This document shows, piece by piece, positions 1 to 64,000 of a DNA stretch of 64,000 nt (the first letter of the stretch is position 1; each line of letters begins with the position of its first letter). Position numbers and translations under genes: made by a program. The DNA comes from Azoarcus sp. (lineage in GTDB: Bacteria > Pseudomonadota > Gammaproteobacteria > Burkholderiales > Rhodocyclaceae): assembly GCA_031277415.1 (NCBI GenBank), contig JAITMK010000132.1:3977-67976 (forward strand), given 5' to 3'. The notes beneath the pieces were generated by a model that did not search any database, was not told where the DNA came from, and saw only the letters and a program-made list of their open reading frames with translations.

Positions 1-570
1 GCCCAACGGCCCGAATCGAGGATGCTGGAGCTTGCGCACCGGCTCGACCGTGAAACGTCCGGCTTGCTGATCGTGGCAAAGAAGCGTTCGGCGCTGACCG
101 CGTTGCACGACATGATGCGCAAGGGGTACATGGAGAAGCACTACCTTACTCTCGTCGCCGGTCAATGGCCCAACCCGCTGCAACATGTGCGCGCGCCGTT
201 GCTCAAATATCTCACTGAAGAGGGAGAACGTCGCGTCAGGGTAAGTGAATTGGGAAAACCGGCGCACAGTATCGTGCGTCTGATCAAACGCTGGCGGCAC
301 TTCAGCCTGCTCGACGTCGAACTGAAAACGGGGCGTACCCATCAGATACGGGTACATCTTTCCCACCTCGGGTTTCCGATTGCGGGTGACGACAAATACG
401 GAGATTTCACGCTCAATCGGATGCTCGGGGGTGATGGATTGCGCCGGATGTTCCTGCATGCCACGAAGCTTGTTTTTGAGCATCCGGTAAAAGGCGGGAA
501 GTTGGTGTTCGAGGTGCCGCTGCCTGCGGAATTGCAGGATTTTGCCGCACGGCTCGATGAATGGAGATAG
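1..570 (+). CDS. rluC: 23S rRNA pseudouridine synthase, RluA/C/D family (5' end outside window)
   Basis: HRLDRETSG catalytic motif, GRTHQIRVH and GDDKYG motifs; proximity to maf favours RluC. Confidence 0.85.
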   Translation, partial: AQRPESRMLELAHRLDRETSGLLIVAKKRSALTALHDMMRKGYMEKHYLTLVAGQWPNPLQHVRAPLLKYLTEEGERRVRVSELGKPAHSIVRLIKRWRHFSLLDVELKTGRTHQIRVHLSHLGFPIAGDDKYGDFTLNRMLGGDGLRRMFLHATKLVFEHPVKGGKLVFEVPLPAELQDFAARLDEWR

Positions 571-577
571 ACCGAGG

Positions 578-1303
578 TCAGGCCAACAGCAAAAACAGCG
601 CCGGGCGTTTTGCAAGCATGGGCAGCGATGTTTTGCGCCAGTCGGCAATGGCGAGAGTGCGCAGGTATTCATCGGCGCTGCCAAGGTCGCGCGCAACGCA
701 CAGGCGGGTAGACGGTCGGCAAACGCGAAGCAAGGCGGCGAACAGGTGTTCGTTGCGGTAGGGCGTTTCGATGAAAATTTGCGTGCGATTAAGTTGCCGG
801 GACTCATTCTCAAGCGCACGCAGATGACGGTCACGGGCGTCCTTTGCGGACGGCAGGTAGCCGTGAAAGGCAAAGTTCTGGCCGTTGAGGCCCGAACCCA
901 TCAGGCCGAGCAGAATGGACGACGGGCCGACCAGCGGAACGACGCGCACGCCAAGGGCGTGGGCGCGGGCAACGAGCCGCGCGCCGGGATCGGCAACCGC
1001 CGGGCAACCGGCGTCCGACATCAGGCCGACGTCTTCGCCGTCGAGTGCCGGGGCAAGCAGGGCATCCAACGCATGATCGCCGCCTTCAGCAGGTAACTCG
1101 CGGATATCGGTGTCGCGCAGCACGCCGGGAAAGTCGATACGTTTCAGGTGGGCGCGGGCGGTACGGGCGTTTTCGACCACGAAATGACGAATATTGACGG
1201 CGCGGGACTGCGCTGCGGCAGGAAGAAAATCCGTCCAGGGCGCCTCTCCCAGACTGGCGGGAATGAGCACGAGATCGCCGTTGCCCGCGTTTGGCGCGTT
1301 CAT
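578..1303 (-). CDS. RsmI-like SAM-dependent (tetrapyrrole methylase family) methyltransferase
   Basis: SDAGCPAVADPG, VVPLVGPSSILL, FAFHGYLP and IFIETPYRN motifs. Confidence 0.85.
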   Translation of the reverse strand: MNAPNAGNGDLVLIPASLGEAPWTDFLPAAAQSRAVNIRHFVVENARTARAHLKRIDFPGVLRDTDIRELPAEGGDHALDALLAPALDGEDVGLMSDAGCPAVADPGARLVARAHALGVRVVPLVGPSSILLGLMGSGLNGQNFAFHGYLPSAKDARDRHLRALENESRQLNRTQIFIETPYRNEHLFAALLRVCRPSTRLCVARDLGSADEYLRTLAIADWRKTSLPMLAKRPALFLLLA

Positions 1304-1893
1304 GGCAATGGCACGCCTGCCGCGCGAAGCATGCGGGCAAGCGCAATCAGGGGCAATCCGATGAGCGCGGTGGGATCATCGCCCGAGAGCGCGTCGAGCA
1401 GCGCGATGCCCAACCCTTCGCACTTGGCGCTGCCCGCACAATCGAGCGCCGGTTCGCGTTCGAGGTAACGGCGGATTTCAAGTTCGCTCAGAGAGCGGAA
1501 ACGCACGCGGGTGAGGATGTTTTCGCACTGTTCATGCCCGTTGCGCCCGTCGATGAGGGCGACGGCGGTATGGAAGAGCACTTCCTGCCCGCTCATGCGC
1601 TGTAATTGGGCAACCGCGTTTTCAATCGAACCCGGTTTGCCGAAAATTTCCGCACCAAGGGCGGCGACCTGGTCGCTGCCGATGACGAGATCACCCGGCC
1701 GCGGCCCAGAGACATTACGCGCCTTGGCAAGCGCCAGCCGTTGGGCGAGACGTTCGGGAGCCTCGCCGGGCAGGCGAGTTTCGTCGACTTGCGGGCTGGA
1801 CGTCTCGAAAGGCAGTCCGAGGCGTTCGAGCAACTGACGGCGATAGATCGAGGTCGAAGCGAGAACGAGACAGGGAGGAGAAGATGAGTTCAT
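1300..1893 (-). CDS. maf: Maf/YceF family nucleotide pyrophosphatase
   Basis: LVLASTSIYRRQLL, LVIGSDQ, LIGLPL motifs; start moved to ATG 1893. Confidence 0.9.
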   Translation of the reverse strand: MNSSSPPCLVLASTSIYRRQLLERLGLPFETSSPQVDETRLPGEAPERLAQRLALAKARNVSGPRPGDLVIGSDQVAALGAEIFGKPGSIENAVAQLQRMSGQEVLFHTAVALIDGRNGHEQCENILTRVRFRSLSELEIRRYLEREPALDCAGSAKCEGLGIALLDALSGDDPTALIGLPLIALARMLRAAGVPLP

Positions 1894-1903
1894 GCCGGAT
1901 GCG

Positions 1904-1951
1904 AAGAAAAAAACCGCTGCCGGTCGCAATGACCCGTCCGGCAGCGGTTTT
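1904..1951 (-). terminator. Intrinsic terminator downstream of the peroxidase gene
   Basis: AAAACCGCTGCCGG (1910-1923) / CCGGCAGCGGTTTT (1938-1951) inverted repeat with T-run on minus strand. Confidence 0.75.
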
Positions 1952-1966
1952 GTGAGTTCGAGGCGG

Positions 1967-3010
1967 TTAATTGAACGGCTTGGGTTGTGGCGTATTGTTT
2001 TGTGAAGGCGGCAGAATCGGCAGTTGCAGCTTGGGCTGATCGCCGGTCAGGGTCTTCAGGAACGCAACGATCTGCGCCACTTCTTCCGGAGTGTACTTCT
2101 TGGCCAGTTGCAGGCGGCCCATCAGATCCACGGCTTCTTCCAGCGTTTTGGCTACGCCATCGTGGAAGTAGGGATAGGTCAGTTCGACGTTGCGCAAGGT
2201 CGGCACCTTGAAGAAGAAGCGATCCGCGTCTTCCTTGGTCACACCGGCACGGCCAATCTCGGGACTGTTGGTCTTGTACGGCTCAAAAACGCCCATTTTC
2301 TGGAACGAATTGCCGCCAACCGCTTCACCGTTATGGCAGGCAACGCAACCACTGCTCTTGAACAATTCGTAGCCTTTGAGTTCCTCGGCGGTAATAGCTT
2401 TCTTGTTGCCTTTCAGCCATTGGTCGAAGCGTGAATTGGGCGTTACCAGCGTTTTTTCAAACTCGGCAATCGCGTCGGTCACCAACTGCATATCCAGCTT
2501 CTTGTTGCCGTAAACCTTGGCAAACTCCGCACGGTATTGCGGAATCGAGTTCAGCACTTCGAGGGTCAATTCGTGCGTGAAAGCCATTTCCTTCGGATTG
2601 GCAATCGGACCGGCTGCCTGTTCCTGAAGGTCCTTGGCGCGGCCATCCCAGAATTGAACGAAACTCAGGCTGGAATTCAAGACCGTCGGCGAATTGATCG
2701 GGCCTTGCTGCCAACGGTCGCCGATCGATGTCGGCAGGTTGTCCGATCCGCCCATGCTCAAATTGTGGCAAGAGTTACAGGAGATGAACCCCGATTTGGA
2801 CAGACGGGGATCAAAAAACAGTTTTTTCCCAAGTTCAACCTTGCCCGGATTGGTGACCTTGGCCGGAGTAATCGGCTGGATCGGTTCGTTTTTGCCTTGT
2901 GCCGCAACACTGGTTGCGCCTGCAATACCCGTCACCATGATAGCAGCCGTTATGACACTACGGAATGTTCGGGAAGTCCGGATAGATATTGATGTTGATG
3001 TTTTGTTCAC
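1967..3010 (-). CDS. ccpA: Di-heme cytochrome c peroxidase (CcpA family), exported
   Basis: Two CxxCH motifs (CNSCH, CVACH), QFWDGRA, FKVPTLRNVELTYPYFHDG; N-terminal signal peptide. Confidence 0.95.
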   Translation of the reverse strand: MNKTSTSISIRTSRTFRSVITAAIMVTGIAGATSVAAQGKNEPIQPITPAKVTNPGKVELGKKLFFDPRLSKSGFISCNSCHNLSMGGSDNLPTSIGDRWQQGPINSPTVLNSSLSFVQFWDGRAKDLQEQAAGPIANPKEMAFTHELTLEVLNSIPQYRAEFAKVYGNKKLDMQLVTDAIAEFEKTLVTPNSRFDQWLKGNKKAITAEELKGYELFKSSGCVACHNGEAVGGNSFQKMGVFEPYKTNSPEIGRAGVTKEDADRFFFKVPTLRNVELTYPYFHDGVAKTLEEAVDLMGRLQLAKKYTPEEVAQIVAFLKTLTGDQPKLQLPILPPSQNNTPQPKPFN

Positions 3011-3265
3011 GGAAAGTCTCCAAAATAGTTATAAATCCAAGGCTGCCCGTCTTTTTGCACACCGTCCGCTGGCCTGCAAAAGCAACCTTGTCACCCCCGG
3101 ATTCGGCGGAGACGGGGTATGTGATATTCGTTCTATTGTTGCAGTGTGTCAAGACATTGACAAACATTTAAAATAGCGGATCTGGTGACGTCCCGCCCGC
3201 GTGAGAGACTTTTTTGTTCTCTCCTGTACCATTCATATTTTCTCCAACGATCACTTGAGAACATC

Positions 3266-4177
3266 ATGAAAACTTTGCGAATGGCAGTAGTAGGTTACGG
3301 CAACATCGGCCGCTATGCGGTTGAAGCGGTACAGGCGGCGCCGGACATGGAACTGGCCGGAGTCATCCGGCGCTCGGCAAAGCTCTCGCCGGAGGAAGCG
3401 AAAAATCTGGCCGGGATCGAGATCGTCACCGATGTCGGCATGCTGGGTCAGGTCGATGTGGCGCTGCTGTGCGGCCCGACCCGCAGCATCCCGGAAACCG
3501 CGCCGCAATATCTGACTCGCGGCATCCACACGGTCGACAGCTTCGACATTCACGGCGAAAAACTCTGGCAACTGCGCTCGACCCTGGATGCCATCGGTAA
3601 AGAACACGGCAGCGTCGCGGTCGTCTCTGCCGGATGGGATCCCGGCAGCGATTCGCTGTTGCGCGCGCTTCTGTTGGCAATGGCGCCCAAGGGTCTGACC
3701 TACACCAATTTCGGCCCCGGCATGAGCATGGGGCATTCCGTCTGCGCAAAATCGAAGCCGGGCGTCAGGGATGCGCTGTCAATGACGATTCCCACCGGCA
3801 CCGGCGTGCATCGGCGCATGGTCTACGTCGAACTCGAACCCGGCGCGGAACTGGCGCAGGTCGCGGCGGCCATCAAGGAAGACGAGTATTTCGCCCACGA
3901 CGATACCCGCGTCTTCGCCGTGCCGAGCATCGATGAACTTAAGGACGTCGGCCACGGCGTACTGATGGAGCGCAAGGGTGTCAGCGGCAGCACACACAAT
4001 CAGACGTTCGAATTCCGCATGAGCATCAACAATCCCGCGCTCACCTCGCAGATCATGGTTTCCTGCGCCCGCGCCGCAGCGCTGCGGCTCGCCCCCGGCG
4101 CCTACACGATGCCGGAAATCGCGCCGATGGATATGCTGCCCGGCGACCGGGAAATGTTGGTCAAGACGTTGGTGTGA
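3266..4177 (+). CDS. ddh: meso-diaminopimelate D-dehydrogenase
   Basis: VVGYGNIG Rossmann motif, TVDSFDIH, SAGWDPG, FGPGMSMGHS, HRRMVYVEL, DVGHGV. Confidence 0.9.
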   Translation: MKTLRMAVVGYGNIGRYAVEAVQAAPDMELAGVIRRSAKLSPEEAKNLAGIEIVTDVGMLGQVDVALLCGPTRSIPETAPQYLTRGIHTVDSFDIHGEKLWQLRSTLDAIGKEHGSVAVVSAGWDPGSDSLLRALLLAMAPKGLTYTNFGPGMSMGHSVCAKSKPGVRDALSMTIPTGTGVHRRMVYVELEPGAELAQVAAAIKEDEYFAHDDTRVFAVPSIDELKDVGHGVLMERKGVSGSTHNQTFEFRMSINNPALTSQIMVSCARAAALRLAPGAYTMPEIAPMDMLPGDREMLVKTLV

Positions 4178-4329
4178 TTGTTTGGACGAAAACCGTGCTG
4201 GTGGGGCCGTGCAGACGCTGGAAACATCGGGGATGCAGGGGCTTTCGAGGAAAAACGCCCTTGCTTCTCCCCTTACGCAAGTTTTTTTGTATGAAGCTCA
4301 ATTGAAACATTTTACATAGGCAACCCATC

Positions 4330-5754
4330 ATGGATTTTTTTTCCATCATTGTGAACATTTTCGTCGCTATTGCATTGATATTCGCAGTTGTTGTTTTTAT
4401 TTCGCCTAAAATCCTGATCAAATTTTGCGCGGCGCGCGCAGAAGCACTCGGCAAGAAGATCCAAGCCCAGGAAATTGCCCAGGAAAACAAGGAAGCTATC
4501 GCCGCCTTCGACAACATCATCCACGGTTTTGATAACGACGATTCGCCCAACGCGCGCAAACAGGTCGTAGAAGCGCTTTTCCACAAGGCCTTTTGCCTGG
4601 AGGAACTGGACAAAATCGAAGAAGCAATTGCCGTCTTTGACGACATTGACCGCCGTTTCGGCAGCGATGATTTGCCCGATGTGCGCGAATGGGTCGTAAT
4701 GGCACTCATTGGCAAGAACCTTGCCTTGGAAAAACAGGGCAAGACCGAGGAAGCGTCCACCGTCCATGACGACATTGACCGCCGCTTCGGCGGTGATTCG
4801 TCCGATGTGCGCGAAAAAGCTGCGAAAATTCTCACCACCAAGGGCGCTGCCTTGTTGAAACAATACAAGACCGGGGAAGCAATTGCTGTCTTTGACGACA
4901 CCGTCCGCCGCTTTGGCAGCGATGATTTGCCCGGTGTGCGCGGATGGGTCGCAAACGCACTCATCAATAAAAGCATTGCCTTAATGGAACAAGACAAGGC
5001 CGAGGAAGCAATCGCTGTCTACAACGACATTGATCGTCGTTTCGGTAGCGACGATTCGCCCGACGTGCGCGAACAGGTCGTGAGGGCACTCTGCGGCAAA
5101 GGATTTATTCTGGGAAAACAGGATAAGACCGAAGAGGCAATTGCCGTCTATGACGACGTCGACCGCCGTTTCGGCAGCAACGATTCGTCCAATATACGCG
5201 AATGGGTCGCAAATATGCTCACCGCCAAAGGCAGTATTCTGGGGGAACAAGGCAAGATCGCAGAAGCAATTGCCGTCTGTGACGACATAATCCGCCGTTT
5301 TGATGGCGACGATTCGCCCGACGTGCGCGCATGCATCGCAAGAGCGCTCGCCGCCAAAGGCGGCACCCTGGCAAAACAGGACAAAACCGAGGAAGCAATT
5401 GCCGCCTATGACAACATAATTTGTCGTTTTAATACCGACGATTCGCCCGAAATGCGTGAGTACATCGCAAATGCACTCGCCGCCAAAGGCGTTATCCTGG
5501 GGGGACAAGGTAAGATCGAAGAAGCAATTGCCCTCTGTGACGAAATCGACCGCCGTTTCGGCAACGATGATTCGCCCGTCGTGCGCGAACAAGTCGCAAT
5601 GACACTCACCACCAAGGCCATTTACCTGGAGAACCGGGGAAAGACGTCGGAAGCAAAGGCCGTCTATGACAGCATCTACCGCCGCTTCTGCAACGACGAT
5701 TCTCCCGACGTGCAAGAATTCGTCGAGATAGCATTTGCAGCTTTAAACCGGTAA
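4330..5754 (+). CDS. Membrane-anchored TPR-like repeat protein
   Basis: N-terminal hydrophobic helix then about 10 repeats of EEAIAVYDDIDRRFGSDDSPDVRE. Confidence 0.8.
   Translation: MDFFSIIVNIFVAIALIFAVVVFISPKILIKFCAARAEALGKKIQAQEIAQENKEAIAAFDNIIHGFDNDDSPNARKQVVEALFHKAFCLEELDKIEEAIAVFDDIDRRFGSDDLPDVREWVVMALIGKNLALEKQGKTEEASTVHDDIDRRFGGDSSDVREKAAKILTTKGAALLKQYKTGEAIAVFDDTVRRFGSDDLPGVRGWVANALINKSIALMEQDKAEEAIAVYNDIDRRFGSDDSPDVREQVVRALCGKGFILGKQDKTEEAIAVYDDVDRRFGSNDSSNIREWVANMLTAKGSILGEQGKIAEAIAVCDDIIRRFDGDDSPDVRACIARALAAKGGTLAKQDKTEEAIAAYDNIICRFNTDDSPEMREYIANALAAKGVILGGQGKIEEAIALCDEIDRRFGNDDSPVVREQVAMTLTTKAIYLENRGKTSEAKAVYDSIYRRFCNDDSPDVQEFVEIAFAALNR
4489..5751 (+). repeat. About ten 129-bp (43-aa) coding tandem repeats
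   Basis: Recurrent GAAGCAATTGCCGTC...GACCGCCG(T/C)TTCGGC...GATTCGCCCGA(C/T)GTGCGCGAA; one unit is 42 aa. Confidence 0.85.
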
Positions 5755-5759
5755 TCACA

Positions 5760-6278
5760 ATGAGACGGATGAGAACAATACTGCTTGTTTTTCTGCTGGG
5801 TTTGTTTTGCAGAAACGCGTTGGCGTCGTCCGATATAGAACTTGCCAACATTGTTCGCAATGCGATGATTGAACGATTACTGGATGGCGACAGCACAAGG
5901 CTGAAGCAGGAAACTCCTGTTGAGGGTGCGTTTGTCAGGGAAATTGCTCCTGAACGACTCGGTTCCAATATCGTAAATTCTGCCTTCAAGGTTACAGGGA
6001 CAAAGTTTGAATTTGAATCATCGGAGCATGATATTCCTCAACATTTGTCTCACGTAGTCGTATGGATTTTTTCCTATCACGATAACAAGTCAGCCTTTCG
6101 CAATGCAAAATCCATCCGAAGTTTTTGTAAAAATGGTAATTGTTTCAAATCGAAAATATTGACTATTTTTTCATCTACCATCGTGGAAAATAAAATAGTG
6201 ATCGTTTTTACGGAAAATTCCGGAAACGAAAACGTTGTTTCTTTCATCAAGTCTGCGCCAGGACTCTTTGAGAAATAG
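5760..6278 (+). CDS. Hypothetical exported protein (AT-rich)
   Basis: Signal-peptide-like N-terminus (ILLVFLLGLFCRNALA); no family recognised. Confidence 0.6.
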   Translation: MRRMRTILLVFLLGLFCRNALASSDIELANIVRNAMIERLLDGDSTRLKQETPVEGAFVREIAPERLGSNIVNSAFKVTGTKFEFESSEHDIPQHLSHVVVWIFSYHDNKSAFRNAKSIRSFCKNGNCFKSKILTIFSSTIVENKIVIVFTENSGNENVVSFIKSAPGLFEK

Positions 6279-6330
6279 CCCGCACAAGTTGGGGTGGCGA
6301 AGGAATTTCAACGTTTTTGTGGTTAGTTGG

Positions 6331-6364
6331 ATGTTGGGATTCGCTTCGCTCGTCCCAACCTACG
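6331..6364 (-). repeat. REP-like palindrome (GTAG type)
   Basis: Minus strand GTAGGTTGGGACGAGCGAAGCGAATCCCAACA between convergent genes. Confidence 0.6.
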
Positions 6365-6371
6365 GCTCAAA

Positions 6372-6908
6372 TCATAAACCACCATCAACAGTAATAATTC
6401 CACTTCTAGAACATAGAAGCTCTTCAGTTTCCATTTTTATCAACTTTGCCTGCTTCACATCAATTCGCCACGCGAATTGCACAGGCGACATATCCCCCAC
6501 CCCCTTTCCATTTCCATTTCTTTCGAATACTCCAATAACCTCCTCTTCCATATTCTCTCCTCGAAGACTACAAAAGCCAATGAATTGCGGGCTTTGTTTT
6601 GAATGATCTGGAAATTTCAAAACATCCCTGACAAACCCACTATTATTCACAAGCATCACGTATTCATCGCCACATATTCGCCACGTAATAAGAGAAACAT
6701 CGTCGGAAACTCTAGTTCCACCTAAATCTTTCAGTCCCAAATCTTTATGTCTTTCCTCTATGATGACAACACGTTCGTTTGGTATCGTCCGTTTCAAAAG
6801 TGCTTTACGCACGTCAGACCCACACCGCACAGCACTGAAAGCGTCTGCTGCATATACCCCCGTGTTACAAGAAAACATCAACAGGACAACAAATAGTCCC
6901 TTCAACAT
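6372..6908 (-). CDS. Hypothetical exported protein
   Basis: AGGAGG RBS before ATG 6908; signal peptide ending VYA-A. Confidence 0.65.
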   Translation of the reverse strand: MLKGLFVVLLMFSCNTGVYAADAFSAVRCGSDVRKALLKRTIPNERVVIIEERHKDLGLKDLGGTRVSDDVSLITWRICGDEYVMLVNNSGFVRDVLKFPDHSKQSPQFIGFCSLRGENMEEEVIGVFERNGNGKGVGDMSPVQFAWRIDVKQAKLIKMETEELLCSRSGIITVDGGL

Positions 6909-6934
6909 GCTAACGCCCTCCTGAGTGATGGTTT

Positions 6935-9616
6935 TCACCCCTTCCCAAACCTCAACTCCCCTCCTTCAAACGTCACGCGAATCACATCCTTCGCCAGAAA
7001 CCGGCCTTCGAGTATGGCTTTGGCGAGGGGGTTTTCCAGTTTTTCCTGAATTGCGCGCTTCAGCGGGCGGGCGCCGAAAACCGGATCGAATCCCGCTTTG
7101 GCGAGTTCCGCCAATGCCGCATCATCGACTTCGAGCCGCATGTCGAGCCGCGTCAGACGCTGTTCCAGGTGTTGCAGTTGAATTTTGGCAATCCCGGCGA
7201 TATGCGCTTCGTCGAGGGCGTGGAAAACGACGATTTCGTCGATGCGGTTGATAAATTCGGGGCGGAAGGACGCCTTCACTTCATCCATGACCGCCCGTTT
7301 GATGAGGTCGTCACCCCCGCCCGCCCGCCGGGCCGCCCCAAGGGCGGGCGCGCCCCCTTGGGGAGCAGCGAATTCGGCAGAGCCGGATGAGCGTGGGGGC
7401 TCACCCCCCCCTGTCATCTGCTGAATCATCTGGCTGCCGAGGTTGGACGTCATGACGATCACCGTGTTCTTGAAGTCCACGGTGCGTCCCTGCCCGTCGG
7501 TCATGCGGCCATCGTCGAGGACTTGCAGCAGGACGTTGAACACGTCGGGATGCGCTTTTTCCACTTCGTCGAACAGAATCACGCTGTAGGGTTTGCGCCG
7601 CACCTGTTCGGTCAGGTAGCCGCCTTCTTCATAACCAACGTAACCCGGGGGCGCGCCAATGAGGCGGGCGACAGAGTGTTTCTCCATGAATTCGCTCATG
7701 TCGACGCGAATCAGATGCTCCCCGGAATCGAACAGAAAACTCGCCAGCGCCTTGCAAAGCTCCGTTTTGCCCACGCCGGTCGGCCCCAGGAACAGGAAAG
7801 AACCGTAGGGCCGGTTTTCGTCGGAAAGTCCGGCGCGCGAACGGCGGATGGCGTCCGAGACGAGCCGCACGGCTTCGTCCTGCCCGACGACACGCTCATG
7901 CAGACGCTCTTCCATCTTGAGCAGTTTTTCGCGCTCGCCCTGCATCATCCTGGAAACCGGAATGCCCGTGGCGCGGCTGACAACTTCGGCGATTTCTTCC
8001 GCGCCGACCTGGGTGCGCAGCAGCCGGTTCTGCTTTGATGCGCCGCCTTCATCACCATCCATTTTTTCGGCAGCTTTCAGTTGCGCTTCGAGCCTCGGCA
8101 ATTCGCCGTATTGCAGTTCAGCGAGTTTATCGAACTGACCTTTGCGCTGGAATTCGGCCATGCGCACCTTGAGATGGTCGATTTCCTCCTTGATGTGCCG
8201 GGCTCCGTGCAGTTGGGCTTTTTCGGCTTTCCAGACTTCTTCGAGATCGGAGTACTCCTTCTCCAGCCGGGCAATTTCCGCTTCGATCAGGGAAAGGCGC
8301 TTTTGCGAGGCTTCGTCCTTTTCTTTCTTGACCGCTTCGCGTTCGATTTTGAGCTGGATGAGGCGGCGGTCGAGTTTGTCCATGACTTCGGGCTTGGAGT
8401 CGATTTCCATCTTGATCCGCGCCGCCGCTTCGTCGATGAGGTCGATGGCCTTGTCGGGTAAAAAACGGTCGGTGATGTAACGGTTTGAGAGTTCGGAAGC
8501 CGCAACGATGGCCGGGTCGGTGATTTCCACCCCATGATGGATTTCGTATTTCTCCTGCAAACCGCGCAGGATGGCAATAGTCGCCTCGACCGTCGGCTCT
8601 TCGATCAGCACCTTCTGGAAACGGCGTTCCAGTGCCGCATCCTTTTCGATGTATTTGCGGTATTCGTCCAGCGTCGTCGCGCCGATGCAGTGCAAATCGC
8701 CCCGCGCTAGCGCCGGTTTGAGCATGTTGCCGGCGTCGATGGCCCCCTCGGCCTTGCCCGCGCCGACCATCGTATGCAATTCATCGATGAAGAGAATGAT
8801 GCGGCCTTCCTCGCGGGTGATTTCTTTCAGCACCGCTTTTAGACGCTCTTCAAATTCGCCCCGATACTTGGCCCCGGCGAGCAGCGCCGCCATGTCGAGC
8901 GCAAGCACCCGTTTTCCCTTGAGCGTTTCGGGAATCTCCTCGTTGACGATGCGCTGCGCAAGACCTTCGACGATGGCCGTCTTGCCAACGCCGGGTTCGC
9001 CGATCAGCACGGGATTGTTCTTGGAACGCCGCTGAAGAATCTGAATGGCGCGGCGGATTTCATCGTCACGCCCAATCACGGGATCGAGTTTGCCCATGCG
9101 CGCGCGCTCGGTGAGATCCATGCAATATTTCGATAGCGCCTCGCGCTGCCCTTCGCCTTCCTGGTTGTCGACCGCCGCCCCCCCGCGCACGGCATCGATG
9201 GCCGCTTCCAGCGCCTTGCGGTTCAGGCCATATTCGCGCAGCAAGCGCCCGGTTTCGCCTTTGTCCTCGACAAGCGCGAGCAGGAACATTTCACTGGCGA
9301 TGAACTGGTCGCCGCGTTTTTGCGCTTCGCGGTCGGTGAGATTGAGTAGCCCCCCAAGATCGCGCCCGACGGTCACGTTACCGCCGTGACCTTCGACTTT
9401 CGGCAGGTTTTCGAGCGCGCGGGCAAGCGCCGCTCTCAAGGGTTGCACGTTGACGCCCGCGCGCTGCAACAGCGATACCGTGCTGCCGTCTTCCTGTTCG
9501 AGCAGGGCCAGCAGCAAGTGCTGGGGTTCGATGAACTGCTGGTCGTTACCGACCGCCAGACTTTGCGCGTCGGCAAGCGCCTTCTGGAACCGGGTGGTGA
9601 GTTTGTCGAGTCGCAT
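6935..9616 (-). CDS. clpB: ClpB chaperone
   Basis: Start [11 protein letters not shown]; GEPGVGKT and GPTGVGKT Walker A motifs, middle coiled-coil, GARPLKR. Confidence 0.97.
7314..7411. repeat. GC-rich palindromic repeat-like element inserted in frame in clpB
   Basis: CCGCCGGGCCGCCCCAAGGGCGGGCGCGCCCCCTTGGGGAGCAGCGAA...GAGCGTGGGGG encodes a low-complexity ~30-aa insertion in NBD2. Confidence 0.55.
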
Positions 9617-9677
9617 GGTGAAAATCCTGTGTAAAAACCGGAAAACGTCTGCCAGACAAATTGGCCGAATGGCCTTT

Positions 9678-9706
9678 ATGTGGGGGAGGAAGCATTCGGC
9701 TTCAAG
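9678..9706 (-). promoter_or_regulatory. sigma32 (RpoH)-type promoter of clpB
   Basis: Minus strand CTTGAA-N14-CCCCCACAT, close to the sigma32 consensus. Confidence 0.7.
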
Positions 9707-9833
9707 AGGAAATCGCCTGCGTGACGAATTACCGTCACACATGCCCAACCTGTCTTTTGATGTGACATAGGTCGTTCCTCCCTTACCCCGGATCAAACAG
9801 AATCCCAAGCAACATCTTCGTAAATACAGGGCC

Positions 9834-10346
9834 ATGAACCAGATGCCCGATCCCCCTGTAACACGCACTCGACAGATCGGAGTCAGCCTGATCGAAGTGC
9901 TTGTTTCCGTTTTCGTGCTCGCCTTCGGCATCCTCGGCATTGCTGCCATGCAGGCCGGGGCATTGCGAAACAACCAGGGCGCGTTCGAGCAGAGCGCTGC
10001 CGTTTTTATCGCGCACTCCATTCTCGACGCCATGCGCGCCAGCATGGTGCACGACTCTGAGAACCCCGGCAGGCTGATCGTCCGCCAGGGCTATGCGACG
10101 GGTAATTTAATTTGCCAGGACAGCCAGATTTCCAGTACCGACACCCTCGTCGCAAACGATCTCAAACGCTGGCTCAAAAATATCCGCGACAACCTGAACG
10201 GCGGCGTGGCCGATGACAACGCCTGCGGCAAGATCGTATGCGACGTGGGCGACCCCAATCTCTGCACGGTATCGGTTCAGTGGAACAACAGCCGCTCCCT
10301 GGGCGGAAATGCGGCGCAGGTCGTGGAAACACGGAGCCGACTATGA
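9834..10346 (+). CDS. pilV: Type IV minor pilin PilV
   Basis: Class III signal G|[24 protein letters not shown]; C-terminal CTVSVQW. Confidence 0.9.
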
Positions 10347-11317
10347 CCCGCCTCCCTGTGAGCCCTGCCCTCTCCACCCAGCGTGGCCTGACCCTCGTTG
10401 AACTGATGATTTCCATGCTGCTGGGGTTGATCGTTGTCGGCGGCGTTCTGGGAATTTTCGTTGCCAACAGCGAAACAAATCGCCGCACGGGCGACCTTGC
10501 CCGCATTCAGGAAAACGCCCGCGCTGCCGTGCAATCCATAAGCCGTTCGATGCGCGAAGCAGGCGGCAATCCCTGTGGAATTCCTCCGGACAAGGGGCTG
10601 ATCATTCACACGGCAGACGCTCCGACAAGCAGTTGGTGGTCGGGCGGCGAAGGTTTCACATCAACCCTCAGCGGTTACGCAGGCGGAAACGGTTTTTCTG
10701 CCAATGGAAATGTGACGATGGTCGCCGGTAGCGACGCAGTCGTTACCGTCTCCGGCAACGCCTTTACCAAGGCCGTCATCAGCGACAGCCCGCCCGGCGG
10801 GCCGATAATTGTCCGCACGAGAGAAGGGTTCGCTGCGAACGATATTTTGTTTGCCTGTAGCATGGACAGAGGCTTGGGCGTGGTTTTCAAGGCAGGGGGA
10901 ATTTCCGCATCCGGAGCCAACTGGCAGATCAATCGCGCAACCCCTTTCGTGGGCACAGTCGCAGCCATGACAGCCACCTCTTTGGGGAAAGTCAACGCCG
11001 AAGGCTGGTTCGTCGGTGAGAACGTATGGGGCGGCACCTCCCTGTTTCGCGCATTCATCGGAGGCGGCGGGCAACCGGAAGAAATTGCCCAAGGCGTTTC
11101 GAACATGACGATCACTTATCTGTTGTCGGGCCAAGACCAATATGTGACTGCCGACGCAATCAACGACAATGACTGGCCAGGCGTTATCGCCGCCTACATC
11201 GAACTCACCGTCTCAAGAACCGGCAATAACGAGACCATCAACCGCACGGTCGGGCTGACCGTCAATCTCCGGAACAGGTTCGTATTGAACGCTACGGATG
11301 GAGAGACTTCGCCATGA
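10343..11317 (+). CDS. pilW: Type IV minor pilin PilW
   Basis: QRG|LTLVELMISMLLGLIV, RIQENARAA; ATGA overlap with pilV. Confidence 0.88.
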   Translation: MTRLPVSPALSTQRGLTLVELMISMLLGLIVVGGVLGIFVANSETNRRTGDLARIQENARAAVQSISRSMREAGGNPCGIPPDKGLIIHTADAPTSSWWSGGEGFTSTLSGYAGGNGFSANGNVTMVAGSDAVVTVSGNAFTKAVISDSPPGGPIIVRTREGFAANDILFACSMDRGLGVVFKAGGISASGANWQINRATPFVGTVAAMTATSLGKVNAEGWFVGENVWGGTSLFRAFIGGGGQPEEIAQGVSNMTITYLLSGQDQYVTADAINDNDWPGVIAAYIELTVSRTGNNETINRTVGLTVNLRNRFVLNATDGETSP

Positions 11318-11889
11318 CCCGCTCTGTTTCCGCCGTCCCTGTTTCCAGACTCCAGCGCGGCGCGTCGCTGATTATTGCCATGATCCTGCTGCTGGTCATG
11401 TCGCTGGTAGCAGCCGCCTCGTTGCGCAGCACACTCATGCAGGAGCGCATGAGTTCCAACACTTATGACCGCGATCTGGCTTTCCAGTCGGCAGAAGCCG
11501 GACTGAGGATGGGCGAACGTCAGGCAGAAAAAGCCGATCTGACTGCCTTGTCGGGCTGTCAAAGTCCAAAACCTTCAACAGGACTTTACCGGAACACCGA
11601 CCCCGCCTTATGTCCGCAGCCGCTCTGGGAAGGTCCGGCGCCGGGCGCCTCCGGTTCGTACTGGCACGACGCGCAGAACGATGCCGGAAGCGACGACATC
11701 AGTTTCAGCAGCAATAACCTGTCGCTCGCTCCCTATTACATCGTCGAACTTATCTCCGAAAAAGCGCCCTGCCAGATCAACGCCCCCGACTCGGACAGGA
11801 ATTGCAAGCGCTTCCGGGTCACAGCCAGCAGCAGAGCCGCCGAGGGCCGCTCACAGGTCATTCTCCAATCCATCTACGCCACCCAATAA
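11314..11889 (+). CDS. pilX: Type IV minor pilin PilX
   Basis: QRG|ASLII lacking Glu5, LMQERMSSN, AFQSAEAGLR, YYIVE. Confidence 0.9.
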   Translation: MTRSVSAVPVSRLQRGASLIIAMILLLVMSLVAAASLRSTLMQERMSSNTYDRDLAFQSAEAGLRMGERQAEKADLTALSGCQSPKPSTGLYRNTDPALCPQPLWEGPAPGASGSYWHDAQNDAGSDDISFSSNNLSLAPYYIVELISEKAPCQINAPDSDRNCKRFRVTASSRAAEGRSQVILQSIYATQ

Positions 11890-11932
11890 AAACAGGAAGG
11901 CAAGAGCGCCCGACCCCACAGGAAGCCACGCC

Positions 11933-14900
11933 ATGCACAATCATGAAAACAACATGTCCGAAGCCTGGAAGACACTCTCTTTGTTGCTTCCCTGCTTCCT
12001 TCTTGCCGCGGTGCCTGCCAGCGCACAGATTCTGATCCCCTCCGTCCCGCTGAACACGGGCCAGAGCAACCCCCCGCTCGTCATGCTGGTCGCGGGTAAA
12101 GATCACAAAATGTTTTACGAAGCCTACAACGACACCTCGGATCTCGACGGCGATGGCGTGATCGATATTCGCTTCAACCCCCGGATCGTTTACTACGGAT
12201 TGTTCGACAGCAAGCTGTGCTACAAAAACAATGGAACCACCGGAAACAGCCTGAGCGACGTTTTCATCCCCGAGTCCGCCGTCACCGACATGACGCTCCA
12301 TAAATGTCGCGGAGGGCAGTGGTCAGGAAACTTTCTCAACTACGTCACCACCAGCCGCATGGACGCCTTGCGCAAAGTCCTCTATGGCGGCGAGCGCGCC
12401 ACGGACTCCGCTTCCGAAACCGTACTGCGCCGCGCCTATATCCCGCGCGATGCGCATGGATGGGGCAAGGAATACACCAGCGTACTCGTAGACGGTTACA
12501 ACATTTCCGACTACACCCCGCACCCCGTACCCACTTCGGGAAGGCGTCACTTTTTCGGCAGCTACACTCCGCTTACGAATTGCAGTACCCCTTCAACCTG
12601 CCGCTCGGCGGCCCCGGTGCTGCACGTAGCGCTCAATACCGGAAGTTCCTATCGCATATGGGACTGGTCCGGCTCCGAAGCCGGCAGCCTCTTCAGCGAC
12701 TCGGGGGTTGGAGCCACCTCCAATAAAAAATACAGGGTATTTGTTCAGGCCTGTTCCCTTGCCTTCACCCTGCCGGACGGCACGGCCAATTACCGGGGCG
12801 AAAACTGCAAACCCTATGTGGATTCCAAGGGCGTCACCGTATACCGGCCTACCGGCGTGCTGCACAAGTTCGGAGAAGACGGAACCATCCTCTTCGGACT
12901 GCTTACCGGCAGCTATGACACCAACGTTTCCGGCGGCATATTGCGCAAGACCGTTTCTTCCTTCGCCAACGAAGTCAACCCGCAAACCGGCCAATTCACC
13001 GCCAACAACACCATCGTCAAGACTTTCAACAACATCATGGTTCGCGGCTTCATGGGCAATACCATGCAGTACGTGAACTATCTCGGCGGCAACGCCTGGA
13101 TCGGTGGCCGTATCATGAACGAACGCGAATTTCCCGACTGGGGCAACCCCGTCGGCGAAATGATGTACGAGGCGCTGCGCTATCTCGGCGGCGCAGGCAC
13201 CCCGACTTCCGTTTTCCAGATCAGCACCGTTACCAACGACAATGCTGTCGGCCTGGCTCGCGCCACCTGGGACAAACCCTACAACCGCGTGCCCTGGTGC
13301 TCCCAGCCCAACATCCTCGTTCTCTCGGACATCAATCCCTCGTTCGATTCGGACCAACTGCCGGGCGCGCGGTTCCGGAGTTGCACAAAGTCGACAGCCA
13401 ATCTCACTACCACGGCAGCCTGCGTCACGGGCGCAACCGACTTCACCGGCTCTTTCGGGTCGCTCAACGTCGGAAAACTCGTCGATGAAATCGGCTCGAA
13501 AGAAGGCATCAACGGCAAGAGCTTCTTCATCGGCCAGTCCGGCTCGACAACCGACTGGGCGCCAACGGCCAAAACCGTTTCCTCCCTTTCCACCGTTCGC
13601 GGCCTTGCGCCGGAAGAACCCGGCAAAGAAGGCAGCTACAACTCCGCCGGCGTTGCGTATTACGGCAAAACCGTCGGTGTTCCCACCGTAACGGGGAAAA
13701 AAAACCAGCCTGTCGACACCTGGGTCATCGCGCTCGCTTCCCCTTTACCCAAAATCGAAGTGACCACGCCGAAAGGAACCATCACCATCGTGCCCTTCGG
13801 TAAATCCGTCGTGGGCAGTGGTTACGGCATCGACCCCGCGCGCACGCGCTTTCAGCCCGCCACCCAGATCGTCGAGTTCTACGTCACCGATCCTCCAAAG
13901 AACACGGGCCTTTACGATGCGAAATTCCTGGTCAACTACGAAGACATGGAACAGGGTGCGGATCACGACATGGATTTCATTGTCGAATATCACATCCAGC
14001 AACAAGCGAACGGAAATGTCAAAGTCATGCTCACGCCAAAATACATGGCGGCAGGCATCGTCATGAACGTCGGCTACATCGTCTCCGGCGCAGGCGCGCA
14101 GGATGGGCCTTACCTCGTCACGCAAAACATACGGCAAACTTCTACCAGCAGTTATTACTATCTCAACGTGCCGGATACGCAAGCCGCCGGATACTGCAAC
14201 AGCAACAACTCCGGATGCTATGCCCTGCCCGCTTGCACCACCGGCAACCACGGCATATGTAATCTTGGCAACATAAGCACACGAACCTTCACCCCAAGCA
14301 GCGCCGGAAATGCGGCCACCCTGCTGAAAGATCCGCTCTGGTACGCCGCCAAATGGGGCGGATTCCGCAGCAGGGCCAACGACGCCAACAACTGGCCCAA
14401 CACCCCTGCAAAATGGGATACCGACGGTGACGGCCAGCCCGACAACTACTTTTCCGTCAGAAACGCCCTCGCGCTGGAAAAGGCGTTGACCACCGCCCTC
14501 AACGCCATCCGGGAGAACACGGACAAATCTTCCGGCAAAATCTCCACGAGCAGCGACACCCTCGGTTCCTCCGACACCCTGGCCTTCAGCACCGCGCTCA
14601 GTTCTACCGTCGACCCACCCGACTGGAGCGGGGATCTCGTCGCCAAGGTCATCACCCGTGTCAACCAGGACAACCCCACCGGACTCGGCCCGGTGCGCTG
14701 GCGGGCCGCCGAACAGCTTTCCGCTGCCGCCGCGCGGCGCATCTTCACCCGCAACAACGCCAATTTGCAGGACATTTCGAGCCACGGCATACAATTCCAG
14801 TGGAATCAGCTCAATTCGGCTCAACAGGCTGCTCTCACCGGGGGGAACCAGTTCAACGGGGCTGATGTGCTCGATTACGTGCGCGGCAGCGCCAGCAAAG

Positions 14901-16423
14901 AGATTGCGAACTCCGGAAAACTCCGCACCCGCGCCAGGGCAGGCAGCGCAGCCAGCCCGCTCGGCGACAGCCCGAACAACGGCCCGCATTACTTCAAACC
15001 CACCGACACCGTTTATCTCGGCGCAAACGACGGAATGCTGCACGCATTCAATGCCGCAACGGGCAAGGAACTGTTTGCCTACATCCCTTCCGCGCTCATC
15101 CCGAAACTGCCGGAACTCGCCCGCCCCGACTACGGCCATGCCTGGTATGTCGATGGAGAAATCGCCGTTGGAACCGTTACCCAGGGAGCCGCCACAACCC
15201 ACATGCTGATCGGCGCACTTGGGCGCGGCGGGAAAGGGCTTTTCGGGCTTGACGTGACAAACCCGGCCAGTTTCTCCACCAATCACGTTGCCTGGGAACT
15301 CAATGCCCCGCCAGACGGACAATGCGGAACGAATCCGGACCACGACAACCTCGGCATCATCCTCGGCAAGCCCCTCTTTGTCACCTTGAACGACGGCAAA
15401 ACCTACGCCCTCACCGGAAACGGCTACAACAGTTGCACCGGCAAGGCCGCGCTCTACGTCATCGACATCCTGACAGGCCAGGTCGTCCGGCGCATCGACA
15501 CGCCCATTGTGGGCAACAACGGCCTCTCCACCCCGGCCGTGCTGGACACCAACGGCGATGACAAGATCGACTTCGCCTGGGCAGGGGATCTCCTCGGCAA
15601 CCTCTGGCGGTTCGATCTGAGCTCAAACTCGCCCGCAGATTGGAACGTCCGCTTCGGTTCCAGTGCCGTGCCCATGTTTACCGCAACCAGCAACACGGGC
15701 AAAGCGCAACCCATTACCGCGTCTCCGATCGCCATCCTCCTCGACAGCGGAACAGATGGCTCTCCCGCTCCTTTCGTCTTTTTCGGCACGGGCCGCTACC
15801 TCACCCTCGCCGACAGAACCGATCAGAGCGTCCAAAGCTGGTACGGGCTCATCGACGATAACGGCAGCGGAACCATTACCCGCAATCAACTGGTACGGCG
15901 CAAGTACGAGTCTTCCGGTTCCGCCGTACTCTCCAACGGAAAACAAACCTCCACTCGAACCATGCAGACACAGGGTAACGTCAACGACATGAACAACAAA
16001 CGCGGCTGGTTCATCGATTTCGACTTCAAGGGCGACGAAGGCGAACGGGTCGTCGGCGCCCCACTCGTCATCAAAACCCACCGCGGCGCAGTGGTCGTAG
16101 TCCCCTCCATCATCCCCAGCGACGATCCCTGCATGGCAGGCGGGCGAGGCTATCTCAACTACGTTTCCGCCCTCAGCGGCGCGGCAGTCGACTTCCCCTT
16201 CATCGACCTCAACGGCGACGGCATCATCGATGCGAAGGACGTGCTTGGCACAGGTTCCGTCGACCTGCAAATCGGCATGCCGGGAAATCTTGTCCTGATC
16301 AGTAGCAGCGGCGGCGGCAAGCAACTCGTCATCGGAGGTACGGAAGAAGACCTCGGCATTGACCTGGGAGGCGGATCAACCCACCGAGGACGAGTTTCCT
16401 GGCGGGAAATCATTCGGGAGTAG
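11933..16423 (+). CDS. pilY1: Type IV pilus tip adhesin PilY1/PilC
   Basis: Signal peptide; VYLGANDGMLHAF, ELFAYIP, GALGRGGKG, DTNGDDKID Ca loop, GRVSWREI C-terminus. Confidence 0.92.
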   Translation: MHNHENNMSEAWKTLSLLLPCFLLAAVPASAQILIPSVPLNTGQSNPPLVMLVAGKDHKMFYEAYNDTSDLDGDGVIDIRFNPRIVYYGLFDSKLCYKNNGTTGNSLSDVFIPESAVTDMTLHKCRGGQWSGNFLNYVTTSRMDALRKVLYGGERATDSASETVLRRAYIPRDAHGWGKEYTSVLVDGYNISDYTPHPVPTSGRRHFFGSYTPLTNCSTPSTCRSAAPVLHVALNTGSSYRIWDWSGSEAGSLFSDSGVGATSNKKYRVFVQACSLAFTLPDGTANYRGENCKPYVDSKGVTVYRPTGVLHKFGEDGTILFGLLTGSYDTNVSGGILRKTVSSFANEVNPQTGQFTANNTIVKTFNNIMVRGFMGNTMQYVNYLGGNAWIGGRIMNEREFPDWGNPVGEMMYEALRYLGGAGTPTSVFQISTVTNDNAVGLARATWDKPYNRVPWCSQPNILVLSDINPSFDSDQLPGARFRSCTKSTANLTTTAACVTGATDFTGSFGSLNVGKLVDEIGSKEGINGKSFFIGQSGSTTDWAPTAKTVSSLSTVRGLAPEEPGKEGSYNSAGVAYYGKTVGVPTVTGKKNQPVDTWVIALASPLPKIEVTTPKGTITIVPFGKSVVGSGYGIDPARTRFQPATQIVEFYVTDPPKNTGLYDAKFLVNYEDMEQGADHDMDFIVEYHIQQQANGNVKVMLTPKYMAAGIVMNVGYIVSGAGAQDGPYLVTQNIRQTSTSSYYYLNVPDTQAAGYCNSNNSGCYALPACTTGNHGICNLGNISTRTFTPSSAGNAATLLKDPLWYAAKWGGFRSRANDANNWPNTPAKWDTDGDGQPDNYFSVRNALALEKALTTALNAIRENTDKSSGKISTSSDTLGSSDTLAFSTALSSTVDPPDWSGDLVAKVITRVNQDNPTGLGPVRWRAAEQLSAAAARRIFTRNNANLQDISSHGIQFQWNQLNSAQQAALTGGNQFNGADVLDYVRGSASKEIANSGKLRTRARAGSAASPLGDSPNNGPHYFKPTDTVYLGANDGMLHAFNAATGKELFAYIPSALIPKLPELARPDYGHAWYVDGEIAVGTVTQGAATTHMLIGALGRGGKGLFGLDVTNPASFSTNHVAWELNAPPDGQCGTNPDHDNLGIILGKPLFVTLNDGKTYALTGNGYNSCTGKAALYVIDILTGQVVRRIDTPIVGNNGLSTPAVLDTNGDDKIDFAWAGDLLGNLWRFDLSSNSPADWNVRFGSSAVPMFTATSNTGKAQPITASPIAILLDSGTDGSPAPFVFFGTGRYLTLADRTDQSVQSWYGLIDDNGSGTITRNQLVRRKYESSGSAVLSNGKQTSTRTMQTQGNVNDMNNKRGWFIDFDFKGDEGERVVGAPLVIKTHRGAVVVVPSIIPSDDPCMAGGRGYLNYVSALSGAAVDFPFIDLNGDGIIDAKDVLGTGSVDLQIGMPGNLVLISSSGGGKQLVIGGTEEDLGIDLGGGSTHRGRVSWREIIRE

Positions 16424-16479
16424 CAGGCTCGTTCTCTGCATTACGAAAACAAGCTCCAAAAGGCGAGAGTAAAGGAGTT

Positions 16480-16507
16480 GCGCCGGGGAAACCCGGCGCT
16501 TTTTTTT
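16480..16507 (+). terminator. Intrinsic terminator after pilY1
   Basis: GCGCCGGG-GAAA-CCCGGCGC followed by T8. Confidence 0.85.
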
Positions 16508-16552
16508 GGATATCACGCGAACTGTTTGATGGGGTTGAAACTTCTGTCCTTT

Positions 16553-17551
16553 TCACGGCCTTGTAGGCATTCCGGGCGTATATCCCTGTTCTGATGCCTT
16601 GCGAAACCACTTCTCGGCTTCAGCATCATTCTTGGCTACACCTCGTCCATGGGCGTACATTATTCCAAGGTTATATTGACCCATCGCATTGCCTTGTTCT
16701 GCAGACCTGCGAATCCACTTCACGGCCTCGTCATAATTCTGGGGCACACCCTGTCCATTGGCATACAACCCTCCAAGATTACTTTGAGCCACCGCATTTC
16801 CCTGTTCCGCCGACATGCGGAATAGTTTTAATGCTTCAGCATAGTCCTGTGTTACCCCCCGGCCTTCGAGGTACATCCTTCCAAGATTATTCTGCGCATT
16901 TATGTCTCCCTGTTTCACGGCTTTCATGTACCACTTCACGGCCTCAGCATCATCACGCGCTACGCCCAAGCCATTGGCGTACATCATTCCAAGACTGTTC
17001 TGACCCAGCGCTTTTCCCTGTTCTGCTGACTTGCGAGTCCACTTCAATGCCTCGGCATAATTCTGTGCAACACCCCGGCCTGCGATGTACATTGTTCCAA
17101 GGTTGTTCTGACCCAATGCATTTCCCTGCTCTGCCGACTTGCGATACCACTTCACTGCTTCCGCATCATTGCACGCTACGCCCAGACATCTGTCGTACAT
17201 CCATCCAAGATTACTTTGACCCCACGCATCCCCCTGTTCCGCAGCCTTGCGGAACCATTCCAAGGCTTGCGCATTATCCTGCGCGACACCCCGGCCTGTG
17301 ATATACGCCATCCCAAGGTTATTTTGCGATTTCGCATATCCCTGTTCCGCAGCCTTGCGGAACCATTTCAGGGCTTGCGCATTATCCCGCGCAACGCCCT
17401 GGCCTTCGGCATACATCGCCCCGAGGATGTGTTGCGCGGGCACATTGCCTTGCTCTGCCGCGCGTTTGACGGCCTCGAAATCCTGCGCCTGAACCGGCAG
17501 GGTAATGCAAATTGCAAACAAACCCATGCACCAACGCAGAATCTGAAACAT
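16553..17551 (-). CDS. Exported Sel1-like repeat protein (8 repeats)
   Basis: Eight 36-aa units AEQGxAxAQxNLGxMYxxGxGVxxDxAEAxKW; AGGAGA RBS; signal peptide. Confidence 0.92.
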   Translation of the reverse strand: MFQILRWCMGLFAICITLPVQAQDFEAVKRAAEQGNVPAQHILGAMYAEGQGVARDNAQALKWFRKAAEQGYAKSQNNLGMAYITGRGVAQDNAQALEWFRKAAEQGDAWGQSNLGWMYDRCLGVACNDAEAVKWYRKSAEQGNALGQNNLGTMYIAGRGVAQNYAEALKWTRKSAEQGKALGQNSLGMMYANGLGVARDDAEAVKWYMKAVKQGDINAQNNLGRMYLEGRGVTQDYAEALKLFRMSAEQGNAVAQSNLGGLYANGQGVPQNYDEAVKWIRRSAEQGNAMGQYNLGIMYAHGRGVAKNDAEAEKWFRKASEQGYTPGMPTRP

Positions 17552-17662
17552 CTCATTTCTCCTACCTGAAGCAATTCGAAAAAACAAACATGCCTAAAGA
17601 GTATGAGAACTCCCAGCAAGCATCCTCCTGTATTTCAACCGTTCCGGAACAACCAGGGCAAC

Positions 17663-19123
17663 TCAGCGAACGTCCGAAACGCGCGCATTCACGGAGTATC
17701 GGGACGACGTACTCCCCAGAAGGAAAGCAAAACCGTAGTCTTCCAGGTAGTAATAGGAGGCGATTTCGTCGACCCTCCTTCCAACGGTATGGCATTTCAA
17801 TTCTTTTGCCCTGCCTTGAAGCTGCGGATGCAATTCTGTGGCCTGCAGGTTACGGGCGACTTTGCAAATGACTTCCGACTCCCGGTTGGATTGGTTGGTA
17901 ACGAGATCCGTGATCTTTACACGCTGCCAATACCCCAATTGGCCGTTGATGGACATATTGTCCCAGTCTCCCCGCAATTCCAGCCTGTCGGCCTGAAAAA
18001 CGTTTTGCTCCTCGGCGCTATAGAGCATCTGGCTGACAGGAACCATGCCGAGAAAACTGATCTGCTCCGTCCTGTCGTCGCCCTCCTGCCATGTGACGTG
18101 GAAAACGCCCGGTGTCGAGGTAGGTTCGATCGAGACATCCTGCTGGAAGGCCACGGGTTTGTTCGAGCGGGCTGCCGCGCTGCCGCTCAGCGGCAACCGG
18201 GTTCCTTCGATGCGCATGGAAGTAATGGATCGCACGGGCGAAACATGCCTGAGTTGTGCAAGTTGCGCGGCAATGTTCGCATCCAGATCGGGCAGGACGG
18301 AAAAATTCGGCAACCGCTTGCCGCGCGGTTCGGGAGGCAGGAGGGTCTGGGACAGGTTTTCGTTGCTGCAAATCGCCGACAGCATGGTAGCGGAATCGCC
18401 GGTAGCCTGCGGAATCCCCAGGACGGACGGATAAGTCTGTACCCCGCCGTCCGTGACCGTCTGTTGTTGATCCAGGTAATAGACATGAAGAAGGGAATAC
18501 GACTGCTTCTGGCAATCCGCCTGGTAGAACCCGGCCCGGCGGGCATATGGCGCCTTGGAAAGCCGGATATACGCGAGATAGGGATAATCGACTGCCGCCC
18601 AGAAGCGAACGCTGCCATCCGCCTGTGCTTTCAGGCTCGAAATTTCCAGTAAAAGCTGCGCCTCCGTCTTCTTGTTGTAGGCCAGTTCGCGCCAGGAGGG
18701 AGCACGCTCACAGGCTTCCTTGACTGCATCCAGCCGATGAACAGCCTTGGCGGCAGATTCGCTCAAGGCAAGCGGCGGAGCATAGAGCGAGGTTCCGCTG
18801 GTGTAATGCCTTTCCTTCCTGGCAGGGGATGTCTTTCTGTCCATAATGTCTGCATAAAGCCAGTCTGCCCTCCCGCTCGCGCAATCCACACGAAGATACA
18901 GTTCTCCGGTCGCCTTGCCCCCGGACTCCGGCAAACGCACGGCCAGAAAAACCTTTTCATCATTGCGCAGCACACTTTCCCCGATCACGTTGTTTTTTTC
19001 GGCGGCTTCTCTGACAGCCTCATCAATGTGTTTCTGATCGGTAGTCAGTTTCAGCGAGGAAGAAGGGGAACTGCACGCAAACAGGACAAAAGAGAAAGCG
19101 GCAAGCAGGTATGTTGATTTCAT
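17663..19123 (-). CDS. Lipoprotein of unknown function
   Basis: Lipobox VLFA-C at residue 17; no clear family. Confidence 0.7.
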   Translation of the reverse strand: MKSTYLLAAFSFVLFACSSPSSSLKLTTDQKHIDEAVREAAEKNNVIGESVLRNDEKVFLAVRLPESGGKATGELYLRVDCASGRADWLYADIMDRKTSPARKERHYTSGTSLYAPPLALSESAAKAVHRLDAVKEACERAPSWRELAYNKKTEAQLLLEISSLKAQADGSVRFWAAVDYPYLAYIRLSKAPYARRAGFYQADCQKQSYSLLHVYYLDQQQTVTDGGVQTYPSVLGIPQATGDSATMLSAICSNENLSQTLLPPEPRGKRLPNFSVLPDLDANIAAQLAQLRHVSPVRSITSMRIEGTRLPLSGSAAARSNKPVAFQQDVSIEPTSTPGVFHVTWQEGDDRTEQISFLGMVPVSQMLYSAEEQNVFQADRLELRGDWDNMSINGQLGYWQRVKITDLVTNQSNRESEVICKVARNLQATELHPQLQGRAKELKCHTVGRRVDEIASYYYLEDYGFAFLLGSTSSRYSVNARVSDVR

Positions 19124-19206
19124 GATGAATACACTCTCGAAAAACGCTATTGGTACATGTGCTGGTACATCGAAAAAACCTCTGCATTACCCTGCATCCA
19201 CTGCTT

Positions 19207-19281
19207 GTCATCCTGCTTGATACCGCAGGATCCATGCGGTAACTGGATTCTGCGACTTCGCTTCGCTACGCGCAGAATGAC
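19207..19281. repeat. REP/MITE-like palindromic element
   Basis: Terminal inverted repeats GTCATCCTGC...GCAGAATGAC with internal hairpins and TTCGCTTCGCT core; intergenic between divergent genes. Confidence 0.55.
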
Positions 19282-19382
19282 AGGAGGGGTTTTGCAGATG
19301 TTCCAAAAGGATTCGGTATTTTAACCTTAATCTCCCGGAACCGTCCCTTATCCACGCAAGGCAAAAAAGACCATCGGCTATC

Positions 19383-20333
<951 letters not shown>

Positions 20334-20343
20334 GCATTTCCGC

Positions 20344-21324
20344 ATGCTCGCCGTGCCCGCCCGCCTGCGTGCCCTGTTCCGGTTAGGCCCGGGCAAACCG
20401 GAAGCCGCGCCGGTCGGGTTGCGGCAGGGGCGTATTTACATTCTGCCCACGTTGCCGGGACTGGCTTTCGCGGGGATGCTGGTAATCATGCTGGTCGCTT
20501 CGATCAATTACGGCATCAGCCTGGGCTACGCGTTTACGTTTCTGCTCGGCGGCGCGGGAATTGGCAGTGTCCTTTTTGCCTTTCGCAATCTGTTGCGGAT
20601 CTCGATCCGGTACGGCAAGGCGGAATCCGCGTTTCTCGGCGGCAACGTGGTATTTCATTTGCTCTTCGATAATCCCGAGCCACGCCGCCGCCCGGCACTG
20701 CGGCTGATCGGCAACGGCAGGCTGGGAGAAACCTGCTTCGATCTGCCCCCCGGCTCATGCAGCGAAATCCTCCTGGCTCTACCCGCAGAGCGGCGCGGTG
20801 TGCTGCCGATTGGCCGCACGGTGATCGAAACGCGCTGGCCGCTCGGGCTTGTCCGCGCATGGAGTGTATTCGTTCCGGATATGGAGGCTTTGGTTTTCCC
20901 CAAACCGGAAATCGATCCTCCTCCACCCACGTCCTTTCCGGGTAACCGCTCCGTGGATTGGGGAAACCTGCACACGGGCAACGAGGATTTCGCCAGCTTG
21001 CGCGCTTACCAGGACACGGATTCTCCCCGGCATCTGGCCTGGAAAATCTATGCGCGCACCGGAGAAATGATGACAAAAGAATTTTCGGCTTCAGCAGGAG
21101 ACGAACTGTTCTTCGACTGGGATGACCTTCCTGTCGAATTGCCCGAAGAGCCACGGCTTTCAAGGCTGGCCGCCTGGTTGCTGCGAGCCGATCAGGCCGG
21201 GCACCGTTATGCATTACGCCTGCCCGGATGCGAATTTTCCTCCGCGCGGGGCGAGGCACACTTGTACCGTTGCCTTGGCGCACTGGCTTTACATGGAGCG
21301 GGACGGGAAAGGAAATGGGAATAA
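20344..21324 (+). CDS. DUF58 domain protein
   Basis: Two N-terminal TM segments; EDFASLRAYQDTDSPRHLAWK motif; follows moxR. Confidence 0.85.
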   Translation: MLAVPARLRALFRLGPGKPEAAPVGLRQGRIYILPTLPGLAFAGMLVIMLVASINYGISLGYAFTFLLGGAGIGSVLFAFRNLLRISIRYGKAESAFLGGNVVFHLLFDNPEPRRRPALRLIGNGRLGETCFDLPPGSCSEILLALPAERRGVLPIGRTVIETRWPLGLVRAWSVFVPDMEALVFPKPEIDPPPPTSFPGNRSVDWGNLHTGNEDFASLRAYQDTDSPRHLAWKIYARTGEMMTKEFSASAGDELFFDWDDLPVELPEEPRLSRLAAWLLRADQAGHRYALRLPGCEFSSARGEAHLYRCLGALALHGAGRERKWE

Positions 21325-23330
21325 AGGGATTGAGCGCGTACCTGCCTAATGCTCTATTCCGTAACCGTGTTCCTGCGGAACGCGCCGCTGCGCTCTCGCT
21401 GCATCGAGACCAGGGGGTCTGGCTCCTGGCAGCCGCAGCACTGACCCTCGTTCCTCATCTGCCCCAACTGCCCGCCTGGAGCATCGCGCTCTGCACAGCG
21501 CTGCTCATCTGGCGCAGTTGGCGTTTCTGGCACGGGAAAGCCGCGCCGCCGCGCTGGGTATTGCCGCCGCTCGTGCTGGCCGTCGCCGTCGGCATCCGCC
21601 TCGACCTGGGGCAATTTTTCGGTAAAACGCCAGGGCTGATTTTCCTGGCGGCGCTGCTTTGCCTGAAACTGTTGGAAATCCGGAACATGCGCGATATCCG
21701 CGTCGTGGTGCTTCTGTGCTTTTTCCTTCAGTTCGGGCTGTTCTTCAACGATCAATCCATGTCCGCCGCAGCACTGGCCCTTGTTGCCCTGCTGGTCACG
21801 CTCGGCAGCCAGATCGCGCTGGCCGATCCGTCCAGCAGCACACGCGAACGCCTGAAAACGGGCGCGGCATTGCTTGCGCTCGGCGTGCCGTTCATGCTGG
21901 CGCTGTTCCTGCTTTTCCCCCGGATTCCGCCGCTGTGGGGTATCCCAACGGATACGGTCGCCTCCACCGGCCTGTCCGATTCGATGTCGCCCGGTTCGAT
22001 CAGTGAATTGATCCTCTCGGACGAACTCGCTTTCGCCGTGGAATTCGACGGCCCTCTTCCGGCTCCGGCCGACCGCTACTGGCGCGGCCCGGTACTGAGC
22101 CAGTTCGATGGCCGCATCTGGCGCATGGCGGCACGTTTGCCGAAAGAGCTTCCTGCCTATACGCCCTCCGGCCGCCGTTTCGATTACCGGATCATGCTCG
22201 AACCTCACCAAAAGCACTTTGTACCAACGCTCGATTACCCCGCCGGGCCGGTGGAAGGAGTGCGTTTTTCCCTCGATTTTCAAACGCTGACGCAACATCC
22301 GGTCAGCTACCGCAGGCAATTCACGTTCAGCGCCTTTCCCGATACGGAAGTCGGACTACAGGAATACCAATACCCGGCAATGCTCGATCTGGCTCGCCGT
22401 TTGCCCATCGAAGGCAATCCGCGCGCACGGGCGCTGGCCGCCGAACTGAAAACGAGAACGCCCCAGCAAACGGTCGGCCGGATTCTTGGCTGGTTTTCCG
22501 AGGGACAATTCACCTACACGCTACAACCTCCAAAGCTCGGAGAAGACAGCATCGATTCTTTCCTGTTCGACACCCGCGCAGGCTTTTGCGAACACTTTGC
22601 CGAGGCTTTTGTTTTTCTGGCACGTGCGGCGAACATCCCGGCTCGCGTGGTTACAGGCTACCAGGGAGGGCATGTCAACCCCATCAACGGAACCATCAGC
22701 GTGCGCCAGTCGGACGCCCACGCCTGGGCCGAAGTCTGGTACGCGAAGCGCGGCTGGGTCAGGGTCGACCCCACCGCGCTCGTCGCGCCGATGCGTATCG
22801 AACAGGGGCTGGAAGGAGCGCTGGACAGGGGATTGCCCTTCATGTTGCGCCCGGAAAACGCATGGTTCCGCAAAGCGCGTGACGGTTGGGAAGCCGTCGC
22901 AATACGATGGAACCGGCTGGTCATTGCATATGACGGCAACCGGCAACGCGATCTGCTGAAATCCTTCGGGCTGGATGTTTTTTCTCCGTCGAAAGCGCTC
23001 GGTGTGGTTTCCATCGCCACCGCTCTCCTGATGGTCGCGTTTTACGGTTGGGCACAACTTCGCCGAAATGACGGCAGAATCGACCGCCTCGACAAAGCCT
23101 GGGCACGATTTTCGGCGCGGCTTGCCCCGCTCGGCCTTGCCCGCGCACCCGCCGAAGGCCCGCTCGACTACGCCAGAAGACTGGCTTCCTCCCGGCCTGC
23201 CGATGCCGATGATCTCACCTTGATCTGTACCCGGTACGCCCGTTTGCGTTATCGTCTACCGCCCTTGCGTGCGGAAGTCGACGCACTGGCACGTATCATT
23301 GATACTTTCAGCTTCAAACCGTCGGTTTGA
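21315..23330 (+). CDS. tgpA: TgpA-like DUF3488/transglutaminase membrane protein
   Basis: Multi-TM N-terminus; GFCEHFA, RVVTGYQGG, DAHAWAEVW, WVRVDPT catalytic motifs. Confidence 0.88.
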   Translation: MGIKGLSAYLPNALFRNRVPAERAAALSLHRDQGVWLLAAAALTLVPHLPQLPAWSIALCTALLIWRSWRFWHGKAAPPRWVLPPLVLAVAVGIRLDLGQFFGKTPGLIFLAALLCLKLLEIRNMRDIRVVVLLCFFLQFGLFFNDQSMSAAALALVALLVTLGSQIALADPSSSTRERLKTGAALLALGVPFMLALFLLFPRIPPLWGIPTDTVASTGLSDSMSPGSISELILSDELAFAVEFDGPLPAPADRYWRGPVLSQFDGRIWRMAARLPKELPAYTPSGRRFDYRIMLEPHQKHFVPTLDYPAGPVEGVRFSLDFQTLTQHPVSYRRQFTFSAFPDTEVGLQEYQYPAMLDLARRLPIEGNPRARALAAELKTRTPQQTVGRILGWFSEGQFTYTLQPPKLGEDSIDSFLFDTRAGFCEHFAEAFVFLARAANIPARVVTGYQGGHVNPINGTISVRQSDAHAWAEVWYAKRGWVRVDPTALVAPMRIEQGLEGALDRGLPFMLRPENAWFRKARDGWEAVAIRWNRLVIAYDGNRQRDLLKSFGLDVFSPSKALGVVSIATALLMVAFYGWAQLRRNDGRIDRLDKAWARFSARLAPLGLARAPAEGPLDYARRLASSRPADADDLTLICTRYARLRYRLPPLRAEVDALARIIDTFSFKPSV

Positions 23331-23412
23331 CCGGCACACAACCCGCAATAAGTCTTCGCGCCGATGCAATCCCTGTCTGGCAAACAGAGTTCACGATGAA
23401 GAGTTTTTTCAA

Positions 23413-24555
23413 ATGAGATCAAAACCCCCCTCCTCTCTGCTTCGCCTGGGCATCGTTTTCCTGACGCTCACCTTCGGGCCGGTCTGCACGCGCGCGGATT
23501 TCACAACGCGCGAAGATGTCACCGCTTTCATCGAAGAAATCGCCGCGCGCAATGAACTCGACCCCGCGCCAATCTACGTGGCACTTTCCCGCGCCAGTTA
23601 TCTGCCACGCGTCATCGAACTGATCAAGCCGCCCACCAAACGCGGGGCACGATCATGGAAACGTTATCGCAGCCAGTTTCTCGGCCACACGCATATCGAA
23701 GCCGGACTCAAAGCCTGGACGCAGTACGAAAGCGAATTGCGCCAGGCTGAAAAGCAATACGGCGTGCCGCCGGAAATCGTCCTGGCCATTCTCGGGGTGG
23801 AAACGATTTACGGTCGCAATACGGGCAGTTTCGAAACGCTTTCCGCACTGGCTACGCTGGCCTTCGACTATCCGCCGCGCGCCGACCTGTTTCGCGGCGA
23901 ACTGGAGTCGCTCTTCCTGCTCGCCAGGGATCAGAAACGCGACCCGGCCAGTTACACCGGCTCCTACGCAGGCGCAATCGGCTGGCCGCAATTCCTGCCG
24001 AGCAGCATCCTCCGTTTTGCGGTGGATTTCGACGGCAGCGGAAAAATCGACTTCGACAGCGACGCAGTAGACGCCATCGGCAGCATCGCCAATTACCTGC
24101 GCGAACACGGCTGGGCGGCGGGCGCGCCCATCGCAGTAAGAGTCCGGCTCACTCCCGGCGCGGATCCCGTGCCGCTCATCGAAGCAGGCATCGAACCCCG
24201 TTTAAGCCAGACACAACTGCAAGAAGCCGGTATCCGCCCGCTCACCGGCTCCCTGCGTCCCAACGATGAAGCCGCGTTTGTCGACCTGGAAACACCGGGA
24301 GCAGATACCGAATACTGGCTCGGCTACCGCAATTTCTACGCCATCACCCGCTACAACCGCAGCAGTTTCTACGCAATGGCGGTATTTCAGTTGGCGGATG
24401 CGCTACGAACGGCGCATAACGGCGGCAGTGTCGACGCCGCATCCCCCAAACCCGCAACAGCGCGCAAGGCTTCGCCAAAGGCCAAGGCAGGCAAGTCATC
24501 CAAAGCAACGCCGCGCAAGAAACAGGCGCCGCAGCGCTCGCGCCGGACGAAGTGA
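23413..24555 (+). CDS. mltB: Lytic murein transglycosylase B
   Basis: ILGVETIYG, GSYAGAIGWPQFLPSS, VDFDGSGKID, AITRYNRS. Confidence 0.93.
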   Translation: MRSKPPSSLLRLGIVFLTLTFGPVCTRADFTTREDVTAFIEEIAARNELDPAPIYVALSRASYLPRVIELIKPPTKRGARSWKRYRSQFLGHTHIEAGLKAWTQYESELRQAEKQYGVPPEIVLAILGVETIYGRNTGSFETLSALATLAFDYPPRADLFRGELESLFLLARDQKRDPASYTGSYAGAIGWPQFLPSSILRFAVDFDGSGKIDFDSDAVDAIGSIANYLREHGWAAGAPIAVRVRLTPGADPVPLIEAGIEPRLSQTQLQEAGIRPLTGSLRPNDEAAFVDLETPGADTEYWLGYRNFYAITRYNRSSFYAMAVFQLADALRTAHNGGSVDAASPKPATARKASPKAKAGKSSKATPRKKQAPQRSRRTK

Positions 24556-24565
24556 TCACGCACAT

Positions 24566-24829
24566 TCAAAGCAGCAGCGTCATCAACAATTCTCCCTCGC
24601 TGACCGAATCGCCTTCGGCAACCCGCACCTCCTGCACGGTTCCGGCCCAGGGCGAAGAGATATCGAGCGCAACCTTGCCGGTTTCCAGGACGAGAACCGT
24701 ATCGTCACACGCGACACGGTCGCCGGGTGCAACAACGATTTCGAGCACAGACACCTCACCCTGCCCGCAACATCCGCAAGACTCCCAGCACTCGGGGAAC
24801 CTGGGCATACGAATTTCCTTGAACGGCAT
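24566..24829 (-). CDS. Stand-alone lipoyl/biotinyl-attachment domain protein with Cys-rich loop
   Basis: VAPGDRV...VLETGKVALDISSPWAGTVQEVRVAEGDSV pattern; CWESCGCC insertion. Confidence 0.75.
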   Translation of the reverse strand: MPFKEIRMPRFPECWESCGCCGQGEVSVLEIVVAPGDRVACDDTVLVLETGKVALDISSPWAGTVQEVRVAEGDSVSEGELLMTLLL

Positions 24830-25034
24830 GGCGGCGACACATTGAGCAGAATTTCCGGCAAGCCATTATATCCGGAGGTTTGAACCTGCCGTCATGAAAC
24901 CATTACCGGCGCCTGCCCACAACAGGAAGAACAACCCACGGAAAGCGTGACTCCTGCTTTTACAGAAAGAAAATACATGGTTTCAACCACTTTACAGACC
25001 CGGAAACGCACACTACAATGCGCCCTCTTTCGTC

Positions 25035-25110
<76 letters not shown>

Positions 25111-25122
25111 GGAAAGAACCGC

Positions 25123-25198
25123 GTCCCCATCGTCTAGAGGCCTAGGACACCGCCCTTTCACGGCGATAACCGGGGTTCGAATCCCCGTGGGGACGCCA
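25123..25198 (+). tRNA. tRNA-Glu (TTC); probable prophage attL
   Basis: GTCCCCA/TGGGGAC acceptor, CTTTCAC loop, encoded CCA; C27-A43 mismatch. Confidence 0.95.
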
Positions 25199-26672
25199 CC
25201 TGTACCCCGCTTTTTTGCGGGCTGAAGCGGAAAGTAATTTCCGCCTCAAACGTTGTGGCGTCAAGCGTGATGCCCTCTACCATCTCGCGCAGCATGTCGG
25301 CTAAGCCCTCCGGGGCTGCGCCGCCCATGTCGCCAACAATCCCTTTGAGCATCCGTTTCACGTCCGACGCGCTTATCTCTCTTAGCACACGCGCGTTCGC
25401 GTTTTCACTCTCCATCCCTTCAAGCCTTACCTTGAGCGTTTCTCGCTCATCTTCACAGGCCTCGATCTGGCGAAGTAGCGCATCCGGCGCGCTGGTCTCT
25501 GAGAGCAAATCTACGAGGCGAGTAATTTTCTTGTCGATTTCCGCAATCCTGCGTTTAACGCTCGCGATTTCATCCGTGTTACTGCCTGCCGTTTTCGACA
25601 GCTTGCGGTAGTGCTCTGCAATGGATGAAGCCATTTCATCAGAGCGCATCTGCTCGATGACGCTCTCGACAATCACGCGCTCAATGGTGTCTGCTTGGAT
25701 TCTCGCGCCTTTTCCGATGCGGTACGTCCCGCCGTCTCCACTCCACGCGATACCCTCAGGAGAGACAAGCAGACCCGAAAGCAGATAGACGCGCTTCGCA
25801 GGTTTTCCGCCACTTCGTTTTTTCTGCTCGACCTGCGCCAGTATCGCTTCTGCCTCTTCGTCAGATATCAGCGCATCGTGTGTGTTCCTTTGGATGATCC
25901 ATTCTGCGCGTGGACGGTACTTCTGCCCTCCGACGTATCCATTGCCTGACTTTTCCGCTGTGCGGTTCCAGACAGTATGCCCAGCGTAGGTGAGCGCATT
26001 GCGCTCGATCTCTAGCAAGCTTGTGGTAGGTATGCCCGTACCTGCCAATTCCAAGGCGCGTGAGCGCTTAAATCCGCGCGCTCTGTGCATGAGGTAAGCG
26101 CGAACCTTGACGGCTTCCTCATTCGGCGCCAAGCGCGATTTCGTAACGCGCTGCCCGTCCCTTACTGCGCCGGTTTCTTCGTACTGTAGACGGTATCCTC
26201 GTGGCGCGCGACCGCCTGCCCGCCAGCCTTGTCGGATGTTTTCCGCCATACCTGATAGACCTTTCGCCTTGCTCGTCAGGCTGTGCCATTCGTCCATAGC
26301 TTGCAGGATGGACTTTAGCAGCATTTCCGTGATGGGGTCAGCGTCCGGCAGGCTCTTGTAAATAATCTTGATGCCGCGCCGGGCGCATTCGTGCTCCTCG
26401 AAGATGATGGCGAGTGCACGCCGCCGGGCAATACGTGCTGTATCCAGCACAAGGATATGATCCCATTTTCTGTCGGCTGATCGGATAGCGCGAAGCAGGG
26501 ATTGAAACCCTGGCCTATCGTCGTCCTTACCGCTCTCTACCGCATCAGCGAACTCAGCGACAATTACGATACCGCGCGCGGAAGCAAGTTCTGACAGCGC
26601 ACGCCTCTGCGCGTCTATGGAAACGTCAGAACGATCTTTTGAAGATCGGAGGTAGCTGGCCGCGCGGATCAT
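25158..26672 (-). CDS. Large serine recombinase (integrase)
   Basis: YLRSS catalytic Ser, DTARIAR, GWRAGGRAPRGY, WIIQRNTHDALIS, coiled coil; ends ASPRGFEPRLSP over the tRNA. Confidence 0.93.
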   Translation of the reverse strand: MIRAASYLRSSKDRSDVSIDAQRRALSELASARGIVIVAEFADAVESGKDDDRPGFQSLLRAIRSADRKWDHILVLDTARIARRRALAIIFEEHECARRGIKIIYKSLPDADPITEMLLKSILQAMDEWHSLTSKAKGLSGMAENIRQGWRAGGRAPRGYRLQYEETGAVRDGQRVTKSRLAPNEEAVKVRAYLMHRARGFKRSRALELAGTGIPTTSLLEIERNALTYAGHTVWNRTAEKSGNGYVGGQKYRPRAEWIIQRNTHDALISDEEAEAILAQVEQKKRSGGKPAKRVYLLSGLLVSPEGIAWSGDGGTYRIGKGARIQADTIERVIVESVIEQMRSDEMASSIAEHYRKLSKTAGSNTDEIASVKRRIAEIDKKITRLVDLLSETSAPDALLRQIEACEDERETLKVRLEGMESENANARVLREISASDVKRMLKGIVGDMGGAAPEGLADMLREMVEGITLDATTFEAEITFRFSPQKSGVQVASPRGFEPRLSP

Positions 26673-26756
26673 AGCGCGGTAAGTCTAACCATTTTGCCGA
26701 CGCCAGGAAAATGGTTTTGTTTGTCATAAAACACAGTTAAGCATAGACAACTATGC

Positions 26757-27254
26757 TTACTTCGGCCACGCGCCGATCAATGTTCGCCGCTCGATCTCAC
26801 ATCGGTCAGATTGTTCTGCCACCTCGACAAGTCGATCACCACACTCTCCGAGAGCATCGGCTGCGGCTCTAGCGACACGGAGGCAGGCGGAGGAGGTATC
26901 TGGGGGCAGACTGTTTGTGGCCGCAACCCCTGCGTCGCGCAACCGGCGAACAGCATCAGCAGCAGCACGGGTAGCAGCATCCTTTTCGATTCGTAGCTTG
27001 ACATTCTCTTTCTCCGATTCGTTCGCGGCGTTCTGCCACGCTTGCTCTTTCGCGCGCGCATCGGCGAGAGACTGCGCGTAAACTTCTGCCGCCTTCAACC
27101 TCTCGCCTTCCCAAGCAAGTTGTTCCGCTGCAAGTTGCGACTTCGCGGCGGCTGTCTTGCCAGACTGCACCGCGCTGCCCGCCATGTATCCGGCGATAGA
27201 CGCCACAACGGCGATGGCAAGCGCGATCAGTTGGGTTTTGTTGATCGGAATCAT
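26757..27254 (-). CDS. Rz-like inner-membrane spanin
   Basis: N-terminal TM, Ala-rich coiled coil, last gene of lysis cassette. Confidence 0.8.
   Translation of the reverse strand: MIPINKTQLIALAIAVVASIAGYMAGSAVQSGKTAAAKSQLAAEQLAWEGERLKAAEVYAQSLADARAKEQAWQNAANESEKENVKLRIEKDAATRAAADAVRRLRDAGVAATNSLPPDTSSACLRVARAAADALGECGDRLVEVAEQSDRCEIERRTLIGAWPK
26777..26980 (-). CDS. Rz1-like outer-membrane spanin embedded in Rz (+1 frame)
   Basis: MLLPVLLLMLFAG-C lipobox, Pro-rich mature part, GAAAAGG RBS, fully inside Rz. Confidence 0.85.
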   Translation of the reverse strand: MLLPVLLLMLFAGCATQGLRPQTVCPQIPPPPASVSLEPQPMLSESVVIDLSRWQNNLTDVRSSGEH

Positions 27255-27352
27255 TTGAGCTTGTCTGTGTGGTCAAGCCCGGCGTACATGCCAAAGCAAC
27301 CGACCAACACACCAATCACGAAACTCAGAAATGAGTAACCAGCAACGTCCAT
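27251..27352 (-). CDS. 33-aa single-TM protein in lysis cassette
   Basis: AGGAG RBS, MDVAGYSFLSFVIGVLVGCFGMYAG; stop overlaps Rz ATG. Confidence 0.55.
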   Translation of the reverse strand: MDVAGYSFLSFVIGVLVGCFGMYAGLDHTDKLK

Positions 27353-27365
27353 GATGAATCTCCTT

Positions 27366-27905
27366 TTAGTTAATGGCGGAATGACATAACTCCGCCCGGG
27401 CTTTCGCGCGGGTCCACACGCCCGCGCAAATCTTGTTTCCCGGTGTGGCACAATCGAACTTGCGCACGAACCGATACCGTAGGTAAAAATCGCAGTGCTC
27501 TTGGAGTTTCCTAGCACGCGCCAAGGTGAGCAGAGACGAGTTGCGCCATGTCGTGCAGCCGAACTGATGCACGAAATCCCCCGCCAGATCGACCAACGTC
27601 ATTGGCGTCTTGCAGTCAGGGCATGACCGTCGGACGCAATCCACGTTCTCTTTCGTGGCCAGTGAAAATTCTTCAATGGCGCGCTCGATACTGACGCGAT
27701 CACCCGGCTTCACGCGTAAGCCTGTGCTCGGGTAGTACGTCAATCCACCAACGTCGAGCGTGTGCGGGTCACCCGGCACGGGGACAATGGCAACAGATTC
27801 CGTTGCGCCAGGTTTCGGTGCACCCTCGTAATTCAGCGTGAAGGCAATCCCGGCGGCAGTCATCGCCGCGACCGATCCCCATGTAACGGCGTTTTTCCTG
27901 ATCAT
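27366..27905 (-). CDS. SAR-type endolysin (T4-lysozyme-like)
   Basis: Weakly hydrophobic Ala/Gly N-terminus followed by NYEG catalytic Glu and PGDPHT; FDCATPGNKICAGVWTR. Confidence 0.8.
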   Translation of the reverse strand: MIRKNAVTWGSVAAMTAAGIAFTLNYEGAPKPGATESVAIVPVPGDPHTLDVGGLTYYPSTGLRVKPGDRVSIERAIEEFSLATKENVDCVRRSCPDCKTPMTLVDLAGDFVHQFGCTTWRNSSLLTLARARKLQEHCDFYLRYRFVRKFDCATPGNKICAGVWTRAKARAELCHSAIN

Positions 27906-28237
27906 TTCTCGCCCCCAGCGTTACCAATATCATCGGCAATCCGTAGCACCTTCAACACATCCTGTAGGGAGAGTGATGGGTTAGAAGAAAGCGTTTCAAC
28001 CAACGGCGCAAGAATCTTGTGCCGTGTATCTGTAAGCCGCGTCTGCGAATCCAGAGCTGCAACCTTAGCTGCACTCTCAATCTTTCCCCGTCTGTCACGC
28101 CGGTATAAAAAAATTGCCGGAATCAAAACGCCGAATAGAAAACCAAGCAATCCTAACCATTTGTCGATTGTCATACCTGCGGCAGTTGCAGTAATAACAC
28201 CAAATGCGCTGGCGAGTTTTTCTTGTATTTGGCTCAT
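27902..28237 (-). CDS. Putative holin
   Basis: Two hydrophobic segments, basic cluster RRDRR, directly upstream of endolysin. Confidence 0.65.
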   Translation of the reverse strand: MSQIQEKLASAFGVITATAAGMTIDKWLGLLGFLFGVLIPAIFLYRRDRRGKIESAAKVAALDSQTRLTDTRHKILAPLVETLSSNPSLSLQDVLKVLRIADDIGNAGGEK

Positions 28238-28240
28238 GAA

Positions 28241-28972
28241 TCAATACCTCTCAGGAACAGTGTAATTACCAATGTATCTCGCCGCTCTGGTAACGCGCAG
28301 TCGTCTAAAGTTGAACGGTGTGTTCTGTAATGCCGAACCTTGAGGGGTAGCACCTATAAATGACCCGCCATTTGATCCAAAATCAAAAATTGTTGTATTT
28401 CCTGAAACTGAACCTCCATATTGAACCCCATCAAAAAAAGCATATAAATTACCACCTCTGCGCATGAACGCATACTCGTGCATTCCTTGTAACATTTGTG
28501 AATTGTGAAACCCGCCAGCGTTTGTTCTAAGTACAACAGCAGATCCAGATGCAGCGATCCATCCAACATTGTTCGCCCAGTTTTTACCTGCAAATACAAC
28601 AGAAAAGCCAACTATATTATCGGAAAACTCCGACGCAAATTCTATTGTGAAATCTTGATTTGATTGAATATATAAATGTCCTTTATCGTTCACCTCGAAA
28701 TGCTTACCGAACGTAATCCCTGAAGCGACACCGCTTATAAAATCTGCGCCACCAACAGGCGTAATTGTGTGCTCGTATCTCGATTGATCGACGGCACTGC
28801 CCTCAATTAGTAATACTGTCTCATTCCAGTAAGGGTCAAATATAACTTCCCGGACGTTTGTGCCGTCGTTGTGCAACAGCCGTTTTGCGGTTCGCAGTGT
28901 GCCGACATCGTTGTATATCAGCCTTCGCGCTGTGCGCGGCGTGCCGGTATCGTTGTATATGAACCGTGACAT
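28241..28972 (-). CDS. Putative receptor-binding/tail-tip protein, lectin (LamG/ConA)-like beta domain
   Basis: DPYWNETVLL, DFTIEF, LYAFFDG, LRVTRAARY..NYTVP pattern; 1 nt after fibre stop. Confidence 0.6.
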   Translation of the reverse strand: MSRFIYNDTGTPRTARRLIYNDVGTLRTAKRLLHNDGTNVREVIFDPYWNETVLLIEGSAVDQSRYEHTITPVGGADFISGVASGITFGKHFEVNDKGHLYIQSNQDFTIEFASEFSDNIVGFSVVFAGKNWANNVGWIAASGSAVVLRTNAGGFHNSQMLQGMHEYAFMRRGGNLYAFFDGVQYGGSVSGNTTIFDFGSNGGSFIGATPQGSALQNTPFNFRRLRVTRAARYIGNYTVPERY

Positions 28973-28973
28973 G

Positions 28974-31133
28974 TCAGTAACCGATGATGAACGTGCCGGG
29001 CGCTGACGTAGCCGCAGCGGCATCCGCCTGCGCATCGAGTACGGCGATTACGGCGGGTCCGTCACTGCCGTCCTGTCCGGCTGGCCCTTGAATTCCTTGT
29101 GCGCCCTGGATTCCTTGTATGCCTTGGTCTCCAGCCGGACCTTGTTCACCTTGCACACCCTGCGGGCCGGTTGAACCGGTCGCCCCCGTCGGCCCGATAT
29201 CTCCCGTGTCGCCCTTGTCACCTTTTGGCCCACGCCATTGCGCGCCTGCGCCGTTCGCAGGCCAGCCGTAGGTGCCATCAAAGATGTAGAGCCGCCCGTC
29301 TGCATCGACGTAGTACGCGTCGCCCTGCGCCACACCGGATGCGGGGAGGTTGCTATAGTCCGGCACCGTGCCATGGTACGTAATGCTCGTGCCGTTCTGA
29401 CCATCATCACCGTCTTTGCCCTGTGCCTTGACGCCAGTATCGGTCGTACCGATCCACCAGTTGCCGCCAGCATCGATATGCGGAGACGTACCGTCCACAC
29501 CGGTCGCCTGAACGCCTGTATCGACGAACGCATTGGTAGCGGTATCCCACGCAAACCAGTTACCGTTCGTACCGATATAGGGCGATTTACCCGGCTCTCC
29601 TGGCGCCGATGTGATGTTGGAGATTGCTAACTCAAGCGCCTCAAACTCACCTTTCAGGCTGGAGTTATCGCGTGCATTCCCTGTAATAAGCGCAAATGCA
29701 ACCGGCCAGCTTGACCCGCCTCCTGGCTGTGTGGATGCCTCGCGGTACTTGATGTAGGCTCTAAGCCGTACACCAGCGGCAAGATTCTTCCCTCCTCCTG
29801 TTGATCCTATATTTACAGGGTGCGTATGGCTACCGTCATCAGAGAGAACACCAGGAACAGTAACATTTTCTGATAAAGCATAAATATCATGTCTACGATG
29901 TAATAATACTGGATCTCCAGAATATGTTCCTGTAATTACAGTTGAATAATAAGGAGATATGCTGCTAACCGCAAAATTAACTTCATGGTAGTGCGTTGTT
30001 GGTGATGTGTTTCCTGTATGTCCGTGTGCAATAACAGCACCATTAGTCCTACTTCCAAGAAGGTTTGTAACAGACGCGACTAAAGAATCATCATCATCTA
30101 ACATCGGAACACGGAATGTCGTGCTTCCGTTCCCGCTGGAAAATGCGCCTCTATCTCCCGCCTGCCACGCAGTCTCCGTGACAACACGGCTATGCGTAAG
30201 CGCCCAGGTAAAAATATCCCCATATTCACTCGAACGTTGATATTGTGCGCCATTAAGTGATAGATACCCTTCTGGCGCTGTAGTGCTATAGCTATAGATG
30301 ACAGAGCCAATCGGAAGCGCTTCGTATGCCGTCAGTTTTGAGATGCGCAACACCGGCGCGGAAGACCATGTGATATTTCCACTACCGTCGATGTCTGTTA
30401 TGTCGTAGACAGTGATGGCGTTCGGCCAGTCCGGATCAGACTGAACGTAAATCATGTCGGCCAACGTCGGCGTCTTTCCAAACAGTGATATGGCCTGCGC
30501 GACAGTATCCGGTAGTCCGGCGGGTGTTTCGACAGACCCTAGGCGAGAGCCTAGTTTTTCGAGGTTTTGCAGTCTATCAAGCAGGTTTGTGTACTCCTGC
30601 TGCCAGACGGCGAGCTTTTGATCCATCTCGTTTGCAGTTTGCGCCGCAGAATCCGCCTCTTGCGCGGCGCGGTCTGCTTCCTGTTTGGCGTCTGCGCTGA
30701 CACCTAGAAGTTCATCAACAAGATCATCAGGACTTACTTCTGATGTGATATTCGTCTTGACTGAGCGTGATACCGCTTCTTCAAGCTGCTGAATCTGTAT
30801 CGTCGCTCTGTCAGCGGCATCATTGACCGTTTCTGGGTGGAACCCGCCGACGTTTGTCAGCATCATCGGCTGCGTGTTCGGCACATCACTTGTGATTGCA
30901 AGTGTTTCACCGGCTGGTATTGGAATAGAGAGCGTTACAACACCGCCCTGTGCAGCGTCCTGGTCTGCGTTGAGCGATACCGTTACCCCTGTAACTTCGA
31001 CCTCTACGCCAAAAGTGTTTCCATGTAATACAAGGATATCATCTGGCTTGAATACCTTGAAATTAAACGGGAATGCAACTTGAGCACCATCACTGGTAAA
31101 TAAAACCTTTCGCTCTAACGACTGTATAGTCAT
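28974..31133 (-). CDS. Tail fibre protein
   Basis: Podoviral anchor (GAQVAFPFNFKVF, GGFHPETVNDAADR), tail-collar domain (LPIGSVI...EGYLSLNG), HxH motifs, collagen GXY repeats. Confidence 0.85.
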   Translation of the reverse strand: MTIQSLERKVLFTSDGAQVAFPFNFKVFKPDDILVLHGNTFGVEVEVTGVTVSLNADQDAAQGGVVTLSIPIPAGETLAITSDVPNTQPMMLTNVGGFHPETVNDAADRATIQIQQLEEAVSRSVKTNITSEVSPDDLVDELLGVSADAKQEADRAAQEADSAAQTANEMDQKLAVWQQEYTNLLDRLQNLEKLGSRLGSVETPAGLPDTVAQAISLFGKTPTLADMIYVQSDPDWPNAITVYDITDIDGSGNITWSSAPVLRISKLTAYEALPIGSVIYSYSTTAPEGYLSLNGAQYQRSSEYGDIFTWALTHSRVVTETAWQAGDRGAFSSGNGSTTFRVPMLDDDDSLVASVTNLLGSRTNGAVIAHGHTGNTSPTTHYHEVNFAVSSISPYYSTVITGTYSGDPVLLHRRHDIYALSENVTVPGVLSDDGSHTHPVNIGSTGGGKNLAAGVRLRAYIKYREASTQPGGGSSWPVAFALITGNARDNSSLKGEFEALELAISNITSAPGEPGKSPYIGTNGNWFAWDTATNAFVDTGVQATGVDGTSPHIDAGGNWWIGTTDTGVKAQGKDGDDGQNGTSITYHGTVPDYSNLPASGVAQGDAYYVDADGRLYIFDGTYGWPANGAGAQWRGPKGDKGDTGDIGPTGATGSTGPQGVQGEQGPAGDQGIQGIQGAQGIQGPAGQDGSDGPAVIAVLDAQADAAAATSAPGTFIIGY

Positions 31134-31165
31134 CTTTCACCAAGCACTCAGTATCAAATGGCTTG

Positions 31166-31200
31166 ATTTTGATGAATTAAGAGAAGTCCGTATGAACGTT
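31166..31200 (-). promoter_or_regulatory. Putative late promoter, copy 3 (tail fibre/lysis)
   Basis: AACGTTCATACGG-N16-CAAAAT. Confidence 0.65.
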
Positions 31201-34200
31201 CAGTAACTGTATTCCTGGTACCCGAACACAGGCGCAAGCGGGTTAGACGTATCTCCCTCTATCATCTTCTCTATACCCTTGTACGATCTATTGAACTGCG
31301 TTGAGGGTAGACCAAGGTAAAGGCCAAGAACTTGAACAAATGATCTCCTGAGCGCACTATCTGCTTCGCCTTGCGATACCTGGATAAGGAAATTTCCAGT
31401 GTCGCCAATGACGCGAACACCAGCAGGGCCAGAGTACCCACGTAACCCCGGAACACCTGTAATCTGACGGGTAACGAAAGATAGCTCTCGCACAACCAGA
31501 AGCGTGCCCATCGCGTATTCAAGGTTGGCGTTCAGTATGCCTCTCAAGAATTTTTCAGGATCGTCCCATTCATCACCACCGCCCGGTATGAGCGCATTCA
31601 TCACGATGTAGGTGAGTATCGCCGGTAGGATAATGATTTGCGCAACGTCCTTTGTTAGGGCCGCGTACTCTGCTGGCGTCTCAGCTAGCATGTACTTGGC
31701 TGCCAGAAGGTTGAATGTACTATTGAAGTACGATGTGAACGGAGAAAGTACCCTCATCAAACCTTTTGAGCGATGCCATGCTGATAAATCCTTTATCTGC
31801 CCGCCTGCCTGAGAATCCAGTACCGCCTGTTCTGCCTGTGCAATGGCAGAAACCTCATCAGCACCGTTTGCAAGGGCTTTAGCTTTTGCACCGTAATATG
31901 TCGGCACGTCAACGAAGCGCTGACAGAATGAGATAAACAGGAACGAGTGATTTCTTATGGATGAAATAATCCCAGGCTCGTTGCTGCGTACCGTGTTCAT
32001 GACTTCGTTTATTTCTCGCATCAGTGTGCGTGCGCGGTTTGCCATCAACAGGCTTTCGTTTGCTGCGGCACGCGCTGCATCAATCGGCCCCATTCTCATG
32101 GATTCAGCCACACCATGCACGATCCACCGTGCACCAACCCTGTTGATACTCTGAACAATCCCGGTGAATTGCAGCGCTGAGGTTGTTGCGCTATAGCCCA
32201 TCGCAGCAATACCGACGTTTCGCGGTAGCCATGCACTTACTTCCTCTCCGTACTTCATAGCAAAAGATTCACCGATGGCGACATCTTTTATCCATTCCTG
32301 GAAACGTTTGTACATTTCCGCGCCACGTGTTTCACGCACTGCATTTTTAAATTCATTTGACCGTATCACTCTATTTGCGTTATGGACGGCCTCACGGTGA
32401 GATATGTCATGAATGATTTCATTCACGCCATTGAAGAGCGTTTGAAGACTAAGCAAGATTGGACGGTCAAACACCTCATTCACGCGCGGCTTTGCAAACG
32501 TTCTTCGCGTTGTAGCGGAAGTATAGGACGCTCTTTGTTCAAGTTTTGCTGTGTCTTCTCTTTCCTGCTGCTCTGCCCTGACGCTTGCTTTCGGGTCGTA
32601 CTTAATCGGGTAGTAACCACCGCGCAAGTGGTGTGTATTGCCTTCAGAATCTGTCACCGTGATTGCCTGCGGCTCTACCCATTGCGGCTCTCTCCCAAGC
32701 ATTCTGCGCTCAAGTGCCGCAATCAGCGGACGGTAAGTTTCGATAAAATCCCATATCTTTTGAACGGCTTCGACAGCTACAGGAGGTAGGTTTTTGAACG
32801 CTTCCTGTACATGCTGTGCTGTAAAGCCGTTACCGCCTTCAATGCGCTGCAAGTTTCCTTTATTCCCAGAATTGAGCGCGATGGAAAAAATTTGCTCCAT
32901 AGTGTAGCGCTTACCATTTCCGATGCTGTACTTCGCCGAGGTGATATTTCCTATGGCCTTCTTGACTGGTTTTAATATCTCATCGAGTGATACAAACCCA
33001 TCATGGCTCATCTGCGCTTTAAGATTCCCAGCATCATTTATGGGTTTGAGGAGCAAATCCCACAGCAACCCACCGTCCACGCCGCCGTCCAGTACGCGAA
33101 CATCCGTCGACGCCTTTATCTGACGAGAAAAGAAAATATCTATAGCCTCTTTCTTTTTCCCCCATGGTGTTGCCGGTGTTTCATTTACCCTTTCTTTTCC
33201 ACGATAGTTCTCACGGATATTTGACTGCATCGCGTCGAGCGAATCCAAAAAACGCTCATCACGCTTTCCTATTGCCGTGATCTGACGTACCGCTTCGCCA
33301 ACATCCAGCGCCTCTTCCAGAGTGAGTTTGCCCCACGGCTTTCTTTCGTTTTCGTCCGTTACGATATCGGCTAAATCGAGTTGTGGGCCTTCATTGTTTT
33401 CAAGCTGTTCCAGCCAGTCAGCAAGCGTCGTACCCTCTCTCGGCATTTCACCGGCAATAAACCTGTCAATGATGCGCCAGACCTGCTCAGAGTATCCAGG
33501 AAGGAGGTGGCGCCCGCGCTTGTTGTGGTTGAGAATGTATTTGTACTCACGCTTCGCACGGTTCAGAACCCTGTTCGCCTCATTTGAGAGCATCTGGTTC
33601 AAAACCTTTGTTCTCGTGAATGCCGCCGCCGTTTCAATGTCGCCTGACCTAAGCGCCTTTTCCGCCTCGGTTGCGTTCTTCTGCGCAGTCGCAGAAAAGC
33701 GTTGCGGATTGATATCATCAATCATCATGCGCGCGATAGCGACACGCGCGTATTCACGCGCTGCCGCGTTCATGAACCGCTGGCCGCCATACGCTTTTTC
33801 GAGCGCCGAAAGTTCTGTCTGAGAGAACCGCACCATTGCATCATTGGCTATCGCCTCATCTGCCGCGCGTTCTATCGCCTGCGGGGTCGCAAGCTCGCCG
33901 TGTTGTTCAAGCATCCGCGCGTCTGCAATTTGCGCAATGGCCTGCTCCGGCGGTGTCGCTGCGGCAAGCGCGTCAACGAGTTCAGCGCCGTTGTCGAACC
34001 CGAACATCCCGGCCACGATTTCAGGATGAAGACCGTCTTTCGCGGTCATGCCGCGTTCTCTCAAATTTGCGGAAGATTCTTTCCCAAAATCATCCAGTGC
34101 GCTAATATCCAACCGGCCAGCGCCAAGAGCCTGCGGGTTAGCAACCTGCTCGCCCGCCATTATCTCTTCAAGTATTCCGTATTCGTATGCGCTCGAATAC

Positions 34201-37200
34201 TGTGGCACCCCACGCAATTCATCGAAGAACGCACTCTCGAAGTACGTATTCGAGAAACTTGGATCATCAGGCAGGTAGCCAAGTTCCGTCAGCGCTTCTT
34301 CCATCTTCGAGACGCTCAATCCGCCCTTGTTGCGGATGACGATCTTCCAGCCCTTCGGAAGTGTTGCCTTCTCTTCCGGCTTTAACCCCCACAGGCTTGC
34401 AAGCTCCTCCCGGTTCATACCGCCAAGTTTCGATATAGCCTCGAACAGCGAATCAATCGATTCATCCACCTTACCGCGTGGCGTTGCTTTGCGTTGCTGT
34501 GGCGGTTTACCAATCCTGTCCTGCGGCCTGAGTGGCGCAGTCAGAAATTGCCATGCGCGATAAACGGGCTGACTCATCACCTCGCGCCGAGCATCCATCT
34601 CAGCCTGCGCGCGCGCCTGCGTTGCTTGGCGTTGTAGCCGCTTTATCTCTCGTCCTCTGGCGTAATGCAACCATCGCATGTCGCGCAGTGCCTTTGCCTG
34701 CATTGCGTCAGTTGCAACGCCTACGGCATCAGAGAACTGCTGCAAATATTCGTCGAACTCTTCCGGAGTCATGTTGGCGAGTTCTGCGTTATCAATCAGA
34801 GGCATCGATCCTCGCGCGCGCATCACTCTATTTATTTCCGCCTCAGAAGCAATCATCCGGTCAAACACGGCTCGTACAGCAGGCGTGAGTGTGACGTTAT
34901 GCGCCTTGAGTGACTTGTAGACGGAGCGGATGAAGTTCGACAGCCGACGAAATGCACGCATCAGCGCGGAAGATGGCGCAACACCCTCATGGATGTACCG
35001 CTCAAACCCTCTTGCAAGCTTCTCATGGTGTGGCGTTTGCTCATCAACCGTCATCTGATTCCACGCATCGATGGACGGCACGCCGAACCAGTCGAGCAAT
35101 GCTTGCGTGTCTTCAATGATTCGCCGCTCGCCTGCTGTGATGTCTGCTTCAGGCTTCATCGTGAATTGCTGCGACAAGTCGGCGTAGATGCTCAGGAACA
35201 TATGCCCGAACTCGTGTATTGCTGTGGATGAATCCTGCGTCTGCGTCAGTAAGATGAGGCGTTCTTCAAAACTCGTAAATCCTCGTGGAACGTCTTGCTG
35301 GACTGACTGGTAATAGTTCTCGCCAAGCCGATTGACAAGACGGGCACGAGAGAATACTCTTCTGCTGCCGTGGGAAAACGAGCCAATGGAATTGTCCCAG
35401 TAACTCCCCATCGCCGAGACCGCCCCCGCCCTTGTGGCCGCTGCGGTCTCACTGTTTTCTGGCCTTGACCTATCTCGTACATACACAGGCGATTTAGTAT
35501 TTGCTTTAAGTAATGCGGCAAGCCTTGCTTTAAGCCTATCCCATCCGCTTTCTACTACATCTCCTGCACCATCAGTAACGTTGTGCTGTGGAGTAATTGT
35601 TCTTATCTCTCCGTTACGGATACCAACGATTATTGGCTCGCCGTTCTGCGTCATCGCGTCAATGAGAACGTTCACACCACCTTCCGGTGCCGGATAGGAA
35701 AGCAACGGATCATGAAGGAAATCTGTAAGGTTCGTCACTACTTCTGACGGTATTTCGTGCCCATGATCACGCACAATCTTCTGCCAGTACGTAGGAGAAA
35801 ATGAAATCTCACCGCTTCTTACGCCCATCTCTCTAAGAACAGCAGGTGTTTTCATGCGTACCGTCTTGCCACGGTTTAGGTCGCCAATAGCATTGCGCCA
35901 GCGCGCAATTTCCGCTTCCAGCGTAGCCTGCGCAGCTTGGCTGAACCCTTCTCCTTGAACAATTCCACGAAGAATCCTGTGACCGTACTGCGCGTAGAAC
36001 GCTTCTGTCGTCACGCCTATATTTTGTGCAATCGTGTTGAACATTGACGAAGCCAATAACGCAACGTCAGCCGACTCTTTCGCCGGTCGGCCTGCCGCCT
36101 CAAGCTGCGTTCGGATATCATCCATGATCACGACACGCTGCGCGTCGAGCGCCGCCAATCTCGCATCCTCTGCCATGGCGCGCTCTATCGTCTCTCTCGT
36201 CTCTGTGTCTGCGTCAAACGCCTCACGCTGTGCGGGCGTTGGGATGTCTGGGTTGAACGTGGTGTGGAGTCGTATTTGATCAATTATTGCACTGTTCGGC
36301 GCTACGTTATTCGCAAACTCACGAAGGGATATCTGAACATACCCGTTTTCAGCAATCGGTTCCTGTAGCTGCTGCGCGGCTTCTGGTGAGACTGCTGAAA
36401 GCTGCTCTGATAGACCTTGCTGTGCAAACGCCTCGGATGAAATATAGACGGTTTCTACTTCGCTTTCTCTTCCTACGGCTTCCACAAAATCTGCGTATGC
36501 TTTTGGATCTCTCCTGATAAGATTAATGTCTTTAGAAAGATTAATTAATTGATCTAAAAGTCGTTGATGAAGTTCAGATACCCCTCCAAGAGATTCTTTT
36601 CTCAGCAGGTTGTCGATGCTACTCATGATAGCAACATTGCCTGCACTTCCGACGATGGTTGCTACAAGCGTCTGATAGGCCGCATCCGGGCGTTCTGAAA
36701 GGTACTCTACAAGATGCTGACCAAAGCCTTTTTCAGGGTGTTGAGCAGCCCGTATAAAAACCTGACGATTAAAATCTTGAATGAGCGTGGTTACTTGCTC
36801 TTGCGGCACCTCTTTCAACATAACATTGAATGCTGTTTTTAAGACGCCTGAGCGGTTAGCAATTCCACTTAGCGCAGCCATAAATGGGGCACGCTCTAGC
36901 AATGCTTCAGGAACGCCTTGTGACAGACCGTACAATGCCGCTCTTCCGGGTGAATAGCCCGCTCTTAATCCTTCTCCGTATTCTTCACCTCCTACCATGC
37001 CGCCAAACATTACCAATGGACCCCATGATCCAGCAGAATAAGCAGGAAGCGACATTACAAACTGCGTTATAGATTCAATGCCAGAATAAATAGCAGATTC
37101 AGTTTTTCCAGGATTTCCTATTACGCGCCAATCCGTGCTCTCTGCACGATGTTTCCATGCTTCTTCGCTTCTCTCCCATACCTTGCCCGCTCTACGAAAA

Positions 37201-37745
37201 GAGTCTTTATGTCCCCCAGGAATAAGATTTAACCACGGGTCAAATATCGGCGATAGAACATTTGTCATTGCAGCAGATATCCAACCGCTAAGACCTTCTT
37301 CACCTCTTAAATATCCTCTACCGGAGGCTCTGCCAATATTACGTACAATCTCCTCTAAACCGCCTAGCATTTCAATATCGTCGTGCGCAATGGCTGCAAA
37401 ATTTGGATCTGTCATTCTCCGCTGAAGTTGCGGGTAGTTCCGCATGACACTTCTTACCGCACGCACACGATTATGGTTGACGTAGGCATCCTGGTTTCTT
37501 TCTATAACAGAGACATCTACGCCGTAAATCTTAGCAAGGTTCTGCGCTTCTGCTGCCTTGTCAGGATTGCGCGGCATCGTCCGCTCAAGATACTCCTGAA
37601 ATTGAGCCGCCTGTTGTTCTTGCTCCTGTCTATGTCTTTTTGCGAAATTCTCAAACCATTCATCTTCAGATAAACGTTTATTTACAATAGGACGGCTTGT
37701 TAAGTCTATATTGCCTTGCTCAATAATATTATCTTGGTTTTCCAT
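31200..37745 (-). CDS. Large internal virion (ejection) protein, T7 gp16-position, polyvalent
   Basis: About 2180 aa; HEFGH zincin motif; BECR/MuF-C-like segment; likely ATG 37745 overlapping upstream stop. Confidence 0.75.
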   Translation of the reverse strand: MENQDNIIEQGNIDLTSRPIVNKRLSEDEWFENFAKRHRQEQEQQAAQFQEYLERTMPRNPDKAAEAQNLAKIYGVDVSVIERNQDAYVNHNRVRAVRSVMRNYPQLQRRMTDPNFAAIAHDDIEMLGGLEEIVRNIGRASGRGYLRGEEGLSGWISAAMTNVLSPIFDPWLNLIPGGHKDSFRRAGKVWERSEEAWKHRAESTDWRVIGNPGKTESAIYSGIESITQFVMSLPAYSAGSWGPLVMFGGMVGGEEYGEGLRAGYSPGRAALYGLSQGVPEALLERAPFMAALSGIANRSGVLKTAFNVMLKEVPQEQVTTLIQDFNRQVFIRAAQHPEKGFGQHLVEYLSERPDAAYQTLVATIVGSAGNVAIMSSIDNLLRKESLGGVSELHQRLLDQLINLSKDINLIRRDPKAYADFVEAVGRESEVETVYISSEAFAQQGLSEQLSAVSPEAAQQLQEPIAENGYVQISLREFANNVAPNSAIIDQIRLHTTFNPDIPTPAQREAFDADTETRETIERAMAEDARLAALDAQRVVIMDDIRTQLEAAGRPAKESADVALLASSMFNTIAQNIGVTTEAFYAQYGHRILRGIVQGEGFSQAAQATLEAEIARWRNAIGDLNRGKTVRMKTPAVLREMGVRSGEISFSPTYWQKIVRDHGHEIPSEVVTNLTDFLHDPLLSYPAPEGGVNVLIDAMTQNGEPIIVGIRNGEIRTITPQHNVTDGAGDVVESGWDRLKARLAALLKANTKSPVYVRDRSRPENSETAAATRAGAVSAMGSYWDNSIGSFSHGSRRVFSRARLVNRLGENYYQSVQQDVPRGFTSFEERLILLTQTQDSSTAIHEFGHMFLSIYADLSQQFTMKPEADITAGERRIIEDTQALLDWFGVPSIDAWNQMTVDEQTPHHEKLARGFERYIHEGVAPSSALMRAFRRLSNFIRSVYKSLKAHNVTLTPAVRAVFDRMIASEAEINRVMRARGSMPLIDNAELANMTPEEFDEYLQQFSDAVGVATDAMQAKALRDMRWLHYARGREIKRLQRQATQARAQAEMDARREVMSQPVYRAWQFLTAPLRPQDRIGKPPQQRKATPRGKVDESIDSLFEAISKLGGMNREELASLWGLKPEEKATLPKGWKIVIRNKGGLSVSKMEEALTELGYLPDDPSFSNTYFESAFFDELRGVPQYSSAYEYGILEEIMAGEQVANPQALGAGRLDISALDDFGKESSANLRERGMTAKDGLHPEIVAGMFGFDNGAELVDALAAATPPEQAIAQIADARMLEQHGELATPQAIERAADEAIANDAMVRFSQTELSALEKAYGGQRFMNAAAREYARVAIARMMIDDINPQRFSATAQKNATEAEKALRSGDIETAAAFTRTKVLNQMLSNEANRVLNRAKREYKYILNHNKRGRHLLPGYSEQVWRIIDRFIAGEMPREGTTLADWLEQLENNEGPQLDLADIVTDENERKPWGKLTLEEALDVGEAVRQITAIGKRDERFLDSLDAMQSNIRENYRGKERVNETPATPWGKKKEAIDIFFSRQIKASTDVRVLDGGVDGGLLWDLLLKPINDAGNLKAQMSHDGFVSLDEILKPVKKAIGNITSAKYSIGNGKRYTMEQIFSIALNSGNKGNLQRIEGGNGFTAQHVQEAFKNLPPVAVEAVQKIWDFIETYRPLIAALERRMLGREPQWVEPQAITVTDSEGNTHHLRGGYYPIKYDPKASVRAEQQEREDTAKLEQRASYTSATTRRTFAKPRVNEVFDRPILLSLQTLFNGVNEIIHDISHREAVHNANRVIRSNEFKNAVRETRGAEMYKRFQEWIKDVAIGESFAMKYGEEVSAWLPRNVGIAAMGYSATTSALQFTGIVQSINRVGARWIVHGVAESMRMGPIDAARAAANESLLMANRARTLMREINEVMNTVRSNEPGIISSIRNHSFLFISFCQRFVDVPTYYGAKAKALANGADEVSAIAQAEQAVLDSQAGGQIKDLSAWHRSKGLMRVLSPFTSYFNSTFNLLAAKYMLAETPAEYAALTKDVAQIIILPAILTYIVMNALIPGGGDEWDDPEKFLRGILNANLEYAMGTLLVVRELSFVTRQITGVPGLRGYSGPAGVRVIGDTGNFLIQVSQGEADSALRRSFVQVLGLYLGLPSTQFNRSYKGIEKMIEGDTSNPLAPVFGYQEYSY

Positions 37746-40047
37746 CCCACGGCTCCGGAACTTCATCATCTGAAGGTATTCTGCCAGGTCTTTCTGGCGT
37801 TTTTATTATTGTTGCACTCATAACGTTTTTATGTTTTGTTTTATCAAGATAATCCCTATATTCTTTAGCAATATAACGCATATTTGCATTCGGGTTAATA
37901 CTTTTTATTTTCTCAACAAAGTCAATAGGAATTGAAGAAATGCGCACTTCACGACCATCATCTAGTTTAATATAAAGATTTCCTTGTTCTCCTTCAGATA
38001 TACCCTTATAAAATGAAATTTCATTATCAGGCGAAAATGTATCACGCCTCATTACTTTATCATCAACAATTCTATTTAGAATTTCATCAAGATCTTTTCC
38101 TGTCGCTGTCCGCCCATTAATTGCTTTAAATTCATAAATTTCTTCCTGTACTCTGTACATAAATTCTATGAATTCCGGCTTCTCTTTTTCATTCTTTTCA
38201 GGCTCTTCGTTAAGTATTCCAATCTTTCTTGCAGTTCTAACAACAAGATTAATATGTGACAACAATTCTATACCTTTATTATTATCTTTATTATCATTGT
38301 TATTATCTTTATTATCATTGTTTATAAGATTTGCGCGCAACTTGGTTATTTCATCAAACTTGTTTCCAAGCCTTGATTTCAGGTTCGTCATTTCTGCATC
38401 AGTCAAGCTTCTCACAACATCATGGTTGGTGATGAGATGGACGTAAATTGCAGGATCTGGATCAGTCGGTCCTTTACGTAGCGCCTCTATCTGGCTCTTT
38501 ACTGATGACCTGTCCGTCTCGTGAATAGCCTCCCTGATAGACATGGGTAGTTCGTCGAACTTAAGCCCGGTTTGCTCGGAGTATCGTATCGCTGCTGCTT
38601 TTGCTTCTTCTCGCTCTTGCTTGACAGCATCATTCTGCGCCGTGTGCCGTTCTTTTACGTATTCAATTGCCCGTTTTCGTGCACGAGATGATAGGCCAGA
38701 AGCGTCTATATGCTCGATATATCCTTCAAGCGTTGGTCTTGCTGGCCTACCTCCTCCGCTTCCGAGTAAGCGCATGTTCTTCTCAACGTAGTCTTTCGTT
38801 TGCTTCCTGTTATCAGGCGTTCTATCATCGTTATTAAGCTGCCAGAACCAGTCGGATTCCTGTGTCCCTTGTTCTGCCTTTTTAGCCTTGGATACAGCAG
38901 CGTCAACCCACTTCTCTCCAGCGTTGTACGCTGCCCATGCCTTACCGATATTCCCGCCATACTTATCGACAAGTGCGGCAAGAAGCTCACTGCCTACCCG
39001 GTTATATTCTTCCGGTGTATCGTTTTGCGCTGGCTTTATACCGTGCCCAGGTTTTTTAGCCGTATCCGGCATGACCTGCATTTTGTACATTGCGCCAACT
39101 GGTGATCGCACAGGCTGACCACCTTCAATAAAATCCCTGTTACCGCTTTCTGACTGAGCGGTAATATTAAGCACCCTATCAAAATCGTTAGGTTTATACG
39201 CTTTCTCTCTATCTGAAATAAGAGTACTACCGAAAGCAATTCCTTTTTCATCCTCAACGAAATTAGATAAGGTGATATTATCCTTTATCTTATGCTGATG
39301 CTCCATGCCGCCATTGAACTGGTTGAAGTACGCAACCGCTCCGACCAAGTCGCCTTCATCTATCATCGCATTCAGGTTGTTCGAGTGCGCAGCAGAGACA
39401 ACGCCCTTCGCCTTCCTTCTCGCCTCGTCAATGTGCATCCCTGTGATAGACGAAAACCGCTCCGCCTCTTCAATGGCGCGTCGAGAGGCAGTTTCGACCG
39501 CTTCCGGGTCATTCCTCAACGCGATGATCTCGTCCGCAGCCTGCGCGATAATCGCCTGAGAGGCGCTTGCTTTCCACTTCTGCGCCTCGTTGTGCTCATG
39601 GCGCATCGCGCCCTCTTTGAAGCGCAAGAGTTCTTTTTGCTTGAACGCCTCGAAATACGCTCGCTGTCTGTCGTTTCCGAGCCCTCTTGAAACCTCAGCA
39701 CTGAATTCATCAAGGCGCTTCGTGTATTCATCAGAGAGTGCCTTACCCTCTTTTGGCAGCGCTGCTGCACCTTGCAGTGCGCCATATCCGTCCTGGCCTA
39801 ACTGCAATTCTATGGCCTTTTGCCGCACCTCTCGCGCTGCGTCATCCAAGCGCAGATTGTCCATTTCGTCACGGCGCTCATTTTCAATCTTGAAGAGCGC
39901 ACGCCCTGCATCGGTCATCACGCCCGCAAGCTGTGCATGTTGTGCAGATGGGTCTACGGACGGTACAGCAGCATGAAACCGGTTAGCTGTAGGTTGATTC
40001 AGCCCGACTGACGGCGCGTTATCGTTATAGGTGGGTACAGTTGGCAT
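37729..40047 (-). CDS. Internal virion protein with lytic transglycosylase (SLT) domain
   Basis: MPTVPTY start typical of this family; AQSES, MQVMPDTA, AYNAGE SLT motifs. Confidence 0.8.
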   Translation of the reverse strand: MPTVPTYNDNAPSVGLNQPTANRFHAAVPSVDPSAQHAQLAGVMTDAGRALFKIENERRDEMDNLRLDDAAREVRQKAIELQLGQDGYGALQGAAALPKEGKALSDEYTKRLDEFSAEVSRGLGNDRQRAYFEAFKQKELLRFKEGAMRHEHNEAQKWKASASQAIIAQAADEIIALRNDPEAVETASRRAIEEAERFSSITGMHIDEARRKAKGVVSAAHSNNLNAMIDEGDLVGAVAYFNQFNGGMEHQHKIKDNITLSNFVEDEKGIAFGSTLISDREKAYKPNDFDRVLNITAQSESGNRDFIEGGQPVRSPVGAMYKMQVMPDTAKKPGHGIKPAQNDTPEEYNRVGSELLAALVDKYGGNIGKAWAAYNAGEKWVDAAVSKAKKAEQGTQESDWFWQLNNDDRTPDNRKQTKDYVEKNMRLLGSGGGRPARPTLEGYIEHIDASGLSSRARKRAIEYVKERHTAQNDAVKQEREEAKAAAIRYSEQTGLKFDELPMSIREAIHETDRSSVKSQIEALRKGPTDPDPAIYVHLITNHDVVRSLTDAEMTNLKSRLGNKFDEITKLRANLINNDNKDNNNDNKDNNKGIELLSHINLVVRTARKIGILNEEPEKNEKEKPEFIEFMYRVQEEIYEFKAINGRTATGKDLDEILNRIVDDKVMRRDTFSPDNEISFYKGISEGEQGNLYIKLDDGREVRISSIPIDFVEKIKSINPNANMRYIAKEYRDYLDKTKHKNVMSATIIKTPERPGRIPSDDEVPEPWDGKPR

Positions 40048-40061
40048 AAATTACGCCTCGA

Positions 40062-40205
40062 TCATTTTAATGCGCTCACAAGCGCACTAATTAAGTACCC
40101 AGTACCAAACATTGCGAAAACCAGCCATAGGAGCAGGAATTTCCATGTAGAAAGCTTCTCTGTCATACCCATCAATTCCTTCAAGGATTTGATAAAATTA
40201 ACCAA
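40062..40205 (-). CDS. 47-aa membrane protein (moron)
   Basis: AAGGAG 6 nt before TTG; hydrophobic FLLLWLVFAMFGTGYLISALVSAL; AT-rich. Confidence 0.6.
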   Translation of the reverse strand: MVNFIKSLKELMGMTEKLSTWKFLLLWLVFAMFGTGYLISALVSALK

Positions 40206-40282
40206 GTTCTTCTCCTTGTCTCCTTCAAGGGGTTGATACCAGAGAGCCTTATGTGTTTGCAGCACATGAGGCTTTCGTTTTA
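40205..40282 (+). ncRNA. Candidate cis-antisense (sar-like) RNA
   Basis: TGnTAAAAT extended -10 at 40190-40198; hairpin 40245-40273 followed by TTCGTTTTATTT; complementary to RBS/start of 40062-40205 ORF. Confidence 0.5.
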
Positions 40283-40286
40283 TTTG

Positions 40287-40907
40287 TCACCACCTTCTAA
40301 AAAGACCTTCGCCAAAACCGCTTGGCGGGATGATCCCAGTGCCGCCATTCATACCAATAGCGGGCTGGCTACCGCCAGAAGCAGTGATGGACGAAGGTGT
40401 CGTGTTTTGCGGATTCAGCGCGTACCAGCTTGCAGCAACCTGTGTCGCGCCACCGAGCAGCGACGTAATGCCTGCCATCGCAGGGCTTACAGCGCCAGCA
40501 GACGAAGATAACGCGCGAGATTGCGCAACGTAGTTCATTCCCTCGACGCGATGCCCCCACGCGCTCATGTCCGCGTTGTAGAGGATAGTCCCCTTATCGA
40601 TGTCTTTGAGCAGTTCCGCGTCAGCAAGGGTCTGTCTGTCAATCTTTGTGCCGCTTGCACCCATCGCCGCGCGCTGCTTCCCCATCAACTGACCAGCGCG
40701 CATCGTGAGTTGCATGACTTGATGCTGGCCTTGCATCATCGCGCCCTGTGCGGATAGCTCAGAAAGTCGCGCGTTGATTTCCGCCATTGCGGATTGATGC
40801 TTCAGGATATTTTTTTGATTTTTTGCGCTAATGTACGATGAGAACGCGCTATTGATTGCGCCCAACCCCATAACATACGGCGAATAATTTGTTGTCATAT
40901 TATCCAC
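40287..40907 (-). CDS. Internal virion protein (T7 gp14-position)
   Basis: Ala/Gly-rich, QRAAMGASG motif, position after tail tube genes. Confidence 0.7.
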   Translation of the reverse strand: MDNMTTNYSPYVMGLGAINSAFSSYISAKNQKNILKHQSAMAEINARLSELSAQGAMMQGQHQVMQLTMRAGQLMGKQRAAMGASGTKIDRQTLADAELLKDIDKGTILYNADMSAWGHRVEGMNYVAQSRALSSSAGAVSPAMAGITSLLGGATQVAASWYALNPQNTTPSSITASGGSQPAIGMNGGTGIIPPSGFGEGLFRRW

Positions 40908-42951
40908 CTACCGATACTTCAGCGACGATATTAGACAGCGTAAGAGGTAGCGGGTCACGTTGCTGTACGACAATTCGGCCATGCTCGCCCCATGACGGAG
41001 ATAGGAGTAGATCAATCTCTCCCGTCCTGATCCGTGGCGGCGACCCCATCGGTTCATCTGTCCTTTGTTTGTACATAACAAGTTCATCAGCAGACGGACC
41101 CGCCCAAATACCGGATGATCGAACCGTCCTGAGTTTCACCCTGTTCACATTCTTCGTCCTGCCAAGGCCAAGCGCATGATCTATCTGCGCGGCAATCGGC
41201 AAGGTTTCAATCTCTGAAACGTATGGGAGCCCGATGTGAACGACGCTTGCCGGGTAGTCAATCGTCACGCTACCGCCTGTGACAATTTTTCGCGGAAAGA
41301 CCTTTCCATCCCCAATGATCGATACCTCTTCTCCCTCCAGATGGTCAAGACCTATAAATACATCCTCTGGTTCACCCCTATACGTAAGACCAGAATCAAC
41401 AAAAAAAGCATCTTCAAGGCTATTGAACATCCGGTCTTCAAGACATTCGACGTACCTTACCGTTTGCCCGTTTATTTCACGCCGGACAATCACGTAAGTA
41501 ACATCGCGCTCTTCTTCTGCTACAACACAAAGCGACTCGAAATCTCCCTTTGTCTCATGAACATGCCATGCTGCGATCTGTTGTTCTGGGATGTATGTCA
41601 TCCCAAGCATAACGCCTGACACCATCACGCAGAAGGCTACAGGTATCGGAGCTTTTGAGAGCGCCATCACGCTGATATAGTCATGTTCGAATAGATGCGA
41701 AGCCCTGAGTGAGATATCTGAATTTTTCCACCCGTTAGCCTGCCCTCCATAGCCAAGCTCACGAACATGTCCACCTCGCGAAGCGCTATACAGGATGATA
41801 TTGTTCACCACAATCGGGCGAACTTCTGATGATCCTTCGTATGCCTGCGGAATAACATTGAAAGATGTTTGCGTTATCGCGTCGCTATTAACAGACGTGA
41901 CGATGTATTCAGCGCTTGATGTCAGAAGAACAAGGCTTGTTATTGGAACCATATGAAGGATGTCGCTCATATGGAGCGCGGCAACTTCCTTGCTTATCCT
42001 GTCGTCGTCACGCATCGGCCTTCTAAAACTCAAGGACGATTCTGTCCCGGTCTTCGTCATCCAGATTCGCTGCGGCCTGTACTTTGTGCTTGCGAACGCA
42101 CGACGTTGCTCGAAATAGGTTGTCGTCCTTGGGTAATTACCGTTTCCAGAAAATACGTTTTCGTATATCGGCGGCGTCATCGACATGTCAGGAGAGATAT
42201 TGTCATCGATGATGGATAGCTCGCCATTCGTCTGCCCGATATACCCTAGTAGCCCGGCTTTCATCTTGTACACAAAATATTGTGTCGCGCCAGAGACTGC
42301 CTGCCATGAAATGATGTTTGATGCGCCATTTTCGAATAGGTTGCCGTTCACCTTGGTTATTACAGAAGCAACGGACTCGTATCCGTCTGAGGTTGCCGCT
42401 GTTACCGCATAAGCTATTTCAAACTGTGTTCCTGTCTGGTTCAATTTCTGCACTGTCGGCGCAGGTGGCGGTAAGATTGTCGGCGAGAAAATGATTGCCT
42501 CAATCCTCCAGTCTGTCGCGCCGTAGCGCCTCAACTCCATCGGCGGGTAGTTCTGATGAACCAATGTCAGCACGTCCTCTTTTTGGACGTACTGAAGGTT
42601 CATCAGGTCACCTTCCTGGTACGGTGACGCAATTTCGTAGGGTTCACCATTTGAACCAAGTAGCGTTTTCGCTTGCGTGTGGAATCTGAAGTACTGGTGT
42701 CCAGCCTCAATTGCCATCGTCTGCGTCAGAGAGAACGTAAACGGGATCATCGCCGCGCGCCGGTCGTTGTATTTCGCAGGACGAACAAACCGCAGCCCTG
42801 CCCTATTCTCTACGGGCCCTTGAGGTCTCACAATGAAGTTCACGCATTTCGCTAAACCTGATTGATATTTCGCATCATCCGGGCGACCAGACATTTCAGG
42901 ACTGACAACACCACCTGAAAACGAAAGCTGAACGGTCCTGATCGACGGCAT
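40900..42951 (-). CDS. Tail tubular protein B / nozzle (T7 gp12-like)
   Basis: SFSGGVVSPEMSGRPDD, YFEQRRAFA, IAAWHVHET, VHIGLPY, QRDPLPLTL. Confidence 0.85.
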   Translation of the reverse strand: MPSIRTVQLSFSGGVVSPEMSGRPDDAKYQSGLAKCVNFIVRPQGPVENRAGLRFVRPAKYNDRRAAMIPFTFSLTQTMAIEAGHQYFRFHTQAKTLLGSNGEPYEIASPYQEGDLMNLQYVQKEDVLTLVHQNYPPMELRRYGATDWRIEAIIFSPTILPPPAPTVQKLNQTGTQFEIAYAVTAATSDGYESVASVITKVNGNLFENGASNIISWQAVSGATQYFVYKMKAGLLGYIGQTNGELSIIDDNISPDMSMTPPIYENVFSGNGNYPRTTTYFEQRRAFASTKYRPQRIWMTKTGTESSLSFRRPMRDDDRISKEVAALHMSDILHMVPITSLVLLTSSAEYIVTSVNSDAITQTSFNVIPQAYEGSSEVRPIVVNNIILYSASRGGHVRELGYGGQANGWKNSDISLRASHLFEHDYISVMALSKAPIPVAFCVMVSGVMLGMTYIPEQQIAAWHVHETKGDFESLCVVAEEERDVTYVIVRREINGQTVRYVECLEDRMFNSLEDAFFVDSGLTYRGEPEDVFIGLDHLEGEEVSIIGDGKVFPRKIVTGGSVTIDYPASVVHIGLPYVSEIETLPIAAQIDHALGLGRTKNVNRVKLRTVRSSGIWAGPSADELVMYKQRTDEPMGSPPRIRTGEIDLLLSPSWGEHGRIVVQQRDPLPLTLSNIVAEVSVGG

Positions 42952-42953
42952 AA

Positions 42954-43547
42954 TTAGCGCCTCGCTCTAATCCAAGGTGCTTCATCAGTGATCTTTTGAT
43001 GCCCTTGGTTTGCGTCGCTGGCTGCTGCAATCGACAATGCAAGCTGGTACGCCTGCAAACATCGCTTTGCGTGCTCTGCGCCCGTTCCGCCCTTGTAGAT
43101 CGCTCCAGCAAGTTCTGAGGCAAGCAGCCATGCCAGCGCATCAATGGCAGCCGGGGGGTATTTTGTGGTGTCCTCTTCGCGTCGAATGAACAGCATGAAC
43201 GCGCCTTCTGCGTTCGTCATGACGATGTTGCCTTCTATCGCGTACTCTTGCCTGACATCCATTACGCCCTGCACGCAATACACTTCAAGGCAGCGTATGA
43301 AATGGTTCGGCAGCGCATACGACATCGACCATTCCCCAGGCTGATCTTTCGCCTTCAGTGCAAGGCGATCCCGCGTTGTGGCAAATCCCCAAGCGTGGTG
43401 CTCCAGAAACCTGTCTCTGGTCTGTGCGAAAAAAGCCGCACACAGATAAGCTTGCGTAGATCCTTCTGGCGGATCAATTGAGGAGACGTGCGCCGCTTCG
43501 CCGAGCCTGCTTAACGCAAGATTGCAGATTTCGACGGGCGACGCCAT
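42954..43547 (-). CDS. Tail tubular protein A / adaptor (T7 gp11-like)
   Basis: VEICNLALSRLG, HAWGFATTR, LAWLLASELA. Confidence 0.82.
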   Translation of the reverse strand: MASPVEICNLALSRLGEAAHVSSIDPPEGSTQAYLCAAFFAQTRDRFLEHHAWGFATTRDRLALKAKDQPGEWSMSYALPNHFIRCLEVYCVQGVMDVRQEYAIEGNIVMTNAEGAFMLFIRREEDTTKYPPAAIDALAWLLASELAGAIYKGGTGAEHAKRCLQAYQLALSIAAASDANQGHQKITDEAPWIRARR

Positions 43548-43559
43548 AGAACACCTCCA

Positions 43560-43733
43560 TTAATTCTTTTGGCGAGATTCTTTCTCGGATGTTTTGGCTT
43601 CCTGCTCTTGTTTTTGTATTGGTGCGAACCATGAGGCGGTTTCACCGTCCTTCACATCGAATACCTCAGTATTCTTTCCAGGCTCTCGCAAAACGCCGCC
43701 GTAGTATCCTTTTTTGATCGCTCTCACTTTCAT
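43560..43733 (-). CDS. Small virion-module protein
   Basis: MKVRAIKKGYYGGVLREPG...FDV...ASWF; GAGG RBS; conserved position. Confidence 0.6.
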   Translation of the reverse strand: MKVRAIKKGYYGGVLREPGKNTEVFDVKDGETASWFAPIQKQEQEAKTSEKESRQKN

Positions 43734-43740
43734 GGCTTCC

Positions 43741-44151
43741 TCACGCAGGCGGGATCTCTTCGTTGCCGGTTGTGAAACCGGCGGTGACTGTACCGGCGGT
43801 CGGCGTGCCGCCAGTGGCGGTGTACTGCGCACGCAGATAGCGTTTCGTCACACCATAAGGCAACTCACGGTAAATAGCGCGAGACCCTGCCGTAACGCCG
43901 TTGAACGGTATCGTTGCCACCGTGACAGGCGTAGTAAAGGCTTCCGTGTCTGAGGTTTGCAGTACGAGGTTCATACCGGTTGCGCCGATGATGTTCGCCG
44001 TCACCTGCGCAAGAAATGGAATACCGTTCCATGCCTTGTCGAAGGTTCCATCCAGCGTCGATCCGAGATCGATGATGTTCTCTGACGTGACCGTCGCAGC
44101 GGCAATCGTCTGGTTGTAGGAAAGGCTGTTTTGTTTGCTCATGATGGTCAT
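43741..44151 (-). CDS. Capsid cement/decoration protein (Bbp16-like)
   Basis: SENIIDLG, RYLRAQYT..G..TAGTVTAG; follows capsid gene. Confidence 0.75.
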   Translation of the reverse strand: MTIMSKQNSLSYNQTIAAATVTSENIIDLGSTLDGTFDKAWNGIPFLAQVTANIIGATGMNLVLQTSDTEAFTTPVTVATIPFNGVTAGSRAIYRELPYGVTKRYLRAQYTATGGTPTAGTVTAGFTTGNEEIPPA

Positions 44152-44162
44152 GCTTGTTCTCC

Positions 44163-45248
44163 TTACACAACGCGCGCTTCGGTGTTCAGAAGGGCGTCAG
44201 AGACAACGATTTCATGTTTTCGGAAAGTCTCGATCATCTGGCCTTCCACGTCGGACACAGTGGTAATCCTGCGGAAGTTATCGAACGCGCCCTTGTTGAT
44301 CTGCTGAAGATCGATTGCTTCCATCACATCCGTGTTGCAGTAGATGTAAGTGCGACCGATCAGCGCGAGCATTTCAGCCATATCGTCTTCACTGATACCC
44401 GGAATACTTCCGCGTCCCTTGTGAATTCGCCGCTTCGTAGCGAAGTGTCGGTAATACCCGTTGATGAGGAACTTGTAGATATCGACCGTACCGGCGCGAA
44501 GCGCGCTGATGTCGATGTTGGCAAGACGCACGACGTAGCGCGGATCGGCCACGTACATACCAACATTCATCTCGATGAAGTCTTTGACGCCAGGGTATTC
44601 ATTCCGGCCTTCATCGACGATTGTAATCGGCTTATCGACCGTGCCTTCTGTCGTATGCCGTATGCCCTTCATCGTTTCCTGCGGGTAGAAGCACCCCGCC
44701 TGATTCTCGCCCTGCGTAACAAACCAGATGGATGTGTTTTCGTTACCAGTTCCGCCGCAGTCGATTATCTGACTTCCCCACGGGTCTGTACCGAGATTGT
44801 TAAATCGCGGCGTCAACCCCTTAAACTGCTCCGGTGCGCCCTCCGTGTTGCCATACCAGAAACCGGATTCGAGGGTTTGAACCATCCCCTCGATGTGATT
44901 AACGCCGCTCTTGAAACGCTTGTGAACCTGCGCGTCACGCTCAAGTCTCAGGAGTGCCTGTACGTCGATTTCCCACCTATCGGCGAGGATTGCGCAAGTA
45001 TCCGTGATGCGCTGCGTCCTGCCTTTCGTCGGCGGAACACCTTGGTACAGACGCCGAAACATCGGTTCCGGCATGGACACCTGCATGTCCGTTTCATGTT
45101 TATCTCCGTTCGTCGCCTGCGTCCAGTAGGCTGTTGCGACAAACCCAGAAAGACCCGCCATCAGATTGACAAACGGTCGAACTCGTTTGTAACCATCCTG
45201 GTCTTTGATGTCCGAAATATCGGTGAAATACCCGCCAACCGTTGCCAT
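44163..45248 (-). CDS. Major capsid protein (Bbp17-like)
   Basis: FRRLYQGVPPTK, FWYGN, SIWFV, PRYVVRLANID, DALLNTEARV. Confidence 0.88.
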   Translation of the reverse strand: MATVGGYFTDISDIKDQDGYKRVRPFVNLMAGLSGFVATAYWTQATNGDKHETDMQVSMPEPMFRRLYQGVPPTKGRTQRITDTCAILADRWEIDVQALLRLERDAQVHKRFKSGVNHIEGMVQTLESGFWYGNTEGAPEQFKGLTPRFNNLGTDPWGSQIIDCGGTGNENTSIWFVTQGENQAGCFYPQETMKGIRHTTEGTVDKPITIVDEGRNEYPGVKDFIEMNVGMYVADPRYVVRLANIDISALRAGTVDIYKFLINGYYRHFATKRRIHKGRGSIPGISEDDMAEMLALIGRTYIYCNTDVMEAIDLQQINKGAFDNFRRITTVSDVEGQMIETFRKHEIVVSDALLNTEARVV

Positions 45249-45251
45249 TTT

Positions 45252-45860
45252 TTAACCTCCGTCTCCGTAAATCTGTTGGGCAAAACTCTTCTTCTCTTTC
45301 GATGGAGAGCCGCCTACAAACTTATCCTCGCTGATGCCTTTACCGACTTTCGCGAGAAATTTGATAAACCCAGGGTGATTTCCGAAGACAGATCCGCCTA
45401 TTTCTTTGACGAACGCTTCATCCGCATAGGCGCTGATCGCCTTCTTTGCAAGCGACAGAGATTCGTTCAGGTTGTCGCCGCCGAACTCCTTGTCCGCTTT
45501 GAATTCTTCAGACCACTTACTTCCAAGGCTCCTAGCCTGCCGCGCGGCAAGGCCAGACATTGCGCCTGAGAGTTTCTGTGCAACCTTCCCAGCCGCGTCT
45601 TGCGGCATATTTGCCTCGCGTGCCGCCTCCTCGAATGCCGTGCGGAACTCATCATCCGCCTGAAAGCCATCTGCAAAGGCGAAAGGCTCGTACTTCTCCG
45701 GCGCGCCCTGTGGCTCTTGTGCCTTTTCATCCGACAGATTTCCATCATCATTTTTCTGACCAAGAAGTGAGGATTTCTCGTTTCCGTTTTGTTCTTCGAC
45801 GATGCCTTCCTCGTTCTGCTGTTCACTTCCTTCGTCAATATTTGAATCGTCACTCATCAT
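45252..45860 (-). CDS. Capsid scaffolding protein
   Basis: Acidic N-terminus, APEKYE, DKEFGG, GNHPGFIKFLAKVGK..SED. Confidence 0.75.
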   Translation of the reverse strand: MMSDDSNIDEGSEQQNEEGIVEEQNGNEKSSLLGQKNDDGNLSDEKAQEPQGAPEKYEPFAFADGFQADDEFRTAFEEAAREANMPQDAAGKVAQKLSGAMSGLAARQARSLGSKWSEEFKADKEFGGDNLNESLSLAKKAISAYADEAFVKEIGGSVFGNHPGFIKFLAKVGKGISEDKFVGGSPSKEKKSFAQQIYGDGG

Positions 45861-46116
45861 TTACCCCTAAGACCTCTGCCAAAACACTCGGGAAGGCTTC
45901 TTTTATCGCTGAAAGTAGCTCTACGCCGACTGACCTTCTACCTTCTGAAAATGCAGCCATTGCTGCATCTGTGTGAAACGTTGTATGAAATACCCCGCAC
46001 GAAAACAAAATTCTTTTGAACACGTTGATACCGTGCCGCGTTGATAAGACATTGCGCAATTCATGCGCCGCTTCATCGGCGCGCAACTTAGACTCAGCGT
46101 AATTTTGCGTATCCAT
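45850..46116 (-). CDS. Bbp19-like conserved phage protein
   Basis: VFKRIL..CGVF...F.EGRRSVG motif between portal and scaffold. Confidence 0.72.
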   Translation of the reverse strand: MDTQNYAESKLRADEAAHELRNVLSTRHGINVFKRILFSCGVFHTTFHTDAAMAAFSEGRRSVGVELLSAIKEAFPSVLAEVLGVNDE

Positions 46117-46122
46117 ACTTTT

Positions 46123-46157
46123 ACATTGCCATAGCTATAAAAGCCCGTATGAACGTT
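46123..46157 (-). promoter_or_regulatory. Putative late promoter, copy 2 (capsid operon)
   Basis: AACGTTCATACGG-N16-CAATGT-N6-ATG. Confidence 0.7.
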
Positions 46158-46158
46158 T

Positions 46159-47805
46159 TCACATGCCTGCCATTTGCGTTAGCGCGTTGTCTCCGGACAT
46201 ATCCGCGCTGCTCAGCTTTGCGGCAATATCCGCGCCTTGCTGCATTGCCATCGCTTGTTTCGCGGCCTGCTCCTGCTCTGCGCGCTGCTGCCTGATAATG
46301 GCCGCCTGCGGACCTGCAACGATGATTGACGGATCAACCCCTTCCGCGTCTGATACAACATCCACCCATCTGTCTGCGTCAAACCTGTCAAGCACTTCCG
46401 GTTTGATTTCTGAAATCATTCCAAGCTTCGAGACAAAGCGATCTGTTGCGGCCAATCCGAACGCGCGCTGCGACTGCGCCAACATGGAGATGTATTCGAC
46501 GGAGAGTTCCTGTCCTTGGATCTCAGGTGGAGGCGGCGGCAGGATGCCAGCACGAAGTGCCTTCATGAAGGTCAAATTAACCAGCGGTTCAAGTATCTCT
46601 GCCTGTTGACGCTCTAGCACAGGGCCGAGCACCATCAACTTTTCGACTTCGCGCGCGCTAATCTCTCGCGCCGTTTTCTGCTGATCTCCGCCTTCTGCGA
46701 TCATGAGGATTACGTTCGTATAGAGCGCGTCATGTATGCGTTTACGAACATCCTCAATGTCTTGCAAAAGGTATGATAAATTCATGTATCGCGCATCAAA
46801 CACAGGCTGTGCAGCAGTCTGTGCGGCAGCGTTACCGAAAACTGCGCTACCGGGGCGCGTATCCAGTAAGGAATCCTTGAAGTTTGCCGGGTAGATGATC
46901 GCCGGATCTGTTTGCCAGTCGATACCCTTAGATTTGCGCAATTGCTCATGCTGGAGCTGTTTTATGTCGCCGAGAGCGTCCATTACCGGGGAATCCCCGT
47001 AGACGTCTGGCGGGCGAACGATCCAGCGCGGGCAGAGCGCTGGAAAATCTTCGTATCCAGACTCGCGCAGCACAACGCATTTATCGCCATCTCTTTCTAT
47101 GTAAACAGAGCGCCATCGCATGTTGAGGTTGTCGCGTTTTCGCGTATCCCTTCCGCGCCGTGGCTCGATAGCGTGAAGAACTGTTACCCAATAATCGTAC
47201 TCGCGCGATTCGTAACGTCGCCTGACATAGCCGCTTACATTATTGATACCGAACGTCTCGACAAGTTGCGATACGGTCATATCGAACTCGCGGTATAGAG
47301 TATCGACTTGTCCGAGGCTGTCGCACGCAAACGCATACTCACCCACTGTGAGCGTGTGATTATGTATCACTGTGCGGTAATTATCGTCGATGATGTCTGA
47401 CGCCTGACCGTATACGATTTGCTCTTCGTACAGGCTGTGTAGCGCGCGGTATGTGTTCGACTTTGCGAAGATCATGAACTGCGCCGTCTCGACCTTTGAT
47501 AACCACGTTTTGACGGCGTGCGATTCATCAAGCTCCGGCGATGAGGTTGTAAGCCTCATCCACTTTGATGCCGGGCTGGACATTCCCGCTACCATCGCAG
47601 CGGCGAGCGTCCGAACTGCGCGCGTTACTGTGTTATCAAGTATCTCGTTTGACCTGTCGCCGCCACGGTTACGGTCACTCGCGAGAAAACGACCAGAACG
47701 AGGGAAAACAAGCTTGCTTGATTGCCGCCACCCAAGCTCGTAGCTGGAACGCTCGGACAGCAATCTATGCCATCTGTTTCGTATGTCTTGAGCAATGCAG
47801 CGCAC
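46159..47805 (-). CDS. Portal (head-to-tail connector)
   Basis: AGMSSPASKW, VDTLYREF, YGDSP.MDALGDIKQLQ, REVEKLMVLGPVLER; likely GTG 47805. Confidence 0.9.
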   Translation of the reverse strand: MRCIAQDIRNRWHRLLSERSSYELGWRQSSKLVFPRSGRFLASDRNRGGDRSNEILDNTVTRAVRTLAAAMVAGMSSPASKWMRLTTSSPELDESHAVKTWLSKVETAQFMIFAKSNTYRALHSLYEEQIVYGQASDIIDDNYRTVIHNHTLTVGEYAFACDSLGQVDTLYREFDMTVSQLVETFGINNVSGYVRRRYESREYDYWVTVLHAIEPRRGRDTRKRDNLNMRWRSVYIERDGDKCVVLRESGYEDFPALCPRWIVRPPDVYGDSPVMDALGDIKQLQHEQLRKSKGIDWQTDPAIIYPANFKDSLLDTRPGSAVFGNAAAQTAAQPVFDARYMNLSYLLQDIEDVRKRIHDALYTNVILMIAEGGDQQKTAREISAREVEKLMVLGPVLERQQAEILEPLVNLTFMKALRAGILPPPPPEIQGQELSVEYISMLAQSQRAFGLAATDRFVSKLGMISEIKPEVLDRFDADRWVDVVSDAEGVDPSIIVAGPQAAIIRQQRAEQEQAAKQAMAMQQGADIAAKLSSADMSGDNALTQMAGM

Positions 47806-47806
47806 G

Positions 47807-48097
47807 TTATCCGCCGAGCAGGCTGTTTCCGCCGAGCGGCATACCACCTGATATGCCACCTGGTCCAGTTAATGACGTTGCGCTTACATCATCTCCAAAA
47901 TCAAGCAATGATGATTGACGCTGATTCTCGCGATTCCATCGTTCAGCTTGCGCGTCTTCAGCAGCTTTTGCCGCTTTTTGCGAATCGCTCTGTTGCCTCT
48001 TCATCGCAGATTCTTGTTTACTTGCTTGCCTATGTTGGCTGTAGGCGCTTCCGGCTGATACTGCTGCCATAATACCTAATGCTACTGCTTGAGGCAT
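47807..48097 (-). CDS. Small virion protein upstream of portal
   Basis: Hydrophobic N-terminus, Gln/Ala coil, SLTGPGG...LLGG C-terminus. Confidence 0.65.
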   Translation of the reverse strand: MPQAVALGIMAAVSAGSAYSQHRQASKQESAMKRQQSDSQKAAKAAEDAQAERWNRENQRQSSLLDFGDDVSATSLTGPGGISGGMPLGGNSLLGG

Positions 48098-48541
48098 TTA
48101 TAATCTCCTCATAAAAATACGTCCGGATTCTTTGAAAAGCTTGCTTCTCTCCATTGCTTTATGGAGGACTCCACCGGTTGGCGCGGTAACAACATATGAC
48201 CTTGCGCCAATCTCTTTAGCGATCCTTCCAGAACGCCTAAGTAATGACGCGCCCGCACCGGTATTTCTGTATTTATTACGAACGAAAAGCGCCTCAGTGA
48301 AGGCGTCTATCCGGTCATACTGGAGTTGATGAAAAACCGTTAAGATGCAAAACCCGACGATCTCTCCGTTTACATATGCACACAAAAGGATTGCAATACC
48401 TGCATCCTCAAGTTGTTTATAAGCATCAATATTTGGTTCGGGATTACCAAAACTTGAAGCCTCACGCGCGTACTCAGTGAGAAGCGTGTTTACATCAGCT
48501 TGCGCAAGTGCCTCATCGAATGTTGTTTGCCTTATATCCAT
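48098..48541 (-). CDS. GNAT-family acetyltransferase
   Basis: LFVRNKYRNTGAGASLL acetyl-CoA binding motif A. Confidence 0.78.
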   Translation of the reverse strand: MDIRQTTFDEALAQADVNTLLTEYAREASSFGNPEPNIDAYKQLEDAGIAILLCAYVNGEIVGFCILTVFHQLQYDRIDAFTEALFVRNKYRNTGAGASLLRRSGRIAKEIGARSYVVTAPTGGVLHKAMERSKLFKESGRIFMRRL

Positions 48542-48547
48542 AGGAAA

Positions 48548-48582
48548 ACAATGGCACAGCGCCGAAAGCCCGTATGAACGTT
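48548..48582 (-). promoter_or_regulatory. Putative late promoter, copy 1 (GNAT-portal)
   Basis: AACGTTCATACGG-N16-CATTGT-N6-ATG. Confidence 0.7.
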
Positions 48583-50082
48583 TTACTTTGTGACGACCGC
48601 GTATGGGTCGTAGTCTCGGTATTTGCGGTAGTTTGTGATGACCGCTTCGTGTCCCTCAAACTCCGCTATCGGATAAGCAAATGTGAGCGCAAGCGCATCT
48701 CCCTTATCGGGTGATGACAGACCACGCTTTTTCATATCCTCTTTTTTTTCAAGCGCGACTTGCCCTTTATCGGTGTAACCGTACTCAATACCGGTTAGGT
48801 CTGTTGCAAGAACTTCATCTTTTTCGATGCAACCTCCCGTCAACCACTCTTTGACGCGCCCCCACATCTCTGCGCGCTTGTTTCGATATTTTGTCGGATC
48901 GTCCGCTGTTCCTCCGAAAGCGATCTCAATCACCGGCACGCCGATCTGTCTTAGCCTGTCTATAACACCCCACCCGCCGCCACTATCGATAAATACCGTC
49001 ACATCGACGCCCTCTTTATCGCGCAGCATGGTGACGTGCTCAGCGATGATCGATGCAAGCCGCATCGTGTCCAGACCCCTGAACTGCCGTATCGTGTACT
49101 TGCGCGCGTCCCGCCCTATTCTTGTAGCGATGGCGCTTGAGTCATCGCCAAAACGCGCCACATCAACGCCGACACAAGCACGACTGTACCGGGTGTGATC
49201 GGGCTGCCGACGCATCGCCTCGTCCACCAGGTCACGTGAGATGTACTGCGTGCTGGATGCGCGGGGGAATATACCGCGCACTCTCACGCGGACGAAGTCA
49301 GAATCCTCTCCGTAGTCCTCTACCCACTGGTTGAGTTGCTCTTTGTTTGTACCCTCTACGTCACGGCTGTCGATCTGGGCGGTACGCCACCGATTTCGAC
49401 GTGATCCAAAGCACTCGAAAAACTTACCTGTGTTGCGCGTCGGGTTGCCGAATGCGATAAATATTATCTCTGTCCCCTCATCCGTCAGCGCGCCCTCAAC
49501 GACCTCCCAGATAGGAGGCGGAATAGCGCTTGCCTCATCAAAAATGACAATGACACGTTTCCCCTTGTTGTGCAGCCCGGCGAAAGCCTCCGGTCTCTGC
49601 TCTGACCAAGGGATAAAGTCCGCCCTCCACGTCTCGTCATGCCCCTTATCTCTTGATCTGACAGACGTTGCCTGTGAGTCGAAGTATGACGCTGAAATTG
49701 ATCTTCGTAGCCACGTCGAAACCTCTGGCACTGTTTTTGTCCTAAGCTGAGGTTGAGTGTTTGCTGTGATGACAATTCGCGCATCGACGCATGTCGATAA
49801 CCCCCAATCAATTATCATGCCGACTATGGCTGATTTACCGATGCCGTGACCGCTCGCCACAGCAATACGCAGAGGTGTATATCGCGTCTGCTCTGATGTG
49901 AGATGGTCTCTTATCGTAGCGAGTATGTCTTTTTGCCAAGCGCGCGGCCCGTCCGTGCCAACCAGGTCTCCGTGACCCCAATCGTAAGCGCAGATTGCCC
50001 ACAGTAGAGGGTCGTACCTGCACTCACTCGGCAGCGTCTCGATAAGTCTTGACACGATCAGCCGCCCTAATATCCCGCTCAA
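48583..50082 (-). CDS. terL: Terminase large subunit (start TTG 50082 or GTG 50055)
   Basis: ASGHGIGKS Walker A, FDEAS Walker B, GNPTRN, VGVDVARFGDD, SPDKGDALALTF. Confidence 0.92.
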   Translation of the reverse strand: MSGILGRLIVSRLIETLPSECRYDPLLWAICAYDWGHGDLVGTDGPRAWQKDILATIRDHLTSEQTRYTPLRIAVASGHGIGKSAIVGMIIDWGLSTCVDARIVITANTQPQLRTKTVPEVSTWLRRSISASYFDSQATSVRSRDKGHDETWRADFIPWSEQRPEAFAGLHNKGKRVIVIFDEASAIPPPIWEVVEGALTDEGTEIIFIAFGNPTRNTGKFFECFGSRRNRWRTAQIDSRDVEGTNKEQLNQWVEDYGEDSDFVRVRVRGIFPRASSTQYISRDLVDEAMRRQPDHTRYSRACVGVDVARFGDDSSAIATRIGRDARKYTIRQFRGLDTMRLASIIAEHVTMLRDKEGVDVTVFIDSGGGWGVIDRLRQIGVPVIEIAFGGTADDPTKYRNKRAEMWGRVKEWLTGGCIEKDEVLATDLTGIEYGYTDKGQVALEKKEDMKKRGLSSPDKGDALALTFAYPIAEFEGHEAVITNYRKYRDYDPYAVVTK

Positions 50083-50431
50083 GCACCTCTTTCAACGACA
50101 CGCCAACGTCATGCTCATGCTTGTCAGTAAACATCCCGTAATGCCGCCCCTCAAGCTCAAGCCCTTTAAACTCGTGGCGCAAATCATCAGCTTGTCTTGC
50201 TCGTCTCGTTGCGTCTTGTATATCTATAAGAACATCATCTGCGGTTCTTTTGGTCCGCTCTGAGCGGTCTTTTATAGCCTTTTCGATTGCGGTCTTGACA
50301 CTAACAGTTGCTAACAGTCGCGCCCCCTGCTCATTTGCAGTTTTGCTGCTGTATCCAGCGCGTATTGCGGCCTGAGTTGCGTTAAGGTCAATAAGATATT
50401 CATCAACGAATCGTTGTTGTTTAGGTTTCAA
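50024..50431 (-). CDS. terS: Terminase small subunit
   Basis: KQQRFVDEYLIDLNATQAAIRAGYS motif. Confidence 0.9.
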   Translation of the reverse strand: MKPKQQRFVDEYLIDLNATQAAIRAGYSSKTANEQGARLLATVSVKTAIEKAIKDRSERTKRTADDVLIDIQDATRRARQADDLRHEFKGLELEGRHYGMFTDKHEHDVGVSLKEVLERDIRAADRVKTYRDAAE

Positions 50432-50628
50432 TGTTTCACCTTATAAGTAATTCGCCCTATTATTGCGCGAGACATAAAATTACAGACGTAATATGCTGTT
50501 GATCTACAAATTTCAAATTTTTCGGCTATTTTTCCGTAACTCATGCCGTGTACATGCCTTAATTCACGCATGTTGCGAACATCACTATCAGACAGTTTTG
50601 CGTTACCGTTTGTAATCCCTGTCGTCAT
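50428..50628 (-). CDS. Small HTH DNA-binding protein, candidate late activator
   Basis: NAKLSDSDVRNMREL...SYGKIAEKFEICRSTAYYV helix-turn-helix. Confidence 0.7.
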   Translation of the reverse strand: MTTGITNGNAKLSDSDVRNMRELRHVHGMSYGKIAEKFEICRSTAYYVCNFMSRAIIGRITYKVKH

Positions 50629-50785
50629 CTCTGAAATGCCCTGGGTGTAGTGCTTTGATGCGTTTGATTGCCTTGTCAATCGCGACGATCTTGTCGCTTA
50701 CGCGGTTTCCCTTGTCTTTAACCATAGACGCTTCGACGAGCATCATCGCTGCGTCGTAAGGGAGTAATGTTGAGATCTCTAACAT
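50603..50785 (-). CDS. Hypothetical protein
   Basis: 60-aa ORF at head of late operon; no RBS seen. Confidence 0.4.
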   Translation of the reverse strand: MLEISTLLPYDAAMMLVEASMVKDKGNRVSDKIVAIDKAIKRIKALHPGHFRDDDRDYKR

Positions 50786-50807
50786 GTGGGTAGTTTTGTT
50801 GATAGAT

Positions 50808-50836
50808 TGTGGATAATTTTACATTATTGTGGATAA
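50808..50836. promoter_or_regulatory. Two consensus DnaA boxes in direct repeat
   Basis: TGTGGATAA (reverse complement TTATCCACA) at 50808-50816 and 50828-50836. Confidence 0.5.
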
Positions 50837-50961
50837 CTTTTCGGAAAAATTTTCGTTTGTTTGATCTATATCAATTTGGTTTGTTTTGTGTGTGACTACA
50901 ATACAAACATGGATCGACGATCCAGCCGCGCCTCGGGAACTGTGGGCACAAGGAGTAAAAA

Positions 50962-51162
50962 ATGAAAAATACAAACACCATCGCTATTACCATCGAATCC
51001 CTGAAGTCCATAAAGGGCGATGTAAATAAAAATGTCGCCACGTACTTGAAGCAGCGCGGCATCAATGTGCTTGACGCAGACGTGGTAGTCACATGCCCGT
51101 CAGAACCAGGTCGAATCTGGGTCAAGCGTCCAGGCAAGTCTTCTGTCGATGCCTACGGCTGA
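50962..51162 (+). CDS. Small hypothetical protein (anti-defence candidate)
   Basis: AAGGAG RBS; 66 aa; antisense to flanking operons. Confidence 0.7.
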   Translation: MKNTNTIAITIESLKSIKGDVNKNVATYLKQRGINVLDADVVVTCPSEPGRIWVKRPGKSSVDAYG

Positions 51163-51192
51163 TGCGCTTACGCGGGATATTAGGAGAACAAA

Positions 51193-51660
51193 ATGATTTC
51201 AACTAAAACAGTCGATTTGGGTAATGGTCGCATCATCACCGTGACAGCAACCTGCACCGTCTCTGATGACATTAGCTACTCGGACGGTTGGAACATCAAC
51301 CTGGGTCGTAAGATTTCCAGGAAAGTAGTGTGCTCGGTCGAAAAAGACGGAAAAAATATTTGCAGCGGCGATTTTTGCCAAGTCGTTACCCCGGACGAAA
51401 AGCAGAGATACCCGGCGGCAGTCGGAAGTATCGCGGACAGTATCTACCTGGGCGCTGAATCTTTTGAAAAAGTCAAGACAGCATACGATGCGGCTGTCGC
51501 GGAAGCAGAAGAACCGGAAGCTAAGGAACTCGACGCTAAGGAAAAAGCAAGGGTCGAAGCCCTTGACGAAATGTACACAAAGTACGAGCCAACGCAGCGT
51601 CCATACGGCTGGTGCGATAAATGTCAATCGTGCTGTTACGGCGATTGCGAGGCAGCGTAA
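51193..51660 (+). CDS. Hypothetical protein with C-terminal CxxCxxCCxxxC cluster
   Basis: AGGAG RBS; WCDKCQSCCYGDC. Confidence 0.75.
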   Translation: MISTKTVDLGNGRIITVTATCTVSDDISYSDGWNINLGRKISRKVVCSVEKDGKNICSGDFCQVVTPDEKQRYPAAVGSIADSIYLGAESFEKVKTAYDAAVAEAEEPEAKELDAKEKARVEALDEMYTKYEPTQRPYGWCDKCQSCCYGDCEAA

Positions 51661-51737
51661 ACAGCAGTCGACGGGATCGATCTCGCGCAAGAGGAGCAGC
51701 GTGTTGGCAAAAAGATCTATCTTGCTGATGCCGTATA

Positions 51738-51773
51738 GCCGAAACGACAAACGCCTCCTGAGAGGCGTTTGTC
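51738..51773 (-). terminator. Hairpin terminating the repeat-containing RNA
   Basis: GACAAACGCCTC-N4-GAGGCGTTTGTC then GTTTC on minus strand. Confidence 0.65.
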
Positions 51774-51905
51774 TGAGAAGCCCTTTTCAAATATCGTTTC
51801 AATCCACGCGTCCCGTGAAGGACGCGACAACTACAAAGCGTAAAGGACAATCCCTTTACAAAGACTGTTTCAATTCAACGCCGGTCTAAACCGGCGACAT
51901 GCTGC
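51740..51905 (-). ncRNA. Candidate CRISPR-like RNA (tandem Racr/crlRNA), about 165 nt
   Basis: Promoter, repeat, pseudo-spacer, repeat, pseudo-spacer, terminator in one orientation. Confidence 0.6.
51796..51898 (-). CRISPR. Two divergent type I-C-like repeats separated by 38 nt (not a canonical array)
   Basis: GTCGCCGGTTTAGACCGGCGTTGAATTGAAAC (51867-51898) and GTCGCGTCCTTCACGGGACGCGTGGATTGAAAC (51796-51828); both with 7-bp stem and ATTGAAAC end; no cas genes in window. Confidence 0.8.
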
Positions 51906-51911
51906 GAGAGC

Positions 51912-51941
51912 AGAATATCACAGGAGCTATGATGTCATCAA
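51912..51941 (-). promoter_or_regulatory. Putative sigma70 promoter of the repeat RNA
   Basis: TTGATG-N18-TATTCT with TGn extension; predicted +1 about 51905, 7 nt before first repeat. Confidence 0.55.
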
Positions 51942-52192
51942 GGAATAAATCCATTTCACAGCGGATTCGCACGGCGGGATCTGCTGAACTACGATCTGAA
52001 ATCTACAATGAATGGGCTAAACACTGGGCAAGCAACCAGATGGCCATCATAGCGCGCATGGATCGTGCGCGCGAAAATAAGGACTGGGATCAAATAGCCG
52101 GAAACTTGGCGCAGCTTCATGCGCTTTCTGTGAAGATGTTTTCGGCGCTGCCAAATGTATTGTCTTTGCTCAATGACAATGGTGATTTATGA
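51929..52192 (+). CDS. Small helical hypothetical protein
   Basis: AGGAG RBS before ATG 51929; 87 aa. Confidence 0.7.
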   Translation: MMSSRNKSISQRIRTAGSAELRSEIYNEWAKHWASNQMAIIARMDRARENKDWDQIAGNLAQLHALSVKMFSALPNVLSLLNDNGDL

Positions 52193-52437
52193 CAAACCAC
52201 CCGAATCGTAACTGGCGACGCTGTTGGAAAGTTGATCTTTCCGCAGCAACGGCAACACACTCTGACGGATGGGTTTTCCACTTCGAGCGCGACGAAGAAG
52301 ACGGAGCCTGGGACGGCAGCGTGATCGACTGCCCGCCGCTTGAAGCTGAAACGTCCCCGGAATTCGCGCAACGAGCACTTCGCATCGCGCGCGAAGCAGG
52401 GGAAATCTACACCGAAGCCCTGGCGGAGAGACACTGA
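52189..52437 (+). CDS. Small hypothetical protein (MTNHPNR start)
   Basis: ATGA coupling to upstream gene; 82 aa. Confidence 0.7.
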   Translation: MTNHPNRNWRRCWKVDLSAATATHSDGWVFHFERDEEDGAWDGSVIDCPPLEAETSPEFAQRALRIAREAGEIYTEALAERH

Positions 52438-52438
52438 C

Positions 52439-52675
52439 ATGGCGCGGCCTCGTATTTATGCAAAAGGCACCACGGCAACGCAGCGCGTAGCCGCTTCAAC
52501 GGCGGCACTTGTCGCTGCCGGTGGTGCGCGTAAGACTTTCCGTTTATCACCGGATGCGATGGCCGCGCTACGCACACTGATGAGTTCGCCGGAGGCGCCT
52601 GACACAGAGACAGCTTTGATCGAGCGACTTTTGCTTGATGCTTCTATTACACAAGGGCGGCCTGAACGCTTTTGA
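52439..52675 (+). CDS. Small putative DNA-binding (ribbon-helix-helix-like) protein
   Basis: RKTFRLSPDAMAALRTL...TALIERLL pattern; GGAG RBS. Confidence 0.6.
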   Translation: MARPRIYAKGTTATQRVAASTAALVAAGGARKTFRLSPDAMAALRTLMSSPEAPDTETALIERLLLDASITQGRPERF

Positions 52676-52686
52676 AGAGCGGTTCG

Positions 52687-53097
52687 TCAGTCATCCGTAA
52701 TCCTCACAACTGTCAGTGGCGTCGCGCTGTACCGCTTCTCGATGTGCAGCGTGACAACCTGAGAATCGTCCGCGTAGCAAATGCCGTTGATGGCGTCCAG
52801 AACCGCTTTTGCGACGTTATCGGCATCAGGTTTTACGGTTGGCATCACCTCGCCATTAAGCGCCGCCTGACGCTTCTTTTTCGACCACGACGCAGGTACC
52901 GGGAAGCTAGAGATGACTTCAGCGGATACGGATCCCTCAATCGGCGCGAGGTCCCGCATGGCGTTCTTCGCGGCGAGTTTGACTAGGTTCTCGAAACTGG
53001 CGGTCTTCTCCGGCGTGTAGGCGTGCCCGCTCCGTGTAAAACGTGGCCTGGCTTTACCGACGGGATGGCCCGGGACGGTGAATAAGATGATGGTCAT
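52687..53097 (-). CDS. rusA: RusA-family Holliday junction resolvase
   Basis: GKARPRF, KPDADNVAKAVLDAING, YADDSQV. Confidence 0.9.
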   Translation of the reverse strand: MTIILFTVPGHPVGKARPRFTRSGHAYTPEKTASFENLVKLAAKNAMRDLAPIEGSVSAEVISSFPVPASWSKKKRQAALNGEVMPTVKPDADNVAKAVLDAINGICYADDSQVVTLHIEKRYSATPLTVVRITDD

Positions 53098-53315
53098 ACC
53101 CTTCCCCAACGAAGATCTTCAAGCCACCTTTCGCGCTCTTCGACGGTGCTTTTTTCGGCCTTTTCGAACTTGTCGCACACCCGCAGCCAGAACGGTTCTG
53201 TGAGACGACCGTATGCGCCAACTTTACACGCGGCAAGCCCTTTCTGTCGGTGCTCTGTCACTGCGGTCTCAAGGTCGCAGTGCTGGCAATCGATGCATCG
53301 GACGGCGGCGTTCAT
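53094..53315 (-). CDS. Small Cys-rich phage protein
   Basis: VRCIDCQHC...C...C; coupled on both sides. Confidence 0.6.
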   Translation of the reverse strand: MNAAVRCIDCQHCDLETAVTEHRQKGLAACKVGAYGRLTEPFWLRVCDKFEKAEKSTVEERERWLEDLRWGRV

Positions 53316-53902
53316 GCTGACATCCTCATGTCGATGACTTCTCTCGCACGGTTTTGCGTGATAACGCCGGTACGGACATGCTCCCTCAAAATCTCGATGA
53401 ACCGCGCATCACCGCCATTAGCGGCTGCGATGACGTGATTCTCCCAGTGCGATTTATCCGGGCAGGACGGCGGTTTTCTTGCCCATGCCGTACCGTCGAA
53501 CGTTCCGGATGCGATCCGCCGTGAGGCTTCAGCGAGATACTGCGCTCTCGCTGCGCGGACTTCCGGCGAGGGTTTCGGCTCCGGTAGCGCGGCAGGCGCA
53601 TCGTCTGGCGCCTGCCGGCATAGCTCGATGAACTCCGGGAGCGTCGGCGGAAGAGGCCTGTGTCGGCACGCATCTAGCGCAACCGAGATGCGTTTTGGCT
53701 GATCCGCGAACCCGGCCAGTTCCTTCGCCCAGGTCGCTTTTGCCAGCAGAAGCCCTTGGTCGAACCGTTTTCCGCCGCGCTCGATCTGCACGCCATCGCG
53801 CCATCGGTCAAGCCATAGCGACCCGTACATCCCTTGCAGTTGGCTGAAAATACGCTCAACCAAGGTGTCCGGCAATGGTGTTCGTTTCGATTGTTCTGGC
53901 AT
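53312..53902 (-). CDS. Replication protein P-like (helicase loader)
   Basis: VERIFSQL..MYG, WAKELAGF, PPTLPEFIELCR; follows initiator. Confidence 0.7.
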   Translation of the reverse strand: MPEQSKRTPLPDTLVERIFSQLQGMYGSLWLDRWRDGVQIERGGKRFDQGLLLAKATWAKELAGFADQPKRISVALDACRHRPLPPTLPEFIELCRQAPDDAPAALPEPKPSPEVRAARAQYLAEASRRIASGTFDGTAWARKPPSCPDKSHWENHVIAAANGGDARFIEILREHVRTGVITQNRAREVIDMRMSA

Positions 53903-54887
53903 CAGTTTTTATCCTATTCGCATCAACCTCACAGGCTGCCCTGAACCCGGCAAGCGTCGTCTCAGCCGCGATCCGCCGGGATTCGTCGCGGCTCGGCGCA
54001 CGGCTTCCGTTCGGCGGGGCGCGCTGAACCGCCTTGACGCTGGCCGCATCTCGTCGCCGACCATCGACAACGGCCAGCACCCAGGCAAACCCCTTGCCGC
54101 CTGCGGCTGCCTCCCGTGCCGCATCGTCGAACTCGCCAACCCCGGCGCCAGCCTCGATCAGCGCCGCCAGCTTGGGGTGCGAAGGGCTGACGTTGGCAAT
54201 GCCGTGGCTTCGGATCGCGCAGCAGATCGCCCCGGCTTTGCTCGGAGGTGGAATGTCATCGACATTTTCAAGGTTTGGAGGCGAGCGCACGCCGCTGTCG
54301 GTGTTCGCGCGCGACTCCGGTTCAGGTTTAGTGCGTGTGTCTTCGGAGAGAGGTTTTTTGTTTGGCTTTTGGTTATTGGCTATTGGTTCTTGGTAAGCCG
54401 TATCAGGTGCGTTGCAGGTTTGTTCTTGTACATGTTGTGTACGCGTTACAGGTGCGTTACAGGCTCGATTTAGGATGTCGCGCAACTCCGTTACAGGTGT
54501 ATCCCATTTAGGGGTAATACCAATAGTACGAAGATCTGAAAATAAGCGCGATCTCTCTTCGCGGTGGCGTTTAACGCGCTCCTTTTCGTTATTTGCCCTT
54601 TGTTCACGCTCACTATTTCCTTCCTGACAGCGGACGATTTCTGCGTCACATCTTGCGTTGTGCCATCCATCAGCCTCCAGCGTGAAGAACTCATCAAGAA
54701 TAGTGTCGACGGCTGCTTTTTCTTCGCGTGACCTAGCCCGTGATACGCGGTAAACCTGATCCGATGGGATAGGTCTCTCTGTCGCGTAATACCTGTCAAG
54801 GAGCAGCCGGTAAGCGCCATGTTCGAGTATGGTTAGATGGGATGTATCTTTCGCGTAATCCCCGAGATGATGGTTGTAGTAGTTCAT
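53856..54887 (-). CDS. Replication initiator, YdaU/DUF1376 family (O-like)
   Basis: MNYYNHHLGDYAKDTSHL..LEHGAYRLLLDRYY..E.PI. Confidence 0.85.
   Translation of the reverse strand: MNYYNHHLGDYAKDTSHLTILEHGAYRLLLDRYYATERPIPSDQVYRVSRARSREEKAAVDTILDEFFTLEADGWHNARCDAEIVRCQEGNSEREQRANNEKERVKRHREERSRLFSDLRTIGITPKWDTPVTELRDILNRACNAPVTRTQHVQEQTCNAPDTAYQEPIANNQKPNKKPLSEDTRTKPEPESRANTDSGVRSPPNLENVDDIPPPSKAGAICCAIRSHGIANVSPSHPKLAALIEAGAGVGEFDDAAREAAAGGKGFAWVLAVVDGRRRDAASVKAVQRAPPNGSRAPSRDESRRIAAETTLAGFRAACEVDANRIKTDARTIETNTIAGHLG
54349..54498. repeat. Putative phage replication origin inside initiator gene
   Basis: Five 11-bp (G/C)CGTTACAGG(T/C)-like iterons (54398-54498) next to five TTGG(T/C)TN-like 7-mers in a T-rich tract (54362-54396). 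Confidence 0.6.
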
Positions 54888-54920
54888 TTCAGGTTTAACC
54901 TAAAATTAATTGTCATTCTC

Positions 54921-54980
54921 GACCCGCCTTGACCAGCCGATACCAGCCGAGCCAATCCAAGCCTCGCATTGCCGCGCCGC
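54921..54980. repeat. Degenerate pentamer array
   Basis: 12 units: GACCC GCCTT GACCA GCCGA TACCA GCCGA GCCAA TCCAA GCCTC GCATT GCCGC GCCGC. Confidence 0.65.
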
Positions 54981-55005
54981 GATAGAATTAAATAGGTAGT
55001 GACTA

Positions 55006-55251
55006 TCATCCCTTCGCTTCCCGCAAAATCCCGCTCGATCCCGATAAATCCCGCTCGATCCCGGTTAATCCCAAGCGGGATAGCCGTGCCGCCTGTAAGG
55101 TGACGGCATGAAATTCAGCCACAATCATTTTTTCAAGCAGGTAAGAAGCGTGCTCTGCTGCGGTATCGTTGTTCAGACCGGCAAGCACGTTGAGACGGTC
55201 AATCATGTCTTGGGAGAGTCGCACGTGAACGGATTGCTTCTCAAGGCTCAT
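55006..55251 (-). CDS. CII-position small DNA-binding protein
   Basis: VHVRLSQDM..RL..LA ribbon-helix-helix-like pattern upstream of initiator. Confidence 0.65.
   Translation of the reverse strand: MSLEKQSVHVRLSQDMIDRLNVLAGLNNDTAAEHASYLLEKMIVAEFHAVTLQAARLSRLGLTGIERDLSGSSGILREAKG
55008..55077. repeat. Seven 10-bp phased ATCCCG repeats
   Basis: (A/T)TCCC at 55008, 55018, 55028, 55038, 55048, 55058, 55068. Confidence 0.75.
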
Positions 55252-55254
55252 AAA

Positions 55255-55455
55255 TCACTCGTCATCGTCATCGCATCTATACGTGAGTGGGTTTGCTTTG
55301 AACGTTTCGTCATAAAACCTACTCACGAACCAGTAATTGAACCTTGCCCTCTCGATGCGCTCATGGATCCTGTCATGCAGGAAGAGCAGAGGCGAGAGCA
55401 GCCAGAGCAGCACCCGGTATCGCGCCTGACGGTTCATCAGCGTCACTCTGTCCAT
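55255..55455 (-). CDS. Hypothetical protein
   Basis: AAGGAG RBS before ATG 55455 (MDRVTLMNRQ). Confidence 0.55.
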   Translation of the reverse strand: MDRVTLMNRQARYRVLLWLLSPLLFLHDRIHERIERARFNYWFVSRFYDETFKANPLTYRCDDDDE

Positions 55456-55565
55456 CTGTCGAACTCCTTGCCGACGTACCAGCGGATCAGGCTGTACACG
55501 AGCCAGCACACCGGTACGAATGACAGGATCGCCACGGCCACTATCATTAAAAAAAGCATGTCCAT
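55443..55565 (-). CDS. 40-aa single-TM protein (not in ORF track)
   Basis: AAGGAG RBS; MDMLFLMIVAVAILSFVPVCWLVYSLIRWYVGKEFDRWTE. Confidence 0.55.
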   Translation of the reverse strand: MDMLFLMIVAVAILSFVPVCWLVYSLIRWYVGKEFDRWTE

Positions 55566-55647
55566 ACGTCACTCCTTAGCGATGTCCTCGCCGCGCGTAG
55601 AATTGGAAGTTCTGACACAACCCTTTTCCACGCCGGGAGGACAAACC

Positions 55648-56157
55648 ATGATTGACCTAACTACTGCCATCGGCGCATCCATTACCGGGTACAGCGTCCT
55701 GAGAGACGCCTTTTCCGCTTTCATCAGCGCCCGTGACAGCGAAAAAGCCGCCAAACTCGAACGAGAATTCAGCGAAAAGCTGGCTTCCGCTCTCAATAAT
55801 CTTTTGCAGGTTCAGCAGGCCGCGCTTGTCACGAACCAAGTCCTGGCTGAACAACACGAAGAGATACGTGCACTGAAGGCACAGATGATCGATAAATCGC
55901 GGTACGTCCTGCGTAAGCTTGGAACTCAGGGGGAGTACTTCGCGTATTGCTTCGTACCGCCCACGGAAACGGTTTATGGCACTGGCGACGATCCCCATTT
56001 CGTTTGCCAGCCATGCTTCGACGCAGGCACCAAGAGTGTCCTTCATGGCCTCGGTAGCGGCATCTGGCGCTGTTCCGTGTGTAAAACCTCCATGCACACC
56101 GAGCCCATCAGCCATCCCCCCAGGCGATCCTATGACCCCTTTGAAGGTATCCCGTGA
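55648..56157 (+). CDS. Antisense moron protein: coiled coil plus CxxC...CxxC zinc ribbon
   Basis: GGAGG RBS, TAGAAT -10 at 55598; PHFVCQPCFD...WRCSVCK. Confidence 0.75.
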   Translation: MIDLTTAIGASITGYSVLRDAFSAFISARDSEKAAKLEREFSEKLASALNNLLQVQQAALVTNQVLAEQHEEIRALKAQMIDKSRYVLRKLGTQGEYFAYCFVPPTETVYGTGDDPHFVCQPCFDAGTKSVLHGLGSGIWRCSVCKTSMHTEPISHPPRRSYDPFEGIP

Positions 56158-56193
56158 CATCACCTCACCCCCTCCTCCAACCTGGAGAAACAC

Positions 56194-56454
56194 ATGCTTG
56201 ACCTAACCGTCGAACAACGCATCGAAAACCTCGAAGCCAGGGAAGCAGCGATGCGCGCTGTACTTTTGTCGCTCATAGGCTCTCACCACGACAAAAAAGC
56301 ACTCTTATACGTTCTTGAAAAAATCCAACCACTTCTGGAAGTAAGGCATCTAAACGCCCAGGTGTCAGATGCGGTAGTTTTTGGAGCCGAAGAAGCGCTC
56401 TCTCTATATACCGGCACTCTTCGGAAATACTTGCAACAGGGGGAAGCGGGATGA
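56194..56454 (+). CDS. Antisense moron hypothetical protein
   Basis: GGAG RBS; 86-aa helical ORF. Confidence 0.55.
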   Translation: MLDLTVEQRIENLEAREAAMRAVLLSLIGSHHDKKALLYVLEKIQPLLEVRHLNAQVSDAVVFGAEEALSLYTGTLRKYLQQGEAG

Positions 56455-56527
56455 CCGGGCCGAGCGCATCTCTACAAAGTTCGATCCAGTTGTCATGCAT
56501 GATCTCGCGCAGCTCGTCAGCTTTCAT
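56273..56527 (-). CDS. Hypothetical protein coupled to cro
   Basis: GGAG RBS inside cro 3' end; overlaps opposite-strand ORF by 182 nt. Confidence 0.4.
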   Translation of the reverse strand: MKADELREIMHDNWIELCRDALGPVIPLPPVASISEECRYIERALLRLQKLPHLTPGRLDALLPEVVGFFQERIRVLFCRGESL

Positions 56528-56708
56528 TCGACGGCTCCTCCTTCTTCTGCTCCGGGAACAGGTCGGGGCGGGAAACTCTCACCGCAAGCGGTATTCCTCT
56601 TCTCATCCAGTTGCCGCATCGCTGCACGCCATGCGGCTTCGGATAGCCGAGCTTCTCAGCAAGTGCTGTCGGCCCACCATGCCAACGAATAATTTCTTTA
56701 TCGTTCAT
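56517..56708 (-). CDS. cro: Cro-like repressor
   Basis: IIRWHGGPTALAEKLG...VQRCGNWMRRGIP HTH; divergent from cI. Confidence 0.85.
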   Translation of the reverse strand: MNDKEIIRWHGGPTALAEKLGYPKPHGVQRCGNWMRRGIPLAVRVSRPDLFPEQKKEEPSNES

Positions 56709-56714
56709 GACGAC

Positions 56715-56782
56715 ACTAAACACTATGTTTAATTAAAAGTCAACTCCGTGTGTATCAGCAACATGTTTATATTCCCTATGAT
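56715..56782. promoter_or_regulatory. OR region: pR, pRM and three 15-bp operators
   Basis: Operators TAAACACTATGTTTA (56717-56731), TCAACTCCGTGTGTA (56740-56754), TCAGCAACATGTTTA (56755-56769); pR TTGACT-N17-TTTAGT (minus); pRM -10 TATGAT 56777-56782. Confidence 0.8.
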
Positions 56783-56788
56783 TCAGCT

Positions 56789-57448
56789 ATGCACGAAACA
56801 ATGAAACGCCTCTATACAGCAGCAAAAGAACTCAAAGCCATCTCCGGGCAGACTGAGGTTGCAAAGCTGCTTGGTGAATCTCCACAAACGGTAAATAATT
56901 GGGAGAAGCGCGGAGTCTCAACACAAGGAAGGTTGAACGCTCAAGCAATTATTGGTTGTGATGCGCTGTGGATAAAAACAGGCAAAGGCGTAATGAGTAT
57001 TTATACTCGGCGTGATGGTGTTTCCAGATTTGATGTCCTGGACGCTCGCGCATCCTGCGGTCCGGGCGCAGTCAATGCGGACTACCCCGTTGTCGTCCAA
57101 TCAATCGAGATGCCAAAGGAAATCGCCAGACAGTTGATCGGGCGCACAGATGACGCCGTGCGGATCATCCGCGCCACGCACGACAGCATGGTTCCAACGA
57201 TCAACCCGGACGACCTGCTGTTCATCGACACCACCGTCACAGAGTTCCAGGCGGAAGGTATCTATCTCGTATTGCACGGTAGGGAACTTGTCTGCAAGAG
57301 ACTATCTATCATCGGGAAGAGGCTCAAGGTTACGTCAGACAACAAATTCTACGAATCATGGCTTTGGGATGAAAGGCTAGAAGACGACCGCATCGTTGGG
57401 AAAGTTCTTCGCGCTCTACCGATGGACTTCAAAAATTTTGGGGGGTGA
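56789..57448 (+). CDS. cI: CI-like repressor with S24 peptidase domain
   Basis: QTEVAKLLGESPQTVNNWEKRG HTH; DSMVPT (Ser) and CKRL (Lys) autocleavage residues; CGPG cleavage-loop region. Confidence 0.93.
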   Translation: MHETMKRLYTAAKELKAISGQTEVAKLLGESPQTVNNWEKRGVSTQGRLNAQAIIGCDALWIKTGKGVMSIYTRRDGVSRFDVLDARASCGPGAVNADYPVVVQSIEMPKEIARQLIGRTDDAVRIIRATHDSMVPTINPDDLLFIDTTVTEFQAEGIYLVLHGRELVCKRLSIIGKRLKVTSDNKFYESWLWDERLEDDRIVGKVLRALPMDFKNFGG

Positions 57449-57452
57449 TGCT

Positions 57453-58391
57453 GTGAGGAGCGAGCAAGAAATAGCATATGATTCTCGCAGATATTTCAAT
57501 ATGGTGGATACTTATATTGAAGAAGCAGGACACTTGCAGATGTTTCTCGATCTACGCGGAAGCGATACAGACTACCTTGGGTCTGTAGGCGTTTTGTGTG
57601 TAACAGGGTTTTCATGTGGCATACCAGAGGAAGAAATTGCAGAAATTATATTAGAATCTATTACAAAATATAATAATCAAGGCGCTGATTCCGCTATTGA
57701 GTTTTTAAGTGAATCAGAGATAATAATACATTCAAAGAATGAAGATACAAATAAAGCACAAAAAAATAAACAGTCAAACATGGATCAAAAAAAAATAACA
57801 GATAAAATAGAAGAAAAAACGCAAGAAGAAATTAATAAATATAAGAGATCTGACGGGCTTTTTGACTGGTATATGGTTTTTGATATTAAAAATACAGCAA
57901 CACAGAAACAAATAAGAGAAGCCTTTATTAAACTTCGCTCTGAATTATCTGGAGTAACTGAGACGGATAATATACAAAAAGCAGTCCGCTATTCTTTGTT
58001 GCTAGCCGGTATTAAACAAATAGGCGATAAGGAGAAAAGAGAAAAGTACGATAGATTTTGTCGTTACACGTATGGCCGCGCACAACTTCTCACAGCCCTT
58101 GAGACAACGAGACAAAATATTGAAATGGAGAAAATGCCGGACATATCTTTTATTAATAAAGCAGACACACGCTTAAAACGCATTTCACTTATAGCATTTC
58201 CTTTCTTCGTTGTAGCTACATTATTCAGGTTTTCAAAAGATATGGGTTATAGATGGGATATTGACGATGTTTCTCTAACTACAGCACTGCTAATAATGGC
58301 ATCAGTATTATGCCTACTGATCGCTTTCACACGCATTTCTGACTGGATAAACGGCGATAAACCACCACCCTCACCCGCCGACGAACGGTAG
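57453..58391 (+). CDS. J-domain-like protein lacking HPD, two C-terminal TM helices
   Basis: WYMVFDIKNTATQKQIREAFIKL...IGDKEKREKYDRF; AT-rich; GTG 4 nt after cI stop. Confidence 0.65.
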   Translation: MRSEQEIAYDSRRYFNMVDTYIEEAGHLQMFLDLRGSDTDYLGSVGVLCVTGFSCGIPEEEIAEIILESITKYNNQGADSAIEFLSESEIIIHSKNEDTNKAQKNKQSNMDQKKITDKIEEKTQEEINKYKRSDGLFDWYMVFDIKNTATQKQIREAFIKLRSELSGVTETDNIQKAVRYSLLLAGIKQIGDKEKREKYDRFCRYTYGRAQLLTALETTRQNIEMEKMPDISFINKADTRLKRISLIAFPFFVVATLFRFSKDMGYRWDIDDVSLTTALLIMASVLCLLIAFTRISDWINGDKPPPSPADER

Positions 58392-59276
58392 CCTGATCTG
58401 GCGCATGGCCTGCTTGTGGTCGATGACTTGCTCGACGGTGTATTCTGTCCTTACGCCTTCACGGGTCTGCCACTGCTGCATCCTTACCTGACAAACAAGA
58501 ACGTCACCTTTTGAGAACGCTTCCATGTTTTGGTCTACACGGGAAAGGAATTCAGTATCTATGATACGAGCCTGAATTGTTGCGTTCCCATCATACAACC
58601 TCCATTTATTATCTTCTTTAAAAGCGAGGGAAATTATTGAAAAACTCATCCTGCGAGATTCATCTATTATTAAATCTTCACCAACAGGAGGAGTTTCAAA
58701 AAACACAGCGTCGCACGATTCTACCTGCTCAGAAAAACTCAAGTCATCACCAAAAGCAACGCGGTCAATACCATCCCGGTTAATTGGTGAAATAACAGCA
58801 GCAAGGTTTTCACGTACAGATCTGTCTGTCAGAAGAGTATAAACATGGCGCTCAGTTTCAATAAATTCATCATCTTCTAAATAAATAATGACCCCGTTTT
58901 CATTTTCAGATATAGATTTTATCTTTCTGTTTTTGAGTTTTTTCAAAACACCTACAAGACCGCGTCCAGCGCCAAAAATAATAGCTATCAACGCAGTCGC
59001 GTTTATTGTTGCTTGCGCACCCTTCCCCGTAAGAAGATCGGAGACCTGATTCACAAAGTCTTGCGACAAGATTAGGTCAATACCAAACGACCCCGTTTTG
59101 AATGAAGCCTTGACTTCTGTTCTAGCTCTTACCTTGTTTCCATTCAGGGCGTTGCTTGCAGCGGCCATCATATCGCCCACAGCAAGGAGTGCCGGGGCAA
59201 GCTCTCGCACATCCATTGTGTGCGCATCAAGCGCACTGCCGCAGTAGGTTACGCGGAATGCGGCTGATGAACTCAT
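58371..59276 (-). CDS. Conserved prophage hypothetical protein
   Basis: YCGSALDAHTMDVRELAPALLA...FKTGSF...KWRL...F.KGDVL pattern; upstream TGGTAGGAT extended -10. Confidence 0.75.
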   Translation of the reverse strand: MSSSAAFRVTYCGSALDAHTMDVRELAPALLAVGDMMAAASNALNGNKVRARTEVKASFKTGSFGIDLILSQDFVNQVSDLLTGKGAQATINATALIAIIFGAGRGLVGVLKKLKNRKIKSISENENGVIIYLEDDEFIETERHVYTLLTDRSVRENLAAVISPINRDGIDRVAFGDDLSFSEQVESCDAVFFETPPVGEDLIIDESRRMSFSIISLAFKEDNKWRLYDGNATIQARIIDTEFLSRVDQNMEAFSKGDVLVCQVRMQQWQTREGVRTEYTVEQVIDHKQAMRQIRLPFVGG

Positions 59277-59389
59277 TGCGTTTTTCCCCTGTAGTTACAA
59301 GCAAATCCTACCACAGCCATCCACCATCAGGCTGTCGGCTATCCTGCTACATCACGAGCACCAGCTTCATAGCTTCATACTTTCCTCAT

Positions 59390-59683
59390 CTAGACTACGG
59401 CAATCGTCTTGATGCCGTATCGAACACAAGCCTCGAACTCCATCCAACAGTCACGCGAATCTCGCCAGCCGTCCATGAAGTACACAGCATCTGCCTGCGC
59501 AATGATCTGAAATGATTTACCAAGGCAATCAAGCGCACGGTTGCCTGTAGGCGTCTCGTCTGTGACGTAGCTATCAATGATCTCGTAACCCAGTTCGGTG
59601 ATCAACGATACGACTTCTGCTCGATTGGACTCTATCTGTTCGCGTGTCAGCCCTTTCATGGGCTGAGAAATCATGATTTTCAT
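59390..59683 (-). CDS. DUF4406-like (nucleoside deoxyribosyltransferase-like fold) protein
   Basis: KIMISQPMKG, ADAVYFMDGW..S..C..E motifs; GGAGG RBS. Confidence 0.7.
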   Translation of the reverse strand: MKIMISQPMKGLTREQIESNRAEVVSLITELGYEIIDSYVTDETPTGNRALDCLGKSFQIIAQADAVYFMDGWRDSRDCWMEFEACVRYGIKTIAVV

Positions 59684-59734
59684 ACCTTCCTCCGTGCCGT
59701 GACCATCACGGCTGAGGGTATTTTACACAAAATA

Positions 59735-59774
59735 TAAACATGATGTTGACTAAAACTTAAACATAGTGTTTAAT
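59735..59774 (+). promoter_or_regulatory. OL/pL
   Basis: TAAACATGATGTTGA (59735-59749) and TAAACATAGTGTTTA (59758-59772; exact reverse complement of the 56717 operator); TTGACT-N17-TTTAAT. Confidence 0.85.
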
Positions 59775-59929
59775 ACACCCCATACCACCCCGCCAGCGCG
59801 AGACGAAGAGGATGCGAGGCAGGCAGGTAAGTCCCGGCTGTCACCGGGCGCGGGGGCCGAAGACGGTTACGCCACAGGCGGCCAAGTAGGCGGGTAGATG
59901 CAGCAGATCAACATCACCAGGGGAACGAC

Positions 59930-60145
59930 ATGACAGGATATGAACTTGTGGCTGCCATCGCAGCACTTCCGAGCAACAAGAAAATCGGCATCGCCGCGCT
60001 CCTCCCAAGCGGGATCATCTTCCGACTGGTAGTGGATAAAGACCAGGCTCTGCGCGAGTTCGTCGACATCGGCAACACCGAAACAGGCTTCAGAAATCTG
60101 GACACAAGCGGATCCTACGAAGCTATTTCTGCGTGGGTGGAATGA
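59930..60145 (+). CDS. Early hypothetical protein
   Basis: AGGGGA RBS; first pL gene. Confidence 0.65.
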   Translation: MTGYELVAAIAALPSNKKIGIAALLPSGIIFRLVVDKDQALREFVDIGNTETGFRNLDTSGSYEAISAWVE

Positions 60146-60450
60146 TGAACGAACTCCGCAACCTCATCGCTAAAAAGGAAACACTCCTCGACTTCGCTGA
60201 GCGCCTTGGGCGACAACTCGATGAGGCGGGCATCACCTACGGCGATCTCATGGCCGCGCTGGCGTGGCAACTGCAAAACGAATGCAACTACGACGCTGAT
60301 TACTACCTCAACGACATCGCAAAAGAAGCGCGAGGCGTCATCAAGCACTTCCGCCATATCGACGACGACGAAGAGCGCGCCGACATGGAGGACTACTTCG
60401 CAAGCCGCGAATCGTTCGACGACTACCACGCCTACAGGGGAGCAGCATGA
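60142..60450 (+). CDS. Early acidic hypothetical protein
   Basis: ATGA coupling on both sides. Confidence 0.7.
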   Translation: MMNELRNLIAKKETLLDFAERLGRQLDEAGITYGDLMAALAWQLQNECNYDADYYLNDIAKEARGVIKHFRHIDDDEERADMEDYFASRESFDDYHAYRGAA

Positions 60451-61172
60451 CTACCAAGACACCCACCAAGACACCTCGTAAGAAGCAAGCGAAGCCAAAG
60501 CAAACCGCCGAAGCCACAGAAGTCATCACAGCCTATAAAGGCTTCGACAAAAACTTGCAGTGCCGTGGCTATCAGTTCGAGGTAGGTAAAACCTACCAGC
60601 ACGACGGCGAAGTAAAGACGTGTAAATCAGGATTCCACGCCTGCGAATATCCGCTTGATGTGTTTAATTATTACCAACCATCAGCAGGCAACAGGTTCGC
60701 GGTAGTAAAAGCATCCGGACAAATCAGTCGTCACAGCAATGACACAAAGATTGCCAGCGAAATACTTACTGTAGAGGCAGAGATTAGGATACACGATCTA
60801 GTGGCGCGTGCCGTTGATTGGGTGCTGTTAAAAATCGACAAATCTTGTGAGCAAACCAACACGGGCAACTACTCAGCCGCGACGAACACGGGCGACCAGT
60901 CAGCCGCGACGAACACGGGCAACCAGTCAGTCGCGACCAACACGGGCTACCGGTCAGCCGCGACCGTAAGCGGAAAAGAATCTATTGCCATCTCGATTGG
61001 CGCAGAAGGTCGCGCAAAAGGTGCCGAAGGAAGCGCAATCGTGCTCGTGTATAGAGACGATGAATGCAGGCTTATCCATATACGTGCCAGCAAGGTAGGC
61101 GAAAACGGCATCAAGCCGGACACGTTTTACATGCTGGACAAACACGGCAATTTCATCGAGGCGGACGAATGA
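60447..61172 (+). CDS. Widespread phage early protein with 9-aa repeats
   Basis: AYKGFDKNLQCRGYQFEVG...GFHACEYPLDVF; TNTGxxSAA x4; VGENGIKPDTFY.L. Confidence 0.8.
   Translation: MTTKTPTKTPRKKQAKPKQTAEATEVITAYKGFDKNLQCRGYQFEVGKTYQHDGEVKTCKSGFHACEYPLDVFNYYQPSAGNRFAVVKASGQISRHSNDTKIASEILTVEAEIRIHDLVARAVDWVLLKIDKSCEQTNTGNYSAATNTGDQSAATNTGNQSVATNTGYRSAATVSGKESIAISIGAEGRAKGAEGSAIVLVYRDDECRLIHIRASKVGENGIKPDTFYMLDKHGNFIEADE
60855..60962 (+). repeat. 4 x 27-bp coding tandem repeat
   Basis: AC(C/G)AACACGGGC...TCAG(C/T)CGCG units. Confidence 0.85.
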
Positions 61173-61323
61173 CTCCCCACAGAGCGCGACGGCCAACCCC
61201 CTTCCCGGTTCCGTGTGCCGGGATCGCGCACACACGGGCATGTTGTAACTGGTGATGGAACCCGGCACGGCGGGCAAAGCAGGCGGAACCGTGTGGCATC
61301 CCCGCCTGCATCTGGAGACGGAA

Positions 61324-61500
61324 ATGAAAGCGTTTAGCGTTGTCATAAACGCATACGGATACGAGCAAGAAGAAATCTCTACCGTAGCGAGAAACAGCAT
61401 TGATGCGTTCTGCAATGCCATCAACCTTTTCATCCGCACGCACGGAATCGAACTCGTCCCGGACGGCTTCAGCGTTCGGTGTTCACTTATCGGGGAATGA
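61324..61500 (+). CDS. Early hypothetical protein
   Basis: GGAG RBS before ATG 61324. Confidence 0.55.
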   Translation: MKAFSVVINAYGYEQEEISTVARNSIDAFCNAINLFIRTHGIELVPDGFSVRCSLIGE

Positions 61501-61501
61501 C

Positions 61502-61714
61502 ATGAACTGCCTGAAATCACTTGATGAGCGGGCATCAGCCGTCGAATGCGACTACCTGTCGATGCTGGCATACCACTACGGCACGCACGACCATGACCCG
61601 GAGACGAAAGAAGAAATCGCGCTGCACGACGAGATGTGCGCGGCAAGGCATGAGGCAGCGACTGAGGCGTGGAACATCTCCATTCTCAGAAAAGCACTAA
61701 TGACACTGAATTAA
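61502..61714 (+). CDS. Early hypothetical protein
   Basis: ATG 1 nt after previous stop. Confidence 0.55.
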   Translation: MNCLKSLDERASAVECDYLSMLAYHYGTHDHDPETKEEIALHDEMCAARHEAATEAWNISILRKALMTLN

Positions 61715-61727
61715 AAAAGGATCGAAA

Positions 61728-62654
61728 ATGACAACTCAAACATCTGTCGCCAGACAACAGGACACCTTTTCAAACTGGATCACCGGCGCGGGAGTCAAAT
61801 CCAAAATAGCCGCGATGGTGTCAGGCGTGCGTGGAGAGCAGCTTGTCACAGCCATCGTGACCGCCGTCAATCAGAACGCACAGCTTGGGCAGTGCGAGCG
61901 CGGCTCGATCCTCTCGGCAGCCCTCACCGGGGCAGCGCTGAACCTCTCCGCCTCGCCATCGCTCGGTCATTTCTACATGGTGCCTTATGGCGGGAAAGCG
62001 CAATTCCAGCTTGGCTATAAAGGCATGATCCAGCTTGCCATGCGAAGCGGCGATTATTTTAGCATTAATGCCATGGAATTGCGCGAAGGCGAGTTGCGCG
62101 CATGGAACCCACTCACCGAAGAGATTGACGTGGAAATGGTCACGGACGCCACTGTGCGCGACGCGCTGCCGATCATCGGGTACCTCGCTCGGTTCAAGCT
62201 TTTGAACGGTTTTACTAAAACGATCTATTGGTCACGCGAAAAGGTTGTCGCACATGCCAAGCGTTTTTCAAAATCTTTTGCCAAAAAGGACTCGCCATGG
62301 CAGGAGCATTTTGACGCAATGGCGAAAAAGACCGTGATGCGCGATCTACTTGGAAGATGGGGTGTGATGTCTATCCAGATGGAGCGTGCGCACACAGCAG
62401 ACATGGCCATCGTCCGCGACGACGGTTCGTTCGACTACATCGACATGCAGGACGGCAGCACGGACAGCATCGCAGGTGCAGCAGCCCTGCCTGAATGCAC
62501 ACCAGAGAAATTTGAAGAAGAACTCCATAAGTGGGCTGAGGTCGTCCTATCCGGCAAAAAAACACCCGAACAAATCGCCGACATGGTCGGTACGAAGTAC
62601 GCGCTCACGGAAGAGCAGCGGGCGCGAATTATGAAACTTCAGACAGGTGAATAA
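61728..62654 (+). CDS. recT: RecT-family single-strand annealing protein
   Basis: SILSAAL..A.LNLS..PSLGHFYMVPY..KAQFQLGYKG.IQLAMRSG; W..HFDAMAKKTV. Confidence 0.9.
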   Translation: MTTQTSVARQQDTFSNWITGAGVKSKIAAMVSGVRGEQLVTAIVTAVNQNAQLGQCERGSILSAALTGAALNLSASPSLGHFYMVPYGGKAQFQLGYKGMIQLAMRSGDYFSINAMELREGELRAWNPLTEEIDVEMVTDATVRDALPIIGYLARFKLLNGFTKTIYWSREKVVAHAKRFSKSFAKKDSPWQEHFDAMAKKTVMRDLLGRWGVMSIQMERAHTADMAIVRDDGSFDYIDMQDGSTDSIAGAAALPECTPEKFEEELHKWAEVVLSGKKTPEQIADMVGTKYALTEEQRARIMKLQTGE

Positions 62655-62657
62655 ACC

Positions 62658-64000
62658 ATGAAAACAATCACACACCGGCAAGGCTCACCAGAGTGGCACG
62701 CTTGGCGCGCATCGCGCTTCACTGCGTCGGATGCCGCTGCCATGCTCGGCATCTCCCCCTACAAGACGCGAAATGAACTCCTGCGCGAAAAAGCAACCGG
62801 CATCACGCCGGAGTTTGACGACGCCACGCTTGAACGCTTTGCGCGTGGTCACGAACTTGAAGAAGCCGCACGCCAACCCGCCGAGGGGGTCGTCGGCAGC
62901 ACTCTCTACCCGTGCGCCGGGGAGTATGACGAGTGGCCACTGATAACCGCCAGCTTCGACGGCATCACTATGGATGAAGAAATCATCTGGGAGCATAAGA
63001 CGCTCAATGACGATCTACGAAACGCAACAGAATTGCCAGAGCACTATGCCGTGCAGGTCGAACAGCAGTTGCTTGTGTCTGGCGCAAAAAGATGTCTTTT
63101 CACAGCAACCGATGGACAGGGCGGCGAGAAGCAATTCTTCATCGAATCAAACGAGGATCGCCGCCAACAGATCATTGACGGATGGCGGCAGTTTGAAAAA
63201 GACCTTGATGAGTACACGCCGCCCGCAGCAGAAGAAACGCAGCCGATAGGTCGCGCACCGGAAAACCTCCCGGCGCTGCGCATCGAAGTCACTGGAAAAG
63301 TCATCGCATCCAACCTGCCGGAGTTTCGCGCGCACGCGATGGCCGTTATAGACGGTATCAACACCACCCTTGAAACGGACGAGGATTTTGCAGACGCCGA
63401 CAAAACGGCAAAGTGGTGCAAAGAGACGGAATCAAGGCTCGAAGCAGCCAAAGCACACGCCCTCTCACAAACGGCCAGCATCGAAGAACTTTTTCGCGTC
63501 GTCGATGATGTGAGCGAACGGATACGGCAAAAGCGCCTCACGCTCGAAAAGCTCGTCAAGGCTAGAAAGGAAGAGATCAAGACCGCAATCGTGACAGAGG
63601 CGCTGACAAAATTCAGGCAGCACACAGCGGCCCTGCAAGCAGAAATCGGTACAGCGCTCGATCTTCGCATCGGACAACCCATGTTTGGCGAAGCCATCAA
63701 GGGACTGAAAACGCTGTCCAGCATCCGCAATGCGGTCGACACCGCGCTTGCAACGGGGAAGATCGAGGCGGATGCACGAGCGAAGGATGTGAGAGTAAAG
63801 CTGGCGTGGTTCGGCGAGCATGCCGAAAAGCACCGCGCCCTACTCTTTGCAGATCTGCAAAGCTTGATCGAAAAACCTCTAGACGATTTCCAGCTTGCTG
63901 TGACATCACGCATCGAGCGGTTCGAGCGCGAGCAAGAAATCAGCCGTCAGGAAGAACTCCGTGCAAACGAGGATCAGGCAAAGAGAGCAGAGGCAGGGCT
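62658..64000 (+). CDS. YqaJ-like viral exonuclease with long C-terminal extension (3' end outside window)
   Basis: Hand translation: QGSPEWHAWR..RFTASDAAAMLGISPYKTR..L..EK; ASFDG...IWEHK PD-(D/E)xK motif; absent from ORF track because it runs off the end. Confidence 0.85.
   Translation, partial: MKTITHRQGSPEWHAWRASRFTASDAAAMLGISPYKTRNELLREKATGITPEFDDATLERFARGHELEEAARQPAEGVVGSTLYPCAGEYDEWPLITASFDGITMDEEIIWEHKTLNDDLRNATELPEHYAVQVEQQLLVSGAKRCLFTATDGQGGEKQFFIESNEDRRQQIIDGWRQFEKDLDEYTPPAAEETQPIGRAPENLPALRIEVTGKVIASNLPEFRAHAMAVIDGINTTLETDEDFADADKTAKWCKETESRLEAAKAHALSQTASIEELFRVVDDVSERIRQKRLTLEKLVKARKEEIKTAIVTEALTKFRQHTAALQAEIGTALDLRIGQPMFGEAIKGLKTLSSIRNAVDTALATGKIEADARAKDVRVKLAWFGEHAEKHRALLFADLQSLIEKPLDDFQLAVTSRIERFEREQEISRQEELRANEDQAKRAEAG

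What the first reader, a model, noticed from the sequence alone, without database searches (positions are those of the whole stretch)
57453..58391. J-domain-like membrane protein with the HPD motif replaced
Seen: the segment at about 57864-58060 aligns by eye with J-domain helices I-II (WYMVFDIKNTATQKQIREAFIKL) and III-IV (IGDKEKREKYDRF), but the HPD position reads SGV. Two TM helices follow. Established: HPD is essential for stimulating DnaK, and lambdoid replication and some capsid assembly depend on DnaK/DnaJ. Inference: a dominant-negative or sensing pseudo-J protein that could block or detect chaperone-dependent superinfecting phages.
Basis: partly seen in the sequence, partly recalled or inferred. 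Interest (0 to 1): 0.65.

Follow-up and report, generated by a model that had tools for sequence, protein, structure and literature searches.

The report
Prophage membrane protein with pseudo-J domain
A prophage carries, right behind its repressor gene, a membrane-anchored protein whose middle part is a true J-domain fold that has lost the motif needed to switch on the DnaK chaperone; it belongs to a small uncharacterised family that probably protects the lysogen at the membrane, but its function is untested.

Summary
ORF 57453-58391 (+) encodes a 312-aa protein. Residues 135-203 are a genuine J-domain homologue: the family profile hits solved J domains at E 4e-13, and the AlphaFold model matches J domains at TM 0.6-0.83. 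S166-G167-V168 sits exactly where HPD should be. Two hydrophobic helices follow.

The DnaK-centred interpretation is not supported. None of 13 relatives keeps the essential Asp. The basic helix-II face that contacts DnaK is mostly lost across the family. The best-conserved part is the C-terminal two-helix membrane module, which also occurs with unrelated N-terminal domains or almost none.

That module sits directly downstream of a CI-type repressor, opposite a cro-like gene, in seven independent temperate elements including this one. Here the gene is an AT-rich insert (36.5% GC against 53.8%) inside the immunity region. That region is bounded by mirrored operator sets, and the gene converges on an untested defence candidate (PDC-S42).

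The J-like domain is under strong purifying selection (dN/dS about 0.06), so it is exapted, not decaying.

Most likely it is a lysogen-expressed inner-membrane protection factor of the superinfection-exclusion type (about 45%). It is a new variant of known kinds and moderately interesting.

The parts
57453..58391 (+). ORF for the pseudo-J membrane protein: 312 aa from GTG 57453, or 296 aa from ATG 57501. GC is 36.5% and GC3 29.7%, against 53.8% for the window.
57489..57716 (+). N-terminal helical domain (residues 13-88) of unknown function. It is absent from all other J-like family members. Its only detectable relative is P0018, a 228-aa protein in which a second, unaligned stretch looks by eye like another copy.
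   Evidence: no PDB or Pfam relative; not related to the other N-domain type of the family
57738..57854 (+). K/E/Q-rich linker helix (residues 96-134, 23% GC). Its last part (119-134, 'ETQxxINxYKRxDG') is a family-conserved helix preceding the J fold.
57855..58061 (+). J-like domain (residues 135-203), helices I-IV.
57948..57956 (+). S166-G167-V168 at the position of the HPD motif.
   Evidence: mapping on E. coli DnaJ H33-P34-D35
58143..58358 (+). Conserved C-terminal membrane module (residues 231-302): basic 'ADTRxKR' stretch, helix 1, short acidic/aromatic loop, helix 2, 'T(R/K)xxDW'.
   Evidence: no Pfam, PADLOC or PDB family
58179..58244 (+). First hydrophobic helix (about residues 243-264). 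It is short and below the standard hydropathy threshold.
58275..58343 (+). Second hydrophobic helix (about residues 275-297), a clear transmembrane span.
56750..57448 (+). CI-type repressor (HTH plus Peptidase_S24). Its stop codon lies 4 nt before the GTG of the pseudo-J gene. The true start is probably ATG 56789 or 56801.
56517..56723 (-). Cro-like DNA-binding protein, divergent from the repressor.
56717..56769 (.). OR-like operator pair (TAAACAnnnTGTTTA at 56717-56731 and 56755-56769).
   Evidence: (I1, I4, D10)
59735..59772 (.). OL-like operator pair (59735-59749 and 59758-59772), a mirror image of the OR region. It marks the far border of the immunity region.
58371..59276 (-). Convergent neighbour: PDC-S42 (untested PADLOC defence candidate), also matching NCBIfam LAPAL_fam and phrog_3243. 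Its 3' end overlaps the pseudo-J ORF by 21 nt.
59390..59683 (-). DUF4406 / nucleoside 2-deoxyribosyltransferase-like gene, the third accessory gene inside the immunity region.

Best explanation
This is a real gene carried as an AT-rich accessory insert (moron) in the immunity region of an epsilon15-like temperate phage integrated in a termite-gut proteobacterium.

The protein has four parts:
- an orphan N-terminal helical domain;
- a long charged helix;
- a type IV (HPD-less) J-like domain;
- a conserved C-terminal two-helix membrane module.

Shown: the gene lies 4 nt behind the CI repressor on the same strand, between the OR and OL operator sets. Seven independent temperate elements keep a gene with the same membrane module in exactly that slot. 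The J-like domain is under purifying selection but has lost HPD and most of the DnaK-contacting surface.

Inferred: the gene is co-transcribed with the repressor and so is made in the lysogen. The protein sits in the inner membrane with the J-like part in the cytoplasm. It protects the lysogen against incoming phage at the membrane. A constitutive superinfection-exclusion block of genome entry is more likely than a suicidal pore. The membrane module is the working core. The interchangeable N-terminal domains, here the pseudo-J, act as a scaffold, adaptor or specificity element that does not activate DnaK.
For: Anatomy:
- J homology and fold.
- HPD replaced by SGV, and loss of helix-II basic residues across the family.
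- dN/dS about 0.06 in the J region in two unsaturated pairs.
- The membrane module is conserved at 31-54% identity to the window's copy in 23 aligned relatives, behind J-like, other cytoplasmic, extra-TM, signal-peptide-bearing or nearly absent N-terminal regions.

Context:
- The window gene follows the repressor by 4 nt.
- Mirrored operators at 56717-56769 and 59735-59772 enclose the repressor, this gene, PDC-S42 and DUF4406.
- The same cro-like <- | -> repressor -> module-gene layout occurs in L003/L004, L009, L011, L016, L021/L022 and L023.
- The six upstream proteins scanned all match phrog_4 repressors. The three compared with the window's repressor share only 29-35% local identity with it.
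- Another member is a reverse-strand moron among epsilon15-like structural genes, and one lies near a terminase gene.
- Low GC marks the gene as an acquired insert.

For exclusion rather than a pore:
- Stand-alone 78-116 aa versions exist that have no regulatory domain yet sit in the repressor operon. An ungated pore would be toxic there.
- Two relatives carry a fragment of LPD22. The same domain heads the 2188-aa giant protein encoded among this prophage's virion genes.
Against: - No functional data exist for any member.
- There is no homology to any PADLOC, PHROG or Pfam defence or exclusion family.
- About six of the fifteen contexts examined are chromosomal or unclear, not obviously prophage.
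- Expression could not be checked, because only DNA metagenome runs hold the sequence.
- The promoter and terminator scans were no better than shuffles.
- The adjacency to PDC-S42 is weak evidence, since PDC systems are themselves untested.
- Strong purifying selection on the J-like domain means it does something specific that this explanation leaves vague.
- HPD-less J-like proteins can still recruit Hsp70 in rare cases, such as ICP22.
Confidence: 0.45

Rival explanations
1. First reader's model. The pseudo-J domain binds DnaK, or a host J protein, non-productively at the membrane. It either starves chaperone-dependent incoming phages (dominant negative) or senses chaperone hijack and triggers the membrane module.
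For: - The fold is a true J domain.
- The window's copy keeps four basic residues on helix II: K152, R155, K160 and R162.
- A pseudo-J/J heterodimer exists in nature (Pam16-Pam18), and an HPD-less viral protein (ICP22) recruits Hsc70.
- A bacterial defence protein, bNACHT25, needs host DnaJ to sense phage (PMC12169576).
- The J-like domain is under strong purifying selection.
Against: - Even conservative HPD changes abolish ATPase stimulation.
- D35 is retained in 0 of 13 family members. K23 and K26 are basic in 0 of 13, and R19 and R27 in 1 of 13 each. The canonical DnaK surface is therefore not what selection preserves.
- The same membrane module occupies the same slot without any J-like domain.
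- A lambdoid-type prophage that crippled DnaK would also handicap its own induction.
Confidence: 0.12
2. Abortive-infection effector. The two-helix module oligomerises into a membrane-depolarising pore (RexB or 2TM-effector style). The N-terminal domains are sensors that hold it closed until infection.
For: - The position is that of rexAB in lambda: downstream of cI and inside the immunity region (lambda layout from established knowledge).
- A variable N-domain joined to a conserved small TM module is the sensor-effector pattern common in defence systems.
- The intramembrane residues are highly conserved (P, F, C, T, D, W), which suggests specific helix packing.
Against: - Versions with no sensor domain (78 aa, P0023) sit in repressor operons, where they would be made constitutively.
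- No PADLOC effector model matches the module. Of ten relatives scanned, only P0035 gave a weak hit to a 1TM effector model, and that hit lies outside the module.
- The first helix is short for a pore-lining span.
Confidence: 0.15
3. Partner of the genetic switch. The protein works with the repressor itself, for example tethering or stabilising it at the membrane or feeding an envelope or stress signal into induction, rather than acting on other phages.
For: Start and stop codons are tightly coupled to the repressor: overlapping or 4 nt apart in four of the seven elements (window, L003, L009, L023), and 12-92 nt apart in L016 and L021/22. The repressors are diverse, both S24-type and short HTH-only.
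Against: - Family members also occur far from any repressor: a structural-module moron and chromosomal sites.
- The repressors are too diverse (about 30% identity, two architectures) for a conserved direct contact.
- The S24 repressor here already has the standard RecA-dependent induction route (established knowledge of S24/LexA-type repressors).
Confidence: 0.13
4. Lysogenic-conversion or general membrane-anchor cargo unrelated to phage-phage conflict. The module is only a membrane anchor that places assorted domains at the envelope to alter host physiology.
For: - N-terminal domains are very heterogeneous, on either side of the membrane.
- Several members are in chromosomal contexts.
- Prophage morons often serve host fitness (established knowledge, e.g. 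lambda bor/lom).
Against: A mere anchor would not keep about 50% identity, an invariant K-R pair and a conserved periplasmic loop across such different proteins. Minimal versions consist of the module alone.
Confidence: 0.1

Closest known systems
Type IV J-domain proteins / pseudo-JDPs (e.g. mitochondrial Pam16/Tim16, human DNAJB13)
   Same: A recognisable four-helix J fold with the HPD motif non-conservatively replaced. It is maintained by selection. Like Pam16, it is held at a membrane.
   Different: This one is bacterial and prophage-encoded, with a C-terminal two-helix anchor. No partner J protein or Hsp70 gene is nearby. No sequence relationship to Pam16 was found beyond the generic J profile.
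Membrane-anchored bacterial J proteins DjlA, DjlB, DjlC of E. coli
   Same: A J-type domain in the cytoplasm tethered to the inner membrane. The DjlB/DjlC architecture of an N-terminal J domain and C-terminal anchor is recalled from the literature and was not tested here.
   Different: Those proteins keep HPD or HPE and work with DnaK or HscC. Here the position reads SGV, helix II has lost most basic residues, and no Hsp70 gene is adjacent.
Phage J-domain protein Rki (RB43 and relatives) and other phage class C JDPs
   Same: A phage-borne J-domain protein (137 phage genomes with JDPs). BFVD fold hits are to such proteins.
   Different: Rki has a functional HPD, is soluble, belongs to a lytic phage and acts on DnaK/sigma32. 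This protein lacks HPD, is membrane-anchored and sits in a lysogeny operon.
Prophage superinfection-exclusion membrane proteins (lactococcal Sie2009, P22 SieA, HK97 gp15, T4 Imm)
   Same: Small inner-membrane proteins encoded by morons in or next to the lysogeny module and made in the lysogen. These are the closest functional analogy for the position and architecture seen here (established knowledge; position shown).
   Different: There is no sequence similarity. None of them carries a J-like domain. The exclusion activity here is inferred only.
Lambda RexA/RexB
   Same: The same genomic slot: downstream of cI, within the immunity region, between OR and OL (lambda map from established knowledge).
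   Different: Rex is a two-protein sensor plus four-TM channel. Here there is one protein with two helices, and no homology.

Membership tests
J domain (Pfam PF00226) | Sequence homology to the J-domain profile | tested here: met
   The single sequence is sub-threshold (20.2 bits against a gathering score of 27.8, E 6e-4). The family profile hits solved J domains at E 4e-13 and CbpA/DnaJ proteins at E 1e-9. Most relatives carry a precomputed PF00226 hit.
J domain (Pfam PF00226) | Four-helix J fold with a helix II/III hairpin | tested here: met
   AlphaFold2 model from a family-only alignment, with pLDDT 81-95 per 10-residue block (mostly above 90) in the region. The top ~48 PDB Foldseek hits are all J domains, with target-normalised TM 0.5-0.83 for isolated J-domain chains and rmsd about 2 A. 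BFVD hits are J proteins.
Functional J-domain co-chaperone (classes A-C) | HPD tripeptide in the helix II-III loop | tested here: not met
   S166-G167-V168 aligns with H33-P34-D35. D35 is absent in 13 of 13 family members.
Functional J-domain co-chaperone (classes A-C) | Basic face of helix II that docks on Hsp70 | tested here: not met
   The window keeps K152, R155 and K160, but K23 is E, K26 is I and K31 is E. In the family, K23 and K26 are basic in 0 of 13 and R27 in 1 of 13. Which residues contact DnaK is taken from the published 5NRO complex (established knowledge).
Functional J-domain co-chaperone (classes A-C) | Stimulates the ATPase of a partner Hsp70 | not testable with these tools
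   This needs a biochemical assay.
Type IV / pseudo-JDP | A clearly recognisable J domain whose HPD is non-conservatively replaced (definition as in PMC13254874) | tested here: met
Prophage superinfection-exclusion proteins | Encoded in a temperate phage at a site expressed in the lysogen | tested here: inconclusive
   The position fits: same strand, 4 nt after the repressor, inside the OR-OL interval, and repeated in six other elements. Transcription was not testable because no RNA runs exist.
Prophage superinfection-exclusion proteins | Integral or membrane-associated protein | tested here: met
   By prediction only. There is one strong and one weaker hydrophobic helix, and a basic stretch precedes helix 1.
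Prophage superinfection-exclusion proteins | Blocks genome entry of incoming phage without killing the cell | not testable with these tools
   This needs phage plating and DNA-entry assays.
Known defence systems (PADLOC-DB v2) | Match to a model of a known or candidate defence protein | tested here: not met
   Only noise-level hits for this protein (E 0.01 or worse) and for nine relatives. The neighbour, not this gene, is PDC-S42.
Lambda Rex-type abortive infection | Sensor protein plus multi-span channel protein encoded after cI | tested here: not met
   There is a single protein with two helices between the repressor and the convergent neighbour. No PHROG or Pfam Rex match was found.

The most novel reading that the evidence does not exclude
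The pseudo-J domain is a selected bait or sensor for the host Hsp70 system, or for a phage protein that hijacks it. It is wired to a membrane module made from the repressor operon. This would be a prophage defence that guards the chaperone machinery. It would also be the first function assigned to a bacterial type IV J protein.
Probability: 0.1. Interest if true: 0.8.

Novelty: new variant of a known kind. Interest (0 to 1): 0.5.

Why it matters
Two open points become testable.

First, the 2026 JDP review calls it "enigmatic" whether HPD-less J domains are evolutionary accidents or selected. Here an HPD-less J domain is kept under dN/dS of about 0.06 in a compact, genetically tractable phage gene.

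Second, a conserved two-helix membrane module with no Pfam, PADLOC or PDB relative turns up again and again in the repressor operon of unrelated temperate elements. That slot is the one that gave Rex, Sie and other prophage protection genes. If it is protective, it is a new exclusion or defence family with swappable N-terminal domains. If it is not, it is a new kind of lysogeny-linked membrane factor.

Tried and rejected
- Single-sequence AlphaFold2 gave an unusable model (pLDDT 40). It was replaced by a family alignment.
- The word-indexed protein search with the single protein found only itself. The same search with the membrane-module profile found just 5 proteins.
- Searches found nothing for the J-like family in GTDB species-representative genomes or IMG/VR. 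They also found nothing for the protein or the module in INPHARED phages, PLSDB plasmids or E. coli genomes. The first two locus scans failed because the alignment was too diverse.
- The exact-sequence contig look-up for the window protein returned nothing.
- I tested whether the window's N-terminal domain is the same as the soluble N-domain of relatives such as P0007 and P0011. It is not (hhalign probability 0.1).
- The promoter and terminator consensus scans were no better than shuffled sequence, so no internal promoter or terminator is claimed.
- Identifying the host through exact protein clusters failed. The only information is the 'termite gut metagenome' label and ClpB DNA 70% identical to that of E. 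coli.
- I considered that the gene might be a spurious ORF. This was rejected: it is a 312-codon open frame in 36% GC DNA, with homologues under purifying selection.
- I considered that the J-like domain is a decaying pseudogene remnant. This was rejected by dN/dS.
Full report
**1. What is at the coordinates**

The + strand carries one long open frame ending at 58391. The frame opens at TTG 57396, inside the upstream gene. The realistic starts are GTG 57453 (312 aa), 4 nt after the upstream stop codon, and ATG 57501 (296 aa). Both versions exist in public protein collections. Numbering below is from GTG 57453.

The gene is much more AT-rich than its surroundings. It has 36.5% GC and 29.7% GC3, against 53.8% for the window and 50-56% for neighbouring genes. 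The low-GC block ends near 58350. This is the signature of an acquired insert (moron).

**2. Is the J-domain resemblance real?**

Yes, on sequence, structure and column-level mapping.

*Sequence evidence*
- Alone, the protein matches Pfam DnaJ end to end (profile positions 1-63, residues 138-200). The score is only E 6e-4 and 20.2 bits, under the gathering score of 27.8. NCBIfam DnaJ models give similarly weak hits.
- An exhaustive phmmer search of 1.84 billion representatives found a small family. P0002-P0004 align over residues about 120-300 at E 1e-17 to 5e-33, and P0005-P0006 align over the membrane module.
- A profile of the family then recovered 11 further family clusters beside the window's own protein. 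It also recovered bona fide CbpA/DnaJ proteins at E 1e-9 to 1e-8.
- A 13-member family profile hits solved J domains at E 4e-13 to 1e-8 over helices I-IV. These include E. coli DnaJ and the DnaJ chain of the DnaK-J complex 5NRO.

*Structure evidence*
- AlphaFold2 was run on an alignment holding only family members and module-only relatives, with no canonical J proteins. It gave mean pLDDT 80, and 81-95 per 10-residue block (mostly above 90) in the J region.
- Foldseek against the PDB returned J domains as the top ~48 hits. Target-normalised TM was 0.5-0.83 for isolated J-domain chains, with rmsd about 2 A over 63-69 residues.
- The viral structure library likewise returned J-domain proteins.

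*HPD and the DnaK-contact surface*

| DnaJ position(s) | State in the 13 family members |
|---|---|
| H33 | kept in 3 of 13 |
| P34 | kept in 11 of 13 |
| D35 | kept in 0 of 13 |
| K23, K26 | basic in 0 of 13 |
| R27, R19 | basic in 1 of 13 each (the window's copy) |
| R22 | kept in 10 of 13 |
| Core: Y7, L10, A16, I21, L28, L57, R63, Y66, D67 | kept in 12-13 of 13 |

- The fold is therefore preserved while the canonical Hsp70-docking surface is not. Which residues contact DnaK is taken from the published 5NRO complex.
- According to the 2026 JDP review, even H-to-Q or D-to-N changes abolish ATPase stimulation. Proteins with a recognisable J domain but replaced HPD are called type IV or pseudo-JDPs, and their significance is unresolved.

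*Selection*
- Nei-Gojobori estimates on two pairs of relatives with unsaturated synonymous sites give dN/dS of 0.06 for the J-like region in both pairs. The whole conserved part gives 0.08-0.11.
- The HPD-less domain is therefore maintained by selection. It is not a decaying remnant.

**3. The rest of the protein**

- **Residues 13-88** form a helical domain. Its only detectable relative is P0018, a 228-aa metagenomic protein. A second, unaligned stretch of P0018 looks by eye like another copy of the domain. No other J-like family member has this domain. It has no Pfam or PDB relative.
- **Residues 96-134** are a K/E/Q-rich helix encoded by 23% GC DNA. Its last 16 residues are conserved across the family as a helix preceding the J fold.
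- **Helix IV** continues as a long conserved helix ('ARLLxAxE..RQ') toward the membrane.
- **Residues 231-302** are the best-conserved part. The consensus reads 'ADTRxKRIALxAFPFFxV..LFR..xDLDxYxWEPSLSFxLFxMASxLCLLIAFTxLGDW'.
- **Hydropathy** shows one unambiguous span at about 275-297. A shorter apolar helix at about 243-260 stays under the usual threshold. AlphaFold predicts helices 240-264 and 275-292.
- **Topology** is inferred. The basic stretch before helix 1 and the acidic loop fit an N-in, hairpin, C-in arrangement. Relatives that carry a signal peptide, an extra span and then the same basic stretch fit it too. This puts the J-like domain in the cytoplasm.
- **The tail** 'GDKPPPSPADER' is unique to the window's protein. 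It is encoded by the higher-GC DNA that overlaps the 3' end of the convergent neighbour by 21 nt. The insert appears to borrow its stop codon from flanking DNA.

**4. The membrane module is the family's core**

Most of the 36 significant phmmer hits share only residues about 231-302. In front of the module they carry one of several things:
- a J-like domain;
- a different soluble domain ('...RW...W...LDxAL...THSK...');
- one or two extra hydrophobic helices;
- a signal peptide plus an extracytoplasmic domain, with a Pfam LPD22 fragment in P0017;
- almost nothing (P0023, 78 aa).

The module has no Pfam, PADLOC or PDB relative.

**5. Genomic context in the window**

- *Host.* The window holds a proteobacterial chromosome segment with ClpB, a PilY1-domain protein, tRNA-Ala and tRNA-Glu.
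- *Prophage.* From about 25.1 kb there is a prophage. It has a serine recombinase at 25158-26672, an epsilon15-type major capsid protein and portal, an SLT-domain protein and a 2188-aa LPD22-bearing giant protein. Its early genes include DUF1376 and RecT. The sequence comes from a termite-gut metagenome.
- *Genetic switch.* Around the target lie a Cro-like gene (56517-56723, minus strand; phrog_8008) and a divergent CI-type HTH+S24 repressor (56750-57448).
- *Operators.* A palindromic operator, TAAACAnnnTGTTTA, occurs twice between cro and the repressor (56717-56731 and 56755-56769). It occurs twice again at 59735-59772. The two regions are 39-nt inverted copies of each other.
- *Immunity region.* The interval between these OR-like and OL-like sites holds four genes: the repressor and the pseudo-J gene on the + strand, and PDC-S42 and DUF4406 on the - strand.
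- *Comparison with lambda.* This is the lambda layout OR-cI-rexA-rexB-OL (established knowledge), with the pseudo-J gene in the rex position.
- *The neighbour.* The PDC-S42 match is strong (E 7.6e-100). PDC systems are, however, untested guilt-by-embedding candidates. NCBIfam names the same family a 'putative phage structural protein'. In phages A2 and vB_LmoS_188 its relatives lie between the lysin and integrase genes, a typical moron site.

**6. Context of relatives**

Fifteen distinct family or module proteins could be placed on contigs.

| Context | Loci (protein) |
|---|---|
| Directly downstream of a phage repressor, same strand, with a small cro-like gene divergent upstream | window; L003/L004 (P0037); L009 (P0042); L011 (P0011, non-J N-domain); L016 (P0031); L021/L022 (P0033); L023 (P0023) |
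| Reverse-strand moron between portal and capsid-region genes of epsilon15-like phages | L012-L015 (P0032) |
| Next to a small terminase gene | L024 (P0008) |
| Chromosomal or uninformative | L001/2, L005-8, L010, L017, L018, L020 |

- In the first group, the start overlaps or closely follows the repressor stop in the window, L003, L009 and L023.
- The six upstream proteins in that group all match phrog_4 'transcriptional repressor'.
- Those repressors include both S24-type and short HTH-only forms. The three compared with the window's repressor share only 29-35% local identity with it. The linkage is therefore not inherited from a single phage lineage.
- The family is rare. No member was found in 185,579 species-representative genomes. 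IMG/VR yielded only the module-bearing L011, and nothing with the J-like family profile. Nothing was found in isolated phages or plasmids.

**7. How it most likely works**

*Shown*
- A J fold without HPD, kept under purifying selection.
- A conserved membrane module.
- Placement in the repressor operon inside the immunity region.
- Recurrence of that placement across unrelated switches.

*Inferred*
- The gene is transcribed with the repressor in the lysogen.
- The protein inserts in the inner membrane.
- It protects against superinfection.

I favour a constitutive, non-lethal block at the membrane (superinfection exclusion) over a suicidal pore, for two reasons. First, domain-less minimal versions sit in constitutively expressed repressor operons. 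Second, two relatives display a fragment of LPD22 on the predicted outer face. LPD22 is the domain that heads this prophage's own giant protein, which is encoded among the virion genes. That is what a mimic interfering with ejection proteins would look like. This second point is a lead, not a result. The pairwise similarities are short (19 residues at 53% identity, pairwise E 5e-5; pairwise E 0.01).

In this picture the pseudo-J domain is a cytoplasmic scaffold or adaptor. Its selected surface is not the DnaK-docking one, and what it binds is unknown.

I put about 0.45 on the protection reading. The rest is spread over an abortive-infection pore, a DnaK- or J-protein-directed role, a switch-associated role and non-defence conversion.

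**8.

A dominant-negative or sensing pseudo-J remains possible but is not favoured.

*For it*
- Precedents exist: Pam16 binds the Pam18 J domain, HPD-less ICP22 recruits Hsc70, and designed HPD-less J analogues can work.
- bNACHT25 needs DnaJ to sense phage.
- The window's own copy keeps four basic residues on helix II.

*Against it*
- The family as a whole does not conserve the DnaK interface.
- The module functions in the same slot without a J-like domain.

**9. Comparison with known systems, and novelty**

- *As a J protein.* It meets the definition of a type IV or pseudo-JDP and fails the tests for a functional co-chaperone.
- *As a prophage gene.* It behaves like the Sie/Rex class of immunity-region morons but shares no sequence with any of them.
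- *What is new.* The combination appears undescribed. The literature searches returned only Rki-type functional phage JDPs and found no paper on a prophage J-like membrane protein. Nor is there a description of the membrane module and its habitual place behind phage repressors.
- *Rating.* I rate it a new variant of known kinds, with moderate interest. It rises to high interest if the chaperone-guard reading or a new exclusion mechanism is confirmed.

Noticed in passing
window 56717-56769 and 59735-59772: There are two operator pairs (TAAACAnnnTGTTTA), and the regions are 39-nt inverted copies of each other. They bracket a four-gene immunity region. The mirror symmetry suggests that a PRM-like promoter at OL drives the minus-strand genes DUF4406 and PDC-S42 in the lysogen. 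A sigma-70-like site lies at 59749-59720 on the minus strand.
   Followed up: partly
window 58371-59276 (-): The convergent neighbour matches PADLOC candidate PDC-S42 (E 7.6e-100), phrog_3243 and NCBIfam 'LAPAL motif-containing putative phage structural protein'. The two annotations conflict. In phages A2 and vB_LmoS_188 its relatives lie between lysin and integrase, which fits a lysogeny-linked moron better than a structural protein.
   Followed up: partly
window 31200-37769 (-); relatives P0017, P0026: The prophage's 2188-aa giant protein starts with an LPD22 domain (E 3.9e-19). Two membrane-module relatives with signal peptides carry an LPD22 fragment. For P0017 the Pfam score of 32.6 bits exceeds the cut-off of 28.6. 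For P0026, 10 of 19 residues are identical to the giant protein's 'PQLQRRMTDPNFAAIAHDD'. This may be mimicry of an ejected protein.
   Followed up: partly
window 58350-58391: The pseudo-J ORF and PDC-S42 overlap tail to tail by 21 nt. The Pro-rich C-terminal tail (GDKPPPSPADER) is absent from all relatives and is encoded by the higher-GC flanking DNA, as if the AT-rich insert reads through to a borrowed stop codon.
   Followed up: partly
window 59390-59683 (-): A DUF4406 / nucleoside 2-deoxyribosyltransferase-like gene (phrog_355) lies inside the immunity region, next to the OL-like operators.
   Followed up: no
window 57489-57716; protein P0018: The N-terminal domain of the target has a single detectable relative in 1.84 billion representatives. 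That relative is a 228-aa protein in which a second, unaligned stretch looks by eye like another copy of the domain. Its function is unknown.
   Followed up: partly
window 25035-26672: tRNA-Ala(GGC) and tRNA-Glu(TTC) are immediately followed by a 503-aa serine recombinase on the minus strand. This is probably the prophage integrase and left junction. The ORF as listed overlaps the tRNA-Glu gene.
   Followed up: no
window 6935-10045 (-) and 11681-16423 (+): The host segment encodes ClpB and a 1580-aa PilY1-domain protein. The ClpB ORF as listed is 1036 aa, with the model match starting at residue 148, so the listed start is probably too early. The proximity of a chaperone gene to the pseudo-J prophage looks coincidental.
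   Followed up: no
L005 71-4269: In one metagenomic context the J-like family member P0041 follows a 460-aa unknown protein and a 726-aa protein with weak Peptidase_M50/HlyD-like hits on the same strand. This is a different and unexplained association.
   Followed up: no
L003 200-3881; L011 1679-5716: Two module-bearing elements have a D5-type primase/helicase next to the cro/repressor switch. L011 also has a DNA methyltransferase-like ORF (by eye). These look like small satellite- or P4-like integrative elements rather than full phages.
   Followed up: no
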